NCBI GenBank assembly: GCA_963747695.1
Contig: CAVVFV010000010.1
Span: forward strand, 389,618-453,617
Reading direction: 5' to 3'
Length of the DNA: 64,000 nt
Source of the DNA: Candidatus Falkowbacteria bacterium
Lineage (GTDB): Bacteria > Patescibacteriota > Patescibacteriia > Patescibacteriales > WJLG01
Shown here: piece by piece, positions 1 to 64,000 of the stretch
Layout of the letters: every line of letters starts with the position of its first letter
Numbering within the stretch: position 1 is the first letter of the stretch
Notes under the pieces: generated by a model
Seen by the model: the letters and a program-made list of their open reading frames with translations, nothing else
Databases searched by the model: none
What the model was told of the DNA's origin: nothing
Program-made: the position numbers and the translations under genes

Positions 1-404
1 ACCTCGGTCCCTGCAAGTCATTTCTTATCTTAAAAACTCTTTATCAGAATAACAAGAATGTTTTAAATTCAGAAGTTTTTGGAAAGCCACTAACTCGATC
101 TACGCTGAATAATGAAAAGTGTCTAGAATGCGAAGCGCTAGGAATATGTGGTGGTGGATGTGCGTACGAGTCATTTGTTGAAGTTGGAAAATATGATGAA
201 ATATCAGAGAAGGGTTGTCTTATTTCTAAAACTCTCCTGTCACAATTGTTGAAATATCTGTATGAGCTAAATAAGAAAGAAATAGGGGCTGGGATAAAGA
301 ATAACGGTTTCTATTATATTAGCAATTCAGACAGAGAGAAGATTTATGGAAAAATAAAAACAAAACAAGGAACATTGGCATATTCTGTCGGGCATGTAGT
401 TTAA
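1..404 (+). CDS. radical SAM / SPASM-domain protein, C-terminal fragment (5' end outside window)
   Basis: Frame is open from the window edge to TAA at 402-404. Translation contains the Cys-rich stretch CLECEALGICGGGCAYES, typical of SPASM/twitch auxiliary Fe-S domains. Absent from the ORF track because no start codon lies in the window. Confidence 0.5.
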   Translation, partial: LGPCKSFLILKTLYQNNKNVLNSEVFGKPLTRSTLNNEKCLECEALGICGGGCAYESFVEVGKYDEISEKGCLISKTLLSQLLKYLYELNKKEIGAGIKNNGFYYISNSDREKIYGKIKTKQGTLAYSVGHVV

Positions 405-436
405 ATAGATCATTTAAGAAGTTAAAATAAGAAGAT

Positions 437-1714
437 ATGTTAGATATAAAATTTATTCGTGAAAACATAGAGTTAGTCAAAAGCAACTGTAAGAATAGGT
501 TGTCTAATGTTGATATCGACAATTTTATAGAATTGGATAAGAAAATTCGAAAAATAGAGACAGAAATAAATGAGTTACGCACGAAAAGGAATGCTACATC
601 CAAAACAAAACCATCAGCTGAGCAAATTGAAGAGATGAAGGTGGTGGGTAGTAAGATTAAAATAATGGAGGAAGAATTAGCTTTGTCTAGTCAGAAAATC
701 AGAGAAATATGGCTGGCTATTCCAAATATGACGCATCCGGATGTAATTGTCAGTATGGACGAAAATGACAATCCAGTAACTGAGACTTTTCTAGAACCGA
801 CAAATTTTAGTTTTGATTCGCGGGATCACATACAACTCGCAGAAATTAATGACTTGATTGATTTTGATCGTGCGACAAAAGTTAGTGGTGCAAAATTCTA
901 TTATCTAAAAAATGAGTTAGCATTGATGGAGTTTGCGTTAATTCAATATGCACTAGAGACCGTGATACGACACAATTTTATTCCATTTTCTACGCCAGAT
1001 CTGGCAAGAAGAGAGGTTCTTGAAGGATTAGGATTCAATCCAAGGGGTGAATCCACTCAAATATATAATGTTGAAGGCACTGACTTAAGCTTGGTTGGGA
1101 CAGCTGAAATAACAATGGGTGGTTATCATATGGATGAAGTTTTGAATGAAAGTGAGCTACCAAAAAAATATGTCGCTGTTTCACATTGTTTTAGAACGGA
1201 GGCTGGTTCATACTCGAAATTCTCCAAGGGTATTTTTAGAGTACATCAATTTACTAAGATTGAGATGTTTCAATACGTGATGCCTGACAAAAGCGAAGAG
1301 GCTCATAAAGAACTATTGGCAATAGAAAAAGAAATTTTTGAAGGATTAAAAATACCCTTTAGGGTTGTGGATCATTGCACGGCCGACTTAGGAGCTCCGT
1401 CTATACGCACATATGACCTAGAAGCTTGGATGCCTGGCAAGCCAAATAAAGAGGGTGGCATGGGTGATTGGGCAGAGATTACCTCCACCTCAAACTGTAC
1501 AGATTATCAGGCGCGTGGTTTAAATATTAAATACAAGGCGCTTGATGGAAAAAAAGATTATCTTCATATGCTAAATGGGACGGCAATTGCAGTTAGTCGG
1601 GCAATTATTGCTATTGTAGAAAATTATCAACAAGAGGACGGAAGTATATTAATTCCTGACGCGTTAAAAAAGTTCATGCCTAATAATATCGAGATAATTA
1701 AAAGAATGCGCTAA
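437..1714 (+). CDS. serS: seryl-tRNA synthetase
   Basis: 425-aa ORF with an N-terminal coiled-coil arm (MLDIKFIRENIELV...) followed by a class II aaRS core (FRTEAGS, GTAIAVSRAIIAIVEN). Confidence 0.93.
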   Translation: MLDIKFIRENIELVKSNCKNRLSNVDIDNFIELDKKIRKIETEINELRTKRNATSKTKPSAEQIEEMKVVGSKIKIMEEELALSSQKIREIWLAIPNMTHPDVIVSMDENDNPVTETFLEPTNFSFDSRDHIQLAEINDLIDFDRATKVSGAKFYYLKNELALMEFALIQYALETVIRHNFIPFSTPDLARREVLEGLGFNPRGESTQIYNVEGTDLSLVGTAEITMGGYHMDEVLNESELPKKYVAVSHCFRTEAGSYSKFSKGIFRVHQFTKIEMFQYVMPDKSEEAHKELLAIEKEIFEGLKIPFRVVDHCTADLGAPSIRTYDLEAWMPGKPNKEGGMGDWAEITSTSNCTDYQARGLNIKYKALDGKKDYLHMLNGTAIAVSRAIIAIVENYQQEDGSILIPDALKKFMPNNIEIIKRMR

Positions 1715-1759
1715 ATCAGAAAATGAGATGAATCAATAGGTCTCCATTTTCCATAACAT

Positions 1760-2626
1760 ATGTTATATTCGGCATTACTGGGTAATCCAGTTGATCATAG
1801 TGTTTCGCCTGTGCTTTTTAGAATTTTTGCTGAAAAAGCAAACATTGAGTATGCGCATTTGAAAATAAATGTACCATCCAAGGATAGGCTCCATGATTCT
1901 CTAGCGAATTTAAAAAAGCTAGGTTTTTGCGGTATTAATATTACATTACCCTATAAGTTGGATATTAAAAACGAACTGAATGAAATAAGCGTGGAAGCAA
2001 GAAAAATAGGGGCGGTAAATACTGTAGTTTTCAAAAAAAACAAAATGATTGGTTATAATACTGATGCTAAGGGTGCGCTATTAACAATAGAAAAAAAATT
2101 AAGGCCAATATTGAAAAGTGATAAGATTTTGGTTATTGGCGCTGGGGGCGCGGCTAGAGCTGTTATTTTTGAATTGTTTAAGAAGTGTAAAAATGTGACA
2201 ATTTTGAATAGAGATATTGAAGAGGCTAATAAGGTATCTAGCGACTTTTCCTTTGGAGCAAATGAAATAAATGTTGAAATTTTAAGTGATGAGAATTTGA
2301 AAAAAAATTTGAAAGAATGTAATTTTATTATAAATACAACTCCAGTGGGCATGTATCCCCAAAATGATGATAGAATTATAAGTAAAAAAGTATTTAGTCA
2401 ATTTAAGGATTTAAAGGGTAAATATTTTTTCGATGTGATATTTAATCCCTATAAAACAACATTTCTAGTAGACGCAGAAAAGAGGGGTGCTAAGATTAGT
2501 TCAGGCACTTACATGATGATTTATCAGGTAATATATGCCTTTAAGCTTTGGACTGGGATTGATTTAAAAAGATTGAATATTGAAGAGATAAATAATGAGT
2601 TAATTGTTGCTTTGCAACGACACTAG
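1760..2626 (+). CDS. aroE: shikimate 5-dehydrogenase
   Basis: 288 aa with GNPVDHSVSP and NITLPYK substrate motifs and a GAGGAARA Rossmann motif. Confidence 0.85.
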   Translation: MLYSALLGNPVDHSVSPVLFRIFAEKANIEYAHLKINVPSKDRLHDSLANLKKLGFCGINITLPYKLDIKNELNEISVEARKIGAVNTVVFKKNKMIGYNTDAKGALLTIEKKLRPILKSDKILVIGAGGAARAVIFELFKKCKNVTILNRDIEEANKVSSDFSFGANEINVEILSDENLKKNLKECNFIINTTPVGMYPQNDDRIISKKVFSQFKDLKGKYFFDVIFNPYKTTFLVDAEKRGAKISSGTYMMIYQVIYAFKLWTGIDLKRLNIEEINNELIVALQRH

Positions 2627-2629
2627 ACT

Positions 2630-4456
2630 ATGAGCAAAATATCAATAATAAATGATGAGATAAGTGATGATATTAAAGAGGTAGTCCGTTTTCTGAAAGA
2701 GCATAATCTTAATTATGTTGAATTGAGATCTATCAATAAAGAGAATATAATAAACATTCCGTTGCCGAAGATAAAGGAATATGCGAAATATTTGCAGAAA
2801 AATAAGATTAATGTATCATGCATATCCTCCCCATTACTGAAATGGCATCCAAAGAATGTAAAAAGTGCAGTTGATAGAAATTCAAAAGTCGATCAGTTTA
2901 ACTTTAAAGAAAAAGTTAATAATGCCCATGAAACAATTTTTCAAATCGCAGATATCTTCAAGGTTAAATATATTAGAATTTTTTCTTACTTAAAGTACGA
3001 GGATTTTAAATTAAGTCATCTTAATTTTGAGCTAGAGGAATTGATTGATTTAGCTGAGAAATATGATAAATTATTGCTGATTGAAAATGAACCGGTTTGC
3101 AATATTGATACCATCGATGAATTAGCGGCGTTTGTCGCTGTTTGCAAAAGCGATCGAGTGCAAATTCTTTTTGATCCAGGTAATTTATATAAACAAGGAA
3201 GCGATATAAATTATGATAAATTATCAGAGATAAAGAATAAGATTAGATATGTTCACGCAAAAGATTATTCTTTGATGCAAAAAAAGTATGTGATTTTTGG
3301 GCATGGCGATATTAATTATAAAAAACTTGTTTCATTCTTTACGAATTCTATTGATGGCAATGACGATTTATTTTATTCAATTGAGACGCATGCCGGTGGC
3401 GATGATAAGTATAGCAATTCTTCAATTTCAGTGAATAATCTTAAGGAGATGCTAGAAACCCAAAGGGTTAAATACGGTATTGTTGGCTGCGGAAGAATAT
3501 TTAAAAAACACGCACTATCAATCAAGGATGATAAGAATTCCGAATTAGTCGGAATATTTGATATTGATATCCAAAAGGCAAAAGAAAAGGCCAGTGAATG
3601 GGGTTGTAGCTGCTATGGTAGTTTGGATGAATTGATTAATAGTGTTGATGTCGTAAATATTTGCACTCCGCATAATACACACACTCAAATAATCGAAGAG
3701 GTTTTAAAAAATGGGAAAAAGTGCTTATGTGAAAAGCCAGGATGTATTAATGTCGCTGACATGAGCAAGATAAAAAAATATAAAAGATATAAGAGTGATG
3801 CATTTGTTGTTTATCAAAATCGCTTTAATAAACCCGTACTAGAATTTAAGAAGTTTATTGAAAAAAATAAGCTTGGTGAGTTGCTGTATGTTTTTGGCAG
3901 TGTGAGGTGGTTCAGGGATCGTGAATATTATGCTAATTCGTGGCAGGGTAAGAAACATATAGAGGGCGGAATGTTGTTCAATCAGGGTACTCACCTTATT
4001 GATATAATGATGCAGCACTTTGAATCAAATAAAAAAACTGAGATTTTAAGTTCTTTTCGAGAAAAAATATATCATAAAAACATTGATACAGAAGATATAT
4101 TTTTGGCTCAGTTTAGGTCTGGAAAATCAATTTTTAATCTTGAAGTGATGGTTTCGGCTGCGCCTTGCAATCTTGAAAGTAGCCTGTTATTTATTTTTGA
4201 AAAAGGAAGGGCTATAATTGGTGGTAATTCATTGAATGGCTTTTTGAACATTCATTTATTTGGTAATGATAATAAGGAATTTATCTACGATACTGAAATT
4301 AGTGACAGTGTCTATGGATATGGGCACAAAACATTAATAAAAAAGTTATCGGAATATGTGTTAGGTGGAAAGAGGGATAATGATCTTGTTGATTTTGAGG
4401 AAGCGTGTATGCGTGTCAAATTCATGAATGAATTATATGATGCGTCTGATAGATAG
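2630..4456 (+). CDS. fusion protein: xylose-isomerase-like TIM-barrel sugar-phosphate isomerase/epimerase domain + Gfo/Idh/MocA-type oxidoreductase domain
   Basis: 608 aa. The N-terminal half resembles AP-endonuclease-2/xylose-isomerase-like TIM barrels. The C-terminal half opens with a GIVGCGRI dinucleotide-binding motif and a Gfo/Idh/MocA-like layout. Confidence 0.55.
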   Translation: MSKISIINDEISDDIKEVVRFLKEHNLNYVELRSINKENIINIPLPKIKEYAKYLQKNKINVSCISSPLLKWHPKNVKSAVDRNSKVDQFNFKEKVNNAHETIFQIADIFKVKYIRIFSYLKYEDFKLSHLNFELEELIDLAEKYDKLLLIENEPVCNIDTIDELAAFVAVCKSDRVQILFDPGNLYKQGSDINYDKLSEIKNKIRYVHAKDYSLMQKKYVIFGHGDINYKKLVSFFTNSIDGNDDLFYSIETHAGGDDKYSNSSISVNNLKEMLETQRVKYGIVGCGRIFKKHALSIKDDKNSELVGIFDIDIQKAKEKASEWGCSCYGSLDELINSVDVVNICTPHNTHTQIIEEVLKNGKKCLCEKPGCINVADMSKIKKYKRYKSDAFVVYQNRFNKPVLEFKKFIEKNKLGELLYVFGSVRWFRDREYYANSWQGKKHIEGGMLFNQGTHLIDIMMQHFESNKKTEILSSFREKIYHKNIDTEDIFLAQFRSGKSIFNLEVMVSAAPCNLESSLLFIFEKGRAIIGGNSLNGFLNIHLFGNDNKEFIYDTEISDSVYGYGHKTLIKKLSEYVLGGKRDNDLVDFEEACMRVKFMNELYDASDR

Positions 4457-4462
4457 TGTTGC

Positions 4463-4693
4463 ATGAAAAAAACAATTGTAAAATTATTAATACCTGGCAT
4501 ACCATATAAAACTAAACATGGTGGTTTTGGGTATTGTTCAGTCTCCTTGATTAGTGATGGTGATGACATGATTCTTTTTGACACTGGTCACTATGCGGTC
4601 AGGAACGAAGTATTGAAAATATTAGAAAAATATAAAATAAACAAAGTTTTCATATCACACTTGCATTACGATCATTGTTTGAATGTTGTATAG
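4463..4693 (+). pseudogene. metallo-beta-lactamase-fold hydrolase, N-terminal remnant only
   Basis: 76-aa ORF ending in the HLHYDH (HxHxDH) motif. The rest of the MBL fold is missing. The stop codon lies at the boundary of the IS element and of the composition break. Confidence 0.5.
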
Positions 4694-4724
4694 TGGTCCA
4701 GTTTGTCAACACAATATTTTGAGA

Positions 4725-5690
4725 TTAAATAGTTGGGTTGGTCAGGACGGCATTTAAATTAAAGCTTGGTATATTAAGCTGCTCTGTAAAGGCAGTTTTT
4801 TTGTTTTGGCCGAAATAGGCTTCGGCGGGAGTAAGGTAGTTGAGCGACTGATGCGGACGGTAATTGTTGTAGCTGTCAAAAAATTTCGTTAAGCCGGCTC
4901 GGCATTCAGCCACCGATTCGTAGTGCTTGATGTAAACATCCTGCTGTTTAACTGTCCGCCACAATCGCTCAATGAAGATATTGTCCAAACAGCGGCCTTT
5001 GCCGTCCATGCTGATTTTGACGCCTTTTTCCAGACTGGCGGCGGTGAATTTCGGACTGGTAAAATGGCTGCCCTGATCAGAGTTGAAAATCTCAGGGATT
5101 GCCAAGGCATAGGCTCGCTCTTGAACTCGCAAGCAAAAATCGATATCTAATGTGTTAGACAATTCCCAGGCAATGACATAGCGCGAATGCCAATCGATGA
5201 TAGCCGTTAAATAGCAGAAGCCGTGTTCTAATCTGATGTAGGTGATATCCGTGCTCCAAACCTGATTCGACCTGGTGATTGATAGTCCGCGGAGCAGATA
5301 CGGATAAATTTTATGCTGTTTGTCCGGCTGGCTCAAATCCCTCTTTTTCTTCGGATATATCGCCGTAATACCCATCTTGATCATTAGCGTCCGGACATGT
5401 TTTTTACCAACCGGAATTTTATGGTCGCGCCTGATAATGGCCGCTATCGTCCTCTTGCCGTAGCTTGGATTTTCCGTATATATTTCATCAATCAGATTCA
5501 TAATGAGCAGATCCCTCTCGCTGACTTCGGTCTGGTAATACAGGCGGGAGCGGGAGATGTCCAGCAATTCAGTCTGGCGGGTCAGAGTGATATCAGGATT
5601 TTCTCGGTCGACCAATTTTAGCCGGTCGATCATCGTCAAAGATTGATAATTTTTTTTTGAGCCAGTCGAGCTCAATGTCTCGCTGGCCAA
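4725..5690 (-). CDS. IS3-family transposase OrfB (DDE integrase core)
   Basis: DDE triad context is visible (WSTDITY, NSDQGSHFTS, DNIFIERLWRTVK). Probably expressed as an OrfAB fusion. Confidence 0.88.
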   Translation of the reverse strand: MASETLSSTGSKKNYQSLTMIDRLKLVDRENPDITLTRQTELLDISRSRLYYQTEVSERDLLIMNLIDEIYTENPSYGKRTIAAIIRRDHKIPVGKKHVRTLMIKMGITAIYPKKKRDLSQPDKQHKIYPYLLRGLSITRSNQVWSTDITYIRLEHGFCYLTAIIDWHSRYVIAWELSNTLDIDFCLRVQERAYALAIPEIFNSDQGSHFTSPKFTAASLEKGVKISMDGKGRCLDNIFIERLWRTVKQQDVYIKHYESVAECRAGLTKFFDSYNNYRPHQSLNYLTPAEAYFGQNKKTAFTEQLNIPSFNLNAVLTNPTI

Positions 5691-5931
5691 CCAATTTATA
5701 CAGCCTGTCTACCAGTTGTTCTTGCTCTTGAAACTTGTCTTTTTCAATCTTATTGCGCTTGTCTTCAAACAGCTCGGCCATGCTTTCGGTGGCTGTCTGT
5801 TTCCAGCGGGTTATCAGGTTGGGATGAACACTGTATTGCGCCGCAATCTCGCTGACAGTCTTTTCGCCCCGCAGGACGGTTAGAACGATCTTAGCTTTCT
5901 CTTCTTTGGATACTTTGTTTTGTTTACTCAT
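5593..5931 (-). CDS. IS3-family transposase OrfA (HTH domain)
   Basis: 112 aa. The sequence ...EEKAKIVLTVLRGEKTVSEIAAQYSVHPNLITRWK... is typical of IS3/IS911 OrfA. It overlaps orfB. Confidence 0.85.
   Translation of the reverse strand: MSKQNKVSKEEKAKIVLTVLRGEKTVSEIAAQYSVHPNLITRWKQTATESMAELFEDKRNKIEKDKFQEQEQLVDRLYKLVGQRDIELDWLKKKLSIFDDDRPAKIGRPRKS
5650..5658 (-). promoter_or_regulatory. putative programmed -1 ribosomal frameshift site (A9 run on the coding strand) joining orfA and orfB
   Basis: T9 on the + strand equals CTC AAA AAA AAA TTA in the orfA frame. The orfB frame reads TCA AAA AAA AAT. It lies inside the orfA/orfB overlap, as in other IS3 members. Confidence 0.6.
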
Positions 5932-6087
5932 ATGGGGTTATTATACCACCCCGAATCCAACTTTTTAATGGGTCAAAATGTGTGCAGGATTCCTGGACCA
6001 TTATAGTTTGACGCCGGCCGATATTTCTGATAGTTTCAAGATATAAATTGTATCTTTGAAAATTCGTAAACAATCAAAGGGAGGCAT

Positions 6088-6921
6088 ATGGATAATGATT
6101 GTCAGTATTCCGATATTCTGGCTCGTTTCGTGGCGCTGCAGGACAAAGTTTTTGTTCTGAGGATCAGCGGCAAGATTTTTGCCAGTCAATTTATTACCGA
6201 AGTGCTTGATAATGTGGCGAATTTTCTCTATTCCGGAGTTCGGCTGATTATCGTGCTTGACGTCGAGGATCAGGCCGAGGAAAAAATGAAAACCGCCAAG
6301 ATTGAGATCATTAAAAATGACCGAGTCATAGTCATGCAACCGGCGGCCATTCCGCTAATCGAAAGCGCCTACGTAGAAATGCGGGTCAAGCTGAGGGAAA
6401 TCGAACAGAACTTGAAGAACAAGCCGAGGGTCGCCTGGGCCGACGAAGCGGTCCTGGCCGAGTCGTACGGCGAGGGATACCAGAGTACCGGCAAAGTCGA
6501 AGCGATCGATGCCCGAGTTCTCTCTCCCTGCCCCTCCGAATTGCCGTACGTGCCGAAATTGTTCATTGTGCCGACGCTCTGCAAATCAACCGTCGGTGAA
6601 TTTTATTATGTCGATGCCAACGAGGTTGCCGCTTCCTTAGCCGTTAATTTGGGAGCTAAGGAATTAATTCTTGTCAGTGAAAGCGGCGTGACCAACAAGG
6701 GCGATAAGACCGTTTTTTCGCGGCTTTCGCTGGAGCAGGCCGAAGGCTTGATCAAAAAATCCGACACGCCCGATGACTTGGCCTTGGAATTGAGAGCCGC
6801 CAAAGCAGTACTGACTAATAAGGAGACTTCTAAGGTCGAGAAGGTGTGGATCATCGGCCCGAAAGAACTCGCCGCCTGCATATTTTCCGTCATCGGAGCG
6901 GGGACGATAATCGAGGGTTGA
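6088..6921 (+). CDS. amino-acid-kinase-fold protein (N-acetylglutamate-kinase-like)
   Basis: 277 aa with a GGAGG RBS upstream. It opens with VFVLRISGKIF, has an NAGK-like central block (...FYYVDANEVAASLAVNLGAKELILVSESGV...) and ends ...GAGTIIEG. The usual HGGG motif is not evident. Confidence 0.45.
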   Translation: MDNDCQYSDILARFVALQDKVFVLRISGKIFASQFITEVLDNVANFLYSGVRLIIVLDVEDQAEEKMKTAKIEIIKNDRVIVMQPAAIPLIESAYVEMRVKLREIEQNLKNKPRVAWADEAVLAESYGEGYQSTGKVEAIDARVLSPCPSELPYVPKLFIVPTLCKSTVGEFYYVDANEVAASLAVNLGAKELILVSESGVTNKGDKTVFSRLSLEQAEGLIKKSDTPDDLALELRAAKAVLTNKETSKVEKVWIIGPKELAACIFSVIGAGTIIEG

Positions 6922-7097
6922 AATTTGCGGCTAAGCGGTTAAGTAGTCTTATATGGGGCGTAGCATTAAGCTGCGCCTCTCTTCATTTATAAAGTCCAGC
7001 CGGGCTTTTTTTGTTTGTCCGCTTCATTCGCCAACGGTAAATTGGAAATAATTTTTTTGAATTCTTGCAGATTGACTAAAATTACCAGGATGGTATA

Positions 7098-7577
7098 TTG
7101 AAATCCTTGATTCGCACACCAATCACCAAGGAGGAAAAGTTGAAAAGGAAAAAGTTCGTCAAATTGGTCAAGAAATTGCCAAAAAAGAAGTATCTGAAAC
7201 GCGTTAAGAAGCCGGAGAAGCTAGTCTCCGCCTGGCAAAAAATCCACCTGGCGGAAGGCCGCCAAAGCGGTGAAGGTCTCAAGCGGCTGAAAGATCTGCA
7301 GCGGCTGGCTATAGCAAGAATGGACAAGCTTTTGGAGAAATTTTCGAAGGATGAGGACGTCTTAAAAGTCGCTGCGCTGTGGCGCAAAGCGGTAGCCGCT
7401 CCGCCCTTGCAAAGGATCATTGAGACAAAGCTGGTCGAGCTTTTTAACGCCTGGGAGCCGACTACCAGGGAAAAATTGCCCCAATGGTTCATTGATTTGA
7501 CGATGGGCCACAAGCCGATTCCGACACCGCTGGAAGATAATTTCAACAGCATAATCATGCAAATCAAAAAGTCATAA
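7098..7577 (+). CDS. hypothetical Lys-rich protein
   Basis: 159-aa ORF from a TTG at 7098. A more convincing start is the TTG at 7140, preceded by AAGGAGG at 7128-7134. No recognisable domain. Confidence 0.5.
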   Translation: MKSLIRTPITKEEKLKRKKFVKLVKKLPKKKYLKRVKKPEKLVSAWQKIHLAEGRQSGEGLKRLKDLQRLAIARMDKLLEKFSKDEDVLKVAALWRKAVAAPPLQRIIETKLVELFNAWEPTTREKLPQWFIDLTMGHKPIPTPLEDNFNSIIMQIKKS

Positions 7578-7627
7578 GAAAGGCAATTCATCAGTGCCGC
7601 GCCATCATTGGCAGGCACTTTTTTTAA

Positions 7628-7656
7628 TTGACCAGCGCGCCGCAAATTGATAAAAT
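7628..7656 (+). promoter_or_regulatory. sigma70-like promoter upstream of the PGM/PMM-like gene
   Basis: TTGACC (7628-7633), 17-nt spacer, TAAAAT (7651-7656). Confidence 0.45.
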
Positions 7657-7722
7657 ACCATTAGTCAGCGATTATTTTTTAATATTTTTCTCGACTAAGC
7701 TCTTGAGTAAACATAGAAAACA

Positions 7723-9385
7723 ATGAATGAAACAGGAAAATTATTTTTAAAACAAGAACCCGTGCCGTTGAAATTCGGCACGAGCGGGATGCGCGGGCTG
7801 GCGACTGATTTAACGGATTTGGAATGTTATCTTAACATTCTGGGCTTTCTCGACTATTTAAAAAGCATCAGTGCGGATCGAGGGCGGCATCAAAGCAGGC
7901 GCGGTAATTTTTTTGGCCGGAGATTTTCGGCCGAGCACGCGGAGGATTATGAAGGCCATCACTAAAGCGATTAAGGATTCCGGGTGCACGATCAAGGATT
8001 GCGGAAATATGCCGTCGCCGTCCGTGGCCTATTGCGGCTTGCGCCAAAATTGCGCCAGCATCATGGTTACCGGCAGCCATATTCCCGAAGATCGCAACGG
8101 CATCAAGCCTAATAAAGCCAATGGGGAAATCTTGAAAGCCGACGAGCCGGTGATGTTGCAACACGTTGCCGAGGCCAGGGAAAAAATTTATGCCACGTTG
8201 GGAATATCCGGTGGCTTATTTGATCAAGCCGGAATGCTCGTCGAAGATGTGGTAATGCCGGAAGTCGATCGTGAACAAACTGAAATGTATATCAAAAGAT
8301 ATACCGAAGTATTTCCGGAGAATTGTCTTCAAGGAAAGAAAATCGTGGTTTACCAGCATTCATCGGTGGGCCGGGATATTGTCACGGAAATATTCAGGCG
8401 GTTGGGAGCGGAAATCGTGGTTGAAGGCCGGACGGATAAATTCGTTTCCGTCGATACGGAAGCTTTGAAAGATGAAGATTTGAAATTAATGAAAGAGTGG
8501 GCGGAAAAGAATAAACCTTTCGCTTTGATCTCATTCGACGGCGACTGCGATCGGCCGTGGCTGTCCAATGAATTGGGTGAATTTTTACCCGGAGACCTGT
8601 TGGGCGGGCTGACCATGCTGCATTTAGGGGCTGATTTCGGGGCTGTCCCGATAACCTGCAATGATGCGGTTGATCAGATTTTGGCCGGTAAAGCCAAATT
8701 GGTTAAGACAAGAATCGGTTCTCCGTTTGTGATCAGAAGCATGATGGACGCGGCCGAACAGGGGTTTAAAAGAATTTCCGGCTGGGAAGTTAACGGCGGG
8801 TTCCTGACTTACACGTGATTTTAAAATGTATGGAAAAAAACTTACGGCTCTACCCACCCGCGACGCCGTTCTGCCGCTGCTTTGCGTCGTGCTTTTGGCC
8901 GATTGAAAAAAATATCACTCTTTCGGCGATAATGAATGGTTTGCCGAAAAGATATACCAATAGTAATAAAATAAGAGAGTTTCCCGGTCGAGATTTCGGA
9001 AAAAATAATCAATAAATATTCTCCGGAAGATAACACGATTGAGAAGATGGAATTCGGCGCTGAAGAAATAATTGTCGTTAGAATAGACGGAAGCGCGGAA
9101 AAGGTGAAAAACGATTCATCTTTTGGGAAGGAATGGCAGGAAAAGAAAAAAACTTTCGAGGAAAAATATTTTATTCCCAATGGCATTGCCAAAATTATTT
9201 CTTTTAATTATGTGGAGGGATTAAGGATTATGACCGAAAATAAAGAAGTGGTTCACCTGCGCGAGTCGAGTAATGCGCCGGAGATGCGCTGTTATGCCGC
9301 CGCGGATTCTAACGCCCGCGCCGTTGAATTGGTTCACATCGTTTTGACCAAGGTAGTCCCTGAGTTAAGAACCGATCTGGGTTAA
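7723..9385 (+). pseudogene. phosphoglucomutase/phosphomannomutase-family gene split over at least five reading-frame segments
   Basis: FGTSGMRG N-terminus, TGSHIPEDRNGIK active-site loop and ALPTRDAVLPLL domain-IV motif all occur in order but in different frames. Frame changes lie near 7860, 8815, 8900 and 8988. Confidence 0.75.
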
Positions 9386-9536
9386 AATATCTTATATTAC
9401 AGTAAGATTTGAAGCTTTGGGAAAAAAAGTGTATAATGAATTTGCCTGAGCCTTTCAAATTTGACTCATTTGGGCTAAAGCGTTACTGTATTGGCAGTCA
9501 AGAATAATCGGTAATTACTAAGCAAAACATTTATTT

Positions 9537-10094
9537 ATGCGTCATCACTGGCAGAGATTCAAACCAAAAGAGGAAGTAAAGGAATACGTGGCCAACGATA
9601 AAATCCGGGTCCCGGAAGTTTTTTTGATTAACGATGAAGGCGTCAGTGTCGGACGGATATCGACCGCCGAAGCTTTGAAGATGGCCGCTGACGCTGATCT
9701 GGATCTGGCGATTATGAACCCCAAAGCCGAGCCGCCGGTAGCCAAGATGGTCAATCTGGGCCAATTGAAGTATGAGTCGGAAAAAAAGGCGCACCGGCAG
9801 AAAGTGGCGCAAAAGAAGATCGACACCAAGGAAATCCGTTTATCAGTGCGGATTGGCGAACACGATTTTAATTTCCGTCTGAATCAAGCGATTGATTTTT
9901 TAAAGGAGGGCGACAAGATTAAGCTGGAAGTGGTTTTAAAGGGGCGCGAAAGACAGCATCCGGCCAAGGCGGAAGAGGTGATTTATAAATTCATTGATTT
10001 ATTAAAGGCCGCCCCCGGGATTAATGCCGCCGTCGAACAGAACTTGACAAGAATGGGCGGAAGGTATAATCTTGTGATAATGAATAAAAAGTAA
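9537..10094 (+). CDS. infC: translation initiation factor IF-3
   Basis: 185 aa: ...NDKIRVPEVFLINDEGVSVG...IRLSVRIGEHDFNFRLNQAIDFLKEGDKIKLEVVLKGRE. The start codon is uncertain because infC often uses non-ATG starts. Confidence 0.9.
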   Translation: MRHHWQRFKPKEEVKEYVANDKIRVPEVFLINDEGVSVGRISTAEALKMAADADLDLAIMNPKAEPPVAKMVNLGQLKYESEKKAHRQKVAQKKIDTKEIRLSVRIGEHDFNFRLNQAIDFLKEGDKIKLEVVLKGRERQHPAKAEEVIYKFIDLLKAAPGINAAVEQNLTRMGGRYNLVIMNKK

Positions 10095-10103
10095 TCGCCT
10101 ATT

Positions 10104-10125
10104 TCAGGCTTGCCGCCTGATTTTT
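10104..10125 (+). terminator. intrinsic terminator/attenuator hairpin after infC
   Basis: TCAGGC-ttgcc-GCCTGA followed by TTTTT. Confidence 0.55.
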
Positions 10126-10154
10126 GTATTCAGCAAAAAAATAATAAAAATATA

Positions 10155-10211
10155 CCGATTATTCGCGTTATTTGCGGCATTCGCGCTCATTCGCGGATTC
10201 GCATCATATAT
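10155..10211. repeat. ATTCGC/CGAATA palindrome family, half-copy (infC|rpmI spacer)
   Basis: ATTCGCGttATTTGCGgcATTCGCGctcATTCGCGgATTCGCATCATATAT, ending at the rpmI ATG. Confidence 0.7.
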
Positions 10212-10409
10212 ATGCCGAAAATTAAGACTCATAAAGCCACTGCGAAAAGATATTTCATCACCAAAAAAGGATCGGTAAAGAAGCGCAAGGCCGGCCAGGA
10301 CCATTTTAATGCCAAAGAAACAGGCAATATGGGCCGGAACAAGCGCCGTGATGTTAAAATCCATAAAACCGAAACTCGGAATATTCAGAGTTTCATCCCT
10401 TATAATTAA
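10212..10409 (+). CDS. rpmI: 50S ribosomal protein L35
   Basis: MPKIKTHKATAKRYFITKKGSVKKRKAGQDH... The tracked ORF (10110) over-extends through the upstream repeat. Confidence 0.92.
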   Translation: MPKIKTHKATAKRYFITKKGSVKKRKAGQDHFNAKETGNMGRNKRRDVKIHKTETRNIQSFIPYN

Positions 10410-10414
10410 ATCAT

Positions 10415-10762
10415 ATGTCCAGAGTAAAAAGAGGAACCACTCACGTTAAAAAGAGAAGAAAGCTTTTCCGAAAAGCCAAAGGCTTCAAATGGAATCGTAA
10501 AAATACCATCCGGACCGGCGCTACCGCCGTCGTCAAGGCCGGCGTGCATGCTTTTACCGACCGCCGCCGCAAAAAAAGAGTCAATCGCGCGCTTTGGCAG
10601 ATCAAGATCAGTGTGGCCGCCAAAGAATCGGGAATGTCTTATTCCAAATTTATCGGCGCTCTTCATGCCAATAAAATAGATTTGGACAGAAAAGTTTTAG
10701 CCGATCTGGCCGAACACAACCCGGAAATTTTCCAAAAGATTATCGAAGCGGTCAAGAAATAA
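10415..10762 (+). CDS. rplT: 50S ribosomal protein L20
   Basis: MSRVKRGTTHVKKRRKLFRKAKGF..., in the classic infC-rpmI-rplT order. Confidence 0.95.
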   Translation: MSRVKRGTTHVKKRRKLFRKAKGFKWNRKNTIRTGATAVVKAGVHAFTDRRRKKRVNRALWQIKISVAAKESGMSYSKFIGALHANKIDLDRKVLADLAEHNPEIFQKIIEAVKK

Positions 10763-10767
10763 TTCCG

Positions 10768-11019
10768 TTGAAAATATTTTCTGAAGGTTTTTTGTCTATA
10801 ATTATGTTTTTATTAAAGATACTCCAACTCGTCGTTGCCGTTTTGCTGATGCTGGCCATTTTATTGCAAAATAAAGGGGCGTCGCTTTCAGGCATCTTCG
10901 GCGGCTCAGGCAATGTTTATCTCTCCAAGCGAGGTTTTGATAAAGTTCTCTTTTACGGCTCGATTGTCTTAGCCGTCATTTTTTTCGCGGTCTCTCTAAT
11001 TATATTTTTTCTTTTGTAA
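10768..11019 (+). CDS. secG: preprotein translocase subunit SecG
   Basis: Small two-TM protein with LLQNKGASLSGIFGGSG. The TTG at 10768 or the ATG at 10804 may be the start. Confidence 0.75.
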   Translation: MKIFSEGFLSIIMFLLKILQLVVAVLLMLAILLQNKGASLSGIFGGSGNVYLSKRGFDKVLFYGSIVLAVIFFAVSLIIFFLL

Positions 11020-11033
11020 TCTTACCTCTCAAC

Positions 11034-11137
11034 ATAATCCGAACCCACGAAATATCCAAATACCACGAACGTTTTACGAATTTTTTCGGTTTGTGGAGTT
11101 CGTTGTATTCGGGCACAATTCGTAGTATTCGGATTAT
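11034..11137. repeat. ATTCGC/CGAATA palindrome family copy (secG|SBP spacer)
   Basis: Outer arms ATAATCCGAACCCACGAAAT... and ...ATTCGTAGTATTCGGATTAT. Confidence 0.8.
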
Positions 11138-11160
11138 ATATTGACCCCGATTTTTAAATT

Positions 11161-13161
11161 ATGGATTTATTCAAGAGTAAAATTTTACCGTTTTTTTCCA
11201 GAGCAAGAAAATTTTTGGTCGGCTTTTTTTCATTCGTCGGCAAGTTTTTTGGCCCGCGAGCGCCGAAGCTTAGCGCCGATAATGCCAAGTTGGATAAGAA
11301 GCTGGTCTATTCTTTGTCGAAGTCAAAGTTTCCTAATTTCCGCCAGCTAAAGCATTTGGGCAAGACGCTCGGCAAGCGGGAAGTGTGGCTGATTAATTTT
11401 TTAATTTTTTTCATCATTTTGAATTTAGGCTGGCTGGGGTTTAATGCGGCGCAAAAACATTTGCGCATCGTGCCGGTTTCGGGCGGCCAATATACTGAAG
11501 GTTTGATCGGCTCGCCGGTGCATATCAACCCTCTCTATGCAACGCTCTCCGACGCGGACAATGACATTGCCCATTTAGTCTATTCATCTCTCTTTAAATA
11601 TGACGTCAACGGTCAGTTGGAAAACGATTTGGCGGACAGTTATCAGATCAGCCCGGACGGCAAAACGTATACGATAAAATTGAGAAGCGACGCCCGCTGG
11701 CAGAATGGCGAGAAAGTTACCGCCGATGACGTTATTTTTACTTTCGAGGACATTACCAACCCGGCGTATAATTCGCCCTTGCGTTTCGGTTTCAACGGCG
11801 TGGACGCCAACAAACTGGATGACCAGACGGTGGTTTTCACCCTGTCGGAAAATTATGCGCCCTTTTTAGGTCTATTGACCTTTGGCATTTTGCCGCAGTC
11901 GGTTTGGGGCGATGTCGCGCCCGAATCTGCGCCGGTGGCCGAGCCGAACTTGAAGCCGGTCGGTTCCGGACCTTATCAATTCAAATCATTAGTCAAAGAT
12001 AAAAGCGGAAATATCAAGAGTTATACCTTGACGGTCAATAAGGATTATTACGGCAAGAAACCTTATTTGAAGGAGATTATTTTTAAATTTTATCCGGACT
12101 CCACCGAAGCCCTCGGCGCTTTGAACGATAACAGCGTCGACGGGCTGAGCTATCTGGCCAATTCCGATCGGGAAAATCTAATCGCCAAGAATTCCTGGAA
12201 TTTTTTTCAGCTTGATTTGCCGCAACTCAAAGCGATTTTTTTCAATCAGAGCAAGAATCCTCTTTTGAAAGACGTCAAAGTCCGGCAAGCATTGTCTTAT
12301 GCCACGCCGAAGCAGCAGATCATCGACCAAGCGGAAGGCGGCGCTGCCAGAATCGCCGACGGGCCGATCCTGGATAATAATTACGCCTATAATCCGAACA
12401 TTCAAAAATATGATTTTGATCCGGCGAAAGCCGCTTCCGTCTTGGACGCCGCGGGCTGGAAAAAAGATGTGGTAACCGACGAGCTGATTGCCGCCTTGAA
12501 TGCCAAAAATGCCACGACGACTAAAAACGTTTTGACCGATATTGAAAAAACCGAGCTGGCGCTGGGTACCGGCACCTGGCTTTATCAAGAGCCGGCTCCG
12601 GCCAAAACCGGCACGGCAAAAACGACGACTCCGGCAGTCCGGAATTATTTGATTATCAATCTGACGATCGTCGATGACCAAGAAAGCGGCCAGATCGCCG
12701 GGATCATCAAAGATAGTTGGGCAAAGATCGGCGTCAAAGTCGCCATCACTCCGATTCCGGTCAAGGAAATTCAGTCTAGCGCGGTCAAGCCGAAAAATTA
12801 TGAAGCATTGCTATTTAGTGAACAAGTCGGCAATGATCCGGATGTTTATGTTTTTTGGGATTCGACTCAAGCCGGTACCGATGGCCTAAACCTATCCAAT
12901 TATAAGAATGAGGATGCCGACAAAGCTTTGGAGGACGGCCGCACCAGTCTGGACCAGAATCAGCGCATCGCCGATTATCAGCAATTCCAGACTCTGTTGA
13001 CCAATGACGCGCCGGCGGTTTTTCTTTTTTCGCCTTATTATACTTACGTGCAAAATAAAAAGATCAAAGGCTTCGCGGTCAAGAGCATCTCCTCGCCATC
13101 CGACCGCTTTTCTGACATTGCCAATTGGTATGTGAAAACGGGAGAAAGGTTGGAATGGTAA
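11161..13161 (+). CDS. ABC transporter substrate-binding protein, peptide/nickel (family 5, OppA/DppA-like), membrane-anchored
   Basis: 666 aa with an N-terminal TM helix, then SBP_bac_5-like sequence (...YTIKLRSDARWQNGEKVTADDVIFTFE...). Confidence 0.75.
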   Translation: MDLFKSKILPFFSRARKFLVGFFSFVGKFFGPRAPKLSADNAKLDKKLVYSLSKSKFPNFRQLKHLGKTLGKREVWLINFLIFFIILNLGWLGFNAAQKHLRIVPVSGGQYTEGLIGSPVHINPLYATLSDADNDIAHLVYSSLFKYDVNGQLENDLADSYQISPDGKTYTIKLRSDARWQNGEKVTADDVIFTFEDITNPAYNSPLRFGFNGVDANKLDDQTVVFTLSENYAPFLGLLTFGILPQSVWGDVAPESAPVAEPNLKPVGSGPYQFKSLVKDKSGNIKSYTLTVNKDYYGKKPYLKEIIFKFYPDSTEALGALNDNSVDGLSYLANSDRENLIAKNSWNFFQLDLPQLKAIFFNQSKNPLLKDVKVRQALSYATPKQQIIDQAEGGAARIADGPILDNNYAYNPNIQKYDFDPAKAASVLDAAGWKKDVVTDELIAALNAKNATTTKNVLTDIEKTELALGTGTWLYQEPAPAKTGTAKTTTPAVRNYLIINLTIVDDQESGQIAGIIKDSWAKIGVKVAITPIPVKEIQSSAVKPKNYEALLFSEQVGNDPDVYVFWDSTQAGTDGLNLSNYKNEDADKALEDGRTSLDQNQRIADYQQFQTLLTNDAPAVFLFSPYYTYVQNKKIKGFAVKSISSPSDRFSDIANWYVKTGERLEW

Positions 13162-13162
13162 G

Positions 13163-13203
13163 TTTGTTAGTCAATTAGTTGATTAGGTACTTAGTTGTTG
13201 TGC
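13163..13203. repeat. TTAGT/ATTAGG heptamer-periodic repeat (after SBP gene)
   Basis: TTTGTTAGTCAATTAGTTGATTAGGTACTTAGTTGTTG. Same word family as 39377-39408 and 39989-40085. Confidence 0.55.
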
Positions 13204-13369
13204 TTTCCAGTTTTTTGTCGTCCCGAGCGCCTCGCGAGGGATCTATATTGCAAAAACCAGGGATTTCTTCATTCAAAATTTTGCACGGCTTCCCTGTCCC
13301 GCCAGAGGCGGTGATACGCTGCGTGATCACGGAAATTTTCCAAGGCGCGCTATAAGGAAATTAATTGAT

Positions 13370-13789
13370 ATGGAATATACGATTAAACCGGCTACAATTA
13401 AGGATTTCGATAACACACTTAATTGCGAATGGACATTTAGCAAGGACGGAGAGGAATACTTTAAAGAACATCTTACTAATGAAAATTATTGTGTCTTTTT
13501 GGCTTATTGTGACAACCAGATTGTTGGTTATTTAGCCGGGGGTCTCGCAAAAAAAGGGTCGAAGAGAATAATTAATAATTTAGCCGAACTGGGGAATATG
13601 ATGGTGCTAGAAGAATTCAGAACTAAAGGAATTGGCGCAAAGCTTTATCAGGCTTTTTTAGAGTGGTGCAAATTAAAGGGGGTTGGCAGGTTGCGCGTAG
13701 TTGCTTCGGCGCAAAATTTGCGCGGTATAAATTTTTACAGGAAAAACGGTTTTACCGACTATGACTTGATTTTAGAAAAGAATATATAA
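13370..13789 (+). CDS. GNAT-family N-acetyltransferase
   Basis: 139 aa with an acetyl-CoA motif (...FRTKGIGAKLYQAF...). The gene is locally AT-rich. Confidence 0.75.
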   Translation: MEYTIKPATIKDFDNTLNCEWTFSKDGEEYFKEHLTNENYCVFLAYCDNQIVGYLAGGLAKKGSKRIINNLAELGNMMVLEEFRTKGIGAKLYQAFLEWCKLKGVGRLRVVASAQNLRGINFYRKNGFTDYDLILEKNI

Positions 13790-13795
13790 CTTGGC

Positions 13796-13823
13796 GGCAG
13801 AGTCCGCTTCGCGAGACTCTGCC
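13796..13823. repeat. GCAG(C)AGTC-CGCTnnCGCGA-GACT hairpin family copy (after GNAT gene)
   Basis: GGCAGAGTCcgcttcgcgaGACTCTGCC. Loop and stem resemble 33937-33966. Confidence 0.55.
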
Positions 13824-13850
13824 GGAGCCAAATTTCCCAAAAAATTAATT

Positions 13851-13876
13851 AACAATATAGCAATATAACAATATTA
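13851..13876. repeat. short tandem octamer array upstream of rnj
   Basis: AACAATAT AGCAATAT AACAATAT. Confidence 0.5.
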
Positions 13877-13937
13877 ATCTAAGCAATCTAATAAATATTT
13901 GAACTCTAAAAATATTTACTCTCTTTGCTTCTAATTT

Positions 13938-15764
13938 ATGAACAACAAGTACAAACCAAGAACTTCGCGTCCGCGGCCGTCCGGCCCGGAGGGAGATCGG
14001 AAGAAGTTTTTCACTTCTTTTAACGGGCCGCGTCCGGGTCCGGCGGCGATGAAACCGCCGACGGAAAAAATAATCGAGAGCGCTGATGGAAAACTCCGCG
14101 TCATCGTTTTGGGCGGACTCGAAGAAGTCGGACGCAATATGACGCTGATTGAATATGAACGAGAGATCATTATCATCGACATGGGCCTCCAATTTCCCGA
14201 AGAGGACATGCCGGGCATCGATTACATCATTCCCAACATCACTTATCTCAAGGACAAGGCCGAATGGATCAAGGGCGTGATCATTACCCACGGCCATTAC
14301 GACCATATCGGCGGTATCCAGCACATCATGGGCGAGATCGGCAATCCGCCGATTTTCATGGGCAAACTTACGGCCGCTTTGGTAAAGAAAAAATGCTCGG
14401 AATATAAAAGCTGTCCTCAGCTTCACGATTCGCTGATCGACGAGAATACCGTGTTGCGGCTGGGCCGCTCATTCCGCGTCGGATTTTTGCGCGTTAATCA
14501 TTCCATTCCGGATTGCTTTGCGGTGATCGTCGACACTCCGGTCGGCCGCATTATCCACACTGGAGATTTTAAAGTTGATTATTCTCCCGTCAATGACAAG
14601 CCGGCGGATCTGCAGCGGATCGCCCAAATCGGCTCGGAAGGAGTGTTGCTTCTGATGTCCGATTCCACTGACTCGACTCATCCTGGCTACCAGATTTCCG
14701 AATCGGCGATCGGCACGGAGATGGACAAGATCTTTGAAAAGATCCAGGGCCGCATTATCATCGGCACTTTCGCTTCGCAATTGGCCCGCGTCCAAAAATT
14801 ATTCGACTTGGCGGAAAAGCACGGCCGGCGCATCTATCTGCAAGGCCGGAGTATGAACGATAATGTCGAGATCGCCCACCAGATCGGCTATATGAAATTC
14901 AATCCGCGCATTTTGGTGACCGACAATGAATTGAGCCGCTTGCCCGATAACAAAGTGATGATCATCGGTACCGGCGCCCAGGGCGAATCCAACGCCTTCT
15001 TGGCGCGCGTCGTTTCGCATGAGCACAAGACGATCGAATTGAAAGAGGGCGATACGGTGATTTTTTCCTCTTCGGTTATTCCCGGCAACGAACGGACAAT
15101 CCAGAGTTTGATGGACATGATCACCCGCCAGGGAGCAGACGTCATTAATTATGAGATGATGGACGTCCATGCCGGCGGCCATGCCAAACAGGAAGATTTG
15201 AAACTGATGATGCGCTTACTGAAGCCGGAATATATCATGCCGATCGAAGGCAATCATTATATGTTGAAAGCCGAGGGGGCGCTGGCGGAAAAAGTCGGCA
15301 TTCCCAAGGAAAAAATATTCATTGCTGATAACGGCCAGGTGGCCGAGTTCAGTAAGAATGCGGCGGGAATTACCGTCGGCCGCCTGACCCGTGAAAAAGT
15401 GATGACTGATTATGTGATGGTCGATGGTTTGGGCGTCGGCGACGTTTCCAATATCGTCCTGCGCGATCGGCGGGTGATGGCCGAAGACGGGATGATCGTC
15501 ATTATCGCGACGATCGATTCCGAGCACGGCAAGACGATCGGCAACCCGGATATTATTTCCCGCGGCTTCGTCTATATGAAGGACAGCCGCGAACTGATTG
15601 AAGCGACCCGGATGAAGGTTAAAAAATTGGTAGAGTCGCATGATTCGCGCACTTCCGCCGATGTCGATCATATCAAGAACCGCATCCGCGACGAGGTCGG
15701 CCAATTCTTATTCAGTAAAACTAAGCGCCGCCCGATGGTCTTACCAGTAGTTATAAAAGTATAA
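13938..15764 (+). CDS. rnj: ribonuclease J (beta-CASP metallo-beta-lactamase RNase)
   Basis: 608 aa with VIVLGGLEEVGRNMTLIEY and ITHGHYDHIGG, followed by beta-CASP and C-terminal domains. Confidence 0.9.
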   Translation: MNNKYKPRTSRPRPSGPEGDRKKFFTSFNGPRPGPAAMKPPTEKIIESADGKLRVIVLGGLEEVGRNMTLIEYEREIIIIDMGLQFPEEDMPGIDYIIPNITYLKDKAEWIKGVIITHGHYDHIGGIQHIMGEIGNPPIFMGKLTAALVKKKCSEYKSCPQLHDSLIDENTVLRLGRSFRVGFLRVNHSIPDCFAVIVDTPVGRIIHTGDFKVDYSPVNDKPADLQRIAQIGSEGVLLLMSDSTDSTHPGYQISESAIGTEMDKIFEKIQGRIIIGTFASQLARVQKLFDLAEKHGRRIYLQGRSMNDNVEIAHQIGYMKFNPRILVTDNELSRLPDNKVMIIGTGAQGESNAFLARVVSHEHKTIELKEGDTVIFSSSVIPGNERTIQSLMDMITRQGADVINYEMMDVHAGGHAKQEDLKLMMRLLKPEYIMPIEGNHYMLKAEGALAEKVGIPKEKIFIADNGQVAEFSKNAAGITVGRLTREKVMTDYVMVDGLGVGDVSNIVLRDRRVMAEDGMIVIIATIDSEHGKTIGNPDIISRGFVYMKDSRELIEATRMKVKKLVESHDSRTSADVDHIKNRIRDEVGQFLFSKTKRRPMVLPVVIKV

Positions 15765-15769
15765 AAAAA

Positions 15770-15802
15770 ACAAAAAACCGCCCCGCCGGGGACGGTTTTT
15801 TT
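15770..15802. terminator. bidirectional intrinsic terminator between convergent rnj and trpB2
   Basis: GC-rich hairpin CCGCCCC-gcc-GGGGaCGG flanked by an A-run upstream and a T-run downstream. Confidence 0.7.
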
Positions 15803-15827
15803 GTTGGCGAATTTAGCGGAATGATTG

Positions 15828-17120
15828 TTATCCCATGTCACCAGTCAGATATTTTTCATATCCCGCCATATCGAAATGGCCATGGCCGCTCAAATTGAAG
15901 AGGATGGTTTTGGCCTCACCAGTTTCGCGGCATTTGATTGCTTCATCGATCGCGGCTTTGATGGCATGGGCGGATTCCGGAGCCGGGATGATTCCCTGGT
16001 TCTTGGCGAAAAGAATGGCGGCGGCGAAAACTTCATTTTGTTCGTAAGCCCGCGCCTCGATGATTTTTTTATGAAGCAAGTGGCTGACCAGCGGCGCGGC
16101 GCCGTGATAGCGCAAGCCGCCGGCATGGATCGGATCGGGCATAAAGTCCTTACCCAGCGTATACATCTTCATCAATGGCGTCAGACCGACCGCGTCGCCG
16201 AAATCATATTCGTATTTTCCTTCGGTAAGCGACGGGCAAGATTTCGGCTCGACGGCGATGGCGCGCAATTTTTTTCCCAAGGTCAGCTTGTCAGCCAGGA
16301 AAGGGAAAGCGATGCCGGCAAAATTACTGCCGCCGCCATGGCAGCCGATGACGATATCGGGATAATCGCCGGCGAGCGCCATTTGTTTTTTGGCTTCCTG
16401 ACCGATGATCGTCTGATGCAAGAGGACGTGGTTCAAAACCGAGCCGAGCGCGTATTTATTGTGGGCGTAACTAGCCGCTTCTTCAACGGCTTCGGAGATC
16501 GCCATGCCCAGACTGCCGGTCGTCTCCGGATCGGCGGCTAAGAATTTCCGGCCGGCCGCGGTCCGGTTCGACGGGCTGGAAAAACATTTTCCGCCGTAAA
16601 TGTTCATCATGGTTTTGCGGTACGGTTTGGTCTCGAAACTGGTCCTGACCATATAGACTTCGCAATCCAGCCCGAAATAATTGCAGGCAAAACTCAAAGC
16701 CGATCCCCATTGGCCGGCGCCGGTTTCGGTGACTAATTTCTTAACGCCCTCGCGCTTGTTGTAATAAGCCTGGGCCAGAGCGGTATTCAATTTATGGCTG
16801 CCGACCGGGCTGGCTCCCTCGTATTTGTAATAGATCTTGGCTGGTGTTTTCAATTCTTTTTCAAGGCGACTAGCGCGGATCAACGGCGTCGGCCGATAAA
16901 GCAGATAAGCCTCGCGGACCGGAGCCGGTATTTCAATCTCCCGCTCCTGGCTCATTTCCTGCTCGATCAGCGCTTGGGGAAAGATCGGCGCCAGGTCGGC
17001 GGCCGCGACCGGTTTCTTGGTGCCGGGATGGAGCGGCGGCGGGGGCGGCTCGGGCAGATCGGGCATGATGTTGTAATAATGGGTGGGAATTTCTTTTTGG
17101 TCTAAATTATAGATTGGCAT
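15828..17120 (-). CDS. TrpB2-type tryptophan synthase beta-chain-like PLP enzyme (stand-alone)
   Basis: 430 aa with the N-terminal ...[22 protein letters not shown]... extension typical of TrpB2 and a PLP-lysine context GSHKLN. No trpA is adjacent. Confidence 0.85.
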
Positions 17121-17207
17121 AAATCAATTGATTAAGTGAATAATAAAACTCGAGCGATAACTTCGCCAGAATTCCCGGCCGCGAGTTTTGAAATAAAATT
17201 TACTCAT

Positions 17208-17480
17208 AAAAATAAAACCTCCCATCCCTTCGTCCGAATTAAAAAATTCGGACAAAAGGACGGAAGGTTATTCCGCGGTGCCACCTTTGTTATCTGGAAG
17301 ATCGGCGTGGCGGATAAAAAAATAATCCGCCAGTGACGGATCTCGAAGATCTCTTTCACTGACTCAAGGCTCTGCCCGAGGCAGACGACATCAGTTATCC
17401 TTTGGTTACGGAGGAAGCCGGACCGCCACTAACGCAGCGATCTTCTCGAGTCTTAATGACTCAAAGCGCGCCCAACCCCC
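17208..17480 (-). promoter_or_regulatory. T-box riboswitch leader (tRNA-sensing antiterminator) upstream of trpB2
   Basis: The minus strand reads AAAGGUGGCACCGCGGAAUAACCUUCCGUCC (core at 17273-17285), matching the T-box consensus GGUGGNACCGCG...CGUCC. A long terminator hairpin (17218-17267) plus U-run (17208-17217) follows immediately, and its 5' half overlaps the T-box. Confidence 0.8.
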
Positions 17481-17536
17481 GGAAAAAATTCCCGAGGACG
17501 CGCCGAAAAGAATTTGTAATTGTTAAAGATGATTGA

Positions 17537-17565
17537 ATCATAGGCCGATCATCACGAATTGTCAA
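17537..17565 (-). promoter_or_regulatory. near-consensus sigma70 promoter driving the T-box leader
   Basis: Minus strand: TTGACA (17560-17565), 17-nt spacer, TATGAT (17537-17542). Confidence 0.65.
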
Positions 17566-17616
17566 GCCGATGATCGAGCCGACGATGAAAACTGATTTTT
17601 TCCCGACAGTTAAAGA

Positions 17617-17907
17617 TTATTCTTCCTCGGCTGTCTCTTCTTGCTCTTCGCCCTTTTCTTTCCGCGTCGCTTCTTCCTCATCGCTTAATTCCCGTTCTTC
17701 CACTTCGCCGTCTTCAACCTCGTTGTACATTTCCATCAACTCTTCGGTGAGCGCGTCCAGATCGTCTTCTTCGGAAAGCCGGCCGATCTCGTAATAATAT
17801 TCGATGCTTTCTTCGATAAAGTCGTGGAAAGCTTCCCGGCTGAAATTACCGGCTTCTCGCATTTTGGTTTTGGCTAGTTCTAAAATAAGTTGAGCTATTT
17901 CGTCCAT
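17617..17907 (-). CDS. hypothetical highly acidic protein
   Basis: 96 aa with a Glu/Asp-rich C-terminal half. It lies directly downstream of the receiver gene, with no obvious T-tract terminator between them. Confidence 0.5.
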   Translation of the reverse strand: MDEIAQLILELAKTKMREAGNFSREAFHDFIEESIEYYYEIGRLSEEDDLDALTEELMEMYNEVEDGEVEERELSDEEEATRKEKGEEQEETAEEE

Positions 17908-17974
17908 AGTTTTTGGCGATTAATTTTAATAAAATCATCGATCCGCCGGCGCCGGCCGGACAAGATCGAATATT

Positions 17975-18361
17975 CTAATCGACTTTGACGATTTTTTTGA
18001 CTTCATCCAAAAGCAAATCCTTGCCAAACGGTTTTTCCAGCACGCCCTTGACCATATGGGTTTCATTGAATTCTTCCAAAAGTTCGTGCAATTCCGGGGA
18101 GGTGACCGGCAAGGCTGAGATCAATAAGACCGGAATTTTTTTCATCCGATCATCCTCGCTCATCGCCTTGCAAACATCAAGACCGCTCATTCCCGACATC
18201 ATAAAATCGAGGATCAAGAGGTCGTAATCCGGGCTCTGTTCAATTTTCTCCATTCCTTCCCGCCCATTGTAAGCGAAATCGATCTCATCAGTCAACTCCG
18301 TCAAGAAGGCCTTGATAGTTGTGACGACGTTTGATTCATCGTCGATGATTATGATTTTCAT
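17975..18361 (-). CDS. single-domain response regulator (CheY-like receiver, no output domain)
   Basis: MKIIIIDDESN...DLLILDFMMSGMSGLDV...KPF. The ATG at 18361 is preferred over the tracked 18391. Confidence 0.85.
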   Translation of the reverse strand: MKIIIIDDESNVVTTIKAFLTELTDEIDFAYNGREGMEKIEQSPDYDLLILDFMMSGMSGLDVCKAMSEDDRMKKIPVLLISALPVTSPELHELLEEFNETHMVKGVLEKPFGKDLLLDEVKKIVKVD

Positions 18362-18459
18362 AAGGTTATAATTATAATTATTTCTCGGCAAAAATTTTAT
18401 TTTTTAAACTAGGCGCGAAGAGCGATTACTTTAAACCGCTGTCGGGAAAAAGGCGAAGA

Positions 18460-20097
18460 TTATTTCGGCGGCGGATTCTTTTTAACTTTCGCCGGTTTTT
18501 TAGTTTGCTTGATCGCCGTCTTCTTGCCCGGCAATTCCGCTACTTCGGTTTTCTTCACGTATTCCAGCGGCAAGGTAAAATAGAAAGTCGAACCTTGACC
18601 GGATTCGCTGGTAACGCCGATATGGCCGCCCAGGAATTCAATATTTTGTTTACAGATGTAAAGGCCGAGCCCCATGCCTTCTTGGGAACGGGAAGCGGAA
18701 GGTTCGAGCTGGGAGAATTTCAGGAAAAGCATATCTTGGAGTTCCGGGGCGATGCCCTTGCCCTGATCGGTTATTTCCACCTTGACCGATTTATCGTCAG
18801 GCTTGGATAAGGCGATCGTGATCGTCTGGCCGGCTGCACCATATTTTACCGCATTGTCTACCAGATTGTAAATAACTTGGGAGATCCTTTCCCGGTCACT
18901 GGTTACCTGGACATTGGCGGCATTTATTTTGAATTCGATCTTCGAATCGTTCCGCTTAGCCAGTTCTTTCAGCGGAAGTTCCTGGGCTAAAATGAATTCG
19001 TCGAACTTGAAAGTATCTTGCGGTATTTTATTTTCGACGTTTTTGCTCCGTGTGGCGGTGAGTATTTGTTTGATCAGATTGGTAAGTTTGACCGCTTCCT
19101 CGTGAATTATATCGACGTAGCCTTGAAATTCCGTGGGCAGGGTGTCCTTTTTTTGTCCCATTATTTCGGACAAACCCATGATCGGGATCAACGGCGTTTT
19201 CAGCTCGTGAGTGACGATATTCATAAATTCATCTTTCATCGTATTGATCTCTTGCAATTGGCTGATCCTGGTTTCGCGGTCGACGACTATCCGCTTGGTC
19301 TTGATCAGCGCCTCATTGTATTCCCGCAACTGCTTGATGTTGTCTCGCAAGGCGTTGACCATGGTGCTGAAAGAGTTGGCTAAGCTGGCGACTTCATCAG
19401 TGCCAACCAGCAGGTCGGCTTCCACGGTGGCATTAAGATTCCCCTTCTCGATAATTTTGGCGAGCCGGGTGAGCTTGATCAGCGGTGAAATCAGCCGGCG
19501 GGAAAAATTGAACGAATACCAGATGCAGCCGAGCATCACCAGGATGAAGAGAGCGACGCCGACGATTTCGCTGATCAGCTGGTTGCGGGCGATATCAGCT
19601 TGTAATTTTTCGGTGGATTGGAGCTCGGTCAAAATTAGTGTAGCCGTATTTTGCTGGACAAATAAATTTTGATGATTTGCATCGTTATAATCGGTTGTCA
19701 CGTCGGTAAGATTTCCCTGGGAAACCGAATTGACCCCGCTGTCGCAGTAGCTTAAGACCGTATTGACCGTATTTTTCAGGCCAACAAAGGCGATTTGGCT
19801 GTCCGGGTTGGTAATTGTTGTATCCAGTTTGCCCAGGAGAGCGACCAGCGTAGCCCGGTTAGAGTTGTATTCATCCAGCCGTTCTTTGTAGTTAACGTAT
19901 TTTATCAAGTTGTTAAAAGACGAGATCAGGTTGGAAGTATCCTCGATGATCTGATATTCCGAGACCATATTTTCGGTAATGTCCTGATATTTTTTGATGG
20001 TCAAAAAGTGGATGGCCACGAAAAAAACTTCGGAAATGAACAGAACCGAAATGACGATCAAAAATGCCGTTAATATTTTATACTTGATGCTTTGCAT
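18460..20097 (-). CDS. sensor histidine kinase (two TM helices, extracytoplasmic helical domain, HAMP, HisKA, HATPase_c)
   Basis: 545 aa with H-box FMNIVTHELKTPL, N/G boxes (NLVDNAVKY, GMGLGLYICK) and a Lys/Pro-rich tail. Confidence 0.9.
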   Translation of the reverse strand: MQSIKYKILTAFLIVISVLFISEVFFVAIHFLTIKKYQDITENMVSEYQIIEDTSNLISSFNNLIKYVNYKERLDEYNSNRATLVALLGKLDTTITNPDSQIAFVGLKNTVNTVLSYCDSGVNSVSQGNLTDVTTDYNDANHQNLFVQQNTATLILTELQSTEKLQADIARNQLISEIVGVALFILVMLGCIWYSFNFSRRLISPLIKLTRLAKIIEKGNLNATVEADLLVGTDEVASLANSFSTMVNALRDNIKQLREYNEALIKTKRIVVDRETRISQLQEINTMKDEFMNIVTHELKTPLIPIMGLSEIMGQKKDTLPTEFQGYVDIIHEEAVKLTNLIKQILTATRSKNVENKIPQDTFKFDEFILAQELPLKELAKRNDSKIEFKINAANVQVTSDRERISQVIYNLVDNAVKYGAAGQTITIALSKPDDKSVKVEITDQGKGIAPELQDMLFLKFSQLEPSASRSQEGMGLGLYICKQNIEFLGGHIGVTSESGQGSTFYFTLPLEYVKKTEVAELPGKKTAIKQTKKPAKVKKNPPPK

Positions 20098-20115
20098 CGG
20101 GGCTTCTTTACAGAC

Positions 20116-21168
20116 CTATTGGGTCGCCGACGTCATATTATAGACCTCGCCGTAAGTATGATAATTATCTTTGATGACTGTGTCCATCATATTAGCTTTC
20201 GTCACCAAGGTCGGGGTGATCAGATAAGAAGGTACGTCGACTTTGCCGTTGTTAGTACTGCCGGTAGTCGCCGGCTGTTCACCCTCGGCCATTTCCATGG
20301 CAACTTCCGCTGCTTCATTGGCTTCCAGACTAATTGGTTTATAAACGGTGGATGTTTGTGTGCCGGCAATGATTCTTTGACAAGCGGAAAGTTCGGCATC
20401 CTGGCCGGAAACGGGCACCTTGCCATCGAGTTTTTTTTCATGCAAAGCTTGGATCACTCCGAAAGCGGTGCCATCATTCGCCGCGACTACGGCGTCTACC
20501 GTTTTTCCCGTATCCAGGTAGGCTTTGAGATTTTTATAAGCGATTACCGGATCCCAATCGGGAGTAAGCTCGTTTACCACCAGTTTGATATCGCCGCTCT
20601 GAATTTTGGGATTTAAAACGCTCATCGAACCTTGCTGGACCAGCAAGGCGTTGTTGTCCGTTGGCGCGCCGCCGATATAAGCGAAGTTCCCTTTATCCAC
20701 TACCGCTAAAACGCTGGAAGCTTCCAGTTCCCCCACTTTGACATTATCGAAAGAAACATAAAAATCAACGTTGCTGTTATTGATCAGGCGGTCATAGGCG
20801 ATAATTTTAACGCCCGCTTTATCAGCCTCGTCGACAGCCGGAGCGATGCCGGAGGAATCGGCCGCGACCACGACGATTACTTTTATTCCCTGGCTGATCA
20901 TGTTTTCAATCTGGGAAATCTGGGTGGGAACGTCATAATCCGTACTGGCCGCCGTAACCACTCCGCCCAGCTGCTGGACTTTTTGCGTGAATAAAGCCTG
21001 ATCGGTTTGCCATCTTTCTTCGCGAGTCGCACCCAAGGAAAAACCGATGACGGGAGGAAGAACTTTGACCTTAGCTTCATTTTTAGAACCGGTTAGTCTG
21101 ATGCTAAGATAGACAATGCCGGCGACCACCACGACGAGCAAGGCGACAACGATGATGATTTTTTTCAT
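20116..21168 (-). CDS. periplasmic sugar-binding protein (XylF/RbsB-type, type I PBP fold), membrane-anchored
   Basis: 350 aa with an N-terminal TM/signal. IGFSLGATREERWQTDQALF...IKVIVVVAADSSG...KIIAYDRLI is typical of D-xylose/ribose-binding proteins. It ends 18 nt before the kinase start. Confidence 0.75.
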   Translation of the reverse strand: MKKIIIVVALLVVVVAGIVYLSIRLTGSKNEAKVKVLPPVIGFSLGATREERWQTDQALFTQKVQQLGGVVTAASTDYDVPTQISQIENMISQGIKVIVVVAADSSGIAPAVDEADKAGVKIIAYDRLINNSNVDFYVSFDNVKVGELEASSVLAVVDKGNFAYIGGAPTDNNALLVQQGSMSVLNPKIQSGDIKLVVNELTPDWDPVIAYKNLKAYLDTGKTVDAVVAANDGTAFGVIQALHEKKLDGKVPVSGQDAELSACQRIIAGTQTSTVYKPISLEANEAAEVAMEMAEGEQPATTGSTNNGKVDVPSYLITPTLVTKANMMDTVIKDNYHTYGEVYNMTSATQ

Positions 21169-21349
21169 AAATTATAGCTAATTAAATAAAGATATTTCCC
21201 ATGAATATTCATAATTATACCACAGTTATTTGCTCTGTGCACGGCCGGATTGCGGGCTGAAAATAACCGGAAAAACAGGATAAATCGTTTGCTTTTTTCC
21301 AGCGGTTAATATAAGATTATTTTGAATTAACAGTCTTAATTTAGTCGGT

Positions 21350-22414
21350 ATGTCTTTATCGATCGGCATCGTCGGTTTGCCTAACGTCGGCAAATCCACT
21401 CTGTTTAATGCGATTACCAAAAAACAGGTGGCGGCGGAGAATTATCCTTTCTGCACCATCGATCCTAATGTCGGCGTCGTCAAGGTTCCTGACCGGCGGC
21501 TTTTGGCATTGGCGGAGATTTCCCATCCGGCCAAGATCATCAATACGACGATCGAATTTATCGACATCGCCGGATTGGTTAAAGGAGCCAACGAAGGCGA
21601 AGGCCTCGGCAATAAATTTTTATCGCACATCCGGGAGTGCGACGCGATCTGTGAAGTGGTGCGGGATTTTGAAAATTCCGACATCATCCACGTCGCCGGA
21701 AAGATCGCGCCCGATGAAGATCGGGTTACAATTGATACCGAACTGATACTCGCCGATTTGACCGTCGTGGAAAAACTTTACCGCAATGCCGAAAGCGGCG
21801 CTAAAAGCGGCAACAAGGATCAAATAAAATTGAAAGAATTATTCGGCAAAGTCAAAGCGGCCTTGGAAGCCGAACAGCCGATCCGTAAGTTTGAATTAGA
21901 CGAAGAGGAAAAAAAGATCGTCAAACAGAATTGTTTCCTGACGGCCAAGCCGATTATGTATGTCTTGAATATTTCCGACACGGAAACCGCCGTGGATTTG
22001 AACCAATGGCCGCAAAACACCATTAAATTAAATGTGAAATTGGAGCAGGAGATTGCCGCCTTGCCGGAAAACGAGCAGGCGGAGTATATTAAAGAACTGG
22101 GATTGAACGAAAGCGGTCTGGATAAATTAATCCGCGAGGCCTATCGGTTGCTCGGCTTGATAACTTTCTTCACTACCGGTCCAGATGAAACTCGCGCCTG
22201 GACCGTCCATAAGGGGGCGACAGCTCCTGTTGCTGCCGGCAAAATTCATTCTGACATCCAGGAAGGCTTTATTCGCGCCGAGGTTATCAGCTGGAAAGAA
22301 TTCGTCGCGATCGGTTCGGAAGTCAGCGCTCGCGAGAAGGGCTTAATCCGCACCGAAGGCAAGGAATATATCGTTCAAGACGGGGATATTTGTAATTTTT
22401 TACATAATAATTAA
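21350..22414 (+). CDS. ychF: ribosome-binding ATPase YchF
   Basis: 354 aa with IGIVGLPNVGKSTLFNAIT and a C-terminal TGS-like ...KEYIVQDGDI. Confidence 0.93.
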   Translation: MSLSIGIVGLPNVGKSTLFNAITKKQVAAENYPFCTIDPNVGVVKVPDRRLLALAEISHPAKIINTTIEFIDIAGLVKGANEGEGLGNKFLSHIRECDAICEVVRDFENSDIIHVAGKIAPDEDRVTIDTELILADLTVVEKLYRNAESGAKSGNKDQIKLKELFGKVKAALEAEQPIRKFELDEEEKKIVKQNCFLTAKPIMYVLNISDTETAVDLNQWPQNTIKLNVKLEQEIAALPENEQAEYIKELGLNESGLDKLIREAYRLLGLITFFTTGPDETRAWTVHKGATAPVAAGKIHSDIQEGFIRAEVISWKEFVAIGSEVSAREKGLIRTEGKEYIVQDGDICNFLHNN

Positions 22415-22454
22415 TCAAGATCTTTTCCTTAAATACTCAAAGAAAGGGTGAGAA

Positions 22455-22859
22455 ATGGAAACAACAATTCTGCTGCAGGAAGTTGTCGCCGATCTGGAAA
22501 CTTTGCCCGCCGATAATTTGAAGCCGCCCCCGATCCCCAAGCCGCCGAAGCGGAGTATCGCCAAAAATCTAGGCAAGGCGATCCCCGAATTACAGCGCCT
22601 TTATTCCCTGAACGAAACGTATCTAAACCGGATCGGATCATGGAAAACGGCGCTCGTCCTGGCCGGAGAAAATAAAACGATATTTTTGGCCGGGAAAAGG
22701 CAAACGGTGCAGAAGGTAGAAGCGGAGTTGCCTCGTTTGGAAGGCAAGCAGAAGATCGCCTTAGCTTCATTGGAAGTGCTAAGGGAAGGCCAATATCACG
22801 GAGACCAGGTAATGATTTGCGATGATTGGGATGTGATAGTCATGAAAAACGGGATTTGA
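22455..22859 (+). CDS. hypothetical protein
   Basis: 134-aa ORF with a weak RBS and a clean terminator downstream. No recognisable motif. Confidence 0.45.
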   Translation: METTILLQEVVADLETLPADNLKPPPIPKPPKRSIAKNLGKAIPELQRLYSLNETYLNRIGSWKTALVLAGENKTIFLAGKRQTVQKVEAELPRLEGKQKIALASLEVLREGQYHGDQVMICDDWDVIVMKNGI

Positions 22860-22895
22860 GAGAACGGGTAAAATTCAAAGACGGTCAAAAAATCA

Positions 22896-22928
22896 AGACG
22901 GTGGAGGTCACCGTCTTTTATTTTTTTC
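22896..22928 (+). terminator. intrinsic terminator
   Basis: AGACGGTG-gaggt-CACCGTCT followed by TTTTATTTTTTT. Confidence 0.75.
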
Positions 22929-23061
22929 AGAAAAATTATTTGCCGCAAAACTTTTTGGCGGCACGGCACTGATTGACTTAATAGAATAAAAAGAGTACTT
23001 TATCCGAATGACAGAGTTTGTAATTTTAAATGCTAAATAAACTTTCATCACGGAGGCGATA

Positions 23062-23481
23062 ATGGGCACCTTACAAAGGCTTTTGGCTGATCAGCGGCGG
23101 ATTCTCGCCCGCGGCTGGAAAAGAAAGCTTGACCATGGTTATTGTGGGGGAGCGGTGGAAAATATGGACCGCGGTACCTTTCGGATCGTGGGTCGAGTTC
23201 CGATCAAACTCCGGGCCATTTATTTACTCAGTTTTCTCTACGCAGAAAAATTGAGAGTTGCCAGACAGTCTCAGTCAGAAGAAAGAGAGATAGAGTTTTA
23301 TGCCTTAGAGCAGTCGGCTGAGTTTCTCTGGGGGAAGAAATATGGCGAGTATTGTCGAAAAATGAAGTTCGACGGGAAGTACATTGAATCGAAAGACAAA
23401 CGGTTTCTTTCCCGCGGCTATTTGGCGATTATGCATAACTGGTTAATAGTGGTGATAAGGCCGCCAGCGAAAAGAGGATAA
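23062..23481 (+). CDS. hypothetical protein
   Basis: 139-aa ORF with a GGAGG RBS 5 nt upstream. No recognisable motif. Confidence 0.45.
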   Translation: MGTLQRLLADQRRILARGWKRKLDHGYCGGAVENMDRGTFRIVGRVPIKLRAIYLLSFLYAEKLRVARQSQSEEREIEFYALEQSAEFLWGKKYGEYCRKMKFDGKYIESKDKRFLSRGYLAIMHNWLIVVIRPPAKRG

Positions 23482-23526
23482 GGCAATAGACACAAGTTCA
23501 CAAAAGCGATGGGAGTCCACCGCTTT

Positions 23527-24777
23527 TTATTTTTTTATTAAGACGACTATTTCCCGCCAGACTTTTTGACCGGGGCGGCCGTAGACGATGGTTCCCCGCC
23601 GGGTGGTGTGAAGAATTTCGCGCAAGTTTTCCGGCAGCGGATTGATTACTTGCCAACCGTCCAGATTGGGATTGAGAAAATGAAAATCCGGACGAGACCC
23701 CTCAGTGCGGACCGGAAAGATCATCACGACCCGGCCGTCCGGTTTCAAGATCTTTTTAAATTCCCGCAAAGCCGATGAATATAACTTTTCCAATTTGATC
23801 TTGGTTTTCACCGGATCAGGATTGCCTCTTTGCGGCCCGAGATATGGTTCAGTAACGACGGCATTAATGGAATTAAATTTTATTTTTTGCGAAATTTCGG
23901 TCGCGGAAATATTAAATAATTGGAAATTGGAAATTGGAAATTGGAAATTTGTTTTTAGCCACGCAATATTGTTCTTCGTATCAGAAATCGCTTTTTCGGA
24001 AATGTCGGAACCGATAATATTTTTTATTCCCATCAAGGCTGCTTCCATTAAGATCGTACCCGATCCGCAAAAGGGATCAAGCAGGCTTGGTAGGAACGCA
24101 ATATTTTGCGTTCTGTCCGGCGGGAACGCAAGGCATTGCGTTCCTACGGCGGGAATTTTTCTCGAAAGGTTTAACATGATCTGCGCCAGTTTTGGTGGGA
24201 TCATCCCGGAGGCATCGTCGCGCTCGGGCCGACCGAAATCGCGGAAGGATAATTCTTTGAACGGCTGCACCGCTTCGGTATAGCCTAAATGCATCGTGCC
24301 GCCATCCTCGATCAAGACGATCTCAATCCCCTGCCGGGTCAAGCCGTTCTGCTCGACCACGACGCTCGACAAGGTTTTTTCTTTGCTGGTCACCAGGCGG
24401 CAGCTTACTCCTTTTTGTTTGAGGATTTTTTTGATCGTCAGACCGATGGGAAAAACCGGCAATTTGCTCGCGCCGTAATGGGAAAGGCCGAAGCAGTATT
24501 TATTGGCCTCGGCGCGCTCGGCCAGATCGTCGTCGATTATCTTAAGAATCGCGGCCTTAATCCGATCATTATTATGGCGGTCGACATCCTCGGTAATAAC
24601 GCCGATCTTGATCGTTCCGCCCAGCCGTTTGATCAGTGCCGGAGAGTCCGTGGCCGGATTTTCCAACAGCAAAATATTGCCCGCTACCATGCGAGTTTCC
24701 GCCTCCGGTCGTAAGGCTGAGATTATTTCGGCGGCCGAAAGAGCCGGGTTAGTGCCTAGAACAAAAAAATATTTCAT
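23527..24777 (-). CDS. Trm11/UPF0020-like SAM-dependent (tRNA guanine-N2?) methyltransferase carrying two in-frame repeat insertions
   Basis: 416 aa with a THUMP-like N-terminal half, motif I LLDPFCGSGTILMEAAL and motif IV VVTEPYLG. Repeat-derived peptides are [21 protein letters not shown] and FQFPISNFQLFNI. Confidence 0.75.
   Translation of the reverse strand: MKYFFVLGTNPALSAAEIISALRPEAETRMVAGNILLLENPATDSPALIKRLGGTIKIGVITEDVDRHNNDRIKAAILKIIDDDLAERAEANKYCFGLSHYGASKLPVFPIGLTIKKILKQKGVSCRLVTSKEKTLSSVVVEQNGLTRQGIEIVLIEDGGTMHLGYTEAVQPFKELSFRDFGRPERDDASGMIPPKLAQIMLNLSRKIPAVGTQCLAFPPDRTQNIAFLPSLLDPFCGSGTILMEAALMGIKNIIGSDISEKAISDTKNNIAWLKTNFQFPISNFQLFNISATEISQKIKFNSINAVVTEPYLGPQRGNPDPVKTKIKLEKLYSSALREFKKILKPDGRVVMIFPVRTEGSRPDFHFLNPNLDGWQVINPLPENLREILHTTRRGTIVYGRPGQKVWREIVVLIKK
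23920..23950. repeat. tandem heptamer tract (TTGGAAA x4 plus partial) inside the methyltransferase CDS
   Basis: ttggaaattggaaattggaaattggaaattt, translated on the minus strand as ...FQFPISNFQLF... Confidence 0.85.
24090..24147. repeat. GTAGGAACGCAA double-hairpin palindrome, copy inside the methyltransferase CDS
   Basis: GTAGGAACGCAATATTTTGCGTTC-tgtccggcgg-GAACGCAAGGCATTGCGTTCCTAC. The left arm is identical to the 27214-27237 copy. Confidence 0.85.
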
Positions 24778-24882
24778 TTACTATATTATATAAGTAATTG
24801 TCAGTATATTCAAACGATCGCGTTTATAGTTTTGTTAAAAAAACTCCGCGCCGAAACGCAGAGTTATTCAGATCGTTAAGTC

Positions 24883-25254
24883 TTAAGAACTGATTATCTC
24901 CAAGGCGTTGGCAAAATTCTTTCCGTAATTTTCCGGTTCGCCTTTGTTGACCAGAAACAAGTTTTTCGCGAATCGTTTCACGTCTTTGTCCAATCTGCCC
25001 CAGAGGACCACGAATTTGACCTTCGAAAAGTTCATTGCCAAGATTCTGGCCCGGAAGACCATCGACCGGCTGATGAACATTACCGCGGAAATATCGCCGT
25101 TAACGATTTTGGTTTCCGCATCCACGGATGACTCAATCACTTCGTAATCGACTCTATTTTTCAAATAAGCAGCCAACTCGTCAATAAATGGACGGTAAAG
25201 AGCGGGATCAACATTATGATCGCTGACAACCTCGGTAACAATAAGCAGTTTCAT
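24883..25254 (-). CDS. hypothetical protein
   Basis: 123 aa with an AAAGGAG RBS and its own terminator (hairpin at about 24842-24870 followed by a U-run on the minus strand). Confidence 0.5.
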   Translation of the reverse strand: MKLLIVTEVVSDHNVDPALYRPFIDELAAYLKNRVDYEVIESSVDAETKIVNGDISAVMFISRSMVFRARILAMNFSKVKFVVLWGRLDKDVKRFAKNLFLVNKGEPENYGKNFANALEIISS

Positions 25255-25376
25255 TGGTTTCTCCTTTCGAAACGCTGAAAGTTTAACCTTATCTAATCAT
25301 AAGATGATTAATTTGTCAATGATGAAAAACGCCCCCGACTGGTGAATCGGAAGGCGAAGCGTGACTTATCGATAGA

Positions 25377-25565
25377 TTAGCAAGTTTGGCCGGTCTTGTT
25401 ATTCCTGGACTTTTTTTGGGGAGGCGTCCAGACTCGAATTCCTCCGGAATAATTACTGCAGATGATTGATTGAGGCTTGCGCTCATGACGGATCTCGTAA
25501 TTGATGTCAGCTCGGTTGAAGTTCAGTTCGCGGCGGTTCTTGTCGTCAAGCGGGCGCTGGCACAT
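25377..25565 (-). CDS. hypothetical small protein
   Basis: 62 aa from the ATG at 25565, preceded by a GAGGAG RBS. The tracked 107-aa version runs into the upstream terminator. Confidence 0.35.
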   Translation of the reverse strand: MCQRPLDDKNRRELNFNRADINYEIRHERKPQSIICSNYSGGIRVWTPPQKKSRNNKTGQTC

Positions 25566-25707
25566 GGCATCTCCTCGAAGTTTGGGTTGATGATCGGGCA
25601 AAGGGACAAAGGCATAATAATATACTGGCACAAAATTAATTTTTTGGCAAAAAATTAGCCCCGCCGATCTTGATGATCGTCGGGGCCATGAGTTAAACAT
25701 AGGGAGC

Positions 25708-26187
25708 TCAGGCGAAAGTGCAGTCGAGATGCCGCACGTTCTTTGGGTTCGGACTGCTGGTGACCCTGTCCATTTCCCTGAACAAGTTGTTCACCATCCT
25801 CCGGTAGCCTCTGTTATTCTTTCTCTGCTTTTTTTGGAGAAGGTAATCGCCGTAACAGAATGGCTGAGGGATCATTCCTTCGCGTTCCTTGTTCTCTTTG
25901 GCGAACCTTTCCGCGGCTTGCGGCGTCGGAACATCGTCGATGAATTCTCGGTTGTCGTGCCCGAGTATTCGTTTGTTGCTCCTGAAGAAAGAAGAAACCA
26001 CCTTGTCCCAGGGGCGGGAGCTGTCGGAGACTTCAAGGTTGATGTCACCGACTATCGTCGCACTATCGTCGTCGTCGACGGCGATTTCAGCACCGTCTCT
26101 GAAACAGATTCCGGCGTCGACATCAGCCGCGTTTTCGCGGCCATCGTCGAAAAAATTACCGGGACGCGGAGAATTGAGGGATTTCAT
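25708..26187 (-). CDS. hypothetical protein
   Basis: 159 aa from the ATG at 26187 (AAAGGAG RBS 7 nt upstream). A hairpin GCCCCGACGATC...GATCGGCGGGGC plus U-run follows. No recognisable domain. Confidence 0.5.
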   Translation of the reverse strand: MKSLNSPRPGNFFDDGRENAADVDAGICFRDGAEIAVDDDDSATIVGDINLEVSDSSRPWDKVVSSFFRSNKRILGHDNREFIDDVPTPQAAERFAKENKEREGMIPQPFCYGDYLLQKKQRKNNRGYRRMVNNLFREMDRVTSSPNPKNVRHLDCTFA

Positions 26188-26542
26188 GGCAGACTCCTTT
26201 TTGGTGTATGGGTTGAAAAATAGCAATCAGTTTTATATTAATATATTAGCATATTATGCGAGCTTTGTCAATATAAAAAGTAGTATTTAGCCAATAAAAT
26301 TGCTAATATTAAATAACAATTTTTCATTTATAATTTTTAATTTATAATTGATTAGGCCCTCTTGCTTTATTTCTCTGTTTCTGATAATCTTTAAACAACA
26401 AATAAAATATCGCCTTTTCCATAGTTCCGCCTTGAGTGGGACTGGTTGCGCCTCGGGCGTGATCATTGGCAACCAAAAAGAAATCTCTTGTTTGGCTGTC
26501 TTATGGATTCAAGGCAGACAAACAAGAGATTTTATTTATCAC

Positions 26543-26649
26543 ATAATCCGAACCTACGAAATACCCGAATACTACGAACATTTTATCGAACGCTTGTTCG
26601 GTTCGTAGATTTCGTAGTATTAGGATATAATTTGTAGTATTCGGATTAT
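26543..26649. repeat. ATTCGC/CGAATA palindrome family copy (upstream of rpsF)
   Basis: ATAATCCGAACCTACGAAATACCCGAATACTACGAAC...TTTGTAGTATTCGGATTAT. Ends 6 nt before the rpsF ATG. Confidence 0.8.
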
Positions 26650-26655
26650 ATTTTT

Positions 26656-27207
26656 ATGTCTAAGGTCAAAAAAATCGAAAACTCACATTACGAATTGCTT
26701 TTCATCATCCCGAATAAATTTACCGAGGATGAAGCCAAGGCGATCGATGCCAAAGTCAAGCAACAGATCGCCGCAGCCGGCGGTGAAGTTACTTATGCCG
26801 AAGATTGGGGGAAAAAGAAATTGGCCTATGAGATCGGCGGCTACAATCATGGCTATTATAAATTGGCCGAGTTTGATCTGGCCGGCGAAAAATTGGCCGA
26901 GTTGGATAATTCCTTGCGTTTATCTAATGATGTTTTGAGACACCAAATCATCAGAACGCCCAAGCGGACCCTGGAGCAAATCGCGGCTGACCGGAAAAAA
27001 TCGGAAGATTTGGCTGCGGCCAGGAAGCGTCTTAAGGAAGGTGGATCGGAAAAGAAAGAAGTGACCGAAGAAAAAACGGCCGGTCTGGTGGCAGAAGAAA
27101 AGAAAGCCCCAGCGGTGGAAGAACGTAAATCTTTCAAAAAGAAAACCGAATTGAAAGATTTGGATGCCAAGCTTGACGATATTCTGGACACCAAAGATTT
27201 GATTTAA
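26656..27207 (+). CDS. rpsF: 30S ribosomal protein S6 with Lys/Glu-rich C-terminal extension
   Basis: HYELLFIIPNKFTEDEA...WGKKKLAYEI...GYYKLAEF, in rpsF-ssb-rpsR order. Confidence 0.9.
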   Translation: MSKVKKIENSHYELLFIIPNKFTEDEAKAIDAKVKQQIAAAGGEVTYAEDWGKKKLAYEIGGYNHGYYKLAEFDLAGEKLAELDNSLRLSNDVLRHQIIRTPKRTLEQIAADRKKSEDLAAARKRLKEGGSEKKEVTEEKTAGLVAEEKKAPAVEERKSFKKKTELKDLDAKLDDILDTKDLI

Positions 27208-27212
27208 TAAAA

Positions 27213-27276
27213 CGTAGGAACGCAATATTTTGCGTTCAAATAACGCGCACCGAACGCAAAATATTGCGTTCCTACG
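27213..27276. repeat. GTAGGAACGCAA double-hairpin palindrome, intergenic copy (rpsF|ssb spacer)
   Basis: cGTAGGAACGCAATATTTTGCGTTC-aaataacgcgcacc-GAACGCAAAATATTGCGTTCCTACg. Confidence 0.85.
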
Positions 27277-27286
27277 CATCAATTAT

Positions 27287-27799
27287 ATGACTCTCAACAA
27301 AGTAATGCTTATCGGCAATCTGGGCCGCGATCCGGAAATCCGGAATACCGCGACCGGCAAAACCGTCGCTTCTTTTTCCGTCGCCACCAGTATGGTCTGG
27401 AAAGACCAGTCCGGAGCTAAACAGGAAAAGACTGAGTTTCATAACATCGTCGCTTGGGGAAAGTTGGCAGAAATCTGCGGCCAGTATTTGAAGAAAGGTT
27501 TGAAGGTTTATATCGAAGGCCGTTTGCAGACCAGTGATTGGACCGGTCAGGACGGCGTGAAAAGATACCGCACCGAGGTTATCGCCGAAAATATGATCAT
27601 GCTTTCTCCGAAGGGCGGCTACTCGGGTGGTCAATCATCCGGAAGCAATTATGCTCCCCGCGCCGCCGCACCGGCGATGGGTGGCGAGCAACCGTTTGCT
27701 CCGTCTGAACCGATCATCGATATCGACAATCCGTCCGCGGGAGGCAATAACGGCGCTCCGGAGGAAGAAGAGATCAGAGTAGAGAATATACCTTTTTAA
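27287..27799 (+). CDS. ssb: single-stranded DNA-binding protein
   Basis: [19 protein letters not shown]... OB fold, Gly-rich linker and an acidic tail ending ENIPF. The tracked start (27230) lies inside the upstream palindrome. Confidence 0.92.
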
Positions 27800-27806
27800 T
27801 AATTAA

Positions 27807-27903
27807 GATGCTAATCCGCAAATGAAGGCGAATGCCGCGAAAACCGCGAATAGTTTATTCGCATTTTTCGCGGCATTCGCGACTAATTCGCGGCATTCGC
27901 ATC
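27807..27903. repeat. ATTCGC/CGAATA palindrome family copy (ssb|rpsR spacer)
   Basis: GATGCTAATCCGCAAATGAAGGCGAATGCCGCGAAAA...TTTTCGCGGCATTCGC..AATTCGCGGCATTCGCATC. Ends 6 nt before the rpsR ATG. Confidence 0.8.
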
Positions 27904-27909
27904 ATATTT

Positions 27910-28134
27910 ATGTATAACAACCAACCAAAAAAAGAAAAGAAGTGCTTCTTCTGCTCCAACCAAGTGGGAGATGTTGATTACAAAGATACCCGGCTCTTGC
28001 GCGGTTTCGTGAATTTTCATATGAAGATTCTTCCTGCCAAGCGCACCGGAGTTTGTTCCTGGCATCAAAGAAAATTAGCCCAGGCCGTGAAACGTTCCCG
28101 CATCATGGCGCTTTTGGCCACCACTCATCAATAA
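27910..28134 (+). CDS. rpsR: 30S ribosomal protein S18
   Basis: ...CFFCSNQVGDVDYKDTRLLRGFV...KILPAKRTGVCSWHQRKLAQAVKRSR. The tracked start (27832) lies inside the repeat. Confidence 0.92.
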   Translation: MYNNQPKKEKKCFFCSNQVGDVDYKDTRLLRGFVNFHMKILPAKRTGVCSWHQRKLAQAVKRSRIMALLATTHQ

Positions 28135-28217
28135 TCGAAGCTTGAAAAACGAAATAAGGGATAAGATTAGCGATAGTCATATTTCAAGTTTATTTTTTCA
28201 CGTTTCCCGCAAATAAA

Positions 28218-28781
28218 ATGTTATCAATGGGCGATATCAAAGTCGGCAAGATCATCTTGAATAATGGTCAGCCGTACTTGGTCATCAAGACCGATCATCT
28301 GAAAGTTGCGATGCGCGGCGCAGTTTTGAAAGTCAAAGCCAAGAATCTGATCACCGGGAATATCCTGGACGACAGCATCCATGGCGCGGAAAAGATGGAG
28401 GAAGCCGATATTACGACGAAGAAAGTGAATTATCAATACCGCGATGAGCGCAATGCTTATTTCATGGACAATGAGACTTTCGAAACTTTCGAATTGCCGC
28501 TGGAAAATCTGGGTGGCAAAGAAATTTATCTGAAAGACGGCACGGATGTGAAGATGATGTATTTCAATGACAAACCGATCAATCTGGAATTGCCGATCAA
28601 GATGGATTTCAAAGTCATCCAGGCTCCGCCGGCCGTCAAAGGCAATACCGCGGGCAACATCACCAAGCCGGTCGAACTCGAAACCGGCGCCAAGATCGAT
28701 GTGCCGATTTTCATCAACGAGGGCGACGTCATCAAAATCAATACCGAATCCGGAACCTACGTCGAGAGAGTCAATCAGTAA
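28218..28781 (+). CDS. efp: elongation factor P
   Basis: 187 aa with a three-domain EF-P layout (...YQYRDERNAYFMDNETFETFELP...). The loop that normally reads KPGKG reads KVAMRGA. Confidence 0.88.
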   Translation: MLSMGDIKVGKIILNNGQPYLVIKTDHLKVAMRGAVLKVKAKNLITGNILDDSIHGAEKMEEADITTKKVNYQYRDERNAYFMDNETFETFELPLENLGGKEIYLKDGTDVKMMYFNDKPINLELPIKMDFKVIQAPPAVKGNTAGNITKPVELETGAKIDVPIFINEGDVIKINTESGTYVERVNQ

Positions 28782-28798
28782 GTTTCAAAATATGAAAA

Positions 28799-28822
28799 AC
28801 ACGCCCTCGGAGCGTGTTTTTT
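28799..28822 (+). terminator. intrinsic terminator after efp
   Basis: ACACGC-cctcgga-GCGTGT followed by TTTTTT. Confidence 0.75.
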
Positions 28823-28937
28823 GTTTCTATTGACATAACTCAGTTTTTTTGTTAGTGTAATTGGTTCGTCCTTTAGAAAATCCAATATTTTCAGTTTTTT
28901 TCATCTATCAACTTCACCCCTATAAAGGAGCGTTTTT

Positions 28938-29225
28938 ATGGATCCTTTGCGCATGTATCAGGTTCAGATTTTCGGATTCGTCGGCACGGTAGTTGTGGTT
29001 TTGATCATCGAAGGCCTTGTCCGCTATTTCATGAAATTCGCCGATGGCGAAAAAGAGGAGAAAGCCATCGTCAAAACATGGATTGGTCGCGTCCGCAACA
29101 TCGTAATCGTTCTGGCGCTGATTGGCTTTGGCTGGTCGGCCATAAGCATGGCGACTCAAAACCAGATCCCCCGCAAAGTTCTCGACCGTTCCGGTCTGCA
29201 GGATCAGATCAATAAAGATCGTTAA
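28938..29225 (+). CDS. hypothetical small membrane protein (two predicted TM helices)
   Basis: 95 aa with a GGAG RBS and hydrophobic segments FGFVGTVVVVLIIEGL and IVIVLALIGFGW. Confidence 0.5.
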   Translation: MDPLRMYQVQIFGFVGTVVVVLIIEGLVRYFMKFADGEKEEKAIVKTWIGRVRNIVIVLALIGFGWSAISMATQNQIPRKVLDRSGLQDQINKDR

Positions 29226-29272
29226 GGCGTTCTAAGAAAAATATCACCAATAACTTTTTCCAGGAGGTTTAG

Positions 29273-30133
29273 ATGAAGTCGTCTCGTTATTTTTCGCTAG
29301 CGGTTGTCGCGTTTATTTCGTTTATGTTTATGGGCTGCGCGGAAATCAAAAATGTTCCCGGCGGATATGTGGCAGCTCTTTTGACGCCTACCGGCTGGGA
29401 TGGTCAGATCCGCGAAGCAGGTCAGATCGATATTGGTCAGCTCGATGGTAGCGGCAGGGGCAATACCATGGTTCTGATTGAATCAACTTCCAAAACTATC
29501 AAGGAAACATTTGTTAAGGAAGCCGATCGGGATGACCGCATCTATACCAAGGATCTGAAGATGCCGCTCAATGCTGACCTTTATTTCAATGTGGCGGTAA
29601 ATGTCGATCAGGCCGGCCATATCAGCGATAAGGCGATTAAGTATATTTTGGCGACGATTACTCCTGCAAATACTAGCGACCCGCGGGTTAAGGAGATTAC
29701 GGTAGATATGATTTATCAGAATCTGGCAAAAATGGCTGTCAGGGGAAGAACCCGCGATCTTTTCACGACTTATAGGGATCATCAGGAAGTGCTTGCCAAT
29801 CAGGCAAAAATCAGCAAGGACGCGGAAAAAGTTGTTCAGATAGTCTTTGAGGCCAATCACGTTCCTATGTCGGTCGTCAATGTTCAGTTGAGTAATGTTA
29901 AACAGGATAAGGACATCGTTGAAGCGCAAACGAAGCAAATAGCGGCCAACGCTGATTCGATTCGGATTGTTCAGGTCGGTCCGGCTTTGCAGAAATATCC
30001 GGAGGCCCAAATATTATTTATCGTGGATGCAATAAAAAATGCTCCTCAAGGTTCCGTGATACTCATTAACGTTGGCGGAGATCAGAGAGACGCCAATGTC
30101 TGGGCGGCCGCTAAGAAATTCGCCAAACAGTAA
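29273..30133 (+). CDS. SPFH/band-7 (prohibitin-like) domain lipoprotein
   Basis: 286 aa with a lipobox FMFMGC and SPFH-like pattern (...ITVDMIYQNLAKMAVRGRTRDLFTTY...VPMSVVNVQLSNVKQDKDIVEAQ...). Confidence 0.5.
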   Translation: MKSSRYFSLAVVAFISFMFMGCAEIKNVPGGYVAALLTPTGWDGQIREAGQIDIGQLDGSGRGNTMVLIESTSKTIKETFVKEADRDDRIYTKDLKMPLNADLYFNVAVNVDQAGHISDKAIKYILATITPANTSDPRVKEITVDMIYQNLAKMAVRGRTRDLFTTYRDHQEVLANQAKISKDAEKVVQIVFEANHVPMSVVNVQLSNVKQDKDIVEAQTKQIAANADSIRIVQVGPALQKYPEAQILFIVDAIKNAPQGSVILINVGGDQRDANVWAAAKKFAKQ

Positions 30134-30269
30134 AGAGACCTCAGTATTAAGTCGAAATCAATCCTCTTATTCGCAATCGCGGGTGAGAGGATTTTTATTT
30201 GTCGACAGCTATTAAAAAATAAAACAAAAAGAGATCGTTGTGCACGACTCCTTTTTTATTTTCTATAAT

Positions 30270-31334
30270 TTATGCCGTTTCAGCCATTTCTTTCGCTTTG
30301 GCTTCAGCGACGATCGCTTTCTTGATATCTTTCATTATTTTGGGATTCTGCTTGAGGAAGGCTTTGGCGTTCTCGCGGCCGACGCCCAGTTTATTTTCGC
30401 CGAAGGCGTAAGAGTTGCCGAGCTTTTTGACGACGCCGAGTTCGGTGCCGAGATCGATCATATCGCCGGCAACGGAGATACCTTCGTTATACATGATATC
30501 GAATTCGCAGGCGCGGAACGGCGCGGCGACCTTGTTCTTGACGATCTTGGCTTTGACGCGATTGCCGATGATCTTCTCGCCTTGCTTGATCTGCGCGGCT
30601 CTTCTGACTTCGATGCGGACCGAGGAATAGAATTTCAGCGCGACGCCGCCGGTGGTCGTTTCCGGATTGCCGAAGAAGACGCCGATCTTTTGGCGGATCT
30701 GGTTGATGAAGATAACGACGGTTTTGGTTTTGGAAACCACGCCGGTTAATTTTCTCAACGCTTGGGACATCAATCTGGCTTGCAAACCCATATGTGAATC
30801 GCCCATATCACCTTCGATTTCTTTCTGTGGAACCAGCGCGGCAACTGAATCGACTACGACGACATCAACGGCATTGGAGCGGATCAAAGTTTCCAAAATT
30901 TCCAAAGCCTGTTCGCCGGTATCGGGCTGGGAGATCAAAAGATTATTGACGTCGACGCCGATCTTCTTGGCATATTCCGGATCCAGCGCGTGTTCGGCAT
31001 CAATGAACGCGGCAATGCCGCCGGCCTTTTGCACTTCGGCGATGATATGCTGGGCGAGCGTGGTTTTACCCGATGCTTCCGGACCGAAGATTTCAATAAT
31101 GCGTCCGCGCGGTACGCCGCCGATCCCCAAAGCCAAATCCAGCGAAACGCAGCCGGTGGAAACCGCGTCGACATCGGATTTCTTGGCTTCGCCGAATTTC
31201 ATAATGGCGCCATCGCCGTACTTTTCCTTGATCTGCGCCATGGCCAGCATCGCCGCGTCCAGCTTGGCCTTCTTATCACCGTCTTTAATCTCGTCACCTA
31301 TTACTTTTTTTTCGTCTGACATAAATATATTCAA
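30270..31334 (-). CDS. recA: recombinase RecA
   Basis: 354 aa with [20 protein letters not shown] and [19 protein letters not shown]. Confidence 0.97.
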
Positions 31335-31395
31335 TTAAAAATTAAAAATGAAAAGTTAAAAATTACCCTTACATTATAATCCATAATAAAAATAA

Positions 31396-31470
31396 GGGCT
31401 ATATTGACGACTAATTATTTTTATGGCCTTAACCTTGATTTTTTGCAGGGGGGGGTAATATTGAAATATA
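31396..31470 (+). repeat. copy 1 of a ~75-bp shared upstream (promoter) module
   Basis: GGGCTATATTGACGACTAATTATTTTTATGGCCTTAACCTTGATTTTTTGCAGGGGGGGGTAATATTG. About three quarters identical by eye to 33101-33175. Contains CTTGAT...TAATAT. Confidence 0.6.
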
Positions 31471-31526
31471 ATAAATAAGTGAATAATTTATTAATTCACT
31501 TAAAATATCAAGGTAATAAAAAAAAT

Positions 31527-32747
31527 ATGAAAACCCCAGAACAATTCAATCCACACGATTTAGCGTATAAAAAGGTCGAAGATTTGCCAGAGGAAGAACA
31601 AAAAAATTATGAAAATGTTGAGGGCGGGTTTGTTGATAAAGACGCTGTAAAAACTTTGAAGGAAGCTGAGGAGGAAGCTGCACTTTCGCGGCGCGGCATA
31701 GGGTGGGGGGCCACATCAACAATGGATCGTCTCCAAGAATCAGCTATCCATGAAAATTTTGAGCGAGAAATTATTCCGCTAGAGAATAAAGAAAAAGAAC
31801 GAGGAACAATGGAAGAACACAATGTGCTGTGTTTTACCGCCAAAGGAGCTGGTTTACAAGATACTAAATTCGTCAGAAGCAATGGGGGTTATAATGACAA
31901 ACTTAAAATATTTACTTTATTAAAAAAAATCGGTACCGAATTTGTCCCTGATAAAAATAAAAAGGTTGCGTTTTGGAACCATTCTGAATGGGAAATAAGA
32001 GATGAATTTCCGGGACTTAACAAAACTGTAAAATCCTATATTCTTTATAATCCCAACAATAAAATGGGGTTTATTAATAACAGAAGTAATTATGATTATG
32101 TAGAAATTTTTACCGACACTTTGTTGCCAGGTAAAAATGAACATGGAGAATTACCGCCGGAAGATAAATATGCTCGCGGCTTAATGTCTGCCGGATCCAC
32201 AGAAAAGATAACTGATTTTCCTTGGCCATCCAGCGGCTCAGAGGAATATTTGAAAAGATTAAAAGAAAGGGCGGGTAACATCACTTCGAAAAACAAACAA
32301 GAGATTGAATTGCTGGAAAAACAAAACGAGGAAAAAGAAAGGGAAAAAGGAATGATCGATAAAGCCAATATTCTTTATGTTACTTTATCCGACAAAGAAA
32401 ACGATAAGATTTTATGGCACCTTCCTATTCACGGGGAAGCCAAAATGTACAAAACCTACATTACAAATGACAAAACCCAAGAAAAGAAAGAAATTATAGA
32501 AGTTGAATTTTTGGGAAAAATATTTCGATTTAAGGACAAGGGGGAAGGCTTAAACGGCTCGGTTGAAACATGGCAATTAACTGATAAAAATTGGCAATTT
32601 CCACAGTGGGGATTGTATACAGATAAACCTACCGGCAAAAAATATTCTCTTGATCCTACTCCCGCAATAGATCGTCAACATCTTGACGAATCGGAGAAAG
32701 AATATATCACTTCACTTCTTAAAAAAAGTAAGGAGGAAAGTTTATAA
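31527..32747 (+). CDS. hypothetical protein (AT-rich gene)
   Basis: 406 aa from the ATG at 31527 (the tracked GTG is at 31479). Lys/Glu-rich with no recognisable domain. Confidence 0.5.
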   Translation: MKTPEQFNPHDLAYKKVEDLPEEEQKNYENVEGGFVDKDAVKTLKEAEEEAALSRRGIGWGATSTMDRLQESAIHENFEREIIPLENKEKERGTMEEHNVLCFTAKGAGLQDTKFVRSNGGYNDKLKIFTLLKKIGTEFVPDKNKKVAFWNHSEWEIRDEFPGLNKTVKSYILYNPNNKMGFINNRSNYDYVEIFTDTLLPGKNEHGELPPEDKYARGLMSAGSTEKITDFPWPSSGSEEYLKRLKERAGNITSKNKQEIELLEKQNEEKEREKGMIDKANILYVTLSDKENDKILWHLPIHGEAKMYKTYITNDKTQEKKEIIEVEFLGKIFRFKDKGEGLNGSVETWQLTDKNWQFPQWGLYTDKPTGKKYSLDPTPAIDRQHLDESEKEYITSLLKKSKEESL

Positions 32748-32830
32748 TCAACTTGCAAAAATTCTTGGCAAATCGCTATCTTTCCTGGCAAGGATTCTTT
32801 ACGTTTAGTTTAAGATAAATATTTGGTTCC

Positions 32831-32862
32831 GCAGCAGTCTCACGCAGGGGCTGCTGCTTTTT
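32831..32862 (+). terminator. intrinsic terminator, member of the GCAGCAGTC hairpin family
   Basis: GCAGCAG-tctcacgcagggg-CTGCTGC followed by TTTTT. Near-identical to 33887-33920. Confidence 0.75.
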
Positions 32863-32902
32863 GTTAGTACAAATTTATAAATAAATAAAAATTTTCTTTG
32901 TA

Positions 32903-33052
32903 GCGCGCATTGGAAAATTTTGGATAAGACGCACAGCGTAGAAACCGTGCAAAATTGCGTTGTCCGAAGGCGGCGAGGCATCAGCCGAGCCGACAAGTAT
33001 AGCAATTTTTCTAGGTTTCTTAGCGGAGCGTCCCAAAATTTGTCCAGCGCGC
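32903..33052 (+). repeat. 150-bp rod-like imperfect palindrome followed by a T-run (possible structured RNA)
   Basis: The 5' arm GCGCGCATTGGAAAATTTTGG...AGAAACC...AAAATTGC pairs with the 3' arm GCAATTTTT...GGTTTCT...CCCAAAATTTGTCCAGCGCGC. TTTTTT lies at 33055-33060. Confidence 0.5.
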
Positions 33053-33100
33053 AGTTTTTTGTGCCACTTTTTTTAAAAAAAGTGGCAAAGTTTTTGAAAC

Positions 33101-33175
33101 GGGCTATATTGACGGCCGATAATTTTTATGGCGCCCCTTGATTTTTTATGGATGGAGGGTAAGATTAAACTATAT
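33101..33175 (+). repeat. copy 2 of the shared upstream (promoter) module
   Basis: GGGCTATATTGACGGCCGATAATTTTTATGGCGCCCCTTGATTTTTTATGGATGGAGGGTAAGATTAAAC. Confidence 0.6.
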
Positions 33176-33198
33176 TTTAAAGATAACTTAACAAAAAT

Positions 33199-33873
33199 AT
33201 GAAAAAAGCCTTAATTTTTCCGTTATTATTTTCGATTCTATTTTTGGGCGGCTGCGCCGGCTATTATTCCCAAAATCAAGTAAACGGTTTGATCAAGCAG
33301 GAATCGGCGGCGCATCAAGCGGAGATTAATAATTTAACTCAGCAAATTGGCAATTTAGAGAAAACAATTAATGATTTGATGCAAAATGCCAGTACGACCG
33401 TAGCGCAGTTAGGGTTACCCGCGGCAAATAAACAGGTGCCGGTTCCGGTCGCGGTCAGCAGTACTCCGGTCACCGGAACTGTAAGCAGCTCGGCAGTGAA
33501 AGGTAAATATGTCACTTATTTGGTTTCCAAGGAAAGTACTCTGAAGTATTGCAACGGAGGAGACGATAATAGCGATGCTTATCGCCAAACAATCACTACC
33601 GAAGTGGAATCCAATATTCTTTCCGCCAACGTAACTTCCGGGGCGATTTCGCAGGCCAATTTAGTCAAACAAATCTTGGCGTTAGCAGTTGATTGCGGTC
33701 AGGCAAATTTAAACTCCCTGGACATAAAGGTGGTGAATGGCGTCGTTGAAATTCCTCCGATTGATGGCTGGGCGGGAATTTCCATCGCGATGTGCAGCTG
33801 TATTCCCCAAGTTGAAGTGAATCTTCTGCGTTTGCCGGGCATTACTAAAGTCGTTTGGGAGACCGGTCAATAA
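33199..33873 (+). CDS. hypothetical lipoprotein
   Basis: 224 aa with a signal peptide and lipobox LFLGGC, then a coiled-coil-like segment. Confidence 0.6.
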   Translation: MKKALIFPLLFSILFLGGCAGYYSQNQVNGLIKQESAAHQAEINNLTQQIGNLEKTINDLMQNASTTVAQLGLPAANKQVPVPVAVSSTPVTGTVSSSAVKGKYVTYLVSKESTLKYCNGGDDNSDAYRQTITTEVESNILSANVTSGAISQANLVKQILALAVDCGQANLNSLDIKVVNGVVEIPPIDGWAGISIAMCSCIPQVEVNLLRLPGITKVVWETGQ

Positions 33874-33886
33874 ATTATTTTGCTGT

Positions 33887-33920
33887 GCGGCAGTCTCCTA
33901 ATAAGGGGCTGCCGCTTTTT
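33887..33920 (+). terminator. intrinsic terminator, GCAGCAGTC hairpin family
   Basis: GCGGCAG-tctcctaataagggg-CTGCCGC followed by TTTTT. Confidence 0.75.
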
Positions 33921-33936
33921 GTTTGGCAGAAGATGG

Positions 33937-33966
33937 GCAGCAGTCCGCTAATCGCGAGACTGCTGC
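33937..33966. repeat. GCAGCAGTC-CGCTnnCGCGA-GACTGCTGC hairpin
   Basis: GCAGCAGTCcgctaatcgcgaGACTGCTGC, 17 nt after the lipoprotein-gene terminator. Confidence 0.55.
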
Positions 33967-34139
33967 ATGGCAAGCTTACGATATTCTTAATTCCTAAATC
34001 TTGATTCATAATTCTGTTAATAATCTGGGTAAAACCTTTGATATAAAACCAGGATGGGCAGCATATCGGTGTAATTATTGTTTAATTTTAGCCAATTTAT
34101 AATTAATAATTTATAATTCATAATTTTAGCCGAAATCTC

Positions 34140-34168
34140 TTGACATCTTTTTCTTTTTCCTATAATAT
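34140..34168 (+). promoter_or_regulatory. candidate rRNA promoter
   Basis: TTGACA at 34140-34145, then TATAAT at 34161-34166 (15-nt spacer) or TAATAT at 34163-34168 (17-nt spacer). About 320 nt upstream of mature 16S. Confidence 0.55.
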
Positions 34169-34269
34169 TAACAACATTGAACAGACTACAATTTATTTAG
34201 GGGGGAGGCAAACAGGATATAAATCTTTTATGTCGCTGTTTTTTTCTCACCTAAATTGCACTCTGCTCA

Positions 34270-34282
34270 TGCTCTTTAAAAA
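34270..34282 (+). promoter_or_regulatory. boxA-like antitermination element in the 16S leader
   Basis: TGCTCTTTAAAAA compared with the rrn boxA consensus TGCTCTTTAACAA. Confidence 0.55.
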
Positions 34283-34486
34283 ATATTAAATAATCTATTC
34301 TTTTTGACGCTAGTAGGCGTCAATTCACAAAAAAAGCATCCCGCCTCGGCGGGATCCTAAAGTCGTCCTGATTTCATACTCAGGGCGCACGTACAGTATA
34401 TAGTCTTGAGAAATCAAGATTCTCTATATTTGGTAATCGGACTTCGGTTCGAGTTTACCCTTCGGCAACGAAGTAAAATTTTAAAA

Positions 34487-36474
<1,988 letters not shown>

Positions 36475-36667
36475 AGGGAGATGTAATATAAATCGGTGAG
36501 CGATTTATAGTTTAGTCGGCTTTCTTCAAGGTCCTTCAGAATTTCTAAAGGAAACCGGTAGAAGGAGAATTGACGCCTGCTAGCTGCAAAAAAATAGATT
36601 ATTTTATAGCAAGAGAAGATCTTCAACAGGTCTTTTTTTGTTGGCAAAATATATTTTTTCTCCAACT

Positions 36668-36703
36668 AAAAAAGCCTTGAAGACGACGAGGTCGCTTCAA
36701 GGC
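36668..36703 (-). terminator. intrinsic terminator of the 36709-37185 gene
   Basis: The minus strand reads GGCCTTGAAGcgacctcgtcgtCTTCAAGGC followed by TTTTTT. Confidence 0.75.
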
Positions 36704-36708
36704 CTATA

Positions 36709-37185
36709 TCAACCAGTTGCTGATCCCTCCTTGGGTAAATGTTCGGGATGTTTTCCGTAATATGCTTCCAAGCCTCCGTTCAGGACGTAATGTTTGAATT
36801 CGTCCCAAACGTCCGGCTGGCTATTGATCTCTTGCCAGGTTACTGACTCGTTGAACGAACCGGTAACCTCGTCTCTGATCTCGGGAAATTTCTTTTCACC
36901 GAGCAGTTTTGCTCCGAGAGCCTGGGCGCAATAGTAGCTGCCCATCTTGTCGGCGTCTGGTCGGCCGTTTTCGCCGGTGGCGCCGATACAATTCAAGCAG
37001 GAAAGCATTTCGATTTTGTTCAGACATATCCTGATCAGGATGAAAAAATCGAAATCCCTTTGCTTTAGGTTGGGGTCTTTTCTTATTTTTTCGATTTTTC
37101 CCTCGAAGGCGGAAAATATTTCTTTTTCCAATGACGTCTTATCTTTAAAAGGACAGCTTTCGCAGATCACTGGGTTTTTAGTCAT
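36709..37185 (-). CDS. hypothetical Cys-containing protein
   Basis: 158 aa with an N-terminal CESCPF and an internal CLNC. No recognised domain. Possibly co-transcribed with trpS. Confidence 0.5.
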   Translation of the reverse strand: MTKNPVICESCPFKDKTSLEKEIFSAFEGKIEKIRKDPNLKQRDFDFFILIRICLNKIEMLSCLNCIGATGENGRPDADKMGSYYCAQALGAKLLGEKKFPEIRDEVTGSFNESVTWQEINSQPDVWDEFKHYVLNGGLEAYYGKHPEHLPKEGSATG

Positions 37186-37221
37186 TATAGCCTCCTTCGA
37201 AAAAAAAGTGACAAACCCATC

Positions 37222-38214
37222 TTAAATTATACCGATCTTATTTTTGATATCCTTAATCTTTACCTTCGCTTGCTTTTGCAGCTTTCTTCCTCCCTTTCCA
37301 AGGATATTTATGGCTGCATTGTCGCTTATATTATAATACCTTTTCTGGAATTCTGTCAAGAATGATTTGACTATTTCGGCTAATTTTCCCTTAAATTCTC
37401 CATAGCCGGAATTGGCAAATTCGGCCTCGATATCGGATATTTTTTGGTCAGTCAATAAAGCATAAATATTCAGCAAATTGGAAATTCCCGGTTTGCTTTC
37501 TTTATCAAATGTAATTCCCGAACCGGAATCGGTGGTGGCACGCATGATTTTTTTAGCGGCTTTCTCCGGGTCATCCAAAAGATAAATACAGTTGGCATCG
37601 CCGCCTTCGGATTTGCTCATTTTCTTTAGTGGATTTTCCAAACCCATGATGCGAGCGCCTTCTTTCAGCGTTTCCGCTTTGGGGATTCTAAAAGTTTCAC
37701 CGAATTTATTATTAAATCTTTTGGCCAAGTCGCGTGTCAATTCCACATGCTGAACCTGGTCTTCGCCGACCGGCACCACGTCAGCATCATATAATAAAAT
37801 ATCGGCGGCCATCAGGACCGGATAATCAAAAAGCCCGACGCCGGGATTTTCCTGTTTAGCGGCTTTATCTTTATATTGCGTCATGTTTTCCAAATCGCTC
37901 ATGCGGGCGGCGGTACAATTCAAAATCCAAGCTAACTCAGTATGCTCTTCGATGTCTGACTGCTGGAAGATGATCGATTTTTTCGGATCAATGCCGGCCG
38001 CCAAATATATTTTAGCAATCTCAATCGTGCGCTCGGCTAATTCTTTCGGATCCTGCGGCACGGTGATGGCATGATAATCGACCACGCAAAAAATGCAGTT
38101 ATTATTTTCCTGCATCGCCACCCATTGTTTGATCGCACCCAAATAATTTCCTAAATGCAGATTGCCCGACGGCTTAATGCCGGAGAAGATCGTCTTTTTG
38201 GTTGGAGTATTCAT
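37222..38214 (-). CDS. trpS: tryptophanyl-tRNA synthetase
   Basis: 330 aa with IFSGIKPSGNLHLGNYLG (HIGH-type) and KMSKS. Confidence 0.95.
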   Translation of the reverse strand: MNTPTKKTIFSGIKPSGNLHLGNYLGAIKQWVAMQENNNCIFCVVDYHAITVPQDPKELAERTIEIAKIYLAAGIDPKKSIIFQQSDIEEHTELAWILNCTAARMSDLENMTQYKDKAAKQENPGVGLFDYPVLMAADILLYDADVVPVGEDQVQHVELTRDLAKRFNNKFGETFRIPKAETLKEGARIMGLENPLKKMSKSEGGDANCIYLLDDPEKAAKKIMRATTDSGSGITFDKESKPGISNLLNIYALLTDQKISDIEAEFANSGYGEFKGKLAEIVKSFLTEFQKRYYNISDNAAINILGKGGRKLQKQAKVKIKDIKNKIGII

Positions 38215-38355
38215 ATAAGATAAGTTTAGCTTTAATGTTCACGAAAATCAAGGGGAATAAAGCATTGAACTATTATGAAATTGACATAAAATATGGCCGG
38301 GATTAACATGGTGATAAGAGAGTCGGGTTCTTTAAAATTTACCAAGGAGGACACT

Positions 38356-39204
38356 ATGCTCAAGCGAATCAGCTCTTGGTATGTGCTATGTGTTCTAAAT
38401 CAGGTGAATTATTTATCCCATTTTGCCGCTTTGATGTTAATTTACATTTTTGTCGCGACTCTGGCGGGATTATTTGACGCTTTTGGTATTCATTTTGAGC
38501 GTTTGATCTGGTTAACCGCCTTAGGGCTGGAGGTGATGGTTATTTTCAGCTTGGTCGCTTATCACTGTTTGAAGGAAAAGATTATCGTGCACTATCGCAG
38601 CGGCGATGAAGAATGGGAAAGATTTTTTCTGGGCGTCGACGCCGTAAGCGGAGAAGTGATGTTCTTGAAACAAATGGATTTTATTATGCTTCCGAAATGC
38701 GAATGCTCCCTGATTGATTTTGCCATGCCGGTATTTTTTGCGGAAGATAAATTCGATGAGGACCACGTGCTCGCCAAGCTGGTGGAAACGGTGGAAATTC
38801 CCGCCCCTTCTTTTGATGAAAGTTTTAACGTCGACATCATCGTTTATTATACCGATGAACCAGATCTTAATACTCTCGTTGATTTTGTCTGCCGGGAATA
38901 TCGCGATTCCCACGGCCGGTATGAGTATGGCGGGTATGAAGATTATCTGGCGCAGTTATTAATGGAGTTTTCCCCGGGCTGGATCTGCGAGGCGGAAAAA
39001 GATTGTACCAATCGGGTTTTGGCTTCGGGCAAGCCTGACAAGATGATCAGCTTGGACGAGGTAATCGACAAATATCTGCAACTGAAAAATGAACGGTTTA
39101 AGCCTGCCTATCTGCCGAATATCCGCCGGGTAGAAATCAGGCTTTCCAAACCAGGGCAGGAAGCTACTATCACTGTCGCAAAACAGTCCGAGGAATCGGA
39201 GTAG
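38356..39204 (+). CDS. hypothetical membrane protein
   Basis: 282 aa from the ATG at 38356 (AAGGAGG 5 nt upstream). Three N-terminal hydrophobic helices, then a soluble domain of unknown function. Confidence 0.55.
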   Translation: MLKRISSWYVLCVLNQVNYLSHFAALMLIYIFVATLAGLFDAFGIHFERLIWLTALGLEVMVIFSLVAYHCLKEKIIVHYRSGDEEWERFFLGVDAVSGEVMFLKQMDFIMLPKCECSLIDFAMPVFFAEDKFDEDHVLAKLVETVEIPAPSFDESFNVDIIVYYTDEPDLNTLVDFVCREYRDSHGRYEYGGYEDYLAQLLMEFSPGWICEAEKDCTNRVLASGKPDKMISLDEVIDKYLQLKNERFKPAYLPNIRRVEIRLSKPGQEATITVAKQSEESE

Positions 39205-39300
39205 GAAATGCCGGAAATAAATTTATTCCGGATCTTGAAAGAGATCCGGAATTTTATTACCACCTTGGCTCCCGCAGAGTCTCAAATAGGGGCAAAAGAT

Positions 39301-39328
39301 GGGTTACGTGGTATGAGTTATGTGTTAC
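39301..39328. repeat. degenerate heptamer array (GGGTTAC-type x4) just upstream of the clpP promoter -35
   Basis: GGGTTAC GTGGTAT GAGTTAT GTGTTAC. Confidence 0.65.
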
Positions 39329-39335
39329 GCGATTT

Positions 39336-39364
39336 TTGACTTTTCCTTAAATTTTTTATATAAT
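39336..39364 (+). promoter_or_regulatory. consensus sigma70 promoter of clpP
   Basis: TTGACT, 17-nt spacer, TATAAT. Confidence 0.7.
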
Positions 39365-39376
39365 CCATATTACCAA

Positions 39377-39408
39377 AACTAATTAACCAACTAACTAATC
39401 AACTAATT
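39377..39408. repeat. heptamer-periodic AACTAAT-type array abutting the clpP start codon
   Basis: AACTAAT TAACCAA CTAACTA ATCAACT AATTTT, then ATG. Confidence 0.6.
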
Positions 39409-39410
39409 TT

Positions 39411-39989
39411 ATGCCTTTAATACCAACAGTTATCGAAAAATCCGGCAATTACGAGCGGGCGTATGATATTTATTCCCGCTTGCTCAAAGACCGAATTATC
39501 TTTTTGGGCGAGCCGATTGACGATCATGTCGCCAATATCGTCATTGCCCAGCTTTTATTTTTGGACGCGGAAGGAAGCGACAAGGATATCAAATTCTATA
39601 TCAATTCTCCGGGCGGATCGGTGACGGCCGGCTTGGCGATTTACGACACGATGCAATATATCAAAAGCAATGTGTCGACGATCTGTGTCGGGATGGCCGC
39701 GTCGATGGCGGCGATGCTTTTGGCCGCCGGCACCAACGGCAAGCGTTTTGCTTTGCCCAACAGCGAGATAATGATCCACCAGGTTTTGGGCGGCGCCGAA
39801 GGTCAGGCCTCCGACGTCAAAATTCGCGCCGAGCATATCTTGAAGCTGAAAGATAAGATGAATAATTTGCTCGCCTTTCACACCAAGCAGGACATTAAGA
39901 CTGTTGAAAAGGACACTGACCGCGATTATTTCATGTCGGCTGAAGAGGCAAAGAAATATGGTATAATTGATAAAGTAATAAAGAAGTAA
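39411..39989 (+). CDS. clpP: ATP-dependent Clp protease proteolytic subunit
   Basis: 192 aa with ...[24 protein letters not shown]...[19 protein letters not shown]...GMAASMAA... Confidence 0.96.
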
Positions 39990-40085
39990 ATTAGTCGATT
40001 AGGCACTTGGGTACTTAGGCGCAACGAGAATAAGCGCTCAAGGTAGAATTCCTAAGTACCTAATTAACTAAGTACCTAATTTACT
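39989..40085. repeat. imperfect palindrome with TTAGG/CCTAA heptamer-periodic arms (clpP|trxA spacer)
   Basis: ATTAGTCGATTAGGCACTTGGGTACTTAGG...CCTAAGTACCTAATTAACTAAGTACCTAAT. The right arm ends 6 nt before the trxA ATG. Confidence 0.7.
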
Positions 40086-40397
40086 ATGCTCGAGCTCAAC
40101 GACTCAAATTTTGATAAAGAAGTCTTGGAGGCTTCTAAGATCAAGCCCGTCCTCGTTGATTTTTACGCCACCTGGTGCGGCGTCTGCAAGATGATGGCGC
40201 CGATCTTCGAGGAAGTGGCCAAGGAAAATAGCGATAAGGTTATTTTTGCCAAGGCCAACGCCGATGAGACGGCGGCCGCGACGGAAAAGATCGAAATTCT
40301 TTCCTTGCCCACCTTCGCCCTCTTCAAAGACGGCCAAATGGTTAAATCGATTTCCGGTCCGCAGGCAAAAGAAATGATTTTAGATCTTCTGAAATAA
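40086..40397 (+). CDS. trxA: thioredoxin
   Basis: 103 aa with active site WCGVCK. Confidence 0.92.
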   Translation: MLELNDSNFDKEVLEASKIKPVLVDFYATWCGVCKMMAPIFEEVAKENSDKVIFAKANADETAAATEKIEILSLPTFALFKDGQMVKSISGPQAKEMILDLLK

Positions 40398-40417
40398 CAA
40401 TTTTATTCAAATAAAAA

Positions 40418-40445
40418 ACGTCTGGCAAGAACCAGGCGTTTTTTA
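40418..40445 (+). terminator. intrinsic terminator after trxA
   Basis: ACGTCTGG-caagaa-CCAGGCGT followed by TTTTTT. Confidence 0.75.
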
Positions 40446-40500
40446 ATGTAAAATGCAAATCTCAAAATGTAAAATAATTTTGTATTTTGAGATTTTAATT
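40445..40500. repeat. AAATGTA/AAATGCA heptamer-periodic palindrome (trxA|ROK kinase 3' ends)
   Basis: AATGTAAAATGCAAATCTCAAAATGTAAAATAATTTTGTATTTTGAGATTTTAATT. Contains an 11-bp perfect stem AATCTCAAAAT/ATTTTGAGATT. Confidence 0.7.
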
Positions 40501-41349
40501 TTAAATTAATAATGCTGCCCCGATCGCGCCGGCATCCAGGCCAAGTTTTGATTTTAATATTTTCGTCTTGCCTTGGGTTTTGACGACTTTTTCGTCAATA
40601 GTTTTTTTCAACTCCGGAAGAAATAAATCAGCCGAGGCCATCACGCCGCCGCCGAAGACAATCGCTTCCGGGTCCAATAGATTGATGATGTTGGCGCAGG
40701 CTAACCCGAGGAAATGGCCGACTTCGGTAAAAGCGCGGCGGGCAAGTTCATCGCCATGGTAATTTTCCATCGCCAAGTTTAAAGGATTATTCTGAGTTAA
40801 TTTTTGATAAGAATCTTCCAGATTTGTCTGCTCATTGAAATTAACGATCATCCGGCCTGGTTCGGAAAAGCCGTGGGCGCCGTAATAAATATTGCCATTG
40901 AACCACCAGGCGCCGCCAATTCCGGTCCCGATCGTAATGCCGTAAATATTTTTATATTTGGCGGCCGAGCCGAGGGTGGCTTCGGCGCGCAAAAAACATT
41001 CCGCATCATTATCCATCTTCACGGGCAGATTGATCCGTTTTTCCAAAATTTCCGCCAATTTGATGCCGTTAAGCAAAGGTAAATTTTTTGCGCCCAATAC
41101 TTTGGCGCCGTACGGATCAACAACTCCGGGAACGCCCAGGCCGACGCCTTTGAGCTTAACTTTATCTTCCTCGGCTTTTTTCGAGAGCGGCTCGATGAGT
41201 GCGAGTATCATAATGATGAGATGTTCGAGCGAATCTTTCGGCGTACCCAAAGAATAATCCATCACGACCTGCTCGCCATCAAAGAGCACGGACTTGATGT
41301 TCGTGCCGCCGATGTCAATTCCTATTGAATAAGTTTTTTTATTGCTCAT
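40501..41349 (-). CDS. ROK-family sugar kinase (glucokinase-like)
   Basis: 282 aa with IGIDIGGTNIK and GITIGTGIGGAW. Confidence 0.85.
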   Translation of the reverse strand: MSNKKTYSIGIDIGGTNIKSVLFDGEQVVMDYSLGTPKDSLEHLIIMILALIEPLSKKAEEDKVKLKGVGLGVPGVVDPYGAKVLGAKNLPLLNGIKLAEILEKRINLPVKMDNDAECFLRAEATLGSAAKYKNIYGITIGTGIGGAWWFNGNIYYGAHGFSEPGRMIVNFNEQTNLEDSYQKLTQNNPLNLAMENYHGDELARRAFTEVGHFLGLACANIINLLDPEAIVFGGGVMASADLFLPELKKTIDEKVVKTQGKTKILKSKLGLDAGAIGAALLI

Positions 41350-41450
41350 AAATTTAAAATGTAAAAGTCAAAATGAAAAATTATTCGAGTCCGCCGCGGG
41401 CGGACGAAATTCATTAATTTTTATTTTTGAGATTTACATTTTGCATTTTC
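41350..41450. repeat. AAATGTA/AAATGCA heptamer-periodic palindrome (ROK kinase start | GH gene end)
   Basis: AAATGTAAAAGTCAAAATGAAAAAT...central TCCGCCGCGGGCGGA hairpin...ATTTTTGAGATTTACATTTTGCATTTT. Confidence 0.7.
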
Positions 41451-42457
41451 TATCTTCCAAACAGCGTTTTCGCATAATCCCAATAACTGGAATTTCCTTT
41501 CACGTCTTTTTCCCACGCCCACCATTCCACGCCCCAGAGATAAAAATCTTTGAAGCCGGCTTGTTGGCCGAAATTGATGATATATTTGAATTTATCCAAG
41601 GTCATAGTTTTCGCCATATCCGTAGCGCTCAACTGGTCGACTCCGACCGGACCCCAAGGCTCGCCCTGCATTTCAATGACGATCCAGTCTTTCGGATGGG
41701 CGAAGAGGCTGACAATATTTTTTTTGAAGCGGAAGAATCCCGGCAAGATCGGATAATGAAGATAGCTTTTCAGTTCGCTGGAATAGGTATTGAGATACAT
41801 GCTCGTACCGAAGATGTCGGACCGCGAGGCCGACGGAACCCAGATGGAAAGTTCCCCCGAATCGGTAATGATCACCGGGCGGGAATCAAGACTCTTAACC
41901 AAGGCGATCTCTTTGTCCAAAAAAGCCGGATCGAAAGGCGGGCATTCGCCGAAGAAGGTAAGAAAAGGTTCGTTCTCCACCTGCCAGGCCACAATCTGAT
42001 CTTTGTCTTTGTATCTTTCGATGGTCGTCCGGAGATAGTCAAGCGTGTCTTGCTGCTTTTGCGCCGCCGATAAATTATCCGCCCAGGTCGGCAAATGGCA
42101 TTCGGGCCAGCGGGGCAGCCGATAGCCGACGGCGAGAATTATCGTCGCGTTCCTTTTGCCTGCTTCGTCGATCTGCCAATCCAGCGCCGAGTAATCATAA
42201 TCTTTTGAATCCGTGGCTTGGATTTCGTCCCAATAAGCCGGAATCCGCAATTTCCGTACGCCCAGATCATCCAAAATTTCCGTGTAGGTTTTTTTCCAGT
42301 CCAAACCTAAAAATTGCGCGTAAGGTTGGGAGAAAGTCACCCCGTAAGATAACTCGGACTGGGGATAAATTTTCCCCTGGGAAAGGATGATGGCGATGAA
42401 GATTATCACCACCAAGACGACCAGGATTTTTTTTATTATTCTTAGTGTAGTCCACAT
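41450..42457 (-). CDS. membrane-anchored clan GH-A (TIM-barrel) glycoside hydrolase-like protein
   Basis: 335 aa with an N-terminal TM helix and a WQVENEP acid/base-type motif. The GH family is not resolved. Confidence 0.55.
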   Translation of the reverse strand: MWTTLRIIKKILVVLVVIIFIAIILSQGKIYPQSELSYGVTFSQPYAQFLGLDWKKTYTEILDDLGVRKLRIPAYWDEIQATDSKDYDYSALDWQIDEAGKRNATIILAVGYRLPRWPECHLPTWADNLSAAQKQQDTLDYLRTTIERYKDKDQIVAWQVENEPFLTFFGECPPFDPAFLDKEIALVKSLDSRPVIITDSGELSIWVPSASRSDIFGTSMYLNTYSSELKSYLHYPILPGFFRFKKNIVSLFAHPKDWIVIEMQGEPWGPVGVDQLSATDMAKTMTLDKFKYIINFGQQAGFKDFYLWGVEWWAWEKDVKGNSSYWDYAKTLFGR

Positions 42458-42460
42458 ATA

Positions 42461-42889
42461 TCAGCTGTCACAGATGAATTGAGAGGTTGCGCCGATTAAG
42501 CAGCCGGCGACAAAACTGGTAATGGCATAAGCCGCTAAGACGATGGCCAAGCCGATAATGGCGGAAACGATCTGTCCCTTGGACTTGGTGATCTGTTCTT
42601 CGTCGCCCATGCTGGTCATATACTTAAAACCGGCAATGATGATCAGCACGATAAAAATTGTTCCTAAAAGACCCAGCACCGCGACGATGATGTTGGCGAC
42701 GATGATCCGGATGTCGGTCGGCGCGCCGCTTTGGCCGAAGGCGTGAGAAATAGCGCCGGTGCCGTTTTCAAACCCTTGCTGGCTGTTGATGTCCACCGGG
42801 CTGGCGGCGAGTGCCGCCGGCATCAAAGCTGCTGCCGATAAATTAAGCAAGAAGAGCGGCAATACCAGATAAAAAATGATTTTCTTCAT
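42461..42889 (-). CDS. small membrane protein resembling TrbC/VirB2-type (T4SS) pilins
   Basis: 142 aa from the ATG at 42889. Signal peptide ending ALAASP, then two long hydrophobic helices separated by ...KYMTSMGDEEQITKSKGQ... The tracked start (42931) runs into the heptamer array. Confidence 0.45.
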   Translation of the reverse strand: MKKIIFYLVLPLFLLNLSAAALMPAALAASPVDINSQQGFENGTGAISHAFGQSGAPTDIRIIVANIIVAVLGLLGTIFIVLIIIAGFKYMTSMGDEEQITKSKGQIVSAIIGLAIVLAAYAITSFVAGCLIGATSQFICDS

Positions 42890-42890
42890 A

Positions 42891-42925
42891 AACATGGAAC
42901 ATAGAACATGGAACATAGAACAGGT
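42891..42925. repeat. tandem heptamer array (AACATGG/AACATAG x5) abutting the start of the VirB2-like gene
   Basis: aacatggaacatagaacatggaacatagaacaggt, beginning 2 nt from the ATG at 42889. Confidence 0.8.
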
Positions 42926-43116
42926 TGCCAATGAATGCCCCGAGGAGCTGATAAATGGCAGCTTGTGTTATGGCTGATGTTTTATGCCTTGATTAGTATG
43001 ATATAATTAAGGTAATCTATTTTAATTATAGCAGGAAGTAAAGAACATTAGAACAAGGAGCTAATAAACAGCTGACCGGTGAATTTTTTGAGAAATTGAC
43101 TGCTTTGGCCCTGATT

Positions 43117-43145
43117 TATGCTCTATGTTCTTATGCTCTATGATA
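43117..43145. repeat. inverted-orientation partner array (TATGCTC/TATGTTC) abutting the flippase-like gene start
   Basis: tatgctctatgttcttatgctctatgata, then ATG at 43145. It is the reverse complement word family of 42891-42925. Confidence 0.7.
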
Positions 43146-44661
43146 TGCAGCTTGGCACTAAAGTCGCTTACAATACGATAATCCAGGTAGTGAGCAAAAT
43201 CGTCACTACCGTGCTGGGTCTTTTGGCGGTGGCGATTATGACCCGCTACTTAGGGACTTCTGGTTTTGGTGAATACACGACGATTATTACCTTTCTGGCG
43301 TTTTTCGGGGTGATGGCCGATTTAGGTTTGACTTTGGTTACGGTGCAGATGATCAGCCAGCGTGGCGCCGACGAAAATAAGATTTTAAATAACCTTTTCA
43401 GCTTGCGGTTTCTGACTGCCGCGGTTTTTTTGGGGCTGGCGCCGGTGGCGGCCTGGTTTTTCCCATATGGACGGGATATCAAGCTGGGAATAACGATCAC
43501 GGTTTTTTCTTTTTTCTTCATCGCGCTGAATCAGATCTTTACCGCGATTTTCCAAAAATATTTGCGGATGGACAAGGTTTCCTGGGCCGAGTGTTTAAGC
43601 CGGGTGGTATTGCTCGGCGGAACTATCGCGGCGGTCCGCTGGAATTTCGGACTAGAGGGTATGATGGTTTCGATTGTTGCCGGCAGCTTCGCTCAATTCG
43701 TACTGCTTTATCTGTTTTCAAGAAAATTCGTCCGCGTCGGTTTTGCTTTGGATTTTTCTCTCTGGCGCGAAGTGGCCCGAAAATCCTGGCCGCTGGCCGT
43801 GACCATTTTTTTTAATCTGATCTATCTGAAGACCGACACGCTTGATCCTTTCTTTGATTAAAAGCCAATCCCAAGTCGGCATTTACGGCGCCGCTTATAA
43901 GGTGATCGACATTTTGACGACTATCCCTTTTCTTTTTGCCGGCGTGGTTCTGCCGATCCTCACTGCTGATTGGTCGGCTCATGCCGAAGAGCGGTTCAAA
44001 AAAATCCTACAGAAGTCTTTTGACCTGATGGTGATTCTTGCCGTCCCCCTGGTAGTCGGCACCCAGCTGCTCGCCGGTCCGGTGATGGTTTTAGTGGCGG
44101 GTTCGGATTTCGCGGCGGCCGGGACGGTACTCAAAATCTTGATTTTTGCCGCCGGCTTCGTTTTTGTGAGCAGTTTTTTGGCGCACGTGATGGTCGCTTT
44201 GAATAAACAGCAAAAGATAATTCCCGCTTACATTTTTACGGCGATAACTTCGGTCATCGGGTATCTAATATTTAATTCCGCGCTGGTCTTATTATTCGGG
44301 GCGGCCGGAGTTACGGTTTACAGCGAGGCGGCAATCACTCTGTTTATGATTTTTTACACTTGGCGCTATGCGAAATTTTTTCCCGACGCTGAACATTTTT
44401 TTCCGCTCGGTCATTGCCGCCTTGGTCATGGGGCTGGCATTGGCCATTCCGTCGCCGGTTTTTTATCAGCACGACTGGTATTTGCTCTCGGCAATCGTCG
44501 GGGCCTCGATCCTTTATTTCGCGGTTTTATATCTGGTACGCGGCATCAGCCAGAAAGACCTATGGCCTTATTACTTAATCAGGAACCGCAAGAGAGCGAA
44601 TTTCTTTAGAATTTATCAGCATGGCGAAAATATTAATCATCAATTCGGCAAAAAAATTTGA
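43145..44661 (+). pseudogene. MOP-superfamily (Wzx/polysaccharide-biosynthesis) flippase-like gene split into three frames
   Basis: Continuous multi-TM homology runs across ORFs 43118-43861, 43842-44609 and 44368-44661. Frame changes lie near 43838-43845 and in the T-run at 44375-44380. Confidence 0.7.
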
Positions 44662-45739
44662 GCGGCCCTTGGCGGACTTGTTCAATGACTCGGGCAAAGG
44701 CAATACTTTTCTGGCTTGGGTTGCTGATCGCGAGTTTTGCCGCCGGTCTGGCGCCGAAAGCAGGACCGAAAAAAGATTTTTCGGCCCGGAAACAAAGGAT
44801 TTTTTCGGTGTCGCAGGCTTTCTCCTTTTGCTGCCGGTTCTTTGGCTGGGGTATCTTTTTTTCCTCTCGGCTCTCCAGCGGCGGGAGAAGATCGACAAGA
44901 TCCTCTGCGTCGCCGAGCGGGAGAAAATAATTTTTACGCCGCTGGCGCGGATTTTGCGGATCGATGTCTATTGGCTGGAATTGCCCGAGCGGGACCGGCG
45001 GCGGTTGAAAAATGCGCGGCGGTTGGTGGCGCGGCCGGCTAAGCTGATCGCCTTCACTGCCCAAGACGCGGAAAACTTGGCGCAGGACGGATTTGCCAAA
45101 GAAAAAATTTATAATATTTCCTTGGGAGTCAATCTGCGATCGGTCGAACGGCAGGACGATCTTTTTTCCAGTTTGGCAAAGGCCGACAAGCCGTACAGTT
45201 TTTATAAAAATTTCAGCGTCGGCGTGGTAGCGGAGTCGGGCGACCGGCGCCGCCTGGAAATCCTCCTGCAGGCGGTCAAAGGCTGTGTTAACCTTATTCC
45301 CAATTTCCGTTTGGTGGTCATCGGTCAGGGCCCGGAAAGCGGGAATCTCAATTGGCTGATCAAAAAATTGGGTCTGGAACGGCGAGTCTGGCTGGTGGGT
45401 GAACAAAAAAATCTGATCCAATGGCTCGATGATCTGGATCTCTATGTCGTGCTGGCGGAAAAACCCGGCTTGAGCGATCTGGAGAAAGCGCTGGCCGCCG
45501 CATCCCGGGGCGTGCCGCTTCTGGGGTTCCGGCATAAAAACTTATCTGATATCATTATCGAAGGGCAGAATGGATTGCTGAATTCGTCAGGTGGCGCCGA
45601 AGAGCTTGCCCGGCAGATCATCGCCATCGAAGCTGACGAACCGGCGCGCAAGAAGATGGGCGCCAACGGCCGGCAGCTGGTCTATCAGAACTTTGACCGG
45701 CAAAAACAACTTCAGCGTTTGAGAGAGATAATAGGATAG
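44621..45739 (+). CDS. glycosyltransferase, GT-B fold (GT4-like)
   Basis: 372 aa. The C-terminal half (...LVVIGQGPE...LDLYVVLAEKPG...GVPLLGF...IIEGQNGLL) is typical of family 1/4 glycosyltransferases. Confidence 0.75.
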   Translation: MAKILIINSAKKFERPLADLFNDSGKGNTFLAWVADREFCRRSGAESRTEKRFFGPETKDFFGVAGFLLLLPVLWLGYLFFLSALQRREKIDKILCVAEREKIIFTPLARILRIDVYWLELPERDRRRLKNARRLVARPAKLIAFTAQDAENLAQDGFAKEKIYNISLGVNLRSVERQDDLFSSLAKADKPYSFYKNFSVGVVAESGDRRRLEILLQAVKGCVNLIPNFRLVVIGQGPESGNLNWLIKKLGLERRVWLVGEQKNLIQWLDDLDLYVVLAEKPGLSDLEKALAAASRGVPLLGFRHKNLSDIIIEGQNGLLNSSGGAEELARQIIAIEADEPARKKMGANGRQLVYQNFDRQKQLQRLREIIG

Positions 45740-45742
45740 AAT

Positions 45743-45859
45743 ATGATGCGAATACTACGAATTTTTCGCGAATACCGCGAACTACTTATCAAATTAACAT
45801 ATCATAATTCGTTAAATCTATTTTTAGTATTCGCGGATAATTTGTAGTATTCGCATTAT
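45743..45859. repeat. ATTCGC/CGAATA palindrome family copy (GT|rluD-like spacer)
   Basis: ATGATGCGAATACTACGAATTTTTCGCGAATACCGCGAAC...TAGTATTCGCGGATAATTTGTAGTATTCGCATTAT. Confidence 0.8.
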
Positions 45860-45870
45860 GTAAAATTTTT

Positions 45871-46824
45871 ATGAAGTATAAAATAACCAAGGAAAATGTT
45901 GGAAGCCGTTTGGATTTATTTTTGGTGAAAAAAATTAAAAAAACCCGCGGGCAGGCGCAAAAGATGATTGCGGGCGGACAGGTTTTTGTTAATGGGAAAA
46001 TTTTGAGCAATCATTATGCCTTGAAAGAAGGAGAAATGATAGAAGTTAAAAGTGCAAAGTTAAAAGTTAAAAGTAAGCAAGAAAGAGATTTTAATGTTCG
46101 AGTTGTTTATGAGAATCGGGAATTTATTGTCGTGAATAAGCCGGCTGGGCTGATCGTTCACGGCGCGCCCCACATCAAGGGTCCGACGCTGGCCGATTGG
46201 CTGGTTAAAAAATACCCCGAACTTAAAAAAGTCGGGGAGGATAAAACACGGCCCGGCATTATGCATCGCTTGGATAAAGATGTCAGCGGTCTGCTCGTTA
46301 TCGCCCGGACCAACGAATCATTCGCTAATCTGAAAAAGCAATTTCAAAAACGCCAAGTGGAAAAAATTTATACCGCCCTGGTTTACGGCGCGGTGGCCAA
46401 GGAAAACGACCAGATCAATTTTTCGCTTAAGCGCGCGGCGGGCGGACACCGGCAGGCGGCGGTACCGGAAGGTTATAATTTTAAGGAAAACTTTTTGGAA
46501 TTGCGCGAAGCCTTTACCGAATTCCGGGTTTTGCGCCGCTTCGTCAATTATACTTTGCTTGAGGTGAAAATAAAAAGCGGACGCAAACATCAGATTCGCG
46601 TCCATCTCTTCGCTTACGGCTATCCGCTCGTCGGCGATAACCTCTACTCGACCAGAAAAACCCGCGAGGCAAACCGGAAATTCGCTCTGGGCCGGATTTT
46701 CTTGGTATCCAGCCAGCTGTCTTTTTCGGATTTGGCCGGCAAAAGGCATTCTTTCCGTATCGAGCTGCCGCCGGAATTGTCTGATTTCTTATTGAAGCAG
46801 ACGATCATTGGAAAGGATCAGTGA
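45871..46824 (+). CDS. RluA/RluD-family 23S rRNA pseudouridine synthase with S4 domain
   Basis: 317 aa with an S4-like N-terminus (RLDLFLVKK...) and catalytic HRLDKDVSGLLVIA. Confidence 0.88.
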   Translation: MKYKITKENVGSRLDLFLVKKIKKTRGQAQKMIAGGQVFVNGKILSNHYALKEGEMIEVKSAKLKVKSKQERDFNVRVVYENREFIVVNKPAGLIVHGAPHIKGPTLADWLVKKYPELKKVGEDKTRPGIMHRLDKDVSGLLVIARTNESFANLKKQFQKRQVEKIYTALVYGAVAKENDQINFSLKRAAGGHRQAAVPEGYNFKENFLELREAFTEFRVLRRFVNYTLLEVKIKSGRKHQIRVHLFAYGYPLVGDNLYSTRKTREANRKFALGRIFLVSSQLSFSDLAGKRHSFRIELPPELSDFLLKQTIIGKDQ

Positions 46825-47068
46825 CCAGGCTGGCCGCCGATGAAGAGGAAGTTTTTTGGGAAATAGTTTTGACCAGATTGTTGAATTTATTGATATCCAC
46901 GGTTTGGACGGCCATATTCCTTTGCAGCGCAAAAACCGTTTGCGAACCGGTCAGGGCGGGAGACAGATCATATTGCCAAAAATAATAAACATAACCCGCC
47001 GCCGCGAGCAAGGCGACCAGCAGCAGACCTTTGACATAAGGGCTGATTTTTTTTGCGGTAATAGCCAT
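46805..47068 (-). CDS. hypothetical small membrane protein, last gene of the pilus operon
   Basis: 87 aa with one TM helix (LLLVALLAAAGYVYYF). Overlaps the convergent rluD-like 3' end by 20 nt. Confidence 0.45.
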   Translation of the reverse strand: MAITAKKISPYVKGLLLVALLAAAGYVYYFWQYDLSPALTGSQTVFALQRNMAVQTVDINKFNNLVKTISQKTSSSSAASLVTDPFQ

Positions 47069-47099
47069 ATGATTATTTAATCGCCGGTGTAAAACCGGT

Positions 47100-47687
47100 T
47101 TAATTCGAAGTTTCCCAATAGGTAGTGGCGGAAATATCCGCCTTCAAAAATTTTTCCGGAGTGCTCGTCCCGATTTTAATCGACTCATCCGAGACTTGGG
47201 GTGAGATTTGCAGCGAATTGATGTTGATATATTTTTTTAGGTTTTCCAGGGCGGTGATAAAGCCGACCAAGCCGCGGAAGCCGCCATTGACGGTTAGCTG
47301 CAGGGGGATTTGGTCGTAAGAGTTTTGCAGCGGAGTCGGCGACCCCAAATTAGCGTTTTCCGTGACCTGATTTTCTGCGGCCGCCGTTTCCAGCGATGTC
47401 ACGAAAGATAAAGAGTCGTTCTGGTTGACAAAGATCTGCTCGATTTCGCCGACGCGGGGTTCCACGGTGTTGATGCTGTCTTTTAATTTTTTCAAATTCT
47501 GTCCCTGCGCGTAATCCCTTTGCGCCGCCAAGCTTTGATTTTCCATTTGGATCCTAGTCGCTTCCACGCTACTCACCGCCGGAATGATCAACCAATAGAC
47601 CAAAGCGAAAACCGCGGCCACGAAAATTAAGATGCTTAAAGCGATTTTATTAGGGTAGTCCATTTGAAAATTTTTTTTATCATTCAT
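47100..47687 (-). CDS. pilO: type IV pilus assembly protein PilO-like
   Basis: 195 aa with an N-terminal TM helix then a coiled coil. Position after pilN. Confidence 0.55.
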   Translation of the reverse strand: MNDKKNFQMDYPNKIALSILIFVAAVFALVYWLIIPAVSSVEATRIQMENQSLAAQRDYAQGQNLKKLKDSINTVEPRVGEIEQIFVNQNDSLSFVTSLETAAAENQVTENANLGSPTPLQNSYDQIPLQLTVNGGFRGLVGFITALENLKKYININSLQISPQVSDESIKIGTSTPEKFLKADISATTYWETSN

Positions 47688-47693
47688 AAAATT

Positions 47694-48239
47694 CTAGGAA
47701 GCGGGGATTTTGGTGACATCGAATCCCATATCAATGTCAAAATTAATATTCGTTTGGCTGAAAATTTCATTGGGAGGGACGTTGACGTTGACCAGCCAGG
47801 CGGCATCCTTGAGATTTTTTTCCATACCCAACAGGTCGTCTCGGGTCGGAGCCAGTCCCAAGATTCTGATCGTTTTGGCGGATGAATCGATGCCGAGATG
47901 AGAAAGATGAACGTTCTCTGGGATTAAATTGATGAGCTGGCTGAGAATTAGCGAGTAAGAAGTGTAACCGCTTTCGATTTGAGTCACGGCCGCCATTTTA
48001 TCATTTAACTCTTTGGCTTTGACGTTGTAATCGGCGCTACTGGCGTTGATCAGCCTGGCCGTTTCCTGACTCGCTTGATAAATGTTGGCGGAAAGGATTT
48101 TTTCCGCCGCGAAGACGATCGCCCCGACGACAACAACAAGGATAATCAAAATGATCTCCGCTTTTAGAAAAAGGAAATATAGCCGTTGATATTTTATGTT
48201 TTGTTTTGCCTCTTCGGCAATCAGATTCAAGCGAAGCAT
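47694..48239 (-). CDS. pilN: type IV pilus assembly protein PilN-like
   Basis: 181 aa. N-terminal LRLNLIAEE (INLLP-like PilM-binding peptide), then a TM helix. Confidence 0.65.
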   Translation of the reverse strand: MLRLNLIAEEAKQNIKYQRLYFLFLKAEIILIILVVVVGAIVFAAEKILSANIYQASQETARLINASSADYNVKAKELNDKMAAVTQIESGYTSYSLILSQLINLIPENVHLSHLGIDSSAKTIRILGLAPTRDDLLGMEKNLKDAAWLVNVNVPPNEIFSQTNINFDIDMGFDVTKIPAS

Positions 48240-48339
48240 AATTAATAATTCGAAATTGGAGATTTTAAATTAGTCATTTTTATATTAGTTCTGACCGAGC
48301 CGCAACCATCTCTTTGAGTAAAAAAATTTACTGGGAAAA

Positions 48340-49506
48340 TTATTCATCAATAAATATTCCGCGGAGGGCCAGGCCGATGGCCGTAACGTAACACAGACTG
48401 ACATCCTGGGAAATTTTAACCGTGCGGCTTTCCTTAACCCTGGTTTTTTTATTTTGTTCGGTGGAGAGAATGTCAGTGTTCAGCCCGAAGGTGCGGCTGA
48501 ACTGGCTGAAAAAACTCTTTTTGTTGCCGCGGAAATTGATAAATACGTCGCCGCGGCTGGTTTTGATACCGGTTTCCTTCTGGATCAGTTTATCCAAATC
48601 CTTGATGTTGGCGCCGCCGCCGCACAAAATGATCTGCTCGATCGGTCCCCAGGCGGAAAAATGATGGTTGAAGAAAGCTAAGGCCTCCGTGCATTTGATT
48701 TTCAGATTATCGGCAAGATCATCGATGATTTTTTTTGCCGCCGTTTCCTGGGTATTATTGACCAGTCCGTAAAGAATTTTTACCTTTTCCGCCTGTTCAT
48801 GATCGATCTCCAGCACCGTTGCTATTTTCTGGGTTATTTCTTCTCCGGAAATGGGCAGGGAAACTGAAAAAAGGATAGTGTTCTTCGAATAAAAAGTCAG
48901 GCTGGCGTCAGTCGCGCCGATATCGACTATCGCGCTGTTTTTTTGATCGCCGCCCCGGGAAGCCGGACTTTCCGAGTCCAAGAGACAGCGACAAACGGAA
49001 ACCGGCTCGGTTTCCACGACGGCGGTTAAAAGATGAGCTTCGCGCAGGAGTTCCTGGTGGTCAGTCACCAATTTTTTGGGGGCAGCCCCGATCAGAACCA
49101 GGTGCGAATGTCCGGAGTCGCCGATGATTTGCCAGTCAAACAATAATTCGTCGACCGGCAAGGGTACGTGTTTTTCTAATTCGTTTTTGATGGCCCGGTT
49201 CTTGTCCTGAATTTGTTTGTCGATCTCCACGATCTTAAGAAAAGTTTTTCCTTCGGGAAGGCAGATCGCCGCTTCCCGGCTGGTTACTTTGCCAAAATCC
49301 GGATGGGCAATTAATTTTTTAATGAATTTTACCAATTCTTTCTGGTTGACGATCTCGCCGTTTTCCAAAAGACCCCGGGGAAGATCGACTTTTCCCAAAG
49401 CTTGAATTTTTATCTTATTGCCGGATTTTCTCAGCTGGACCAATTTGATCGATAAGTCCGAAATGTCCAGCCCGACCGGGCTGATTGAACTGGCAAAGAA
49501 TGACAT
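48340..49506 (-). CDS. pilM: type IV pilus assembly protein PilM (actin-like ATPase fold)
   Basis: 388 aa with VGLDISDLSIKLVQL, IVDIGATDASL and ILCGGGANI. Confidence 0.85.
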   Translation of the reverse strand: MSFFASSISPVGLDISDLSIKLVQLRKSGNKIKIQALGKVDLPRGLLENGEIVNQKELVKFIKKLIAHPDFGKVTSREAAICLPEGKTFLKIVEIDKQIQDKNRAIKNELEKHVPLPVDELLFDWQIIGDSGHSHLVLIGAAPKKLVTDHQELLREAHLLTAVVETEPVSVCRCLLDSESPASRGGDQKNSAIVDIGATDASLTFYSKNTILFSVSLPISGEEITQKIATVLEIDHEQAEKVKILYGLVNNTQETAAKKIIDDLADNLKIKCTEALAFFNHHFSAWGPIEQIILCGGGANIKDLDKLIQKETGIKTSRGDVFINFRGNKKSFFSQFSRTFGLNTDILSTEQNKKTRVKESRTVKISQDVSLCYVTAIGLALRGIFIDE

Positions 49507-49519
49507 AAAACTTGATTAC

Positions 49520-49629
49520 ATAATGCGAATACTACAAATTTTACGCGAATACAACGAATGATTTAACAAATTTTAATTCGATTCGCAGAGTTCGCGGTAT
49601 TCGCGAAAAATTCGTCGTATTCGTATTAT
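49520..49629. repeat. ATTCGC/CGAATA palindrome family copy (pilX-like|pilM spacer)
   Basis: ATAATGCGAATACTACAAATTTTACGCGAATACAACGAAT...GTTCGCGGTATTCGCGAAAAATTCGTCGTATTCGTATTAT. Confidence 0.8.
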
Positions 49630-49659
49630 ATCATATTGGAAATTGTTTAGGTATGAACT

Positions 49660-51153
49660 TCACTGTATTTCCTGCCAGGACATCGTGGTGTATTGGTCGG
49701 AAGTTTGCGGGAAACTGGGTGGCGGCGACAAGAGCAAGTTGCCGTCATAATTTAAGTTTCTGATCAGGTAGCCGGTGTTAACGCTGCCGCTATAGGCAAA
49801 ACCGTAGCGGACGTTGGAAGCGATCATCCCGTTCAAAGTAAGTTTTGATCTGGTGTCGTAAGGGCTGCAATTGGCCGAGTAAGTATGGCCGCTGCCCGAA
49901 GCTGGGTAATAATAATAGCGGCCGACGCGGCCGTTTTCGGCGATCAGCGCCGCCTCGATCGTCAAAGTGTCCTGGCTGTACATTCCGACGTTGACATTAT
50001 TTTGGGCGATCAAAGAAATGACATCCTGTCCGTCGTGATTAGTGTAAAGCAGATTGTTATTGACTGTGATGCTTTTCCTGGTCAGGGGGTCGTCGGGGAA
50101 AACGGCGGCGGCAATGGTTACCCGGGCTTTGTTGATCTGTCCCTCGACAAAAACATTGTCTTCCAAGAAAATTATTCCATTGGCGGGCAGAGGGTAGTTG
50201 TTGATGCCGGTTGAGGGATTATTGATCGGGGTTTCCGAGTTGACGCTCCAGGTTCCCCAGCCGGCTTGATTCGTGGCGTTATTGTTGATGACACAACCTG
50301 AAGGAGCGGCTTTCCAGGCGGTGACTTTGTAGAGGTCAAAAGTGCCATCGGTTTTTAAAATCACATTGTAGCCCATCGCGCCGGAGCCAGCGAGATAAAA
50401 ACCGTTGGCCTTGGCATCGGTTTTCATTTGCGAAAGGTCGGCGGTCAGTCCGGTAAAGTCGATTGCCGGCACCGGAAATTGCCTCCCGACGACGAAAACA
50501 CTGGGGTGAGACGGAACGGCGGCCGGCGGATAAGGATCGGCCGGAGCAACTTGAGTATAGACGCCGAAGACGGGACGCGCCGGGAAATCAGGATCGGTAT
50601 AAGTGGCCATAGCGCTAGTCACCAGGTTATGGGCGATGCCGTCGAAATGAATGCCTTTATTGGAGCTGATCGGCCCGGTTACTTCGGTGCCGGCGCCAAA
50701 GCGCATATTGTCATTGGCGGCGACGGCGAATTTGGCCAGCGAAGGTTTCGCCAGCTTAGTTTCGATTATTCTCGAACTAAGAAAATTCCCCACGGCTTTT
50801 CCTTCCGAACGGACGATGACGATGGTTGAGCCGATCAGCGGCGGCGTAATGGTCAGTGAAAAACTGCCGATCGGATTGCCGGCCTGATCATAAAATTGAT
50901 GAACGTATGGTCCAGCCACACTAGTCCCGTCCTTATAATCGGTCGGAGCATGCGCCAGATGCCAGCGATAATATTCATTGCCGGATTCGGCGATCTGGAA
51001 AGCCTTTTCGCGGTCGACCGCTTGGCGCGACGCCCGCAGATTGATCATCGTCCAACTGACGATTCCGCCCAGAATAATAATGGCAATCGTGCCAAAAACA
51101 AGCACCAGCGGCAAAATCATCCCCTCCTCATTATTTATTAATTTTCTTTTCAT
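49660..51153 (-). CDS. PilX-like large pilus-associated protein
   Basis: 497 aa from the ATG at 51153. N-terminal EEGMILPLVLVFGTIAIIILGG hydrophobic segment as in PilX N-terminal domains. The remainder is beta-rich. Confidence 0.5.
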   Translation of the reverse strand: MKRKLINNEEGMILPLVLVFGTIAIIILGGIVSWTMINLRASRQAVDREKAFQIAESGNEYYRWHLAHAPTDYKDGTSVAGPYVHQFYDQAGNPIGSFSLTITPPLIGSTIVIVRSEGKAVGNFLSSRIIETKLAKPSLAKFAVAANDNMRFGAGTEVTGPISSNKGIHFDGIAHNLVTSAMATYTDPDFPARPVFGVYTQVAPADPYPPAAVPSHPSVFVVGRQFPVPAIDFTGLTADLSQMKTDAKANGFYLAGSGAMGYNVILKTDGTFDLYKVTAWKAAPSGCVINNNATNQAGWGTWSVNSETPINNPSTGINNYPLPANGIIFLEDNVFVEGQINKARVTIAAAVFPDDPLTRKSITVNNNLLYTNHDGQDVISLIAQNNVNVGMYSQDTLTIEAALIAENGRVGRYYYYPASGSGHTYSANCSPYDTRSKLTLNGMIASNVRYGFAYSGSVNTGYLIRNLNYDGNLLLSPPPSFPQTSDQYTTMSWQEIQ

Positions 51154-51196
51154 AAAATGATAATGCAAACTAATGGCAGCCGAACATTGTAAATAT

Positions 51197-51327
51197 AAAA
51201 TCCGAAGCACGAAATCATAAATCCGAAACAAATTCAAAAGTTTAAAATTAAAAATTCAAAACTTTTGAGTTTTTGTTATTTGAATTTTGAACTTGTTTCG
51301 GATTTATTGCTTAGGATTTCGGATTTT
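51197..51327. repeat. 130-bp imperfect palindrome with AAATCCG heptamer-periodic arms (pilin-like gene | PilX-like gene spacer)
   Basis: AAAATCCGAAGCACGAAATCATAAATCCGAAACAAATTCAAAA...TTTTGAACTTGTTTCGGATTTATTGCTTAGGATTTCGGATTTT. Confidence 0.8.
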
Positions 51328-51376
51328 TTAAGTCCGGATCATTAGTAAAAAATTCAATCTATAGTTACCAATATTT

Positions 51377-52009
51377 TTATAAATTATCTTTGAGGTTGCG
51401 GATTGAGACTTGGGTGGAAAAACTTATGGCGACCGGTGGCTTGGTCGGATCATGATCGATGAGGACATTGATCTTGATGAGCCGTACGGCCGGGATATTT
51501 ATCGGCACCGGCAAAGCCGCCGTTGATCCGTTATAAGAACTGTCGAAGTAGGAAAAGATCGGCGTTGCCACCGGGTTGGCCACGTCACTAATCAAAGCGG
51601 ATATTTTTTCGTTAGCCGCAACATAGACTGGCGGATTGCCGGTCGGCTTGATTACCCCCATCTTTAAAGTATTACCGCTCAAAAAATAGCGGACTTTTTC
51701 TTTTATACCGTCATTGTCGATGTCTGAATAAAAAGCGAAATAGGTGGAGCTGGCGGTATCGATGGTGTAGGCGCCGGCAGCCGAAGGAGAAGCGCTGCGG
51801 ATGTAGCTGAGCATTGATCGAAAAGCTTCTCTGATCTCCAACTGCGCATTAAGATTTCCGGTTAAGGCATTGTTGGTATTAATCGTATCATTATATAAAT
51901 TCAAAGTGCCCACCAGGACTATTAAAAAAATAATTAGGGTGATGAGAGTTTCCACCAGAGTAAAACCTGACTCGGCCTTAAGGGCTTTGGGTAAAAAAAG
52001 TTTGTTCAT
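51377..52009 (-). CDS. prepilin-type N-terminal cleavage/methylation domain protein (minor pilin-like)
   Basis: 210 aa with the class III signal ...KAESG|FTLVETLITLIIFLIVL. Confidence 0.8.
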   Translation of the reverse strand: MNKLFLPKALKAESGFTLVETLITLIIFLIVLVGTLNLYNDTINTNNALTGNLNAQLEIREAFRSMLSYIRSASPSAAGAYTIDTASSTYFAFYSDIDNDGIKEKVRYFLSGNTLKMGVIKPTGNPPVYVAANEKISALISDVANPVATPIFSYFDSSYNGSTAALPVPINIPAVRLIKINVLIDHDPTKPPVAISFSTQVSIRNLKDNL

Positions 52010-52120
52010 AATATTTTAACGTTTATTTTCGAGCGAGCGATGATAAATCCCTCGTCCGGTTGCGCGCGAGGACCCTTTTAGGAAAGATAGCTTCATGGCA
52101 AAATCCGCGGTCGAGACCAT

Positions 52121-53920
52121 TCATTGCGGATTCAAGGTTACCTCGTATTTCTGCCAAGGCGATGAAATATTGACTGCGTCATCGCTGGTTTGAAAACCGG
52201 CTTTGGAAATGTCGATCATGTAATCGCCGGGAGTTAAACCATCGAACAATACCTGTCCGGAAGGCACGCATTGCGAGGAAAAAGTGACGATTACTTCGCC
52301 GACGTCGGGCGTAAAGGTCGAGCTGGCGGTGGACAGATAAATTTTGTAGCGGAAATAGCGGTTGCCATTATTAATTTCACTGATATTGGTGTCGGTGGCC
52401 GTGTAATATGTGGAAGCGGTGCCGTCCGGCCCTTTAAAATCCCAAGTCAACTTGTCATTATTGGAGGCAAACTGCAGCCGGACGCTCGAAGTTCCGGCGC
52501 TCTCGGGCTGATCAGTCGGAGAGAATTCCAGCTCATAAAAAAAGCTGGCCGAGCCGGCATCGAAGGTAGAAGAAGTCAGATCCCCGGCTGCGACAAACAA
52601 GCCGGCGTCGTTTTTTAATTTTATTTCTCCGGTCGGATGGGCCGTTTCAATATTGCCGTCTGAGCTTTCGTAGGCAGTTTGATCGATCAAATTTTCCTGG
52701 CCAGAACCGCCCATCCAATCAGATTGGCGCAAAAATCCCCGGCCGGTCATCAATTGTTGGGTCGAAGTTCCCTGGGTCAATTCCACGGTGGCGCCGGCCA
52801 GCGCCAGGGTCGTACCGCCCTGGATCACACTGACCAACAGGCTGTCGGGATTTTTGGGAACAGCGATGATCTTGACGTCTTGGATACTGCCGGGAGCCAA
52901 GGAGAGCGGAATCGGAGAGATCGAGCCCGCCAGATCGCGGGTGGTATCGGTAAAAGTGAGGGTATAAGTGTCCGCTTCAAGATCGTTGAGGACTTTCGAT
53001 CCGGACGAGTCAGTATTGAAGGTACTTTGATATTTCAAAACATCGGGTGTGCCGATCAATTTGCTGCCTCGTAGAGAGAAATTGATCCCGGGTACCGGAG
53101 CACAAGTTTCAGTAACGCTTTCAACATCAAGCTCGGAAGTCTGGTCGATGACAAAACTGGTTTGGGTAACTTGCTGGACCGCGACGGTGGCGTCCGGCAT
53201 GACGGGATTGGGATTAGTTGAAGAGCCTACCGGGTATGTCCGGTCCTGCGAATATCCCGGTTTGGAAATTTTGATCGAGTAAGCGTTTACGCCCGGCGGC
53301 ACATCGACGATTTCGAGCATGCCTTTGTTGTCGGTGACGTCGTTGACCACGGTCGGCGGTACGGTCTGGTCGTTCTCAATGTGAGCGTTAGCTTGCGGCA
53401 CCGGCTGACCGCTGGCGTCAATAACTTGGATAAAAAGCGCGCCGTTGGTGGTGGAATTTTCCAAATTTTTCGGAGCGATAAATTCCGTAAAAGTCTGCAC
53501 CGGGAAACGGGAATTGCCGGGTACGGAGATTTTCACCTCCATCTGCTTATAGTCGGCCGGCGAAGTATCTTTCGGAGTTCCGCTCAAGGTTCCGTCAAAC
53601 GGATCGTCGATGTTGCGGATCGTCGTTTCCACCAGAAAATTAAAATTATCGCGGGTGATATTTTGCAGTTGCGCTATTTTTCCCGCCGGTATGCCGCCGG
53701 CGATGCCGACATCGGAGTACGGCATATTGTGGGCGATTTCGAATTGTTCGTTGGCTAAAGAGGCAGCGGTGACCAGCAGCCGCGAAGTTTCGACCAGCTT
53801 AGTGGCGCCGCTAAACGCGCCGTAAATGCCGGCGGCGATCACGGAAAAAACGGCAATACCGACCAGAGCTTCGATCAGGGTGAAACCGGCGGAATTAAAT
53901 TTCGGTTTATTTATTTTCAT
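52121..53920 (-). CDS. large pilin-like protein (prepilin N-terminus + carboxypeptidase-regulatory-like beta-sandwich repeats)
   Basis: 599 aa from the ATG at 53920 with ...NSAG|FTLIEALVGIAVFSVIAAG. The tracked start (53995) reads through the heptamer array. Confidence 0.8.
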   Translation of the reverse strand: MKINKPKFNSAGFTLIEALVGIAVFSVIAAGIYGAFSGATKLVETSRLLVTAASLANEQFEIAHNMPYSDVGIAGGIPAGKIAQLQNITRDNFNFLVETTIRNIDDPFDGTLSGTPKDTSPADYKQMEVKISVPGNSRFPVQTFTEFIAPKNLENSTTNGALFIQVIDASGQPVPQANAHIENDQTVPPTVVNDVTDNKGMLEIVDVPPGVNAYSIKISKPGYSQDRTYPVGSSTNPNPVMPDATVAVQQVTQTSFVIDQTSELDVESVTETCAPVPGINFSLRGSKLIGTPDVLKYQSTFNTDSSGSKVLNDLEADTYTLTFTDTTRDLAGSISPIPLSLAPGSIQDVKIIAVPKNPDSLLVSVIQGGTTLALAGATVELTQGTSTQQLMTGRGFLRQSDWMGGSGQENLIDQTAYESSDGNIETAHPTGEIKLKNDAGLFVAAGDLTSSTFDAGSASFFYELEFSPTDQPESAGTSSVRLQFASNNDKLTWDFKGPDGTASTYYTATDTNISEINNGNRYFRYKIYLSTASSTFTPDVGEVIVTFSSQCVPSGQVLFDGLTPGDYMIDISKAGFQTSDDAVNISSPWQKYEVTLNPQ

Positions 53921-53930
53921 AACGCACATC

Positions 53931-53993
53931 ACGTAACACGTAACACGTAACACGTAACACGTAACACGTAACACGTAACACGTAACACGTAAC
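53931..53993. repeat. perfect tandem heptamer array (ACGTAAC x9; GTGTTAC on the coding strand) 10 nt upstream of the large pilin-like gene start
   Basis: 63 bp of uninterrupted 7-bp periodicity. Confidence 0.9.
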
Positions 53994-54074
53994 AATAAAC
54001 TCTGCTCGATAAATTAAAAAAACACCTTAAATTTAAAAAAAGTCAATTATTCGGAAAGATATCGAATTAAGGTC

Positions 54075-54108
54075 TTGTTACGCGCTATGTGATAGGTGTT
54101 GCGTGAGG
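54075..54108. repeat. degenerate inverted partner of the 53931-53993 array, just after the pilC stop
   Basis: cttgttacgcgctatgtgataggtgttgcgtgag carries GTTAC/GTGAT-type words in the opposite orientation. Confidence 0.5.
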
Positions 54109-55254
54109 TTAGACTGTCGAGGTAAGATCGTACATCGGCATGATGATGGCGATGGCGATCGCACCGACGCCGACGCCGAGCAAGAGGATGAGAACCGGTT
54201 CAATGATCGAAGGAAGATTTTGCATGATCTGGTCGACTTCGCCCTCATAGAATTCCGCCAGATCGGACAAAATATTGCTCACCTCGCCGGTTTGTTCGCC
54301 GACCGTGATCATCTGCGTGACCATCGGCGGAAAAAAATTCGGATAATTCTTGATGATCTCGTTGATCTGTCCGCCTTTTTTTATTTGTTCGCTGATTTCC
54401 ATGATCACCCGGCGGTAATGCAAGTTGGAGACGACGTTGGCAGTGATGCGGAAAGCGTTGACGATCATCACATCGGTTTTTAAAAGTGAACCGGCGGTCC
54501 GGGAAAAGCGGGCCAGATTGACTTTTTTGACGATTGGCCCGAAGATCGGTAGCCGGAGAATCATCCCCTGATAAATATATTGGCCTTTTTCCGAGTGGAG
54601 AAAAGTCCAAACAGCTGAAATCAAGACGAGAGCGCCGACCAAAGATAATAGCCAATTATTGGCCAGGAAGTTGCTAGTGCCGATCAGGATACGGGTGGAA
54701 AGCGGCAACGGAACATTGCTGTCGGTAAAAACCGAAGTTATTTTGGGAATGACGAAAACCATCATAAAGATTCCGATGGCGACCATGGCGATGACGACGA
54801 TGGTCGGGTAGATCAGGGCGCCCTTGATCCGCGAATTCAATTCGTATTGTTTTTTGGTTTGCAAATAAAGCTGTTTGAGCACGTCTTCCAATTTTCCGGA
54901 AATTTCTCCCGAACCGACCATATTAATGAAAAGTTCGTTAAAGACTCGGGGGTATAATTTCAGGCTGTCGCTCAGACTGGAGCCTTGTTCCAGCTTCAGG
55001 GCGACTTGTTTGAGGATGCGGGAAAAATTCTTGCTTTCGGTTTGTTCGGCCAAAGTGCGGAAAGAAGCCAGCACCGGTATGCCGGACTTGATCATTACCG
55101 AAAGATTCTGGATGAAAACCAGTTTTTCGCGGATGCTGACGCCCAAGATGCTATACCAAAGATCCTCCAGCTGCTGGGAGAATGATTTTTTTTCTTCGGC
55201 GCTTGGTCCCAAATTTTCCGGTTTGATTTTTTTGTCGGGCTTGATAGTAGGCAT
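54109..55254 (-). CDS. pilC: type IV pilus inner-membrane platform protein PilC (GspF family)
   Basis: 381 aa with two T2SSF repeats and three TM segments. Confidence 0.88.
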   Translation of the reverse strand: MPTIKPDKKIKPENLGPSAEEKKSFSQQLEDLWYSILGVSIREKLVFIQNLSVMIKSGIPVLASFRTLAEQTESKNFSRILKQVALKLEQGSSLSDSLKLYPRVFNELFINMVGSGEISGKLEDVLKQLYLQTKKQYELNSRIKGALIYPTIVVIAMVAIGIFMMVFVIPKITSVFTDSNVPLPLSTRILIGTSNFLANNWLLSLVGALVLISAVWTFLHSEKGQYIYQGMILRLPIFGPIVKKVNLARFSRTAGSLLKTDVMIVNAFRITANVVSNLHYRRVIMEISEQIKKGGQINEIIKNYPNFFPPMVTQMITVGEQTGEVSNILSDLAEFYEGEVDQIMQNLPSIIEPVLILLLGVGVGAIAIAIIMPMYDLTSTV

Positions 55255-55260
55255 CGAAAT

Positions 55261-55350
55261 TAAGTTAAAAGAAAAAACTAATAAGTAATAAGTAAAAATA
55301 AAAAAATAGTTAAAGCAACTTCCAATTTTTTACTTTTTATTTTTAACTTA
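55261..55350. repeat. AT-rich imperfect palindrome with AATAAGT/TTACTTT words (pilB stop | pilC start spacer)
   Basis: TAAGTTAAAAGAAAAAACTAATAAGTAATAAGTAAAAATAAAAAAA...TTTTTTACTTTTTATTTTTAACTTA. Confidence 0.65.
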
Positions 55351-57084
55351 TTCTTGTGTTACTCTCATCACTTCTTCGAGATTGGTCAGGCCGCTGACCG
55401 CTTTGATGAAGCCGTCTTCCACCAGGCTAAGCATGCCCTGTTTTTCCGCTTGTTTCCGCAAGGCGGCGGTGTCGACCGTGTTGGTGATGATCTCGGCCAT
55501 TTCCGGAGTCATTTCCAAAGTTTCGTAAACGCCGATCCGACCTTTGTAGCCGGAGTTATTGCAGCGATTGCAACCGGTGCCGCGATAGAAAGTGATCGAT
55601 TCCAGGCTGTCTTTGGATTCGATGGTTTTTCCGCGTTCGAGCCGGGCCAGGATATCGGTGATGTCCAGTTGCTTTTCAATATCTTCGACGGCTTTTTTGG
55701 AAAGGTGATACGGCTGCTTGCAGTATGGGCAGACTTTTCTGACCAGACGCTGGGCGATGATCAGATTGGTCGTCGAAGCGATCAGAAAGGAAGGGATCCC
55801 CATCTGCGCCAGGCGGGGTAAAGTGGTGACGGCGTCGTTAGTGTGCAGAGTGGATAAGAGCAAGTGGCCGGTCATCGCGGCGTTCACTGAAATTTTGGCG
55901 GTTTCTTCATCGCGAATCTCGCCTACCATAATAATGTTGGGATCCTGGCGCAACAGCGAACGCAGCCCGGCTTCAAAACCGAAACCGATCTTGGGGTTGA
56001 TCTGCGATTGATTGATGTGCGGAATGCGGTATTCGATCGGATCTTCGATGGTGGCGATATTGACTTTGGGAGTATTCAAGACGCTTAAAATAGTATAGAG
56101 CGTGGTGGTCTTTCCCGAACCGGTCGGCCCGGTAACGATGATCATCCCGTGCGGTTTTAGGATATTCTTTTTGACGATCTCCAGCGAGCTGGATAAAAAA
56201 CCGAGATTTTCCAGACTGAGCGCTTGGGCCTTTTCATCCAATAATCTGATGACGACTTTTTCTCCGTCAAAAGTAGGAATGATCGAGACGCGGCAGGAAA
56301 CGCGGTATTTGTCCGTGTCGATCTTAAAGCGTCCGTCTTGCGGCAAGCGGTGTTCGTCGACTTTCAGATTGGAAAGGATCTTGATTCTGGCGATGATGCC
56401 GGGCTGGACATTCTTGTCTAGCGTCATTACGTTATAAAGGATGCCATCGATGCGATAGCGGACGATCACGTCTTTTTCTTCCGGTTCGATGTGGATGTCG
56501 GAAGCGTCGCGGAACATTCCGTATTCCAAGAGATCGTTGACGATGCGGATGATCGGCAGATTGGCCGCGATTTTTTCCAGCTCTTCCGGCTCGGTGACGT
56601 CGAAGCCGTCCGCTTGCTTTTTCGGTTCGCAGAAATTCTTGATCTCGTTATTGATGGTTTCGCGGTATTGTTTCAGCCCTTCCTTGATGCTTTCCGGCGT
56701 CGTCAGATTGACCTCGATCTCGTAGCCGGTTTTTTTCTTCAAGAAATCAAAAATTTCCAGATCTTCCGGGTCGAGCACGGCGATCTTCAGCACTTTGCCG
56801 GTCAGATTGAAAGCGATCAGGTCATGGGCGACCGCGATCGGTTCCGGAACGTTGAGCAAGGCTTCTTTCTGGATGGTCTGCTCTTTCAGATTGACGAACG
56901 GAACCTTGAAGTAGATGGCCGTTTCTTTGGCCAGATCTTCCGGGGCGATGATCTTCTTTTCGGCCAAAATATCTTCGATCCGTTTGTCGTTTTCCTTGGC
57001 TTCGCGGGACAATTTATCGAATTCTTCGGCGGTGATGATCCCGGCGCAGGTCAGGATATTCTTTAATTGTTGTTCGTTGAACAT
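55348..57084 (-). CDS. pilB: type IV pilus assembly ATPase PilB (GspE family)
   Basis: 578 aa with Walker A GPTGSGKTTTLY, an Asp box, a His box and tetracysteine CPYC...CNRC. Confidence 0.93.
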   Translation of the reverse strand: MFNEQQLKNILTCAGIITAEEFDKLSREAKENDKRIEDILAEKKIIAPEDLAKETAIYFKVPFVNLKEQTIQKEALLNVPEPIAVAHDLIAFNLTGKVLKIAVLDPEDLEIFDFLKKKTGYEIEVNLTTPESIKEGLKQYRETINNEIKNFCEPKKQADGFDVTEPEELEKIAANLPIIRIVNDLLEYGMFRDASDIHIEPEEKDVIVRYRIDGILYNVMTLDKNVQPGIIARIKILSNLKVDEHRLPQDGRFKIDTDKYRVSCRVSIIPTFDGEKVVIRLLDEKAQALSLENLGFLSSSLEIVKKNILKPHGMIIVTGPTGSGKTTTLYTILSVLNTPKVNIATIEDPIEYRIPHINQSQINPKIGFGFEAGLRSLLRQDPNIIMVGEIRDEETAKISVNAAMTGHLLLSTLHTNDAVTTLPRLAQMGIPSFLIASTTNLIIAQRLVRKVCPYCKQPYHLSKKAVEDIEKQLDITDILARLERGKTIESKDSLESITFYRGTGCNRCNNSGYKGRIGVYETLEMTPEMAEIITNTVDTAALRKQAEKQGMLSLVEDGFIKAVSGLTNLEEVMRVTQE

Positions 57085-57128
57085 AAAATTGAGGCGGCAT
57101 AGGTTGCCCCTTATATTATTCTTACTTT

Positions 57129-57137
57129 ATTATAACA
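57129..57137 (-). promoter_or_regulatory. extended -10 promoter candidate for pilB operon
   Basis: The minus strand reads TGTTATAAT (TGnTATAAT), about 45 nt upstream of the pilB ATG. Confidence 0.45.
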
Positions 57138-57166
57138 TATTTCGCGCCGTAAGTAATATTCATGGC

Positions 57167-57236
57167 GTAACTCATAACTCATAACTCATAACTCATAACT
57201 CATAACTCATAACTCATAACTCATAACTCATAACAA
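57167..57236. repeat. tandem heptamer array (ATAACTC x ~10; GAGTTAT toward pilB) upstream of the pilB promoter
   Basis: gtaactc followed by eight perfect ataactc units and ataacaa. Confidence 0.9.
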
Positions 57237-57303
57237 CTAACCTTACTGGTTATATTAAAATTTCAAAAACGATAATTATTTTGAAAAAAGTTTGATATTC
57301 ACC

Positions 57304-57324
57304 GTGTTACGGGTTACGGGTTAC
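57304..57324. repeat. tandem heptamer array (GTGTTAC GGGTTAC GGGTTAC) upstream of the LTD-protein gene promoter
   Basis: Same G(N)GTTA(C/T) word as the pilB-side array but in the opposite orientation, so each array points toward its own gene. Confidence 0.8.
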
Positions 57325-57400
57325 GAGATAAATTCATGTGTTGCGTCTCGCATTGCTTGCTTGATGACAAAAATTTTTATTCTTGCTAAAATAGTTTGGT

Positions 57401-60160
57401 ATGAAATATTTAGGAGGGAAAATATTTTTTATCTTGGGCTTTTTGTTGTGCTCAGGATTTTTTTATTGTCAAAATTGCCAGGCGGCCGCGGCCGGAGCGG
57501 TGGTGATCAACGAGATCGCCTGGATGGGAACGGTGAACAGCCCTAACGATGAATGGCTGGAATTGGCAAACCGCGGGGATGAAGATGTAGTTATTGAAGG
57601 CTGGACGTTAACTTTTGGGACCAGTACGCCGAAAAAAATTGCCAAATGCCAGATCGTCCAGCCTTGTACCGTTCCGGCGGGAGGATTTTTTCTGCTGGAG
57701 CGAACCGATGATACCAGCGCACCGCCGCCGGCCGATTATATTTATACCAGCGCTTTGAATGACAACGGCGAAGTCTTGGAATTAAAAGACGATTCGGGAG
57801 CGCTGATCGATCGCCTTGATGCTTCGGCAAAATGGCCGGCCGGAAATAAGGATTCTCGGCTGACTATGGAACGCGCGGCTGACGATTCCTGGTGCTCAAG
57901 CCAGTCAGCCGGCGGCACGCCCAAAGCGGCCAATGATTGTGCCGACCAGAACTCAGCGGCGAATTTGTCGGCCAATCCGGCAACGCCCGCGGAAACCGGC
58001 GGCGGCTCGGCGCCGGGTTATCGTTACGGTGATGTTTTAATCAATGAATTCGAAAGCGATCCGCCGGCGGGCGAAAACGAATGGGTGGAATTATATAATC
58101 CCGGCGGCGGAGCTATCCCGTTGACTGGCTGGACGATTGCCGACGGCTCGGGCAAAGAAACGCCGCTCGCCGGCGGTTTCGATGAAAATAATTATTTTTT
58201 CTTCACGGCGGAAAAATTCAAAGGCGCTTTGAATAATGACGGCGATGGGATTTATTTGTATAACGGCGCGCACGCCTTGATTGATGAAGTCGCTTATGGA
58301 AAATTCGGCGACCAGCCGGATAATAACGCGCCGGCGCCGGGGAAAGGCCAGTCAACGGCTTTAAAGATCGACGGTAAAAAAGCCTTGTTTGATAAAGACA
58401 GCTACGCCGTGACCATTACTCCGACCGAAGGCGGAACAAATATCATCACCGCTCCGGCCAGCCAGACTGATGATAGCTCGACTTCCAGCGCTGCCATCCC
58501 GGGCGATATCTCGATCACGGAAATTTTTCCCAATCCGGCCGGTTCGGATCGCAGCGGCGAATTTATCGAACTTTATAATAATTCGGATGCGTTGGTCGAT
58601 CTGACCGGTTATCGGATCGATATTGTCGGCGGGCGCAGTTTTGAATTCGGCAAATTTTTCAATCCAACCCATTCCTTGCCGGCGGGAGGATATTTTGCGC
58701 TATACCGCTCCGCAAGCAATCTGGTTTTGGATAATAACGGCGGCACGATAAAGTTGTACGCGCCGGGGAAAACCCGGGCGGCGCAAAGCTTACAATATGA
58801 TCAAGCCGAGGAAGGTTACAGCTATTGCGACACGGCTCAGCTTGATTTGAGAAACGCCAATAGCGCGACGAAAAAATTTTTAAATAATTCTTTATTGCTT
58901 TCCCGCTGGGTTTGGAGCGCTACTCCCACGCCGGGAGCGGCCAATCAGATCAAGACTCCCAATAATCCGCCGCGGCCGAGTTTTTCCGCGCCGGCTAAGA
59001 TCATTGCCGGCGTCGCGGTTGATTTCGACGCTTCGGATAGTTTCGATGAAGACGGCGATCCGCTTTCTTTTGCCTGGGATTTCGGCGATGGCGGCCGGCA
59101 GATCATCGAAGATCCTGTTCACACTTTTCTCACCCCGGGAAATTATCAGATCAAATTGGCCGTGAGTGACGGCGAGGATTCGGCGACTGTGGCTAAAATT
59201 ATCAAAGTCGGCGGAATTTCACCGGCGAGTTTTGCCGCCGCCGCGGGCGCCGCGGCGGTCGGTTCCGGATCAGCGATAAATTCCACTCAGGCTAAAATCG
59301 CCGTCAACAGTCCGCCGCCGGCTTTGCCGAAAAATTCCGGCAAAACGTTGATAGCAAAAGCGGCAAATCCGATCGAGGCTAAAATAAAAGTTGCCGCGCT
59401 CGCGCCAATGCCGGTAAGTTCGGCGGCGATTGACCGGCTAAAGCTGGGCGCGGCGTGGAAAATCACCGGTACGGTTATCGTCTTGCCCGGGAATTTCGGC
59501 ACGCAATATTTTTATGTCAGCGCCGGTACCAGCTCGCCGGCGGTGAAGATCTATAATTACTATCACGATTTTCCGGTGTTGAAGATCGGCGACGTGATTG
59601 AAGCCGCTGGAGTGATTGGCGGATCAGCCACGGATAAATATTTAAAAACCAAAACCGCGGCGAACGTCAAAATTTTAAGCCAGAAGGATCCGCCCGCTCC
59701 GGAGCAGATCACTGCCGCGGGATTTAAGGAAGAAAATTTGGGAAAATTCGTTCAGACTGAAGGCGAAATTGAAAGCAAAAACGGCCAGCTGGTCACCTTG
59801 TTCGACGGTTCGGCGGATTTTGCCGTTTATCTTAAGGCCGCCGCCAATGTCTCTGCCGCCGATTTTAAAGTGGGGCAGAAGATTTCCGTCACCGGATTAT
59901 TGACCAAGGTCGCCAATAATTTAGCCGTTATGCCCCGATCTTCGGCTGATCTGGCCTTGTCCGCTTCGACATCTCCTTCGGCTGATGATAATTCCGGATC
60001 AGTGCTCGGTGCCGCCACCGGTTCTTCAGCCTGGACCTTGCCCGCGCCAAAAAATAATTCTCAAGCTCTGATTTATCTTTTGATCGCGGCGGGAGGAGCG
60101 ATTATTGTTTTAGCCGGCTGGATTAGCAAAAAATATTTTTTCAAGAAAAAGGCGGGATAA
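57401..60160 (+). CDS. secreted, C-terminally membrane-anchored protein with three lamin-tail domains, a PKD domain and OB-fold-like repeats
   Basis: 919 aa with a signal peptide. LTD signatures are VVINEIAWMGT..EWLELAN, VLINEFESDP..EWVELYN and ISITEIFPNPAGSDRSGEFIELYN. PKD signature is DASDSFDEDGDPLSFAWDFGDG. A C-terminal TM helix is followed by KKYFFKKK. Confidence 0.75.
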   Translation: MKYLGGKIFFILGFLLCSGFFYCQNCQAAAAGAVVINEIAWMGTVNSPNDEWLELANRGDEDVVIEGWTLTFGTSTPKKIAKCQIVQPCTVPAGGFFLLERTDDTSAPPPADYIYTSALNDNGEVLELKDDSGALIDRLDASAKWPAGNKDSRLTMERAADDSWCSSQSAGGTPKAANDCADQNSAANLSANPATPAETGGGSAPGYRYGDVLINEFESDPPAGENEWVELYNPGGGAIPLTGWTIADGSGKETPLAGGFDENNYFFFTAEKFKGALNNDGDGIYLYNGAHALIDEVAYGKFGDQPDNNAPAPGKGQSTALKIDGKKALFDKDSYAVTITPTEGGTNIITAPASQTDDSSTSSAAIPGDISITEIFPNPAGSDRSGEFIELYNNSDALVDLTGYRIDIVGGRSFEFGKFFNPTHSLPAGGYFALYRSASNLVLDNNGGTIKLYAPGKTRAAQSLQYDQAEEGYSYCDTAQLDLRNANSATKKFLNNSLLLSRWVWSATPTPGAANQIKTPNNPPRPSFSAPAKIIAGVAVDFDASDSFDEDGDPLSFAWDFGDGGRQIIEDPVHTFLTPGNYQIKLAVSDGEDSATVAKIIKVGGISPASFAAAAGAAAVGSGSAINSTQAKIAVNSPPPALPKNSGKTLIAKAANPIEAKIKVAALAPMPVSSAAIDRLKLGAAWKITGTVIVLPGNFGTQYFYVSAGTSSPAVKIYNYYHDFPVLKIGDVIEAAGVIGGSATDKYLKTKTAANVKILSQKDPPAPEQITAAGFKEENLGKFVQTEGEIESKNGQLVTLFDGSADFAVYLKAAANVSAADFKVGQKISVTGLLTKVANNLAVMPRSSADLALSASTSPSADDNSGSVLGAATGSSAWTLPAPKNNSQALIYLLIAAGGAIIVLAGWISKKYFFKKKAG

Positions 60161-60167
60161 TCGGCGG

Positions 60168-60212
60168 GAGATTCTGACCGGGCCAGCGGAGGGATGGTTT
60201 GGTCAGAATTTT
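60168..60212 (+). terminator. hairpin terminator after the LTD gene
   Basis: GATTCTGACC...GGTCAGAATTTT. Confidence 0.5.
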
Positions 60213-60299
60213 CCACCGGGGATTCTGCCGCCGCATAATTTAAGCGGCTTGCAATTTTCGGAAAAAAGTATAAAAATATAGATTATAATCCATTATTTT

Positions 60300-60758
60300 A
60301 TGAAAATGATCGAAGGGGTGGTAATCAAAGAAATCCGGGAGAATACGGATGAGCGCGGCTGGCTGGCCGAGGTTTTTCGCCATGACGAAACGGATTTTCG
60401 GGAAACGATGTGCTACGTCAGCTTGACCAAACCGGGCGTTGTCCGCGGTCCGCATGAGCATGTGCATCAATCGGATTGTTTTGTTTTTCTCGGACCGGGA
60501 GAGTTCGCTCTGCATCTTTGGGACCGTAGAGCCGATTCTCCGACAGCCGGCGAACATTTTACAACGACGGTGGGCGAAAATAATCCGACTTTGGTGATCA
60601 TTCCGCCCGGAGTGGTGCACGGCTATCAATGCGTTTCCAGCGAACCGGCCTGGTGTTTGAATTTTCCTGATAAGTTATACGCCGGCGCGGGGAAAAAAGA
60701 AGCAGTCGACGAAATCCGCTGGGAAAAAGATCCTGGTTCGCCGTATAAGATTAATTAA
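60300..60758 (+). CDS. dTDP-4-dehydrorhamnose 3,5-epimerase-family cupin (RmlC-like, short)
   Basis: 152 aa with ...DERGWLAEVFR...GVVRGPHEH...DRRADSPTAGE...IPPGVVHGYQ. Confidence 0.7.
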   Translation: MKMIEGVVIKEIRENTDERGWLAEVFRHDETDFRETMCYVSLTKPGVVRGPHEHVHQSDCFVFLGPGEFALHLWDRRADSPTAGEHFTTTVGENNPTLVIIPPGVVHGYQCVSSEPAWCLNFPDKLYAGAGKKEAVDEIRWEKDPGSPYKIN

Positions 60759-60855
60759 AAAATGTCCCCTCCTCGGGAGGGGTGCCCGGATCCCGCTTTA
60801 GCGGGAGGAGGGCGGGGAGGGTCTATTCCTGACATTGTAAATTTAAAAATCGCCG

Positions 60856-61719
60856 TTAGGCGATTTTTTTGATGTATTCTTGCAAAGCGTCTTGATAATT
60901 TCGCAAGGGCGGCAGCTTGGTGTTAAGCAGCGTCGAGTTGGCCGGCCGCCGGGCTGGCCGAGGAAATTCCGCGCCGGTAACCGGAATGACTTTAGAGCGA
61001 ACGTCGGCAATCTTAAAAAGTTCCAGGCAAGCTTCGTACCAGGTGGCCGAGCCGGGATTAATGATATGATAAACGCCGAAAGGAATCTGATAGTCAATTA
61101 ATTTTTTGGTCGCTTGCGCCAAGTCCGGCGTATAGGTAAAACAGCTTTTTTCCTCGTCGACCGCCTTCACCTCGCTATTTTTTTTAGCCGCGGAGAGCAT
61201 CAGATCGAAAAAACTCGGTTTGGCCGCCGGGGAGGGGCCCTGCGGCCCAAAGAGTTTGGAAGTCCGGATCAAATAATGCCGCGGTCCGGTTAAACCGGCC
61301 ATCAATTGCCGCTCGCCGGCTAATTTGCTGATTCCGTAATTATTGATTGGGCAGGGCAAAGCGGTCTCATCGTATCCGCCGGCGCTGGTGCCGTCAAAAA
61401 CATAATCAGTGGAGTAATGGACGATGGTCGCGTTGATTTTTTCCGCGGCCTGCACCAGATAGCCGATCGCCTCGGCATTGATTTTTTTGGCCAGCGCAAA
61501 TTCAGCGGCATCAGTTTCGCATTTGTCCACGGCATTGTAGGCGGCGGCGTTGATGACGAGCTGCGGCCGAAGACTGATTATTTTTTTAATCAGATCATCG
61601 CCCTGGGTGATATCAACATCTTCTTTATCCCACCCGACCGTTTCCGAACCGCCCGCCGAAAAGACCGCCGCCAACTGCGCCCCCAAATTTCCCTTAGCTC
61701 CTAAAATTAAAACCTTCAT
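60856..61719 (-). CDS. rmlD: dTDP-4-dehydrorhamnose reductase
   Basis: 287 aa from the ATG at 61719, with MKVLILGAKGNLG and YGISKLAGE (YxxxK). Confidence 0.88.
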   Translation of the reverse strand: MKVLILGAKGNLGAQLAAVFSAGGSETVGWDKEDVDITQGDDLIKKIISLRPQLVINAAAYNAVDKCETDAAEFALAKKINAEAIGYLVQAAEKINATIVHYSTDYVFDGTSAGGYDETALPCPINNYGISKLAGERQLMAGLTGPRHYLIRTSKLFGPQGPSPAAKPSFFDLMLSAAKKNSEVKAVDEEKSCFTYTPDLAQATKKLIDYQIPFGVYHIINPGSATWYEACLELFKIADVRSKVIPVTGAEFPRPARRPANSTLLNTKLPPLRNYQDALQEYIKKIA

Positions 61720-61785
61720 AAAATAGTAACTATTAGTATTGAATAAATTTAGCATAAAGTTCGCGCAATGTTAAATAAATTTTAT

Positions 61786-61813
61786 CCGTAACCCGTAACC
61801 CGTAACTCGTAAC
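61786..61813. repeat. tandem heptamer array (CCGTAAC x3 + TCGTAAC) in the rmlD/ftsK divergent spacer
   Basis: ccgtaacccgtaacccgtaactcgtaac. Confidence 0.8.
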
Positions 61814-61910
61814 GCCTTTAGCAAATCCGCTTTTTTTAATGTTTTTTCTGTGTTATCATTAAGGTAACAAGGGGGATAATTCATATCTCTGATTTTGATT
61901 ATTGAATTTT

Positions 61911-61938
61911 TTACTTATTACTTTTTACTTCTTACTTC
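61911..61938. repeat. tandem heptamer array (TTACTTN x4) ending 4 nt before the ftsK ATG
   Basis: ttacttattactttttacttcttacttc. Confidence 0.75.
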
Positions 61939-61942
61939 TTTT

Positions 61943-64000
61943 ATGGCTCGCCGCAAAAAATCCAAAAATCCGTTTGATTACGTAGAGTTTCCCGACCTGG
62001 AGATCAGCTCGGAAACCAAGAAAAGCCTGATGATCTTATTCATCTTGATTTTAGCCGTACTCTGTTTGCTCGGCTTGTTCGATCTGGCGGGCACGCTTGG
62101 CCAATATCTGGCGCAAGGCCAGACGCTCGCTTTTGGCTGGGGCAAGTGGCTTTTCCCGCTGTTACTCTTCTGGTGGAGCTTCTTATTATATAAGAGGGAC
62201 AGGAAATATTTCCGCGGTGCCGGAATACTCGGAATTTTTCTGGCTTTCATCACTCTGCAAGCCTTCTTCCAGATTTTTATTCCCTTGTCCGAATGGAACG
62301 ATTCGGTGAAGAACGGTTCCGGCGGCGGTTATGTCGGATTATTTTTAGCTTCCAATTTTATTAAAATTTTGGGTTTTTGGGGCGGCTTGGTCGTATTAGT
62401 AGCTTTGTTGATCGTCGCTGGTTTGCTCATCTTCAATACTTCTCTCCTCAAATTGATCGGCGGGGAAAGCATTTTCGCCAAGACCGCCCATCCTTTCCGG
62501 GCCGTATTCGGCCGGCTGTTCGGCGGCAAAGAAGTTGAAGAAGAAGTCGAGGAAGAAGAGCAAGCCGAGGAAAAGAGCCAGGACAATCTGTTCACTAAAA
62601 AAAGCATCGTGGAAGAAACCGCCTTCGCTGAAGCTGCGGCGGTCGAGGGCGGCGAAGCTGAAAAGGAAGATGAGGAAGTTTTTACCGCCAAGGAAGAACA
62701 ACCGGCGCGGCGGATGACGGAAAGGGAGATCTGGAAAACCAATCGGATCAAAATCGACCTGCCGCTGGATCTGCTGGATAGCAATTCGAGCAAGCCGACC
62801 TCCGGTGATATCAAAAATAATTCTCTGATCATCCAACGGACGCTGGAAAATTTCGGCATTCCCGTGGGCATGGGCGAAACCCAGGTCGGTCCGACCGTTA
62901 CTCAATATACTTTCCGGCCGGCCGAAGGTGTCAAGCTTTCCAAGATCACTACGTTAAGCAATGATCTGGCTTTGGCTTTGTCGGCCCATCCGATCCGGAT
63001 CGAAGCGCCGATCCCGGGCAAGCCGTTAGTCGGCGTGGAAGTGCCGAATAAGACCAAGGCAATCGTCGGTTTGAAAGAAATTCTCGAATCGGCCGAATTT
63101 AAAACCAGAAAAAATAATCTGACCATCGCCTTGGGCAAAGATGTTTCCGGCGCTTCCTGGTGCTACGATATCACCCGCATGCCGCACTTGCTGGTTGCCG
63201 GCGCCACTAATTCGGGAAAATCCGTCTGTCTGAATTCGATCGTCATTTCGCTTTTATATCAGAATAATCCGGAAGATTTGCGTTTCATCATGGTCGATCC
63301 GAAGCGGGTCGAGCTGACTGTTTATGACGGCATTCCGCATCTGTTGACGCCGGTAATCACCAATGTGCCGAAGACGATCAATGCTTTGCGCTGGTGTCTG
63401 AATGAGATGGATCGCCGCTTCGAAGTCTTGCAGAATTTCAAGAAACGCAATATCCAAGCCTATAATGCGGTAGCCAAAGACCCCGCCGAGGGCGGGGCAA
63501 GCAAGATGCCTTATATCGTCTTCATCGTCGATGAATTGGCGGATCTGATGGTGGCGGCCGGGCGCGATATCGAAGCCTCGGTGATCCGCTTGGCGCAGAT
63601 GGCTCGCGCCGTAGGCATCCATCTGGTTTTAGCGACGCAGCGCCCTTCGGTCGACGTCATCACGGGCCTGATCAAAGCCAATATGCCGGCCCGGATCGCT
63701 TTCTCGGTCGCTTCGGGCGTGGATTCAAAAACTATTTTGGATTCGCTCGGCGCGGAAAAACTGCTGGGTAAAGGCGATATGCTTTTCCAGACTCCGGAAA
63801 TTTCCAAGCCGAAACGCGTCCAGGGCGCTTACGTTTCCGATAATGAAATAAAAAGGATCGTCGATTATATCAAAGAGAAGGGCGGCGATTTCGAATATGT
63901 CGAAGGCGTCACCGAGAAACAATCGGTGCACGGCATCGCCTCGGTCGGGATCGACGGCCAGACCGGCGACGAAGACGAATTATTGGCTGAAGCCCGGGAA
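61943..64000 (+). CDS. ftsK: DNA translocase FtsK (3' end outside window)
   Basis: Open frame from the ATG at 61943 to the window end. N-terminal TM helices, an acidic linker, then a motor domain with GATNSGKSV and IVDELADLM. Absent from the ORF track because there is no stop codon. Confidence 0.92.
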   Translation, partial: MARRKKSKNPFDYVEFPDLEISSETKKSLMILFILILAVLCLLGLFDLAGTLGQYLAQGQTLAFGWGKWLFPLLLFWWSFLLYKRDRKYFRGAGILGIFLAFITLQAFFQIFIPLSEWNDSVKNGSGGGYVGLFLASNFIKILGFWGGLVVLVALLIVAGLLIFNTSLLKLIGGESIFAKTAHPFRAVFGRLFGGKEVEEEVEEEEQAEEKSQDNLFTKKSIVEETAFAEAAAVEGGEAEKEDEEVFTAKEEQPARRMTEREIWKTNRIKIDLPLDLLDSNSSKPTSGDIKNNSLIIQRTLENFGIPVGMGETQVGPTVTQYTFRPAEGVKLSKITTLSNDLALALSAHPIRIEAPIPGKPLVGVEVPNKTKAIVGLKEILESAEFKTRKNNLTIALGKDVSGASWCYDITRMPHLLVAGATNSGKSVCLNSIVISLLYQNNPEDLRFIMVDPKRVELTVYDGIPHLLTPVITNVPKTINALRWCLNEMDRRFEVLQNFKKRNIQAYNAVAKDPAEGGASKMPYIVFIVDELADLMVAAGRDIEASVIRLAQMARAVGIHLVLATQRPSVDVITGLIKANMPARIAFSVASGVDSKTILDSLGAEKLLGKGDMLFQTPEISKPKRVQGAYVSDNEIKRIVDYIKEKGGDFEYVEGVTEKQSVHGIASVGIDGQTGDEDELLAEARE

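Follow-up and report, generated by a model that had tools for sequence, protein, structure and literature searches.

The closest precedents for the repeat array described here are the heptamer hairpin in the 5'-UTR of Haemophilus influenzae hmw1A and the TAACTGA repeats that MacGregor described close to start codons. The adhesin genes hmw1A and hmw2A carry a heptanucleotide SSR, (ATCTTTC)n, in the 5'-UTR (Dawid 1999, as cited in PMC2651432), and the hmw1A tract forms a hairpin that is processed by RNase III (PMC12721329). A tetranucleotide repeat, (AGAT)n, occupies the 5'-UTR of Moraxella catarrhalis uspA2, where, in the account given in PMC4679880, copy number was shown experimentally to set expression. 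The TAACTGA repeats are intergenic direct repeats of marine Beggiatoaceae, Cyanobacteria and Bacteroidetes; they are forward-oriented, end a few nucleotides from start codons without ribosome-binding sites, precede unrelated as well as essential genes and vary among close strains by indels of 7 nt, and a role in translation was suggested for them (MacGregor 2015, PMC4679880). As summarized in the same paper, Mrazek 2007 dealt with LSSRs of 5–11-nt units, of which heptanucleotides are the commonest class in many free-living bacteria. Heptads of yet another sequence, TTTTGAT, lie in the Vibrio cholerae ctxAB promoter (bioRxiv 10.1101/2021.05.14.444153).

We analysed a 64-kb stretch of chromosome from an uncultured environmental Patescibacteria bacterium, hereafter the window, with a focus on the spacer between two of its pilus genes. 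The lifestyle of Patescibacteria depends centrally on type IV pili, host attachment and DNA uptake included; to our knowledge, almost nothing has been learned about gene regulation in these uncultured, reduced-genome organisms. Upstream of the spacer lie pilB (T2SSE ATPase by Pfam; 55348..57084, minus strand) and pilC (T2SSF platform protein, Pfam E=1.7e-56; 54109..55254, minus strand). Downstream is a gene for a 599-residue prepilin-like protein (52121..53920, minus strand), in which Pfam recognizes an N_methyl prepilin motif and CarboxypepD_reg/SpaA-like domains, and whose leader reads MKINKPKFNSAG before FTLIE. Both flanking genes named in the first-pass annotation, pilC and a large pilin-like gene, are therefore backed by Pfam. 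The prepilin-like protein has more than 1,300 homologues in Patescibacteria, a family of proteins about 600 residues long; a second pilin-like gene and then pilM, pilN and pilO follow it, and the gene order in this neighbourhood is conserved among relatives. The rest of the window is an ordinary chromosomal segment that also encodes aminoacyl-tRNA synthetases, IF3-L35-L20, S6-SSB-S18, EF-P, RecA, a 16S rRNA gene and ClpP, together with an IS3-type transposase (4725–5690).

Directly before the pilin-like gene lies a perfect forward array, (GTTACGT)x9.3, at 53930..53994 on the minus strand. Tandem Repeats Finder (TRF) reports period 7, 9.3 copies, 100% matches and a score of 130, in agreement with the perfect heptamer array that had been noticed on first inspection. 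Read in the sense of the gene, the unit is GTTACGT or, in another register, GTGTTAC, and the array contains eight overlapping matches to the dimer GTTAYGNGTTAYG. Its end is separated from the ATG at 53920 by 9 nt (10 nt if the boundary is drawn at 53931), and this interval is itself built from heptamers: two degenerate units, GATGTGC and GTTATG(A), occupy 53918..53929 (minus strand), and the second of them includes the start codon (53920–53918). The same arrangement, GTTACGT GTTATGA, is found at the equivalent start-codon position in a related species, L124 (GCA_028716485.1), whose PilB and pilin are 80% and 67% identical to those of the window. No Shine-Dalgarno sequence precedes the ATG of the pilin-like gene; the end of the 16S rRNA carries the canonical anti-Shine-Dalgarno sequence, CACCTCCTTTCT. 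As a long, perfect tract of a short unit, the array is plausibly capable of slipped-strand copy-number change.

The first-pass annotation had suggested that gain or loss of a unit could carry an upstream TTG (53995) into or out of frame with the pilin-like gene, so that a prepilin extension of LRVTCYV repeats would be switched on or off. Its reading of the frame agrees with translation: the TTG is in frame, the ORF from 52121 to 53995 is open, and read-through from the TTG gives LLRVTCYVLRVTCYVLRVTCYVMCVMKINK... (LLRVTCYV...). The switch itself we reject as extremely improbable. No forward frame of the array contains a stop codon, and each unit offers a GTG, so that every copy number provides an in-frame upstream start and no on/off logic arises. 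L124, with 12.6 units, likewise has an in-frame TTG ORF, and array-free homologues begin at the aligned methionine with a normal prepilin leader of 11–13 residues. Longer homologues with N-terminal extensions were also inspected as possible cases of translated arrays, and no such case was seen. The array most likely sits within the untranslated leader of the pilin-like gene, as had been supposed at the outset.

The array does not stand alone in the spacer. Starting right after the pilC stop codon, with an overlap of 1 nt, degenerate heptamers in reverse orientation (54075..54109, plus strand) form what would be the 5' arm in the sense of a pilC-to-pilin transcript, and an AT-rich core of 80 nt (53995..54074, minus strand) separates them from the (GTTACGT)x9.3 array. 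The repeat finder matched the two elements as inverted-repeat pairs (I2, I4–I8, I14 and I15), with arms of 30–34 nt that are about 80% complementary in at least eight registers. The partner of opposite orientation previously proposed at 54075–54108 is thus real, and so is the heptamer-built palindrome that it was taken to form across the spacer, which is conserved in three species and predicted to fold. We find the array best explained as one of the two arms of an intercistronic cassette of about 190 bp, namely the arm that lies next to the pilin-like gene and has expanded. A scan of the gene's strand detected no sigma-70 consensus promoter in the pilC–pilin spacer at the stringency used, and no intrinsic terminator (GC-rich stem with U-tract) was found on the minus strand of 53921–54108, which makes read-through from pilC plausible. 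None of the spacers matched a known RNA family in Rfam.

Comparison with relatives places the same cassette at the pilC–pilin spacer of three species: that of the window, L124, and a third represented by the independent samples L205, L206 and L207, whose pilin is also 67% identical to that of the window. In L124, reverse degenerate heptamers are followed by (GTTACGT)x12.6, which runs straight into ...GTTATGAAA. In L205–L207, the 5' arm after the pilC stop is CTCACAA(CACGTAA)x3.4 (CTCATAACAC), then come about 95 nt of AT-rich sequence, and the 3' arm reads GTGTTAC GTGTTAT GAGTTAT GAGTTGT GAG TTTTTTT ATG, its five forward units stopping 7 nt before the start codon. Alignment between species succeeds for the arms and the context of the start codon and fails for the core, indicating that the cassette was inherited and is constrained at its arms. 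The orthologous arrays hold 9.3 units in the window, 12.6 in L124 and about 5 in L205–L207; copy number has therefore changed in 7-nt steps over evolution. No copy-number difference was found among the three samples L205–L207, whose short, imperfect arrays are identical. Exact-protein look-ups of PilC, PilM and PilB returned the window's own species from one sample only (ERR11748453, plus the NCBI contig), and the short-read contig of that sample (L001) breaks inside both of the window's perfect arrays.

Further away the cassette disappears. Among 56 more distant orthologous loci, which have 43–61% pilin identity and enough upstream sequence that no array is hidden at a contig end, none has an array and just one shows a weak period-7 run; an array conserved throughout the pilin family is ruled out on this count. 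In these loci, pilC usually abuts the pilin ATG, and the cassette is accordingly an insertion into a tightly coupled gene pair. This raised the possibility of a MITE-like element, in other words a non-autonomous element with heptamer terminal inverted repeats, perhaps with an outward promoter, whose insertion sites were the pilC–pilin junction and the region upstream of pilB. The cassette, at about 165–220 bp, would be the inserted piece; L205 carries two copies that share a core, the second of them upstream of pilB (6525–6700) and paralogous to the first (core about 75% identical, z 13.3); inverted heptamer pairs surround AT-rich cores at two further Patescibacteria loci (L016 and L084); and the window holds an IS3-type transposase. 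Against these points, no target-site duplication is evident and no further copies of the core were found in the 64-kb window, L122–L124 or L205. Within the window, the three cassettes have cores that can barely be aligned, and the cassette upstream of its pilB (57168–57325) is only marginally similar to the pilin cassette, core to core (z 3.4). We consider such an element quite improbable as the source of the cassette.

Folding of the spacers on the gene's strand predicted stable structures in all three species: −56.6 kcal/mol (z −2.7) for the window, −73.1 kcal/mol (z −3.8) for L124 and −45.5 kcal/mol (z −4.65) for L205. In the predicted fold of the window, the 5' arm pairs with units of the array, and the leftover units pair with one another; in L124, the outer stem extends to the start-codon region; and the L205 centroid retains a stem of about 30 bp. 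A consensus fold of the three species contains a 23-bp long-range stem with two compensatory pairs, which are weak evidence given that there are three sequences and that both arms are built from one repeat unit. The array also folds by itself: (GUUACGU)n is self-complementary through its ACGU cores, with (GUUACGU)9 predicted at −31.7 kcal/mol (z −2.9) and the L124 array at −41.6 kcal/mol (z −4.2). Arrays of GTTACGG and TTACTTN have no predicted structure, and the hairpin in the pilB–pilC spacer is not significant (z −0.32). Structure is accordingly not general to the repeat family, and self-structure as a property of every array was discarded. Complementarity of GUUACG to a conserved 16S stretch, UCGUAAC, was likewise set aside as a likely coincidence.

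These predictions suggest a model in which the number of units, set by slippage, tunes translation or processing of the pilin-like gene through an RNA duplex. We advance it tentatively, giving it rather less than an even chance. The cassette would be co-transcribed with pilB and pilC, transcription passing through both arms. The 5' arm of the RNA could then pair with five of the nine array units, whichever these are, leaving the others to pair among themselves through their ACGU cores, and the product would be a long imperfect duplex that adjoins a start codon lacking a Shine-Dalgarno sequence. Such a duplex might govern ribosome access, or, as happens at H. influenzae hmw1A, an RNase specific for double strands might cleave it; either way, we would expect an effect on translation or processing. 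Replication slippage, if frequent enough within populations, would alter the array in 7-nt steps, and with them the duplex would change in stability and register. On this view, the array would be a heritable rheostat that sets how much pilin-like protein is made, as opposed to a frame-based on/off switch. What speaks against this rheostat from the relatives is that L205–L207, sampled three times, show no copy-number variation.

Further evidence bearing on the model comes from the other arrays in the window. At lags from 4 to 12, we found five long arrays at lag 7 and none or one at each other lag, and the intergenic DNA has raised identity at lags 7 and 14. The GTTAYGN dimer (GTTAYGNGTTAYG) matched 23 times, at five sites, against 0.02 expected from shuffles of the window, and all five sites point toward the next gene: pilin, pilB, LTD/PKD, rmlD and clpP. 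The second perfect array, (GTTATGA)x9.6 (57168..57234, minus strand; TRF score 134), lies 83 nt upstream of the pilB ATG and also upstream of the extended −10 element of pilB (TGTTATAAT, 57137–57129, minus strand), an element that is conserved in all three cassette species and reads TGTGTTATAAT in L124 and L205. The opposite arm of this pilB-upstream cassette, (GTTACGG)x3 (57306..57325, plus strand, from repeat and dimer scans), is oriented forward to an LTD/PKD surface-protein gene at 57401, and a promoter-like site, ATGACA-17-TAAAAT (57364–57392), lies downstream of it before that gene. Degenerate GTTAYGN x4 (GGTTACGTGGTATGAGTTATGTGTTACGCG; 39302..39331, plus strand, from the dimer scan) precedes clpP, between an upstream terminator (39225–39252) and a promoter graded strong, TTGACT-17-TATAAT (39336–39364). 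Both TRF and the dimer scan detected (GTTACGG/A)x4, forward, 30 nt before the rmlD ATG (61786..61813, minus strand). TRF also detected (TTACTTN)x4.3 (61911..61940, plus strand), which runs forward to within 2 nt of the ftsK ATG at 61943, and a short, sense-oriented (TTACTTA)n run precedes pilC.

The distances from array to start codon range from 2 nt (ftsK) and 9 nt (pilin) through 30 nt (rmlD) to 75–83 nt (clpP, pilB and LTD/PKD), so that position relative to promoters is heterogeneous: the pilin and ftsK arrays abut start codons and others lie upstream of promoters. The arrays of clpP, pilB and LTD/PKD stand upstream of recognizable −35/−10 elements and are probably not transcribed, which counts against a mechanism that acts through RNA. 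The pilB-upstream cassette, paralogous to the pilin cassette, points the same way, there being no co-directional upstream gene in the window to transcribe both of its arms.

We therefore entertained a second reading, in which the arrays work as DNA: tandem operator sites for a heptad-recognizing regulator or a nucleoid protein, with inverted arms flanking a promoter-bearing AT-rich core, so that pilB and the pilin gene could be repressed cooperatively or by looping. Inverted arms spaced by about 70–115 bp resemble looping operators, of which those of the gal, ara and deo operons are familiar examples. The arrays of clpP, pilB and LTD/PKD lie just upstream of the −35 element, a position typical of activators or UP-like elements; the core GTTAYG is shared by all five sites; a cassette also stands upstream of the conserved pilB promoter, paralogous to the pilin cassette in L205 and weakly similar to it in the window; and a DNA-binding protein accounts equally well for a conserved inverted repeat. 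Other observations fit operators poorly. No candidate heptad-binding regulator or processing protein was found among the proteins of the 64-kb window, and clpP, rmlD, ftsK, the pilus genes and the dnaK gene of a relative make up no coherent regulon. Perfect arrays of 9–12 units that vary between species, with units such as GTTACGT, GTTATGA and GTTACGG, look like products of slippage more than binding sites kept by selection; and the same units are arrayed in many unrelated phyla. Operators of this sort are in our judgement unlikely.

We were interested in how far the arrays extend beyond the window. Alongside the five period-7 arrays and five GTTAYGN dimer sites in the 64 kb of the window, L124 and L205 together have four arrays and five dimer sites in 43 kb. 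The next-nearest relatives, L122 and L123, have neither in 30 kb, and 80 other Patescibacteria pilin loci (441 kb) contain two arrays and no dimer site. The trait is thus sharply limited by lineage and sporadic. Even within the clade, most arrays of the window are not conserved in L124; the one upstream of ftsK does keep its position in L205. Species-representative genomes were scanned for GTTAYGN x4, and the matches listed come from Bacteroidota, Cyanobacteria, Chloroflexota, several Patescibacteria groups and others. At these loci, again among the matches listed, period-7 arrays outnumber those of other lags, the unit met most often is GTTATGA (58 of 129), and there is no bias of orientation toward start codons across phyla (56 forward, 65 reverse). 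At Patescibacteria loci, the arrays are directed at genes and five of them end 5–17 nt before start codons, dnaK being one of the genes concerned, and inverted heptamer pairs flank AT-rich spacers in L016 and L084. Taken together, the pilin array is best explained as one member of a clade-specific, sense-oriented GTTAYGN/TTACTTN family that precedes many genes. Given a family that extends over the clade and stands before housekeeping genes as well, the pilin array has the look of a control element tunable in length and not of an on/off switch specific to the pilus.

A patchy distribution is equally what one would expect if the heptamer tracts were neutral or selfish, expanding by polymerase slippage in permissive intergenic DNA without any function, the inverted partner being an earlier array in decay. 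The clade has about 9 arrays in 107 kb, other Patescibacteria pilin loci 2 in 441 kb and the next relatives none in 30 kb, the pattern of a sporadic lineage trait; GTTAYGN repeats turn up in many phyla with forward and reverse orientations nearly balanced among the matches listed; and the turnover of arrays between the window and L124 agrees with such an origin. The treatment of heptanucleotide LSSRs in PMC4679880, which cites Mrazek 2007, also regards them as a possible by-product of slippage. Neutral decay does not readily explain why both complementary arms were kept at one site in three species when the core between them diverged beyond alignment. Slippage has no means of renewing the degenerate 5' arm, which is nevertheless still about 80% complementary to the array. 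Sense orientation is consistent among the arrays of the clade and of other Patescibacteria, which often end 2–17 nt from start codons, and the conserved position of the ftsK array is a further point of constraint. On balance, we regard functionless expansion as rather unlikely, while granting it a real share of probability.

Were the arrays neutral after all, they would still matter in practice, breaking short-read assemblies, and they would teach that nearness to surface genes is by itself no ground for a reading as phase variation. If the rheostat is correct, a cassette whose length is set by slippage, placed before pilB and a large, possibly adhesive pilin-like subunit, would provide research on Patescibacteria with a concrete regulatory element to test, and the start-codon-adjacent class of heptamers would extend to a fourth major lineage with a case of conservation between species. 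The most far-reaching view, which we hold to be doubtful, is that sense-oriented GTTAYGN/TTACTTN arrays constitute, in this clade, a previously undescribed cis-regulatory device that replaces the Shine-Dalgarno region or flanks promoters, and that in the pilus cassettes the slippage-set arm length heritably tunes the expression of pilus components, with either an RNA duplex or a factor dedicated to binding the heptads as the mediator. Phase variation of a surface structure, the idea behind the first-pass annotation, is only partly supported. The feature itself exists and is not due to chance, and slippage on the array is plausible, its units numbering differently at the orthologous site of each species. 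The supposed link to surface-structure genes proved unspecific: tracts at contingency loci are concentrated at such genes, and here they also precede clpP, rmlD and ftsK and, in another Patescibacteria genome, dnaK.

How, then, does this locus compare with the systems set out above? Like hmw1A and hmw2A, it has a long, perfect tract of 7-nt units upstream of a surface-structure gene; in both, the tract is one arm of a hairpin (a predicted one here) whose other arm is complementary and non-repeat; and in both, the number of units varies between genomes and the model is one of graded expression with no frame switch. The hmw tract lies about 70–100 bp from the start codon, the pilin array 9 nt from it. 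Transcription of the SSR, cleavage by RNase III and variation within populations have been shown experimentally for hmw, whereas here they belong to the proposed model. The genome-wide family to which the pilin array belongs also precedes housekeeping genes, unlike the hmw tract, and its host is an environmental bacterium of the Patescibacteria, not a host-adapted pathogen. In M. catarrhalis uspA2, too, a tandem repeat stands ahead of the start codon of a surface-protein gene, downstream of the promoter there, although its unit is a tetranucleotide and its host a pathogen.

With LSSRs, and with the cyanobacterial STRR heptamers that Mazel is said to have described in 1990, our arrays share the dominance of heptamer units, an intergenic location, a free-living bacterial host and perhaps an origin driven by slippage. 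The LSSR account is statistical and genome-wide and describes no local architecture, whereas the pilus locus has a conserved site and a complementary arm by the start codon. Protein-bound heptads provide another point of reference: the omega repressor of pSM19035 binds WATCACW heptads. Here, as in the omega and ctxAB systems, 7-bp units are arranged in tandem, direct or inverted; the omega and ctxAB units lie at or upstream of promoters, as do our clpP, pilB and LTD/PKD arrays, and in omega and ctxAB arrays the number of units correlates with promoter activity. The unit sequences are unrelated to ours, and the pilin array abuts a start codon instead of a −35 element.

Our arrays share the traits by which the TAACTGA class is defined, apart from the unit. 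In both, many sets of one favoured heptamer occur far above chance (23 dimers against 0.02 expected in the window); the repeats are intergenic, directed toward start codons and often a few nucleotides from them, with no ribosome-binding site; the genes downstream have no function in common, and some of them are essential; unit number changes in steps of 7 nt, between close strains there and between species here; and the phylogenetic distribution is sporadic. The units differ, being GTTACGT, GTTATGA, GTTACGG and TTACTTN here, and the sense strand of GTTAYGN resembles the complement of TAACTGA, not TAACTGA itself. Perfect copies reach 9–12, against 2–6 for TAACTGA in BOGUAY; several of our arrays lie upstream of promoters; and inverted two-arm cassettes are conserved between species, neither being a trait of the TAACTGA class. 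Patescibacteria are not reported in the MacGregor paper (PMC4679880), and our literature search returned no report of such heptamer repeats for this phylum. What is new here with respect to the TAACTGA class is therefore the unit, the phylum, the length of the arrays and the conserved two-armed cassette.

A second perfect heptamer array in the window, (TAACTCA)x9.6 on the plus strand at 57168-57234, reads as GTTATGA on the strand of pilB and lies 83 nt upstream of that gene. Its opposite-orientation partner, (GTTACGG)x3, is found 71 nt away at 57306-57325, giving this pilB-upstream cassette the same architecture as the pilin cassette. The pilB gene of L205, a contig from one of the two other species that carry the pilin cassette, is also preceded by a copy of the cassette, and this copy is clearly paralogous.

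Heptamers accompany other gene starts. On L205, a run of TTATCTC/TTAATTC units (in the orientation of the gene) occupies positions 310-344, about 8 nt before the start of ftsK. Since the window likewise has an array before this gene, the position of the ftsK-upstream array is conserved between the two species. The divergent spacer separating the T4SS-pilin and polysaccharide-synthase genes holds ATG-containing heptamers (TTCTATG/TTCCATG and ATGCTCT; 42887-42922 and 43117-43142) that lie at, or overlap, the starts of both genes. The orthologous spacer of L124, from the other cassette-bearing species, has a different heptamer, TTCGTAT (L124 19608-19642); between these two spacers the position of the array is conserved and the unit is not. 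Directly before its ATG (39377-39408), the clpP leader consists of repeats of the AACTAAT/TAAC type, whose periods are 4, 8 and 12 nt; it is situated downstream of a strong TTGACT-17-TATAAT promoter.

Another intergenic element, …CGCGAATACCGCGAAC… and TTTGTAGTATTCG[CG]ATTAT…, recurs in the window upstream of 11161, 26656, 45871 and 48340, where it precedes the solute-binding protein gene, rpsF, rluD and pilM. Elements resembling it occur in spacers of L205 (CGAATACTACGAAC). Both ends of the Logan contig L208 fall in spacers that carry these elements: the contig begins 43 nt before pilM and stops about 116 nt beyond the start of rluD. The 210-aa pilin-like gene is followed by a spacer with a large palindrome (51194-51330), whose 68-nt arms are 76% complementary and separated by 1 nt. 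Several spacers of L124 and L205 have similar AAATCCTAAACAAATTCAAA…TTTGAATTTGTTTAGGATTT palindromes.

The window also encodes an IS3-family transposase (4725-5690, minus strand; HTH_21 and rve integrase core) and a 16S rRNA gene (34481-36478). The Rfam match to the latter stops at 35893, whereas the canonical 3' end, GGATCACCTCCTTTCT, is located at about 36463-36478, which implies that some 500 nt are inserted near this end of the gene. The 16S rRNA gene has neither a 23S rRNA gene nor tRNA genes next to it, and no tRNA genes were found in the entire 64-kb window.

Heptamer tracts are found inside coding regions as well. An (AAGTTAA)x4.6 tract (46043-46074) is placed between the S4 and catalytic domains of an RluD-like pseudouridine synthase, and the orthologue in L122, one of the next-nearest relatives, carries the AAGTTAA repeat too (L122 7893-7911). 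In the distant pilin orthologue L173, (GCAAAAG)x4 at about 191-230 (MKAKGKRQKAKV…) lies within the region coding for the prepilin leader peptide. A perfect (AATTGGA)x4.6 tract (23918-23949) is embedded in an open minus-strand ORF (23527-24777) encoding a 416-aa UPF0020/THUMP-type methyltransferase, and is translated as ...KTNFQFPISNFQLF.... One unit more or fewer would put the methyltransferase ORF out of frame, which makes this tract a candidate for phase variation, and a more classical one than the pilin array.

Follow-up and report, generated by a model that had tools for sequence, protein, structure and literature searches.

Between pilB, encoding a T2SSE/MshEN ATPase, and a divergent gene for a secreted LTD/PKD-domain protein lie two arrays of 7-bp repeats in opposite orientation. 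An initial annotation of this DNA proposed that each gene is served by an array of its own, the two together co-ordinating expression of the pilus and the LTD protein, and the question raised by the locus is whether the arrays form such a dedicated switch or belong to something more general. The host is a Patescibacteria (CPR) bacterium, from a group of ultra-small bacteria. Patescibacteria are obligate episymbionts whose attachment to the host depends on type IV pili, they encode very few regulators, and repeat-based tuning is familiar mainly from host-adapted pathogens. A clade-wide promoter repeat that is resized by slippage would amount to a cheap, evolvable control layer and, if true, would extend repeat-based tuning to the large uncultured Patescibacteria radiation. 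Should the arrays be neutral, a microsatellite typical of the lineage would still have been usefully described.

Anatomy of the pilB-LTD spacer

The analysis covered a 64-kb stretch of DNA, referred to as the window, in which positions are counted from the first letter. The gene pair and its spacer comprise the following features:

55348..57084, minus strand: pilB, first gene of the type IV pilus cluster
57129..57137, minus strand: extended -10 of pilB, TGTTATAAT, retained as (TG)TGTTATAATAA both in relatives that have arrays and in those that lack them
57167..57236, minus strand: proximal arm, TTGTTAT + (GAGTTAT)x8 + GAGTTAC, ten NNGTTAY heptads directed toward pilB
57237..57303, no strand: A+T-rich 67-bp core between the arms, opening with the degenerate unit AGGTTAG
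57304..57324, plus strand: distal arm, GTGTTAC GGGTTAC GGGTTAC, running opposite to the proximal arm
57364..57392, plus strand: LTD promoter, ATGACA-17-(TGC)TAAAAT, with ATGACA at 57364-57369 and TG before the -10
57401..60160, plus strand: gene for the secreted LTD/PKD-domain protein, divergent from pilB

The pilus cluster runs in the order pilB, pilC, pilin-like genes, pilM, pilN and pilO. In the minus-strand NNGTTAY register the proximal arm is composed of TTGTTAT (57230-57236), eight copies of GAGTTAT (57174-57229) and GAGTTAC (57167-57173), and the degenerate AGGTTAG at 57237-57243 falls outside these ten family units. Direct reading, TRF, which returned a perfect (TAACTCA)x9.6 at 57168-57234 with a score of 134, and a scan for perfect runs were all concordant on the long array, and the ten units, eight of them identical, are as originally described. 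The proximal arm ends 82 nt from the pilB ATG and 32 nt from the TATAAT hexamer. The distal arm is followed by a degenerate GAGATAA. Reading of both strands confirmed that one word, G-N-GTTA-Y, underlies the two arrays and that it runs in opposite orientations in them. Over 28 nt the arms show 75% complementarity, and a direct ATTCATG flanks both outer sides.

Both opposed arrays are real and far from random. Period-7 rows in the TRF output numbered 19 in the window versus 1.2 in 30 block shuffles, an approximately 15-fold over-representation, and perfect runs of at least 2.7 copies were observed six times at period 7 and not at all at periods 5 and 8-15. The spaced word GTTAY-NN-GTTAY was found at 23 positions in the window, all of them intergenic, where 0.78 were expected. 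Logan contigs of run ERR11748453 match the window at 53970-57197 and 57205-61936 with 0 mismatches and stop roughly 30 nt inside both long arrays. They thus confirm that the arrays exist, and copy number for the short arrays at 57304-57324 and 61786-61813 only; the copy number of the distal arm is identical in Logan contig L002. As a practical matter, the arrays break short-read assemblies, with Logan contigs terminating within them. Since their sense strand has no stop codons, gene callers run ORFs through the arrays, and the pilin gene was called as 624 aa with its ORF extended in this way. Many other period-7 arrays with unrelated A+T-rich units are present in the window and in relatives.

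Both promoter candidates put forward in the initial annotation are conserved. On the pilB side TGTTATAATAA is invariant in a four-species alignment and visible in eight relatives; a good -35 hexamer was not found for this promoter. On the LTD side ATGACA/GTGACA-17-TGCTAAAAT is conserved in the related loci L083 and L060. The LTD mRNA is probably leaderless because the ATG follows the -10 by only 8 nt. The long array had been placed just upstream of the pilB promoter, and in fact ends about 9 nt upstream of the expected -35 position. The short array does lie upstream of ATGACA-17-TAAAAT, although its distance from the -35 hexamer is 39 nt instead of the approximately 30 nt first given. Neither array overlaps a -35/-10 spacer or either ORF, and both are located upstream of conserved core promoters. 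An earlier suggestion of curved or UP-like DNA is unlikely to apply: the array starts at about -45, which fits the position of an UP element, but direct reading found no A-tracts, GGGTTAC has an A+T content of 43%, and repeats spaced every 7 bp do not keep phase with the helix. The other initial suggestions, a copy-number rheostat or phased binding sites, may apply.

The NNGTTAY family in the window and in related loci

Arrays of the NNGTTAY word were found at five intergenic sites of the window, upstream of clpP, the pilin gene, pilB, the LTD gene and rmlD. The three outside the pilB-LTD spacer are:

39301..39328, plus strand: clpP array, GGGTTAC GTGGTAT GAGTTAT GTGTTAC, 7 nt upstream of the clpP promoter (TTGACT-17-TATAAT)
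53930..53994, minus strand: array (GTTACGT)x9.3 in the pilC-pilin spacer, ending 9 nt before the pilin ATG (53920), with a degenerate inverted arm at about 54075-54110
61786..61813, minus strand: rmlD array of four units, GCGTTAC GAGTTAC GGGTTAC GGGTTAC, 13 nt upstream of the rmlD promoter (TTAACA-17-(TGC)TAAATT), with an inverted TTAC-type arm at 61911-61940

In all five, GTTAY is read on the coding strand of the downstream gene. GC skew is positive on the plus strand throughout the window and three of the arrays have their G-rich strand on the minus strand. As these three oppose the skew, orientation follows the gene and not replication, and replication-strand mutational bias was ruled out as its cause. 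The last GTTAY lies 7 nt (clpP), 13 nt (rmlD) and, measured to the expected hexamer position, about 9 nt (pilB) from the -35. This constancy of orientation and position, 7-13 nt upstream of the -35 at these genes, suggests function. The position rule is not universal since the LTD-side arm, 39 nt from its -35, and the pilin array, 9 nt from the ATG, both deviate. Between the pilin array and its ATG no promoter was found and the space is too short for one; this array may lie in a 5'-UTR. That the same arrays precede clpP, rmlD and the pilin gene argues against the idea that each array of the spacer is devoted to its own gene.

Period 7 was also the commonest repeat period in 130 non-redundant related loci (162 rows versus 62 for period 8 and 72 for period 9), and NNGTTAY arrays were present in approximately 17 of the 130. 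Of the strict arrays in the window and its relatives, 14 are directed at a gene start and seven at a gene end, five of the latter being distal arms of inverted pairs. The inverted distal arm occurs in co-directional spacers as well, namely pilC-pilin and rmlD in the window and L084, L012 and L023 among relatives, and it is also found upstream of pilB in L022, L028, L111 and L114. Since distal arms occur without a divergent gene, the opposed layout is a property of the element and not a design for two genes. In the reading favoured below, (GNGTTAC)x3 is the distal arm of this element and not an LTD-specific operator.

Presence of the arrays at pilB is patchy, even among the closest relatives. 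In L083 and L074 (PilB 91% and 88% identical) pilB and LTD are divergent neighbours and both core promoters are kept, and their spacer of about 110 bp contains no arrays. A regulatory role had initially been held unlikely if close relatives lacked the arrays and expression did not differ, and the sequence part of that situation is what these two loci present. L209, where PilB is likewise 91% identical, carries (ACATAAC)x4 - core - (GTGTTAC)x5.4 upstream of pilB; here the divergent neighbour is an HD-domain gene, and LTD lies some 2.4 kb away with no array of its own at its start. The composite therefore stays with pilB, and co-ordination of pilB with LTD finds support neither here nor in the array-free pairs. 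In L084 eleven degenerate units abut the pilB -10, and L060 and L211 have no arrays upstream of pilB. Given that L083 and L211 have none, pilB can manage without the element.

The distance between array and promoter was read from the sequences of several loci. In L209, L028 and L022 roughly 4-11 nt separate the array from the -35, a second L209 promoter has a gap of about 10 nt, and the last unit lies 29-37 nt from the -10 across loci. These values leave no constant remainder modulo 7, by which fixed helical phasing between array and -10 was ruled out, and a distance this variable makes a precisely placed activator site less likely.

Unit variant and copy number differ between species. Upstream of pilB the window has ten GAGTTAT-type units versus the 5.4 copies of GTGTTAC in L209, and the pilin array has 9.3 copies versus 12.6 copies of GTTACGT at the orthologous position in L060. 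L096 and L097 are identical over approximately 370 nt save for a 7-nt indel, one unit, that falls within a heptamer array of the pilB 5' leader; this was the only differing pair among 136 flank-matched array pairs of the fetched loci, many of which are the same assembly held in two collections. The L084 strain from three samples (L216, L217 and L218) shows 0-1 differences over 7.9 kb, and its arrays, though degenerate, are identical. Flanking arrays were also seen at two of five loci with 23S_rRNA_IVP genes (L044 and L174), a number too small to establish a link between the two.

Explanations for the arrays

The reading we favour, tentatively, is that a slippage-prone NNGTTAY repeat family provides a dispensable upstream promoter module at pilB. 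The two arrays are the proximal and distal arms of one composite, consisting of an arm, an A+T-rich core and an inverted arm, that adjoins the pilB core promoter on its upstream side. It is a member of a heptanucleotide simple-sequence repeat family that is widespread in this Patescibacteria lineage and common near promoters there, and neither core promoter requires it. Slipped-strand mispairing, which we infer at the pilB locus along with protein binding and an effect on expression, would lengthen, shorten and homogenise the arrays. This would account for the eight identical units observed here, for another perfect unit in an equally close relative and for none in a third. The most probable role of the element is that of an accessory promoter module offering a run of 7-bp sites to a putative DNA-binding factor, possibly as a multi-site protein platform; alternatively, it may act as a variable spacer that alters what lies upstream of RNA polymerase. 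In either case unit number would tune pilB transcription, not switch it. For the pilus promoter the arrays would be no more than an optional means of tuning, and they would not be a dedicated switch that co-ordinates pilB and LTD.

There is a lesser, though substantial, chance that the arrays are functionless microsatellites, that is, products of slippage in tolerant intergenic DNA that are stopped by selection at functional edges. Their abutment on promoters could then simply reflect selection halting array expansion into functional DNA. Equally close relatives without arrays have intact promoters, unit variant and copy number change freely among relatives, no fixed phase to the -10 exists, and the many period-7 arrays with unrelated A+T-rich units described above, like the general heptamer slippage bias of many bacteria (PMC4679880), are what neutral slippage would produce. 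However, the GTTAY core recurs at five window loci, at approximately 17 related loci (PilB 50-65% identical) and in unrelated phage contigs, which argues against random seeds, as these would yield unrelated units. Orientation also tracks the downstream gene in every window array, counter to the replication skew, and species whose PilB is 80% identical keep arrays of the same unit at the orthologous pilin position.

A more far-reaching reading, in which NNGTTAY is the recognition code of a putative global heptad-binding protein, omega-like with one dimer per 7 bp and shared by Patescibacteria and some phages, is rather improbable. If true, promoters would gain, lose and resize platforms through slippage, and type IV pili and other functions of these reduced-genome episymbionts would be tuned stochastically and heritably with very few transcription factors. 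The heptad consensus of omega is WATCACW and the word here is NNGTTAY, and Pfam scans of 40 window ORFs found no ribbon-helix-helix (RHH) or HTH DNA-binding protein that could be its cognate. The sole regulator-like Pfam match among these ORFs was a stand-alone receiver domain at 17975-18391. That these 40 ORFs yielded no candidate binder also counts against the favoured promoter-module reading.

We consider it improbable that the composite is the remnant of a mobile element or cassette, of MITE or intervening-sequence type, whose terminal inverted repeats became the arms and were later expanded by slippage. The inverted, partly complementary arms, the direct ATTCATG repeat on both outer sides and the patchy distribution in close relatives would fit such an origin. 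So would two arm-core-arm modules of about 140 bp in L084, which are 79% identical, and the arms that bracket one 23S_rRNA_IVP gene in L044 and two in the viral contig L174. Yet homologous cores in several copies, as expected of a MITE, were found only in L084 and not within the 64-kb window. In local alignments evaluated against shuffles the 67-bp core of the pilB-LTD spacer had no significant similarity to the cores of other arm-core-arm elements, and window cores matched neither each other nor those of L084 or L209 significantly. The 7-nt flank match moreover has a chance probability of a few percent, no empty site with a single copy and no transposase were found, and the arms are very unequal (three versus ten units) and built from different unit variants.

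It is highly improbable that the spacer is a true contingency locus, in which unit number switches the pilus operon and the LTD surface protein or sets their expression jointly; this is the strong form of the rheostat suggested initially. Perfect repeats long enough to slip do adjoin genes for surface structures (pilB, LTD and, with nine units, the pilin gene), a relative has the one-unit indel in its pilB leader array, and gain or loss of one unit would cause a frameshift in L044, where an array lies within a prepilin leader ORF. Precedents are hmw1A (PMC12721329) and ctxAB. Against this, the arrays lie outside the -35/-10 spacers, the 5'-UTRs and the coding regions of pilB and LTD, and a change in length cannot turn off either core promoter. 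Two housekeeping genes, clpP and rmlD, also have such arrays upstream, and the LTD-side arm is a distal arm that stays with pilB and not with LTD in L209.

Least credible of all is that the inverted arms act by pairing, either as a DNA cruciform between the divergent promoters or, in RNA, as a stem that serves termination or RNase III processing: despite a long stem predicted in pilC-pilin spacer RNA between the degenerate distal arm and the first proximal units (z = -2.7; 1 of 200 shuffles equal), phage arrays that are palindromes directly after terminators, and the RNase III-cleaved hairpin of the hmw heptamer repeat (PMC12721329), the arms of the pilB-LTD spacer have three versus ten units with a mismatch in every unit, and both conserved promoters fire away from the element, which is hence probably untranscribed. 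A cruciform or hairpin in this spacer was rejected, its single-strand DNA fold being no better than shuffles (z = -1.6; 12 of 200 as good). Rfam searches at the gathering threshold matched only the 16S rRNA in the window and nothing in the spacer.

Known heptad systems

In many genomes no class of long simple-sequence repeat is more abundant than the heptanucleotides, an abundance for which polymerase slippage has been put forward as the explanation (Mrazek 2007, via PMC4679880). Heptanucleotides predominate among the 5-11 nt long repeats of that survey and among the cyanobacterial STRR/Nostoc heptamers (bioRxiv 10.1101/2022.06.06.494920). They are mostly intergenic and near start codons or promoters, with a slippage origin proposed and a regulatory role suspected. 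Those repeats come from large-genome free-living bacteria, whereas the host here is a reduced-genome Patescibacterium and its arrays share a 5-bp core and an inverted-arm architecture.

The closest word is found in the TAACTGA repeats of marine Beggiatoaceae, Cyanobacteria and some Bacteroidetes (MacGregor 2015, PMC4679880), which are likewise intergenic tandem heptamers with a genome-wide word. TAACTGA differs by one base from TAACTCA, the plus-strand unit of the long array, and its reverse complement CAGTTAT fits NNGTTAY. Both kinds of repeat precede housekeeping and other genes and form long arrays in some species. The exact TAACTGA unit was not encountered here, the remaining units being ACGTAAC and GTAACCC. 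In Beggiatoaceae the repeats run forward on the sense strand, a few nucleotides from the start codon and over the ribosome-binding site, usually in 2-6 copies (PMC4679880). In contrast, the patescibacterial arrays have GTTAY on the sense strand, lie mostly upstream of the -35 and have an inverted partner arm. The pilB sense strand reads GAGTTAT and is 82 nt from the ATG; the pilin array alone is near an ATG (9 nt), in the orientation opposite to that of the TAACTGA repeats.

The (ATCTTTC)n repeat of Haemophilus influenzae hmw1A/hmw2A (PMC12721329) is similarly a 7-bp repeat of about ten or more units that precedes a surface-adhesion gene; expression there changes in graded fashion with unit number, and the repeat region pairs with a complementary arm. 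It differs in being a transcribed 5'-UTR hairpin cleaved by RNase III with proven within-population variation, whereas the array described here lies upstream of a conserved -10 and has no significant fold. In Vibrio cholerae the TTTTGAT heptads of ctxAB (bioRxiv 10.1101/2021.05.14.444153) are also contiguous and directly upstream of the core promoter. There they are reported to recruit regulators, and their strain-variable number correlates with promoter activity. The ctxAB repeat has a different word, known binding proteins, no inverted arm and no genome-wide family.

The parS sites of plasmid pSM19035, bound by the ribbon-helix-helix protein omega (ParB) (PMC9499535), are gapless 7-bp sites in direct and inverted orientation. 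They have another heptad sequence, are plasmid-borne and have their cognate protein encoded adjacent, whereas the sites described here are perfect repeats typical of recent slippage with no RHH gene in the 40 ORFs scanned. At least four contiguous sites are required for full activity of omega, a number exceeded by the ten units of the proximal arm, with three inverted units 67 bp away, and omega is the best structural precedent for the binding of one protein dimer per 7 bp.

Arrays and promoters of the pilB-LTD spacer

The spacer separates a type IV pilus cluster from the divergent gene of a protein that has a signal peptide, an LTD and a PKD domain (LTD gene).

52121-53920, minus: large pilin-like gene of the type IV pilus cluster
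54109-55254, minus: pilC, same cluster
55348-57084, minus: pilB, same cluster
Minus strand, same cluster: second pilin-like gene, pilM, pilN and pilO
57129-57137, minus: extended -10 of pilB, TGTTATAAT
57167-57236, minus: pilB array, in NNGTTAY register TTGTTAT, (GAGTTAT)x8, GAGTTAC
57304-57324, plus: LTD-side array, GTGTTAC GGGTTAC GGGTTAC
57364-57392: LTD promoter, ATGACA-17-TAAAAT, with TG preceding the -10
57401-60160, plus: LTD gene

Direct reading, TRF and a perfect-run scan concurred in placing both arrays where the initial annotation had put them, and the plus strand at 57168-57234 was a perfect (TAACTCA)x9.6 (TRF score 134). Two independently assembled contigs from ERR11748453 matched the window with zero mismatches, which confirms the existence of the arrays. 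Copy number was thereby confirmed for the short arrays, while for the long ones the contigs stop within, roughly 30 nt inside the array. All PilB relatives belonged to Patescibacteria / candidate phyla radiation, with Falkowbacteria- and Parcubacteria-like neighbours.

Further features were observed nearby. At 57384-57403, 8 nt separate the extended -10 TGCTAAAAT from the LTD ATG (8 nt also in the related locus L083, 10 nt in L060), and the gene seems to lack a leader. On the minus strand at 57085-57115, AAGGGG is followed after 6 nt by an ATG at 57099 opening an ORF of about 29 codons, out of frame over the pilB start; this ATG is not kept in L083 or L060. Elsewhere in the window, a bacterial 16S rRNA gene (34481-35893) accommodates the full Rfam model of 1533 positions in only 1413 nt.

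A family of oriented heptamer arrays

Six perfect period-7 runs were found in the window and none at periods 5 and 8-15. TRF returned 19 period-7 rows compared with 1.2 in local-composition shuffles, and the GTTAY-NN-GTTAY double word occurred 23 times, always between genes, against an expected 0.78. Chance is excluded as the source of the arrays, which are genuine and non-random. The NNGTTAY word stood in tandem at five intergenic sites of the window, including the following.

39301-39328: array upstream of clpP, GGGTTAC GTGGTAT GAGTTAT GTGTTAC
53930-53994: array upstream of the pilin gene, (GTTACGT)x9.3
61786-61813: array upstream of rmlD, four units

Tandem repeats in 130 non-redundant related loci (1.15 Mb in total) most often had a period of 7, with 162 rows versus 62 for period 8 and 72 for period 9. 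Strict NNGTTAY arrays were present in about 17 of these loci, besides further heptamer words that were chiefly A+T-rich.

The GTTAY strand was the coding strand of the next downstream gene in all five window arrays. As the plus strand is G-rich across the whole window but in three arrays it is the minus strand that is G-rich, this orientation does not stem from replication skew. The clpP array ends 7 nt before TTGACT-17-TATAAT, the rmlD array 13 nt before TTAACA-17-(TGC)TAAATT and the pilB array about 9 nt before the position where a -35 would fall. Similar geometry was read upstream of pilB in the related loci L209, L028 and L022 and at a second L209 promoter. The last unit lies 29-37 nt from the -10, with no fixed phase. 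There were two exceptions. The LTD-side arm lies 39 nt from its -35 and not about 30 as initially annotated, although both promoter candidates were located as claimed. The pilin array stops 9 nt short of the ATG, and inspection of the pilC-pilin spacer revealed no promoter and no Shine-Dalgarno sequence between the two. All sense frames of this (GTTACGT)n array are free of stop codons, so the mechanically called ORF 52121-53995 (624 aa, TTG start) continues across it; the prepilin start is likely the ATG at 53920, giving MKINKPKFNSAG/FTLIE.

Other heptamers were noted in passing. A second opposed pair built on another word (42887-42922 and 43117-43142; CATAGAA/CATGGAA x5 facing TATGCTC/TATGTTC x3.6) sits at the 5' ends of divergent genes for a T4SS_pilin-like and a polysaccharide-synthesis protein. 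A+T-rich runs (AATGTAA..., AAATTCA...) followed by their own inverted copies occur at 40415-40500, where thioredoxin and ROK genes converge and a terminator-like hairpin immediately precedes the run, and at 51230-51290. A perfect (AATTGGA)x4.6 at 23918-23949 encodes NFQFPISNFQ within a class-I methyltransferase ORF (23527-24777, minus; Pfam UPF0020, Methyltransf_31); a one-unit change would shift the frame, making this a candidate phase-variable methyltransferase. In L044 (Moraniibacteriota, 7704-8182) a gene for the four-helix-bundle 23S_rRNA_IVP lies between inverted heptamer arms, of which the downstream one, (GTTACAC)x4, falls within a prepilin leader ORF (MLHVTRHTLHDNG/FTLIEM), where a one-unit change would likewise shift the frame. 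Frame-shifting leader repeats, to which this array may be likened, occur in Neisseria opa.

Opposed layout, turnover and competing explanations

The two arrays had been proposed to serve one gene each. Within the window, however, the pilC-pilin and rmlD spacers, which are co-directional, also had an inverted partner arm at their far end. In relatives, inverted pairs occurred in L084 (two modules), L012, L023 and L146, and upstream of the pilB promoter in L022, L028, L111 and L114. In L209 (PilB 91% identical), (ACATAAC)x4, a 66-nt core and (GTGTTAC)x5.4 precede TGTTATAAT beside a divergent HD-domain gene, while LTD lies about 2.4 kb off and starts without an array. The opposed layout therefore belongs to the element and not to the gene pair, and the most fitting view of (GNGTTAC)x3 is that it forms the distal arm of a composite associated with pilB and is no LTD operator. 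The two L084 modules (1710-1870 and 5005-5150; arm-core-arm, about 140 bp, 79% identical) lie upstream of pilB and of the pilin gene; among the cases seen, a duplicated core is clear in L084 only.

The element proved dispensable, and its turnover among relatives is rapid. In L083 and L074 (PilB 91% and 88%), pilB and LTD are still divergent neighbours, and the spacer, about 110 bp long, retains both core promoters but contains no family arrays. Arrays upstream of pilB were also absent in L060 (80%), L211 (87%), L085 and L119, and in L084 (82%) eleven degenerate units abut the pilB -10. TGTTATAATAA and the pilB start were invariant in a four-species alignment. Two relatives at 91% identity carry unlike units, each internally perfect, at the same place, which is the hallmark of slippage combined with homogenisation. 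For the pilin array the copy number is 9.3 in the window versus 12.6 in L060, with the start codon embedded in the final GTTATGA unit; the L209 pilin start has a single GTTATGA and no array. Direct evidence of single-unit change within the clade came from L096 and L097, near-identical strains from different metagenomes. These are identical over about 370 nt but for one 7-nt unit of an AATTGAA-type array that lies downstream of the TGTTATAAT promoter and ahead of the start codon, within the pilB leader (L096 544-586, L097 1827-1876). Arrays were identical in three samples of the L084 strain. Family membership, the slippage signature and dispensability are held with high confidence.

Our leading, still tentative, reading is of a heptanucleotide element prone to slippage, with the two arrays as its arms, that acts as an optional upstream promoter module. 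The element would most probably be a run of 7-bp sites for a putative factor, alternatively an upstream spacer of variable length, and its length would tune pilB transcription and not switch it on or off. Factor binding and any expression effect are what we infer from these patterns. A clade-wide heptad regulatory code with sites evolving by slippage appears distinctly unlikely.

A neutral microsatellite would fit the dispensability of the arrays but not their conserved word and orientation, and we regard it as somewhat unlikely. The homologous L084 modules, the arms bracketing 23S_rRNA_IVP genes in L044 and L174 and the ATTCATG flanking the element would suit the remnant of a cassette or MITE-like element; as the cores in the window are not homologous, such an origin is quite improbable. 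The initially proposed co-ordination of pilus and LTD expression found no support, and a true contingency switch of this kind is very improbable given that neither the -35/-10 spacer nor either ORF contains the arrays, which also precede clpP and rmlD. A cruciform or RNA stem is highly improbable for the pilB-LTD spacer (fold z = -1.6), although a slightly better fold was obtained for the pilC-pilin spacer (z = -2.7).

Comparison with phage arrays and known heptad repeats

A scan of viral contigs identified 46 stretches of (GTTAYGN)x4. Several of these contigs, which have a G+C content of 55-58% and encode actinophage-like proteins, contained 4 to at least 12 arrays each. In these phage contigs (L183, L176, L164 and L178; IMG/VR UViG_3300020162_002373, 3300042290_000649, 3300032218_003786), every (GTTAYGN)4-8 array was on the gene strand, directly after a terminator-like hairpin and T-run and followed by an inverted RTAACCC arm, so that a heptamer palindrome formed in nearly every intergenic gap examined. 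Word and inverted-arm layout thus recur far outside Patescibacteria, which is hard to square with purely neutral slippage and sustains the reading of a candidate heptad-binding factor.

No description of such repeats in Patescibacteria was found in the literature searched. Heptanucleotides are described as the most abundant long simple-sequence repeat unit in many bacterial genomes, with slippage proposed as their source (Mrazek 2007, summarised in PMC4679880). Functional precedents for heptads close to promoters include hmw1A (ATCTTTC)n, whose 5'-UTR hairpin is cleaved by RNase III (PMC12721329), the TTTTGAT heptads described for ctxAB (bioRxiv 10.1101/2021.05.14.444153) and the omega/ParB heptads of pSM19035, which require at least 4 contiguous units, direct or inverted (PMC9499535). 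Heptamer repeats by promoters and start codons in Nostoc affect regulator access (bioRxiv 10.1101/2022.06.06.494920). Among described words, TAACTGA (Beggiatoaceae, Cyanobacteria and Bacteroidetes; PMC4679880) comes closest, being one base off TAACTCA; those repeats, in contrast to the window arrays, run in the opposite orientation and lie directly before start codons.
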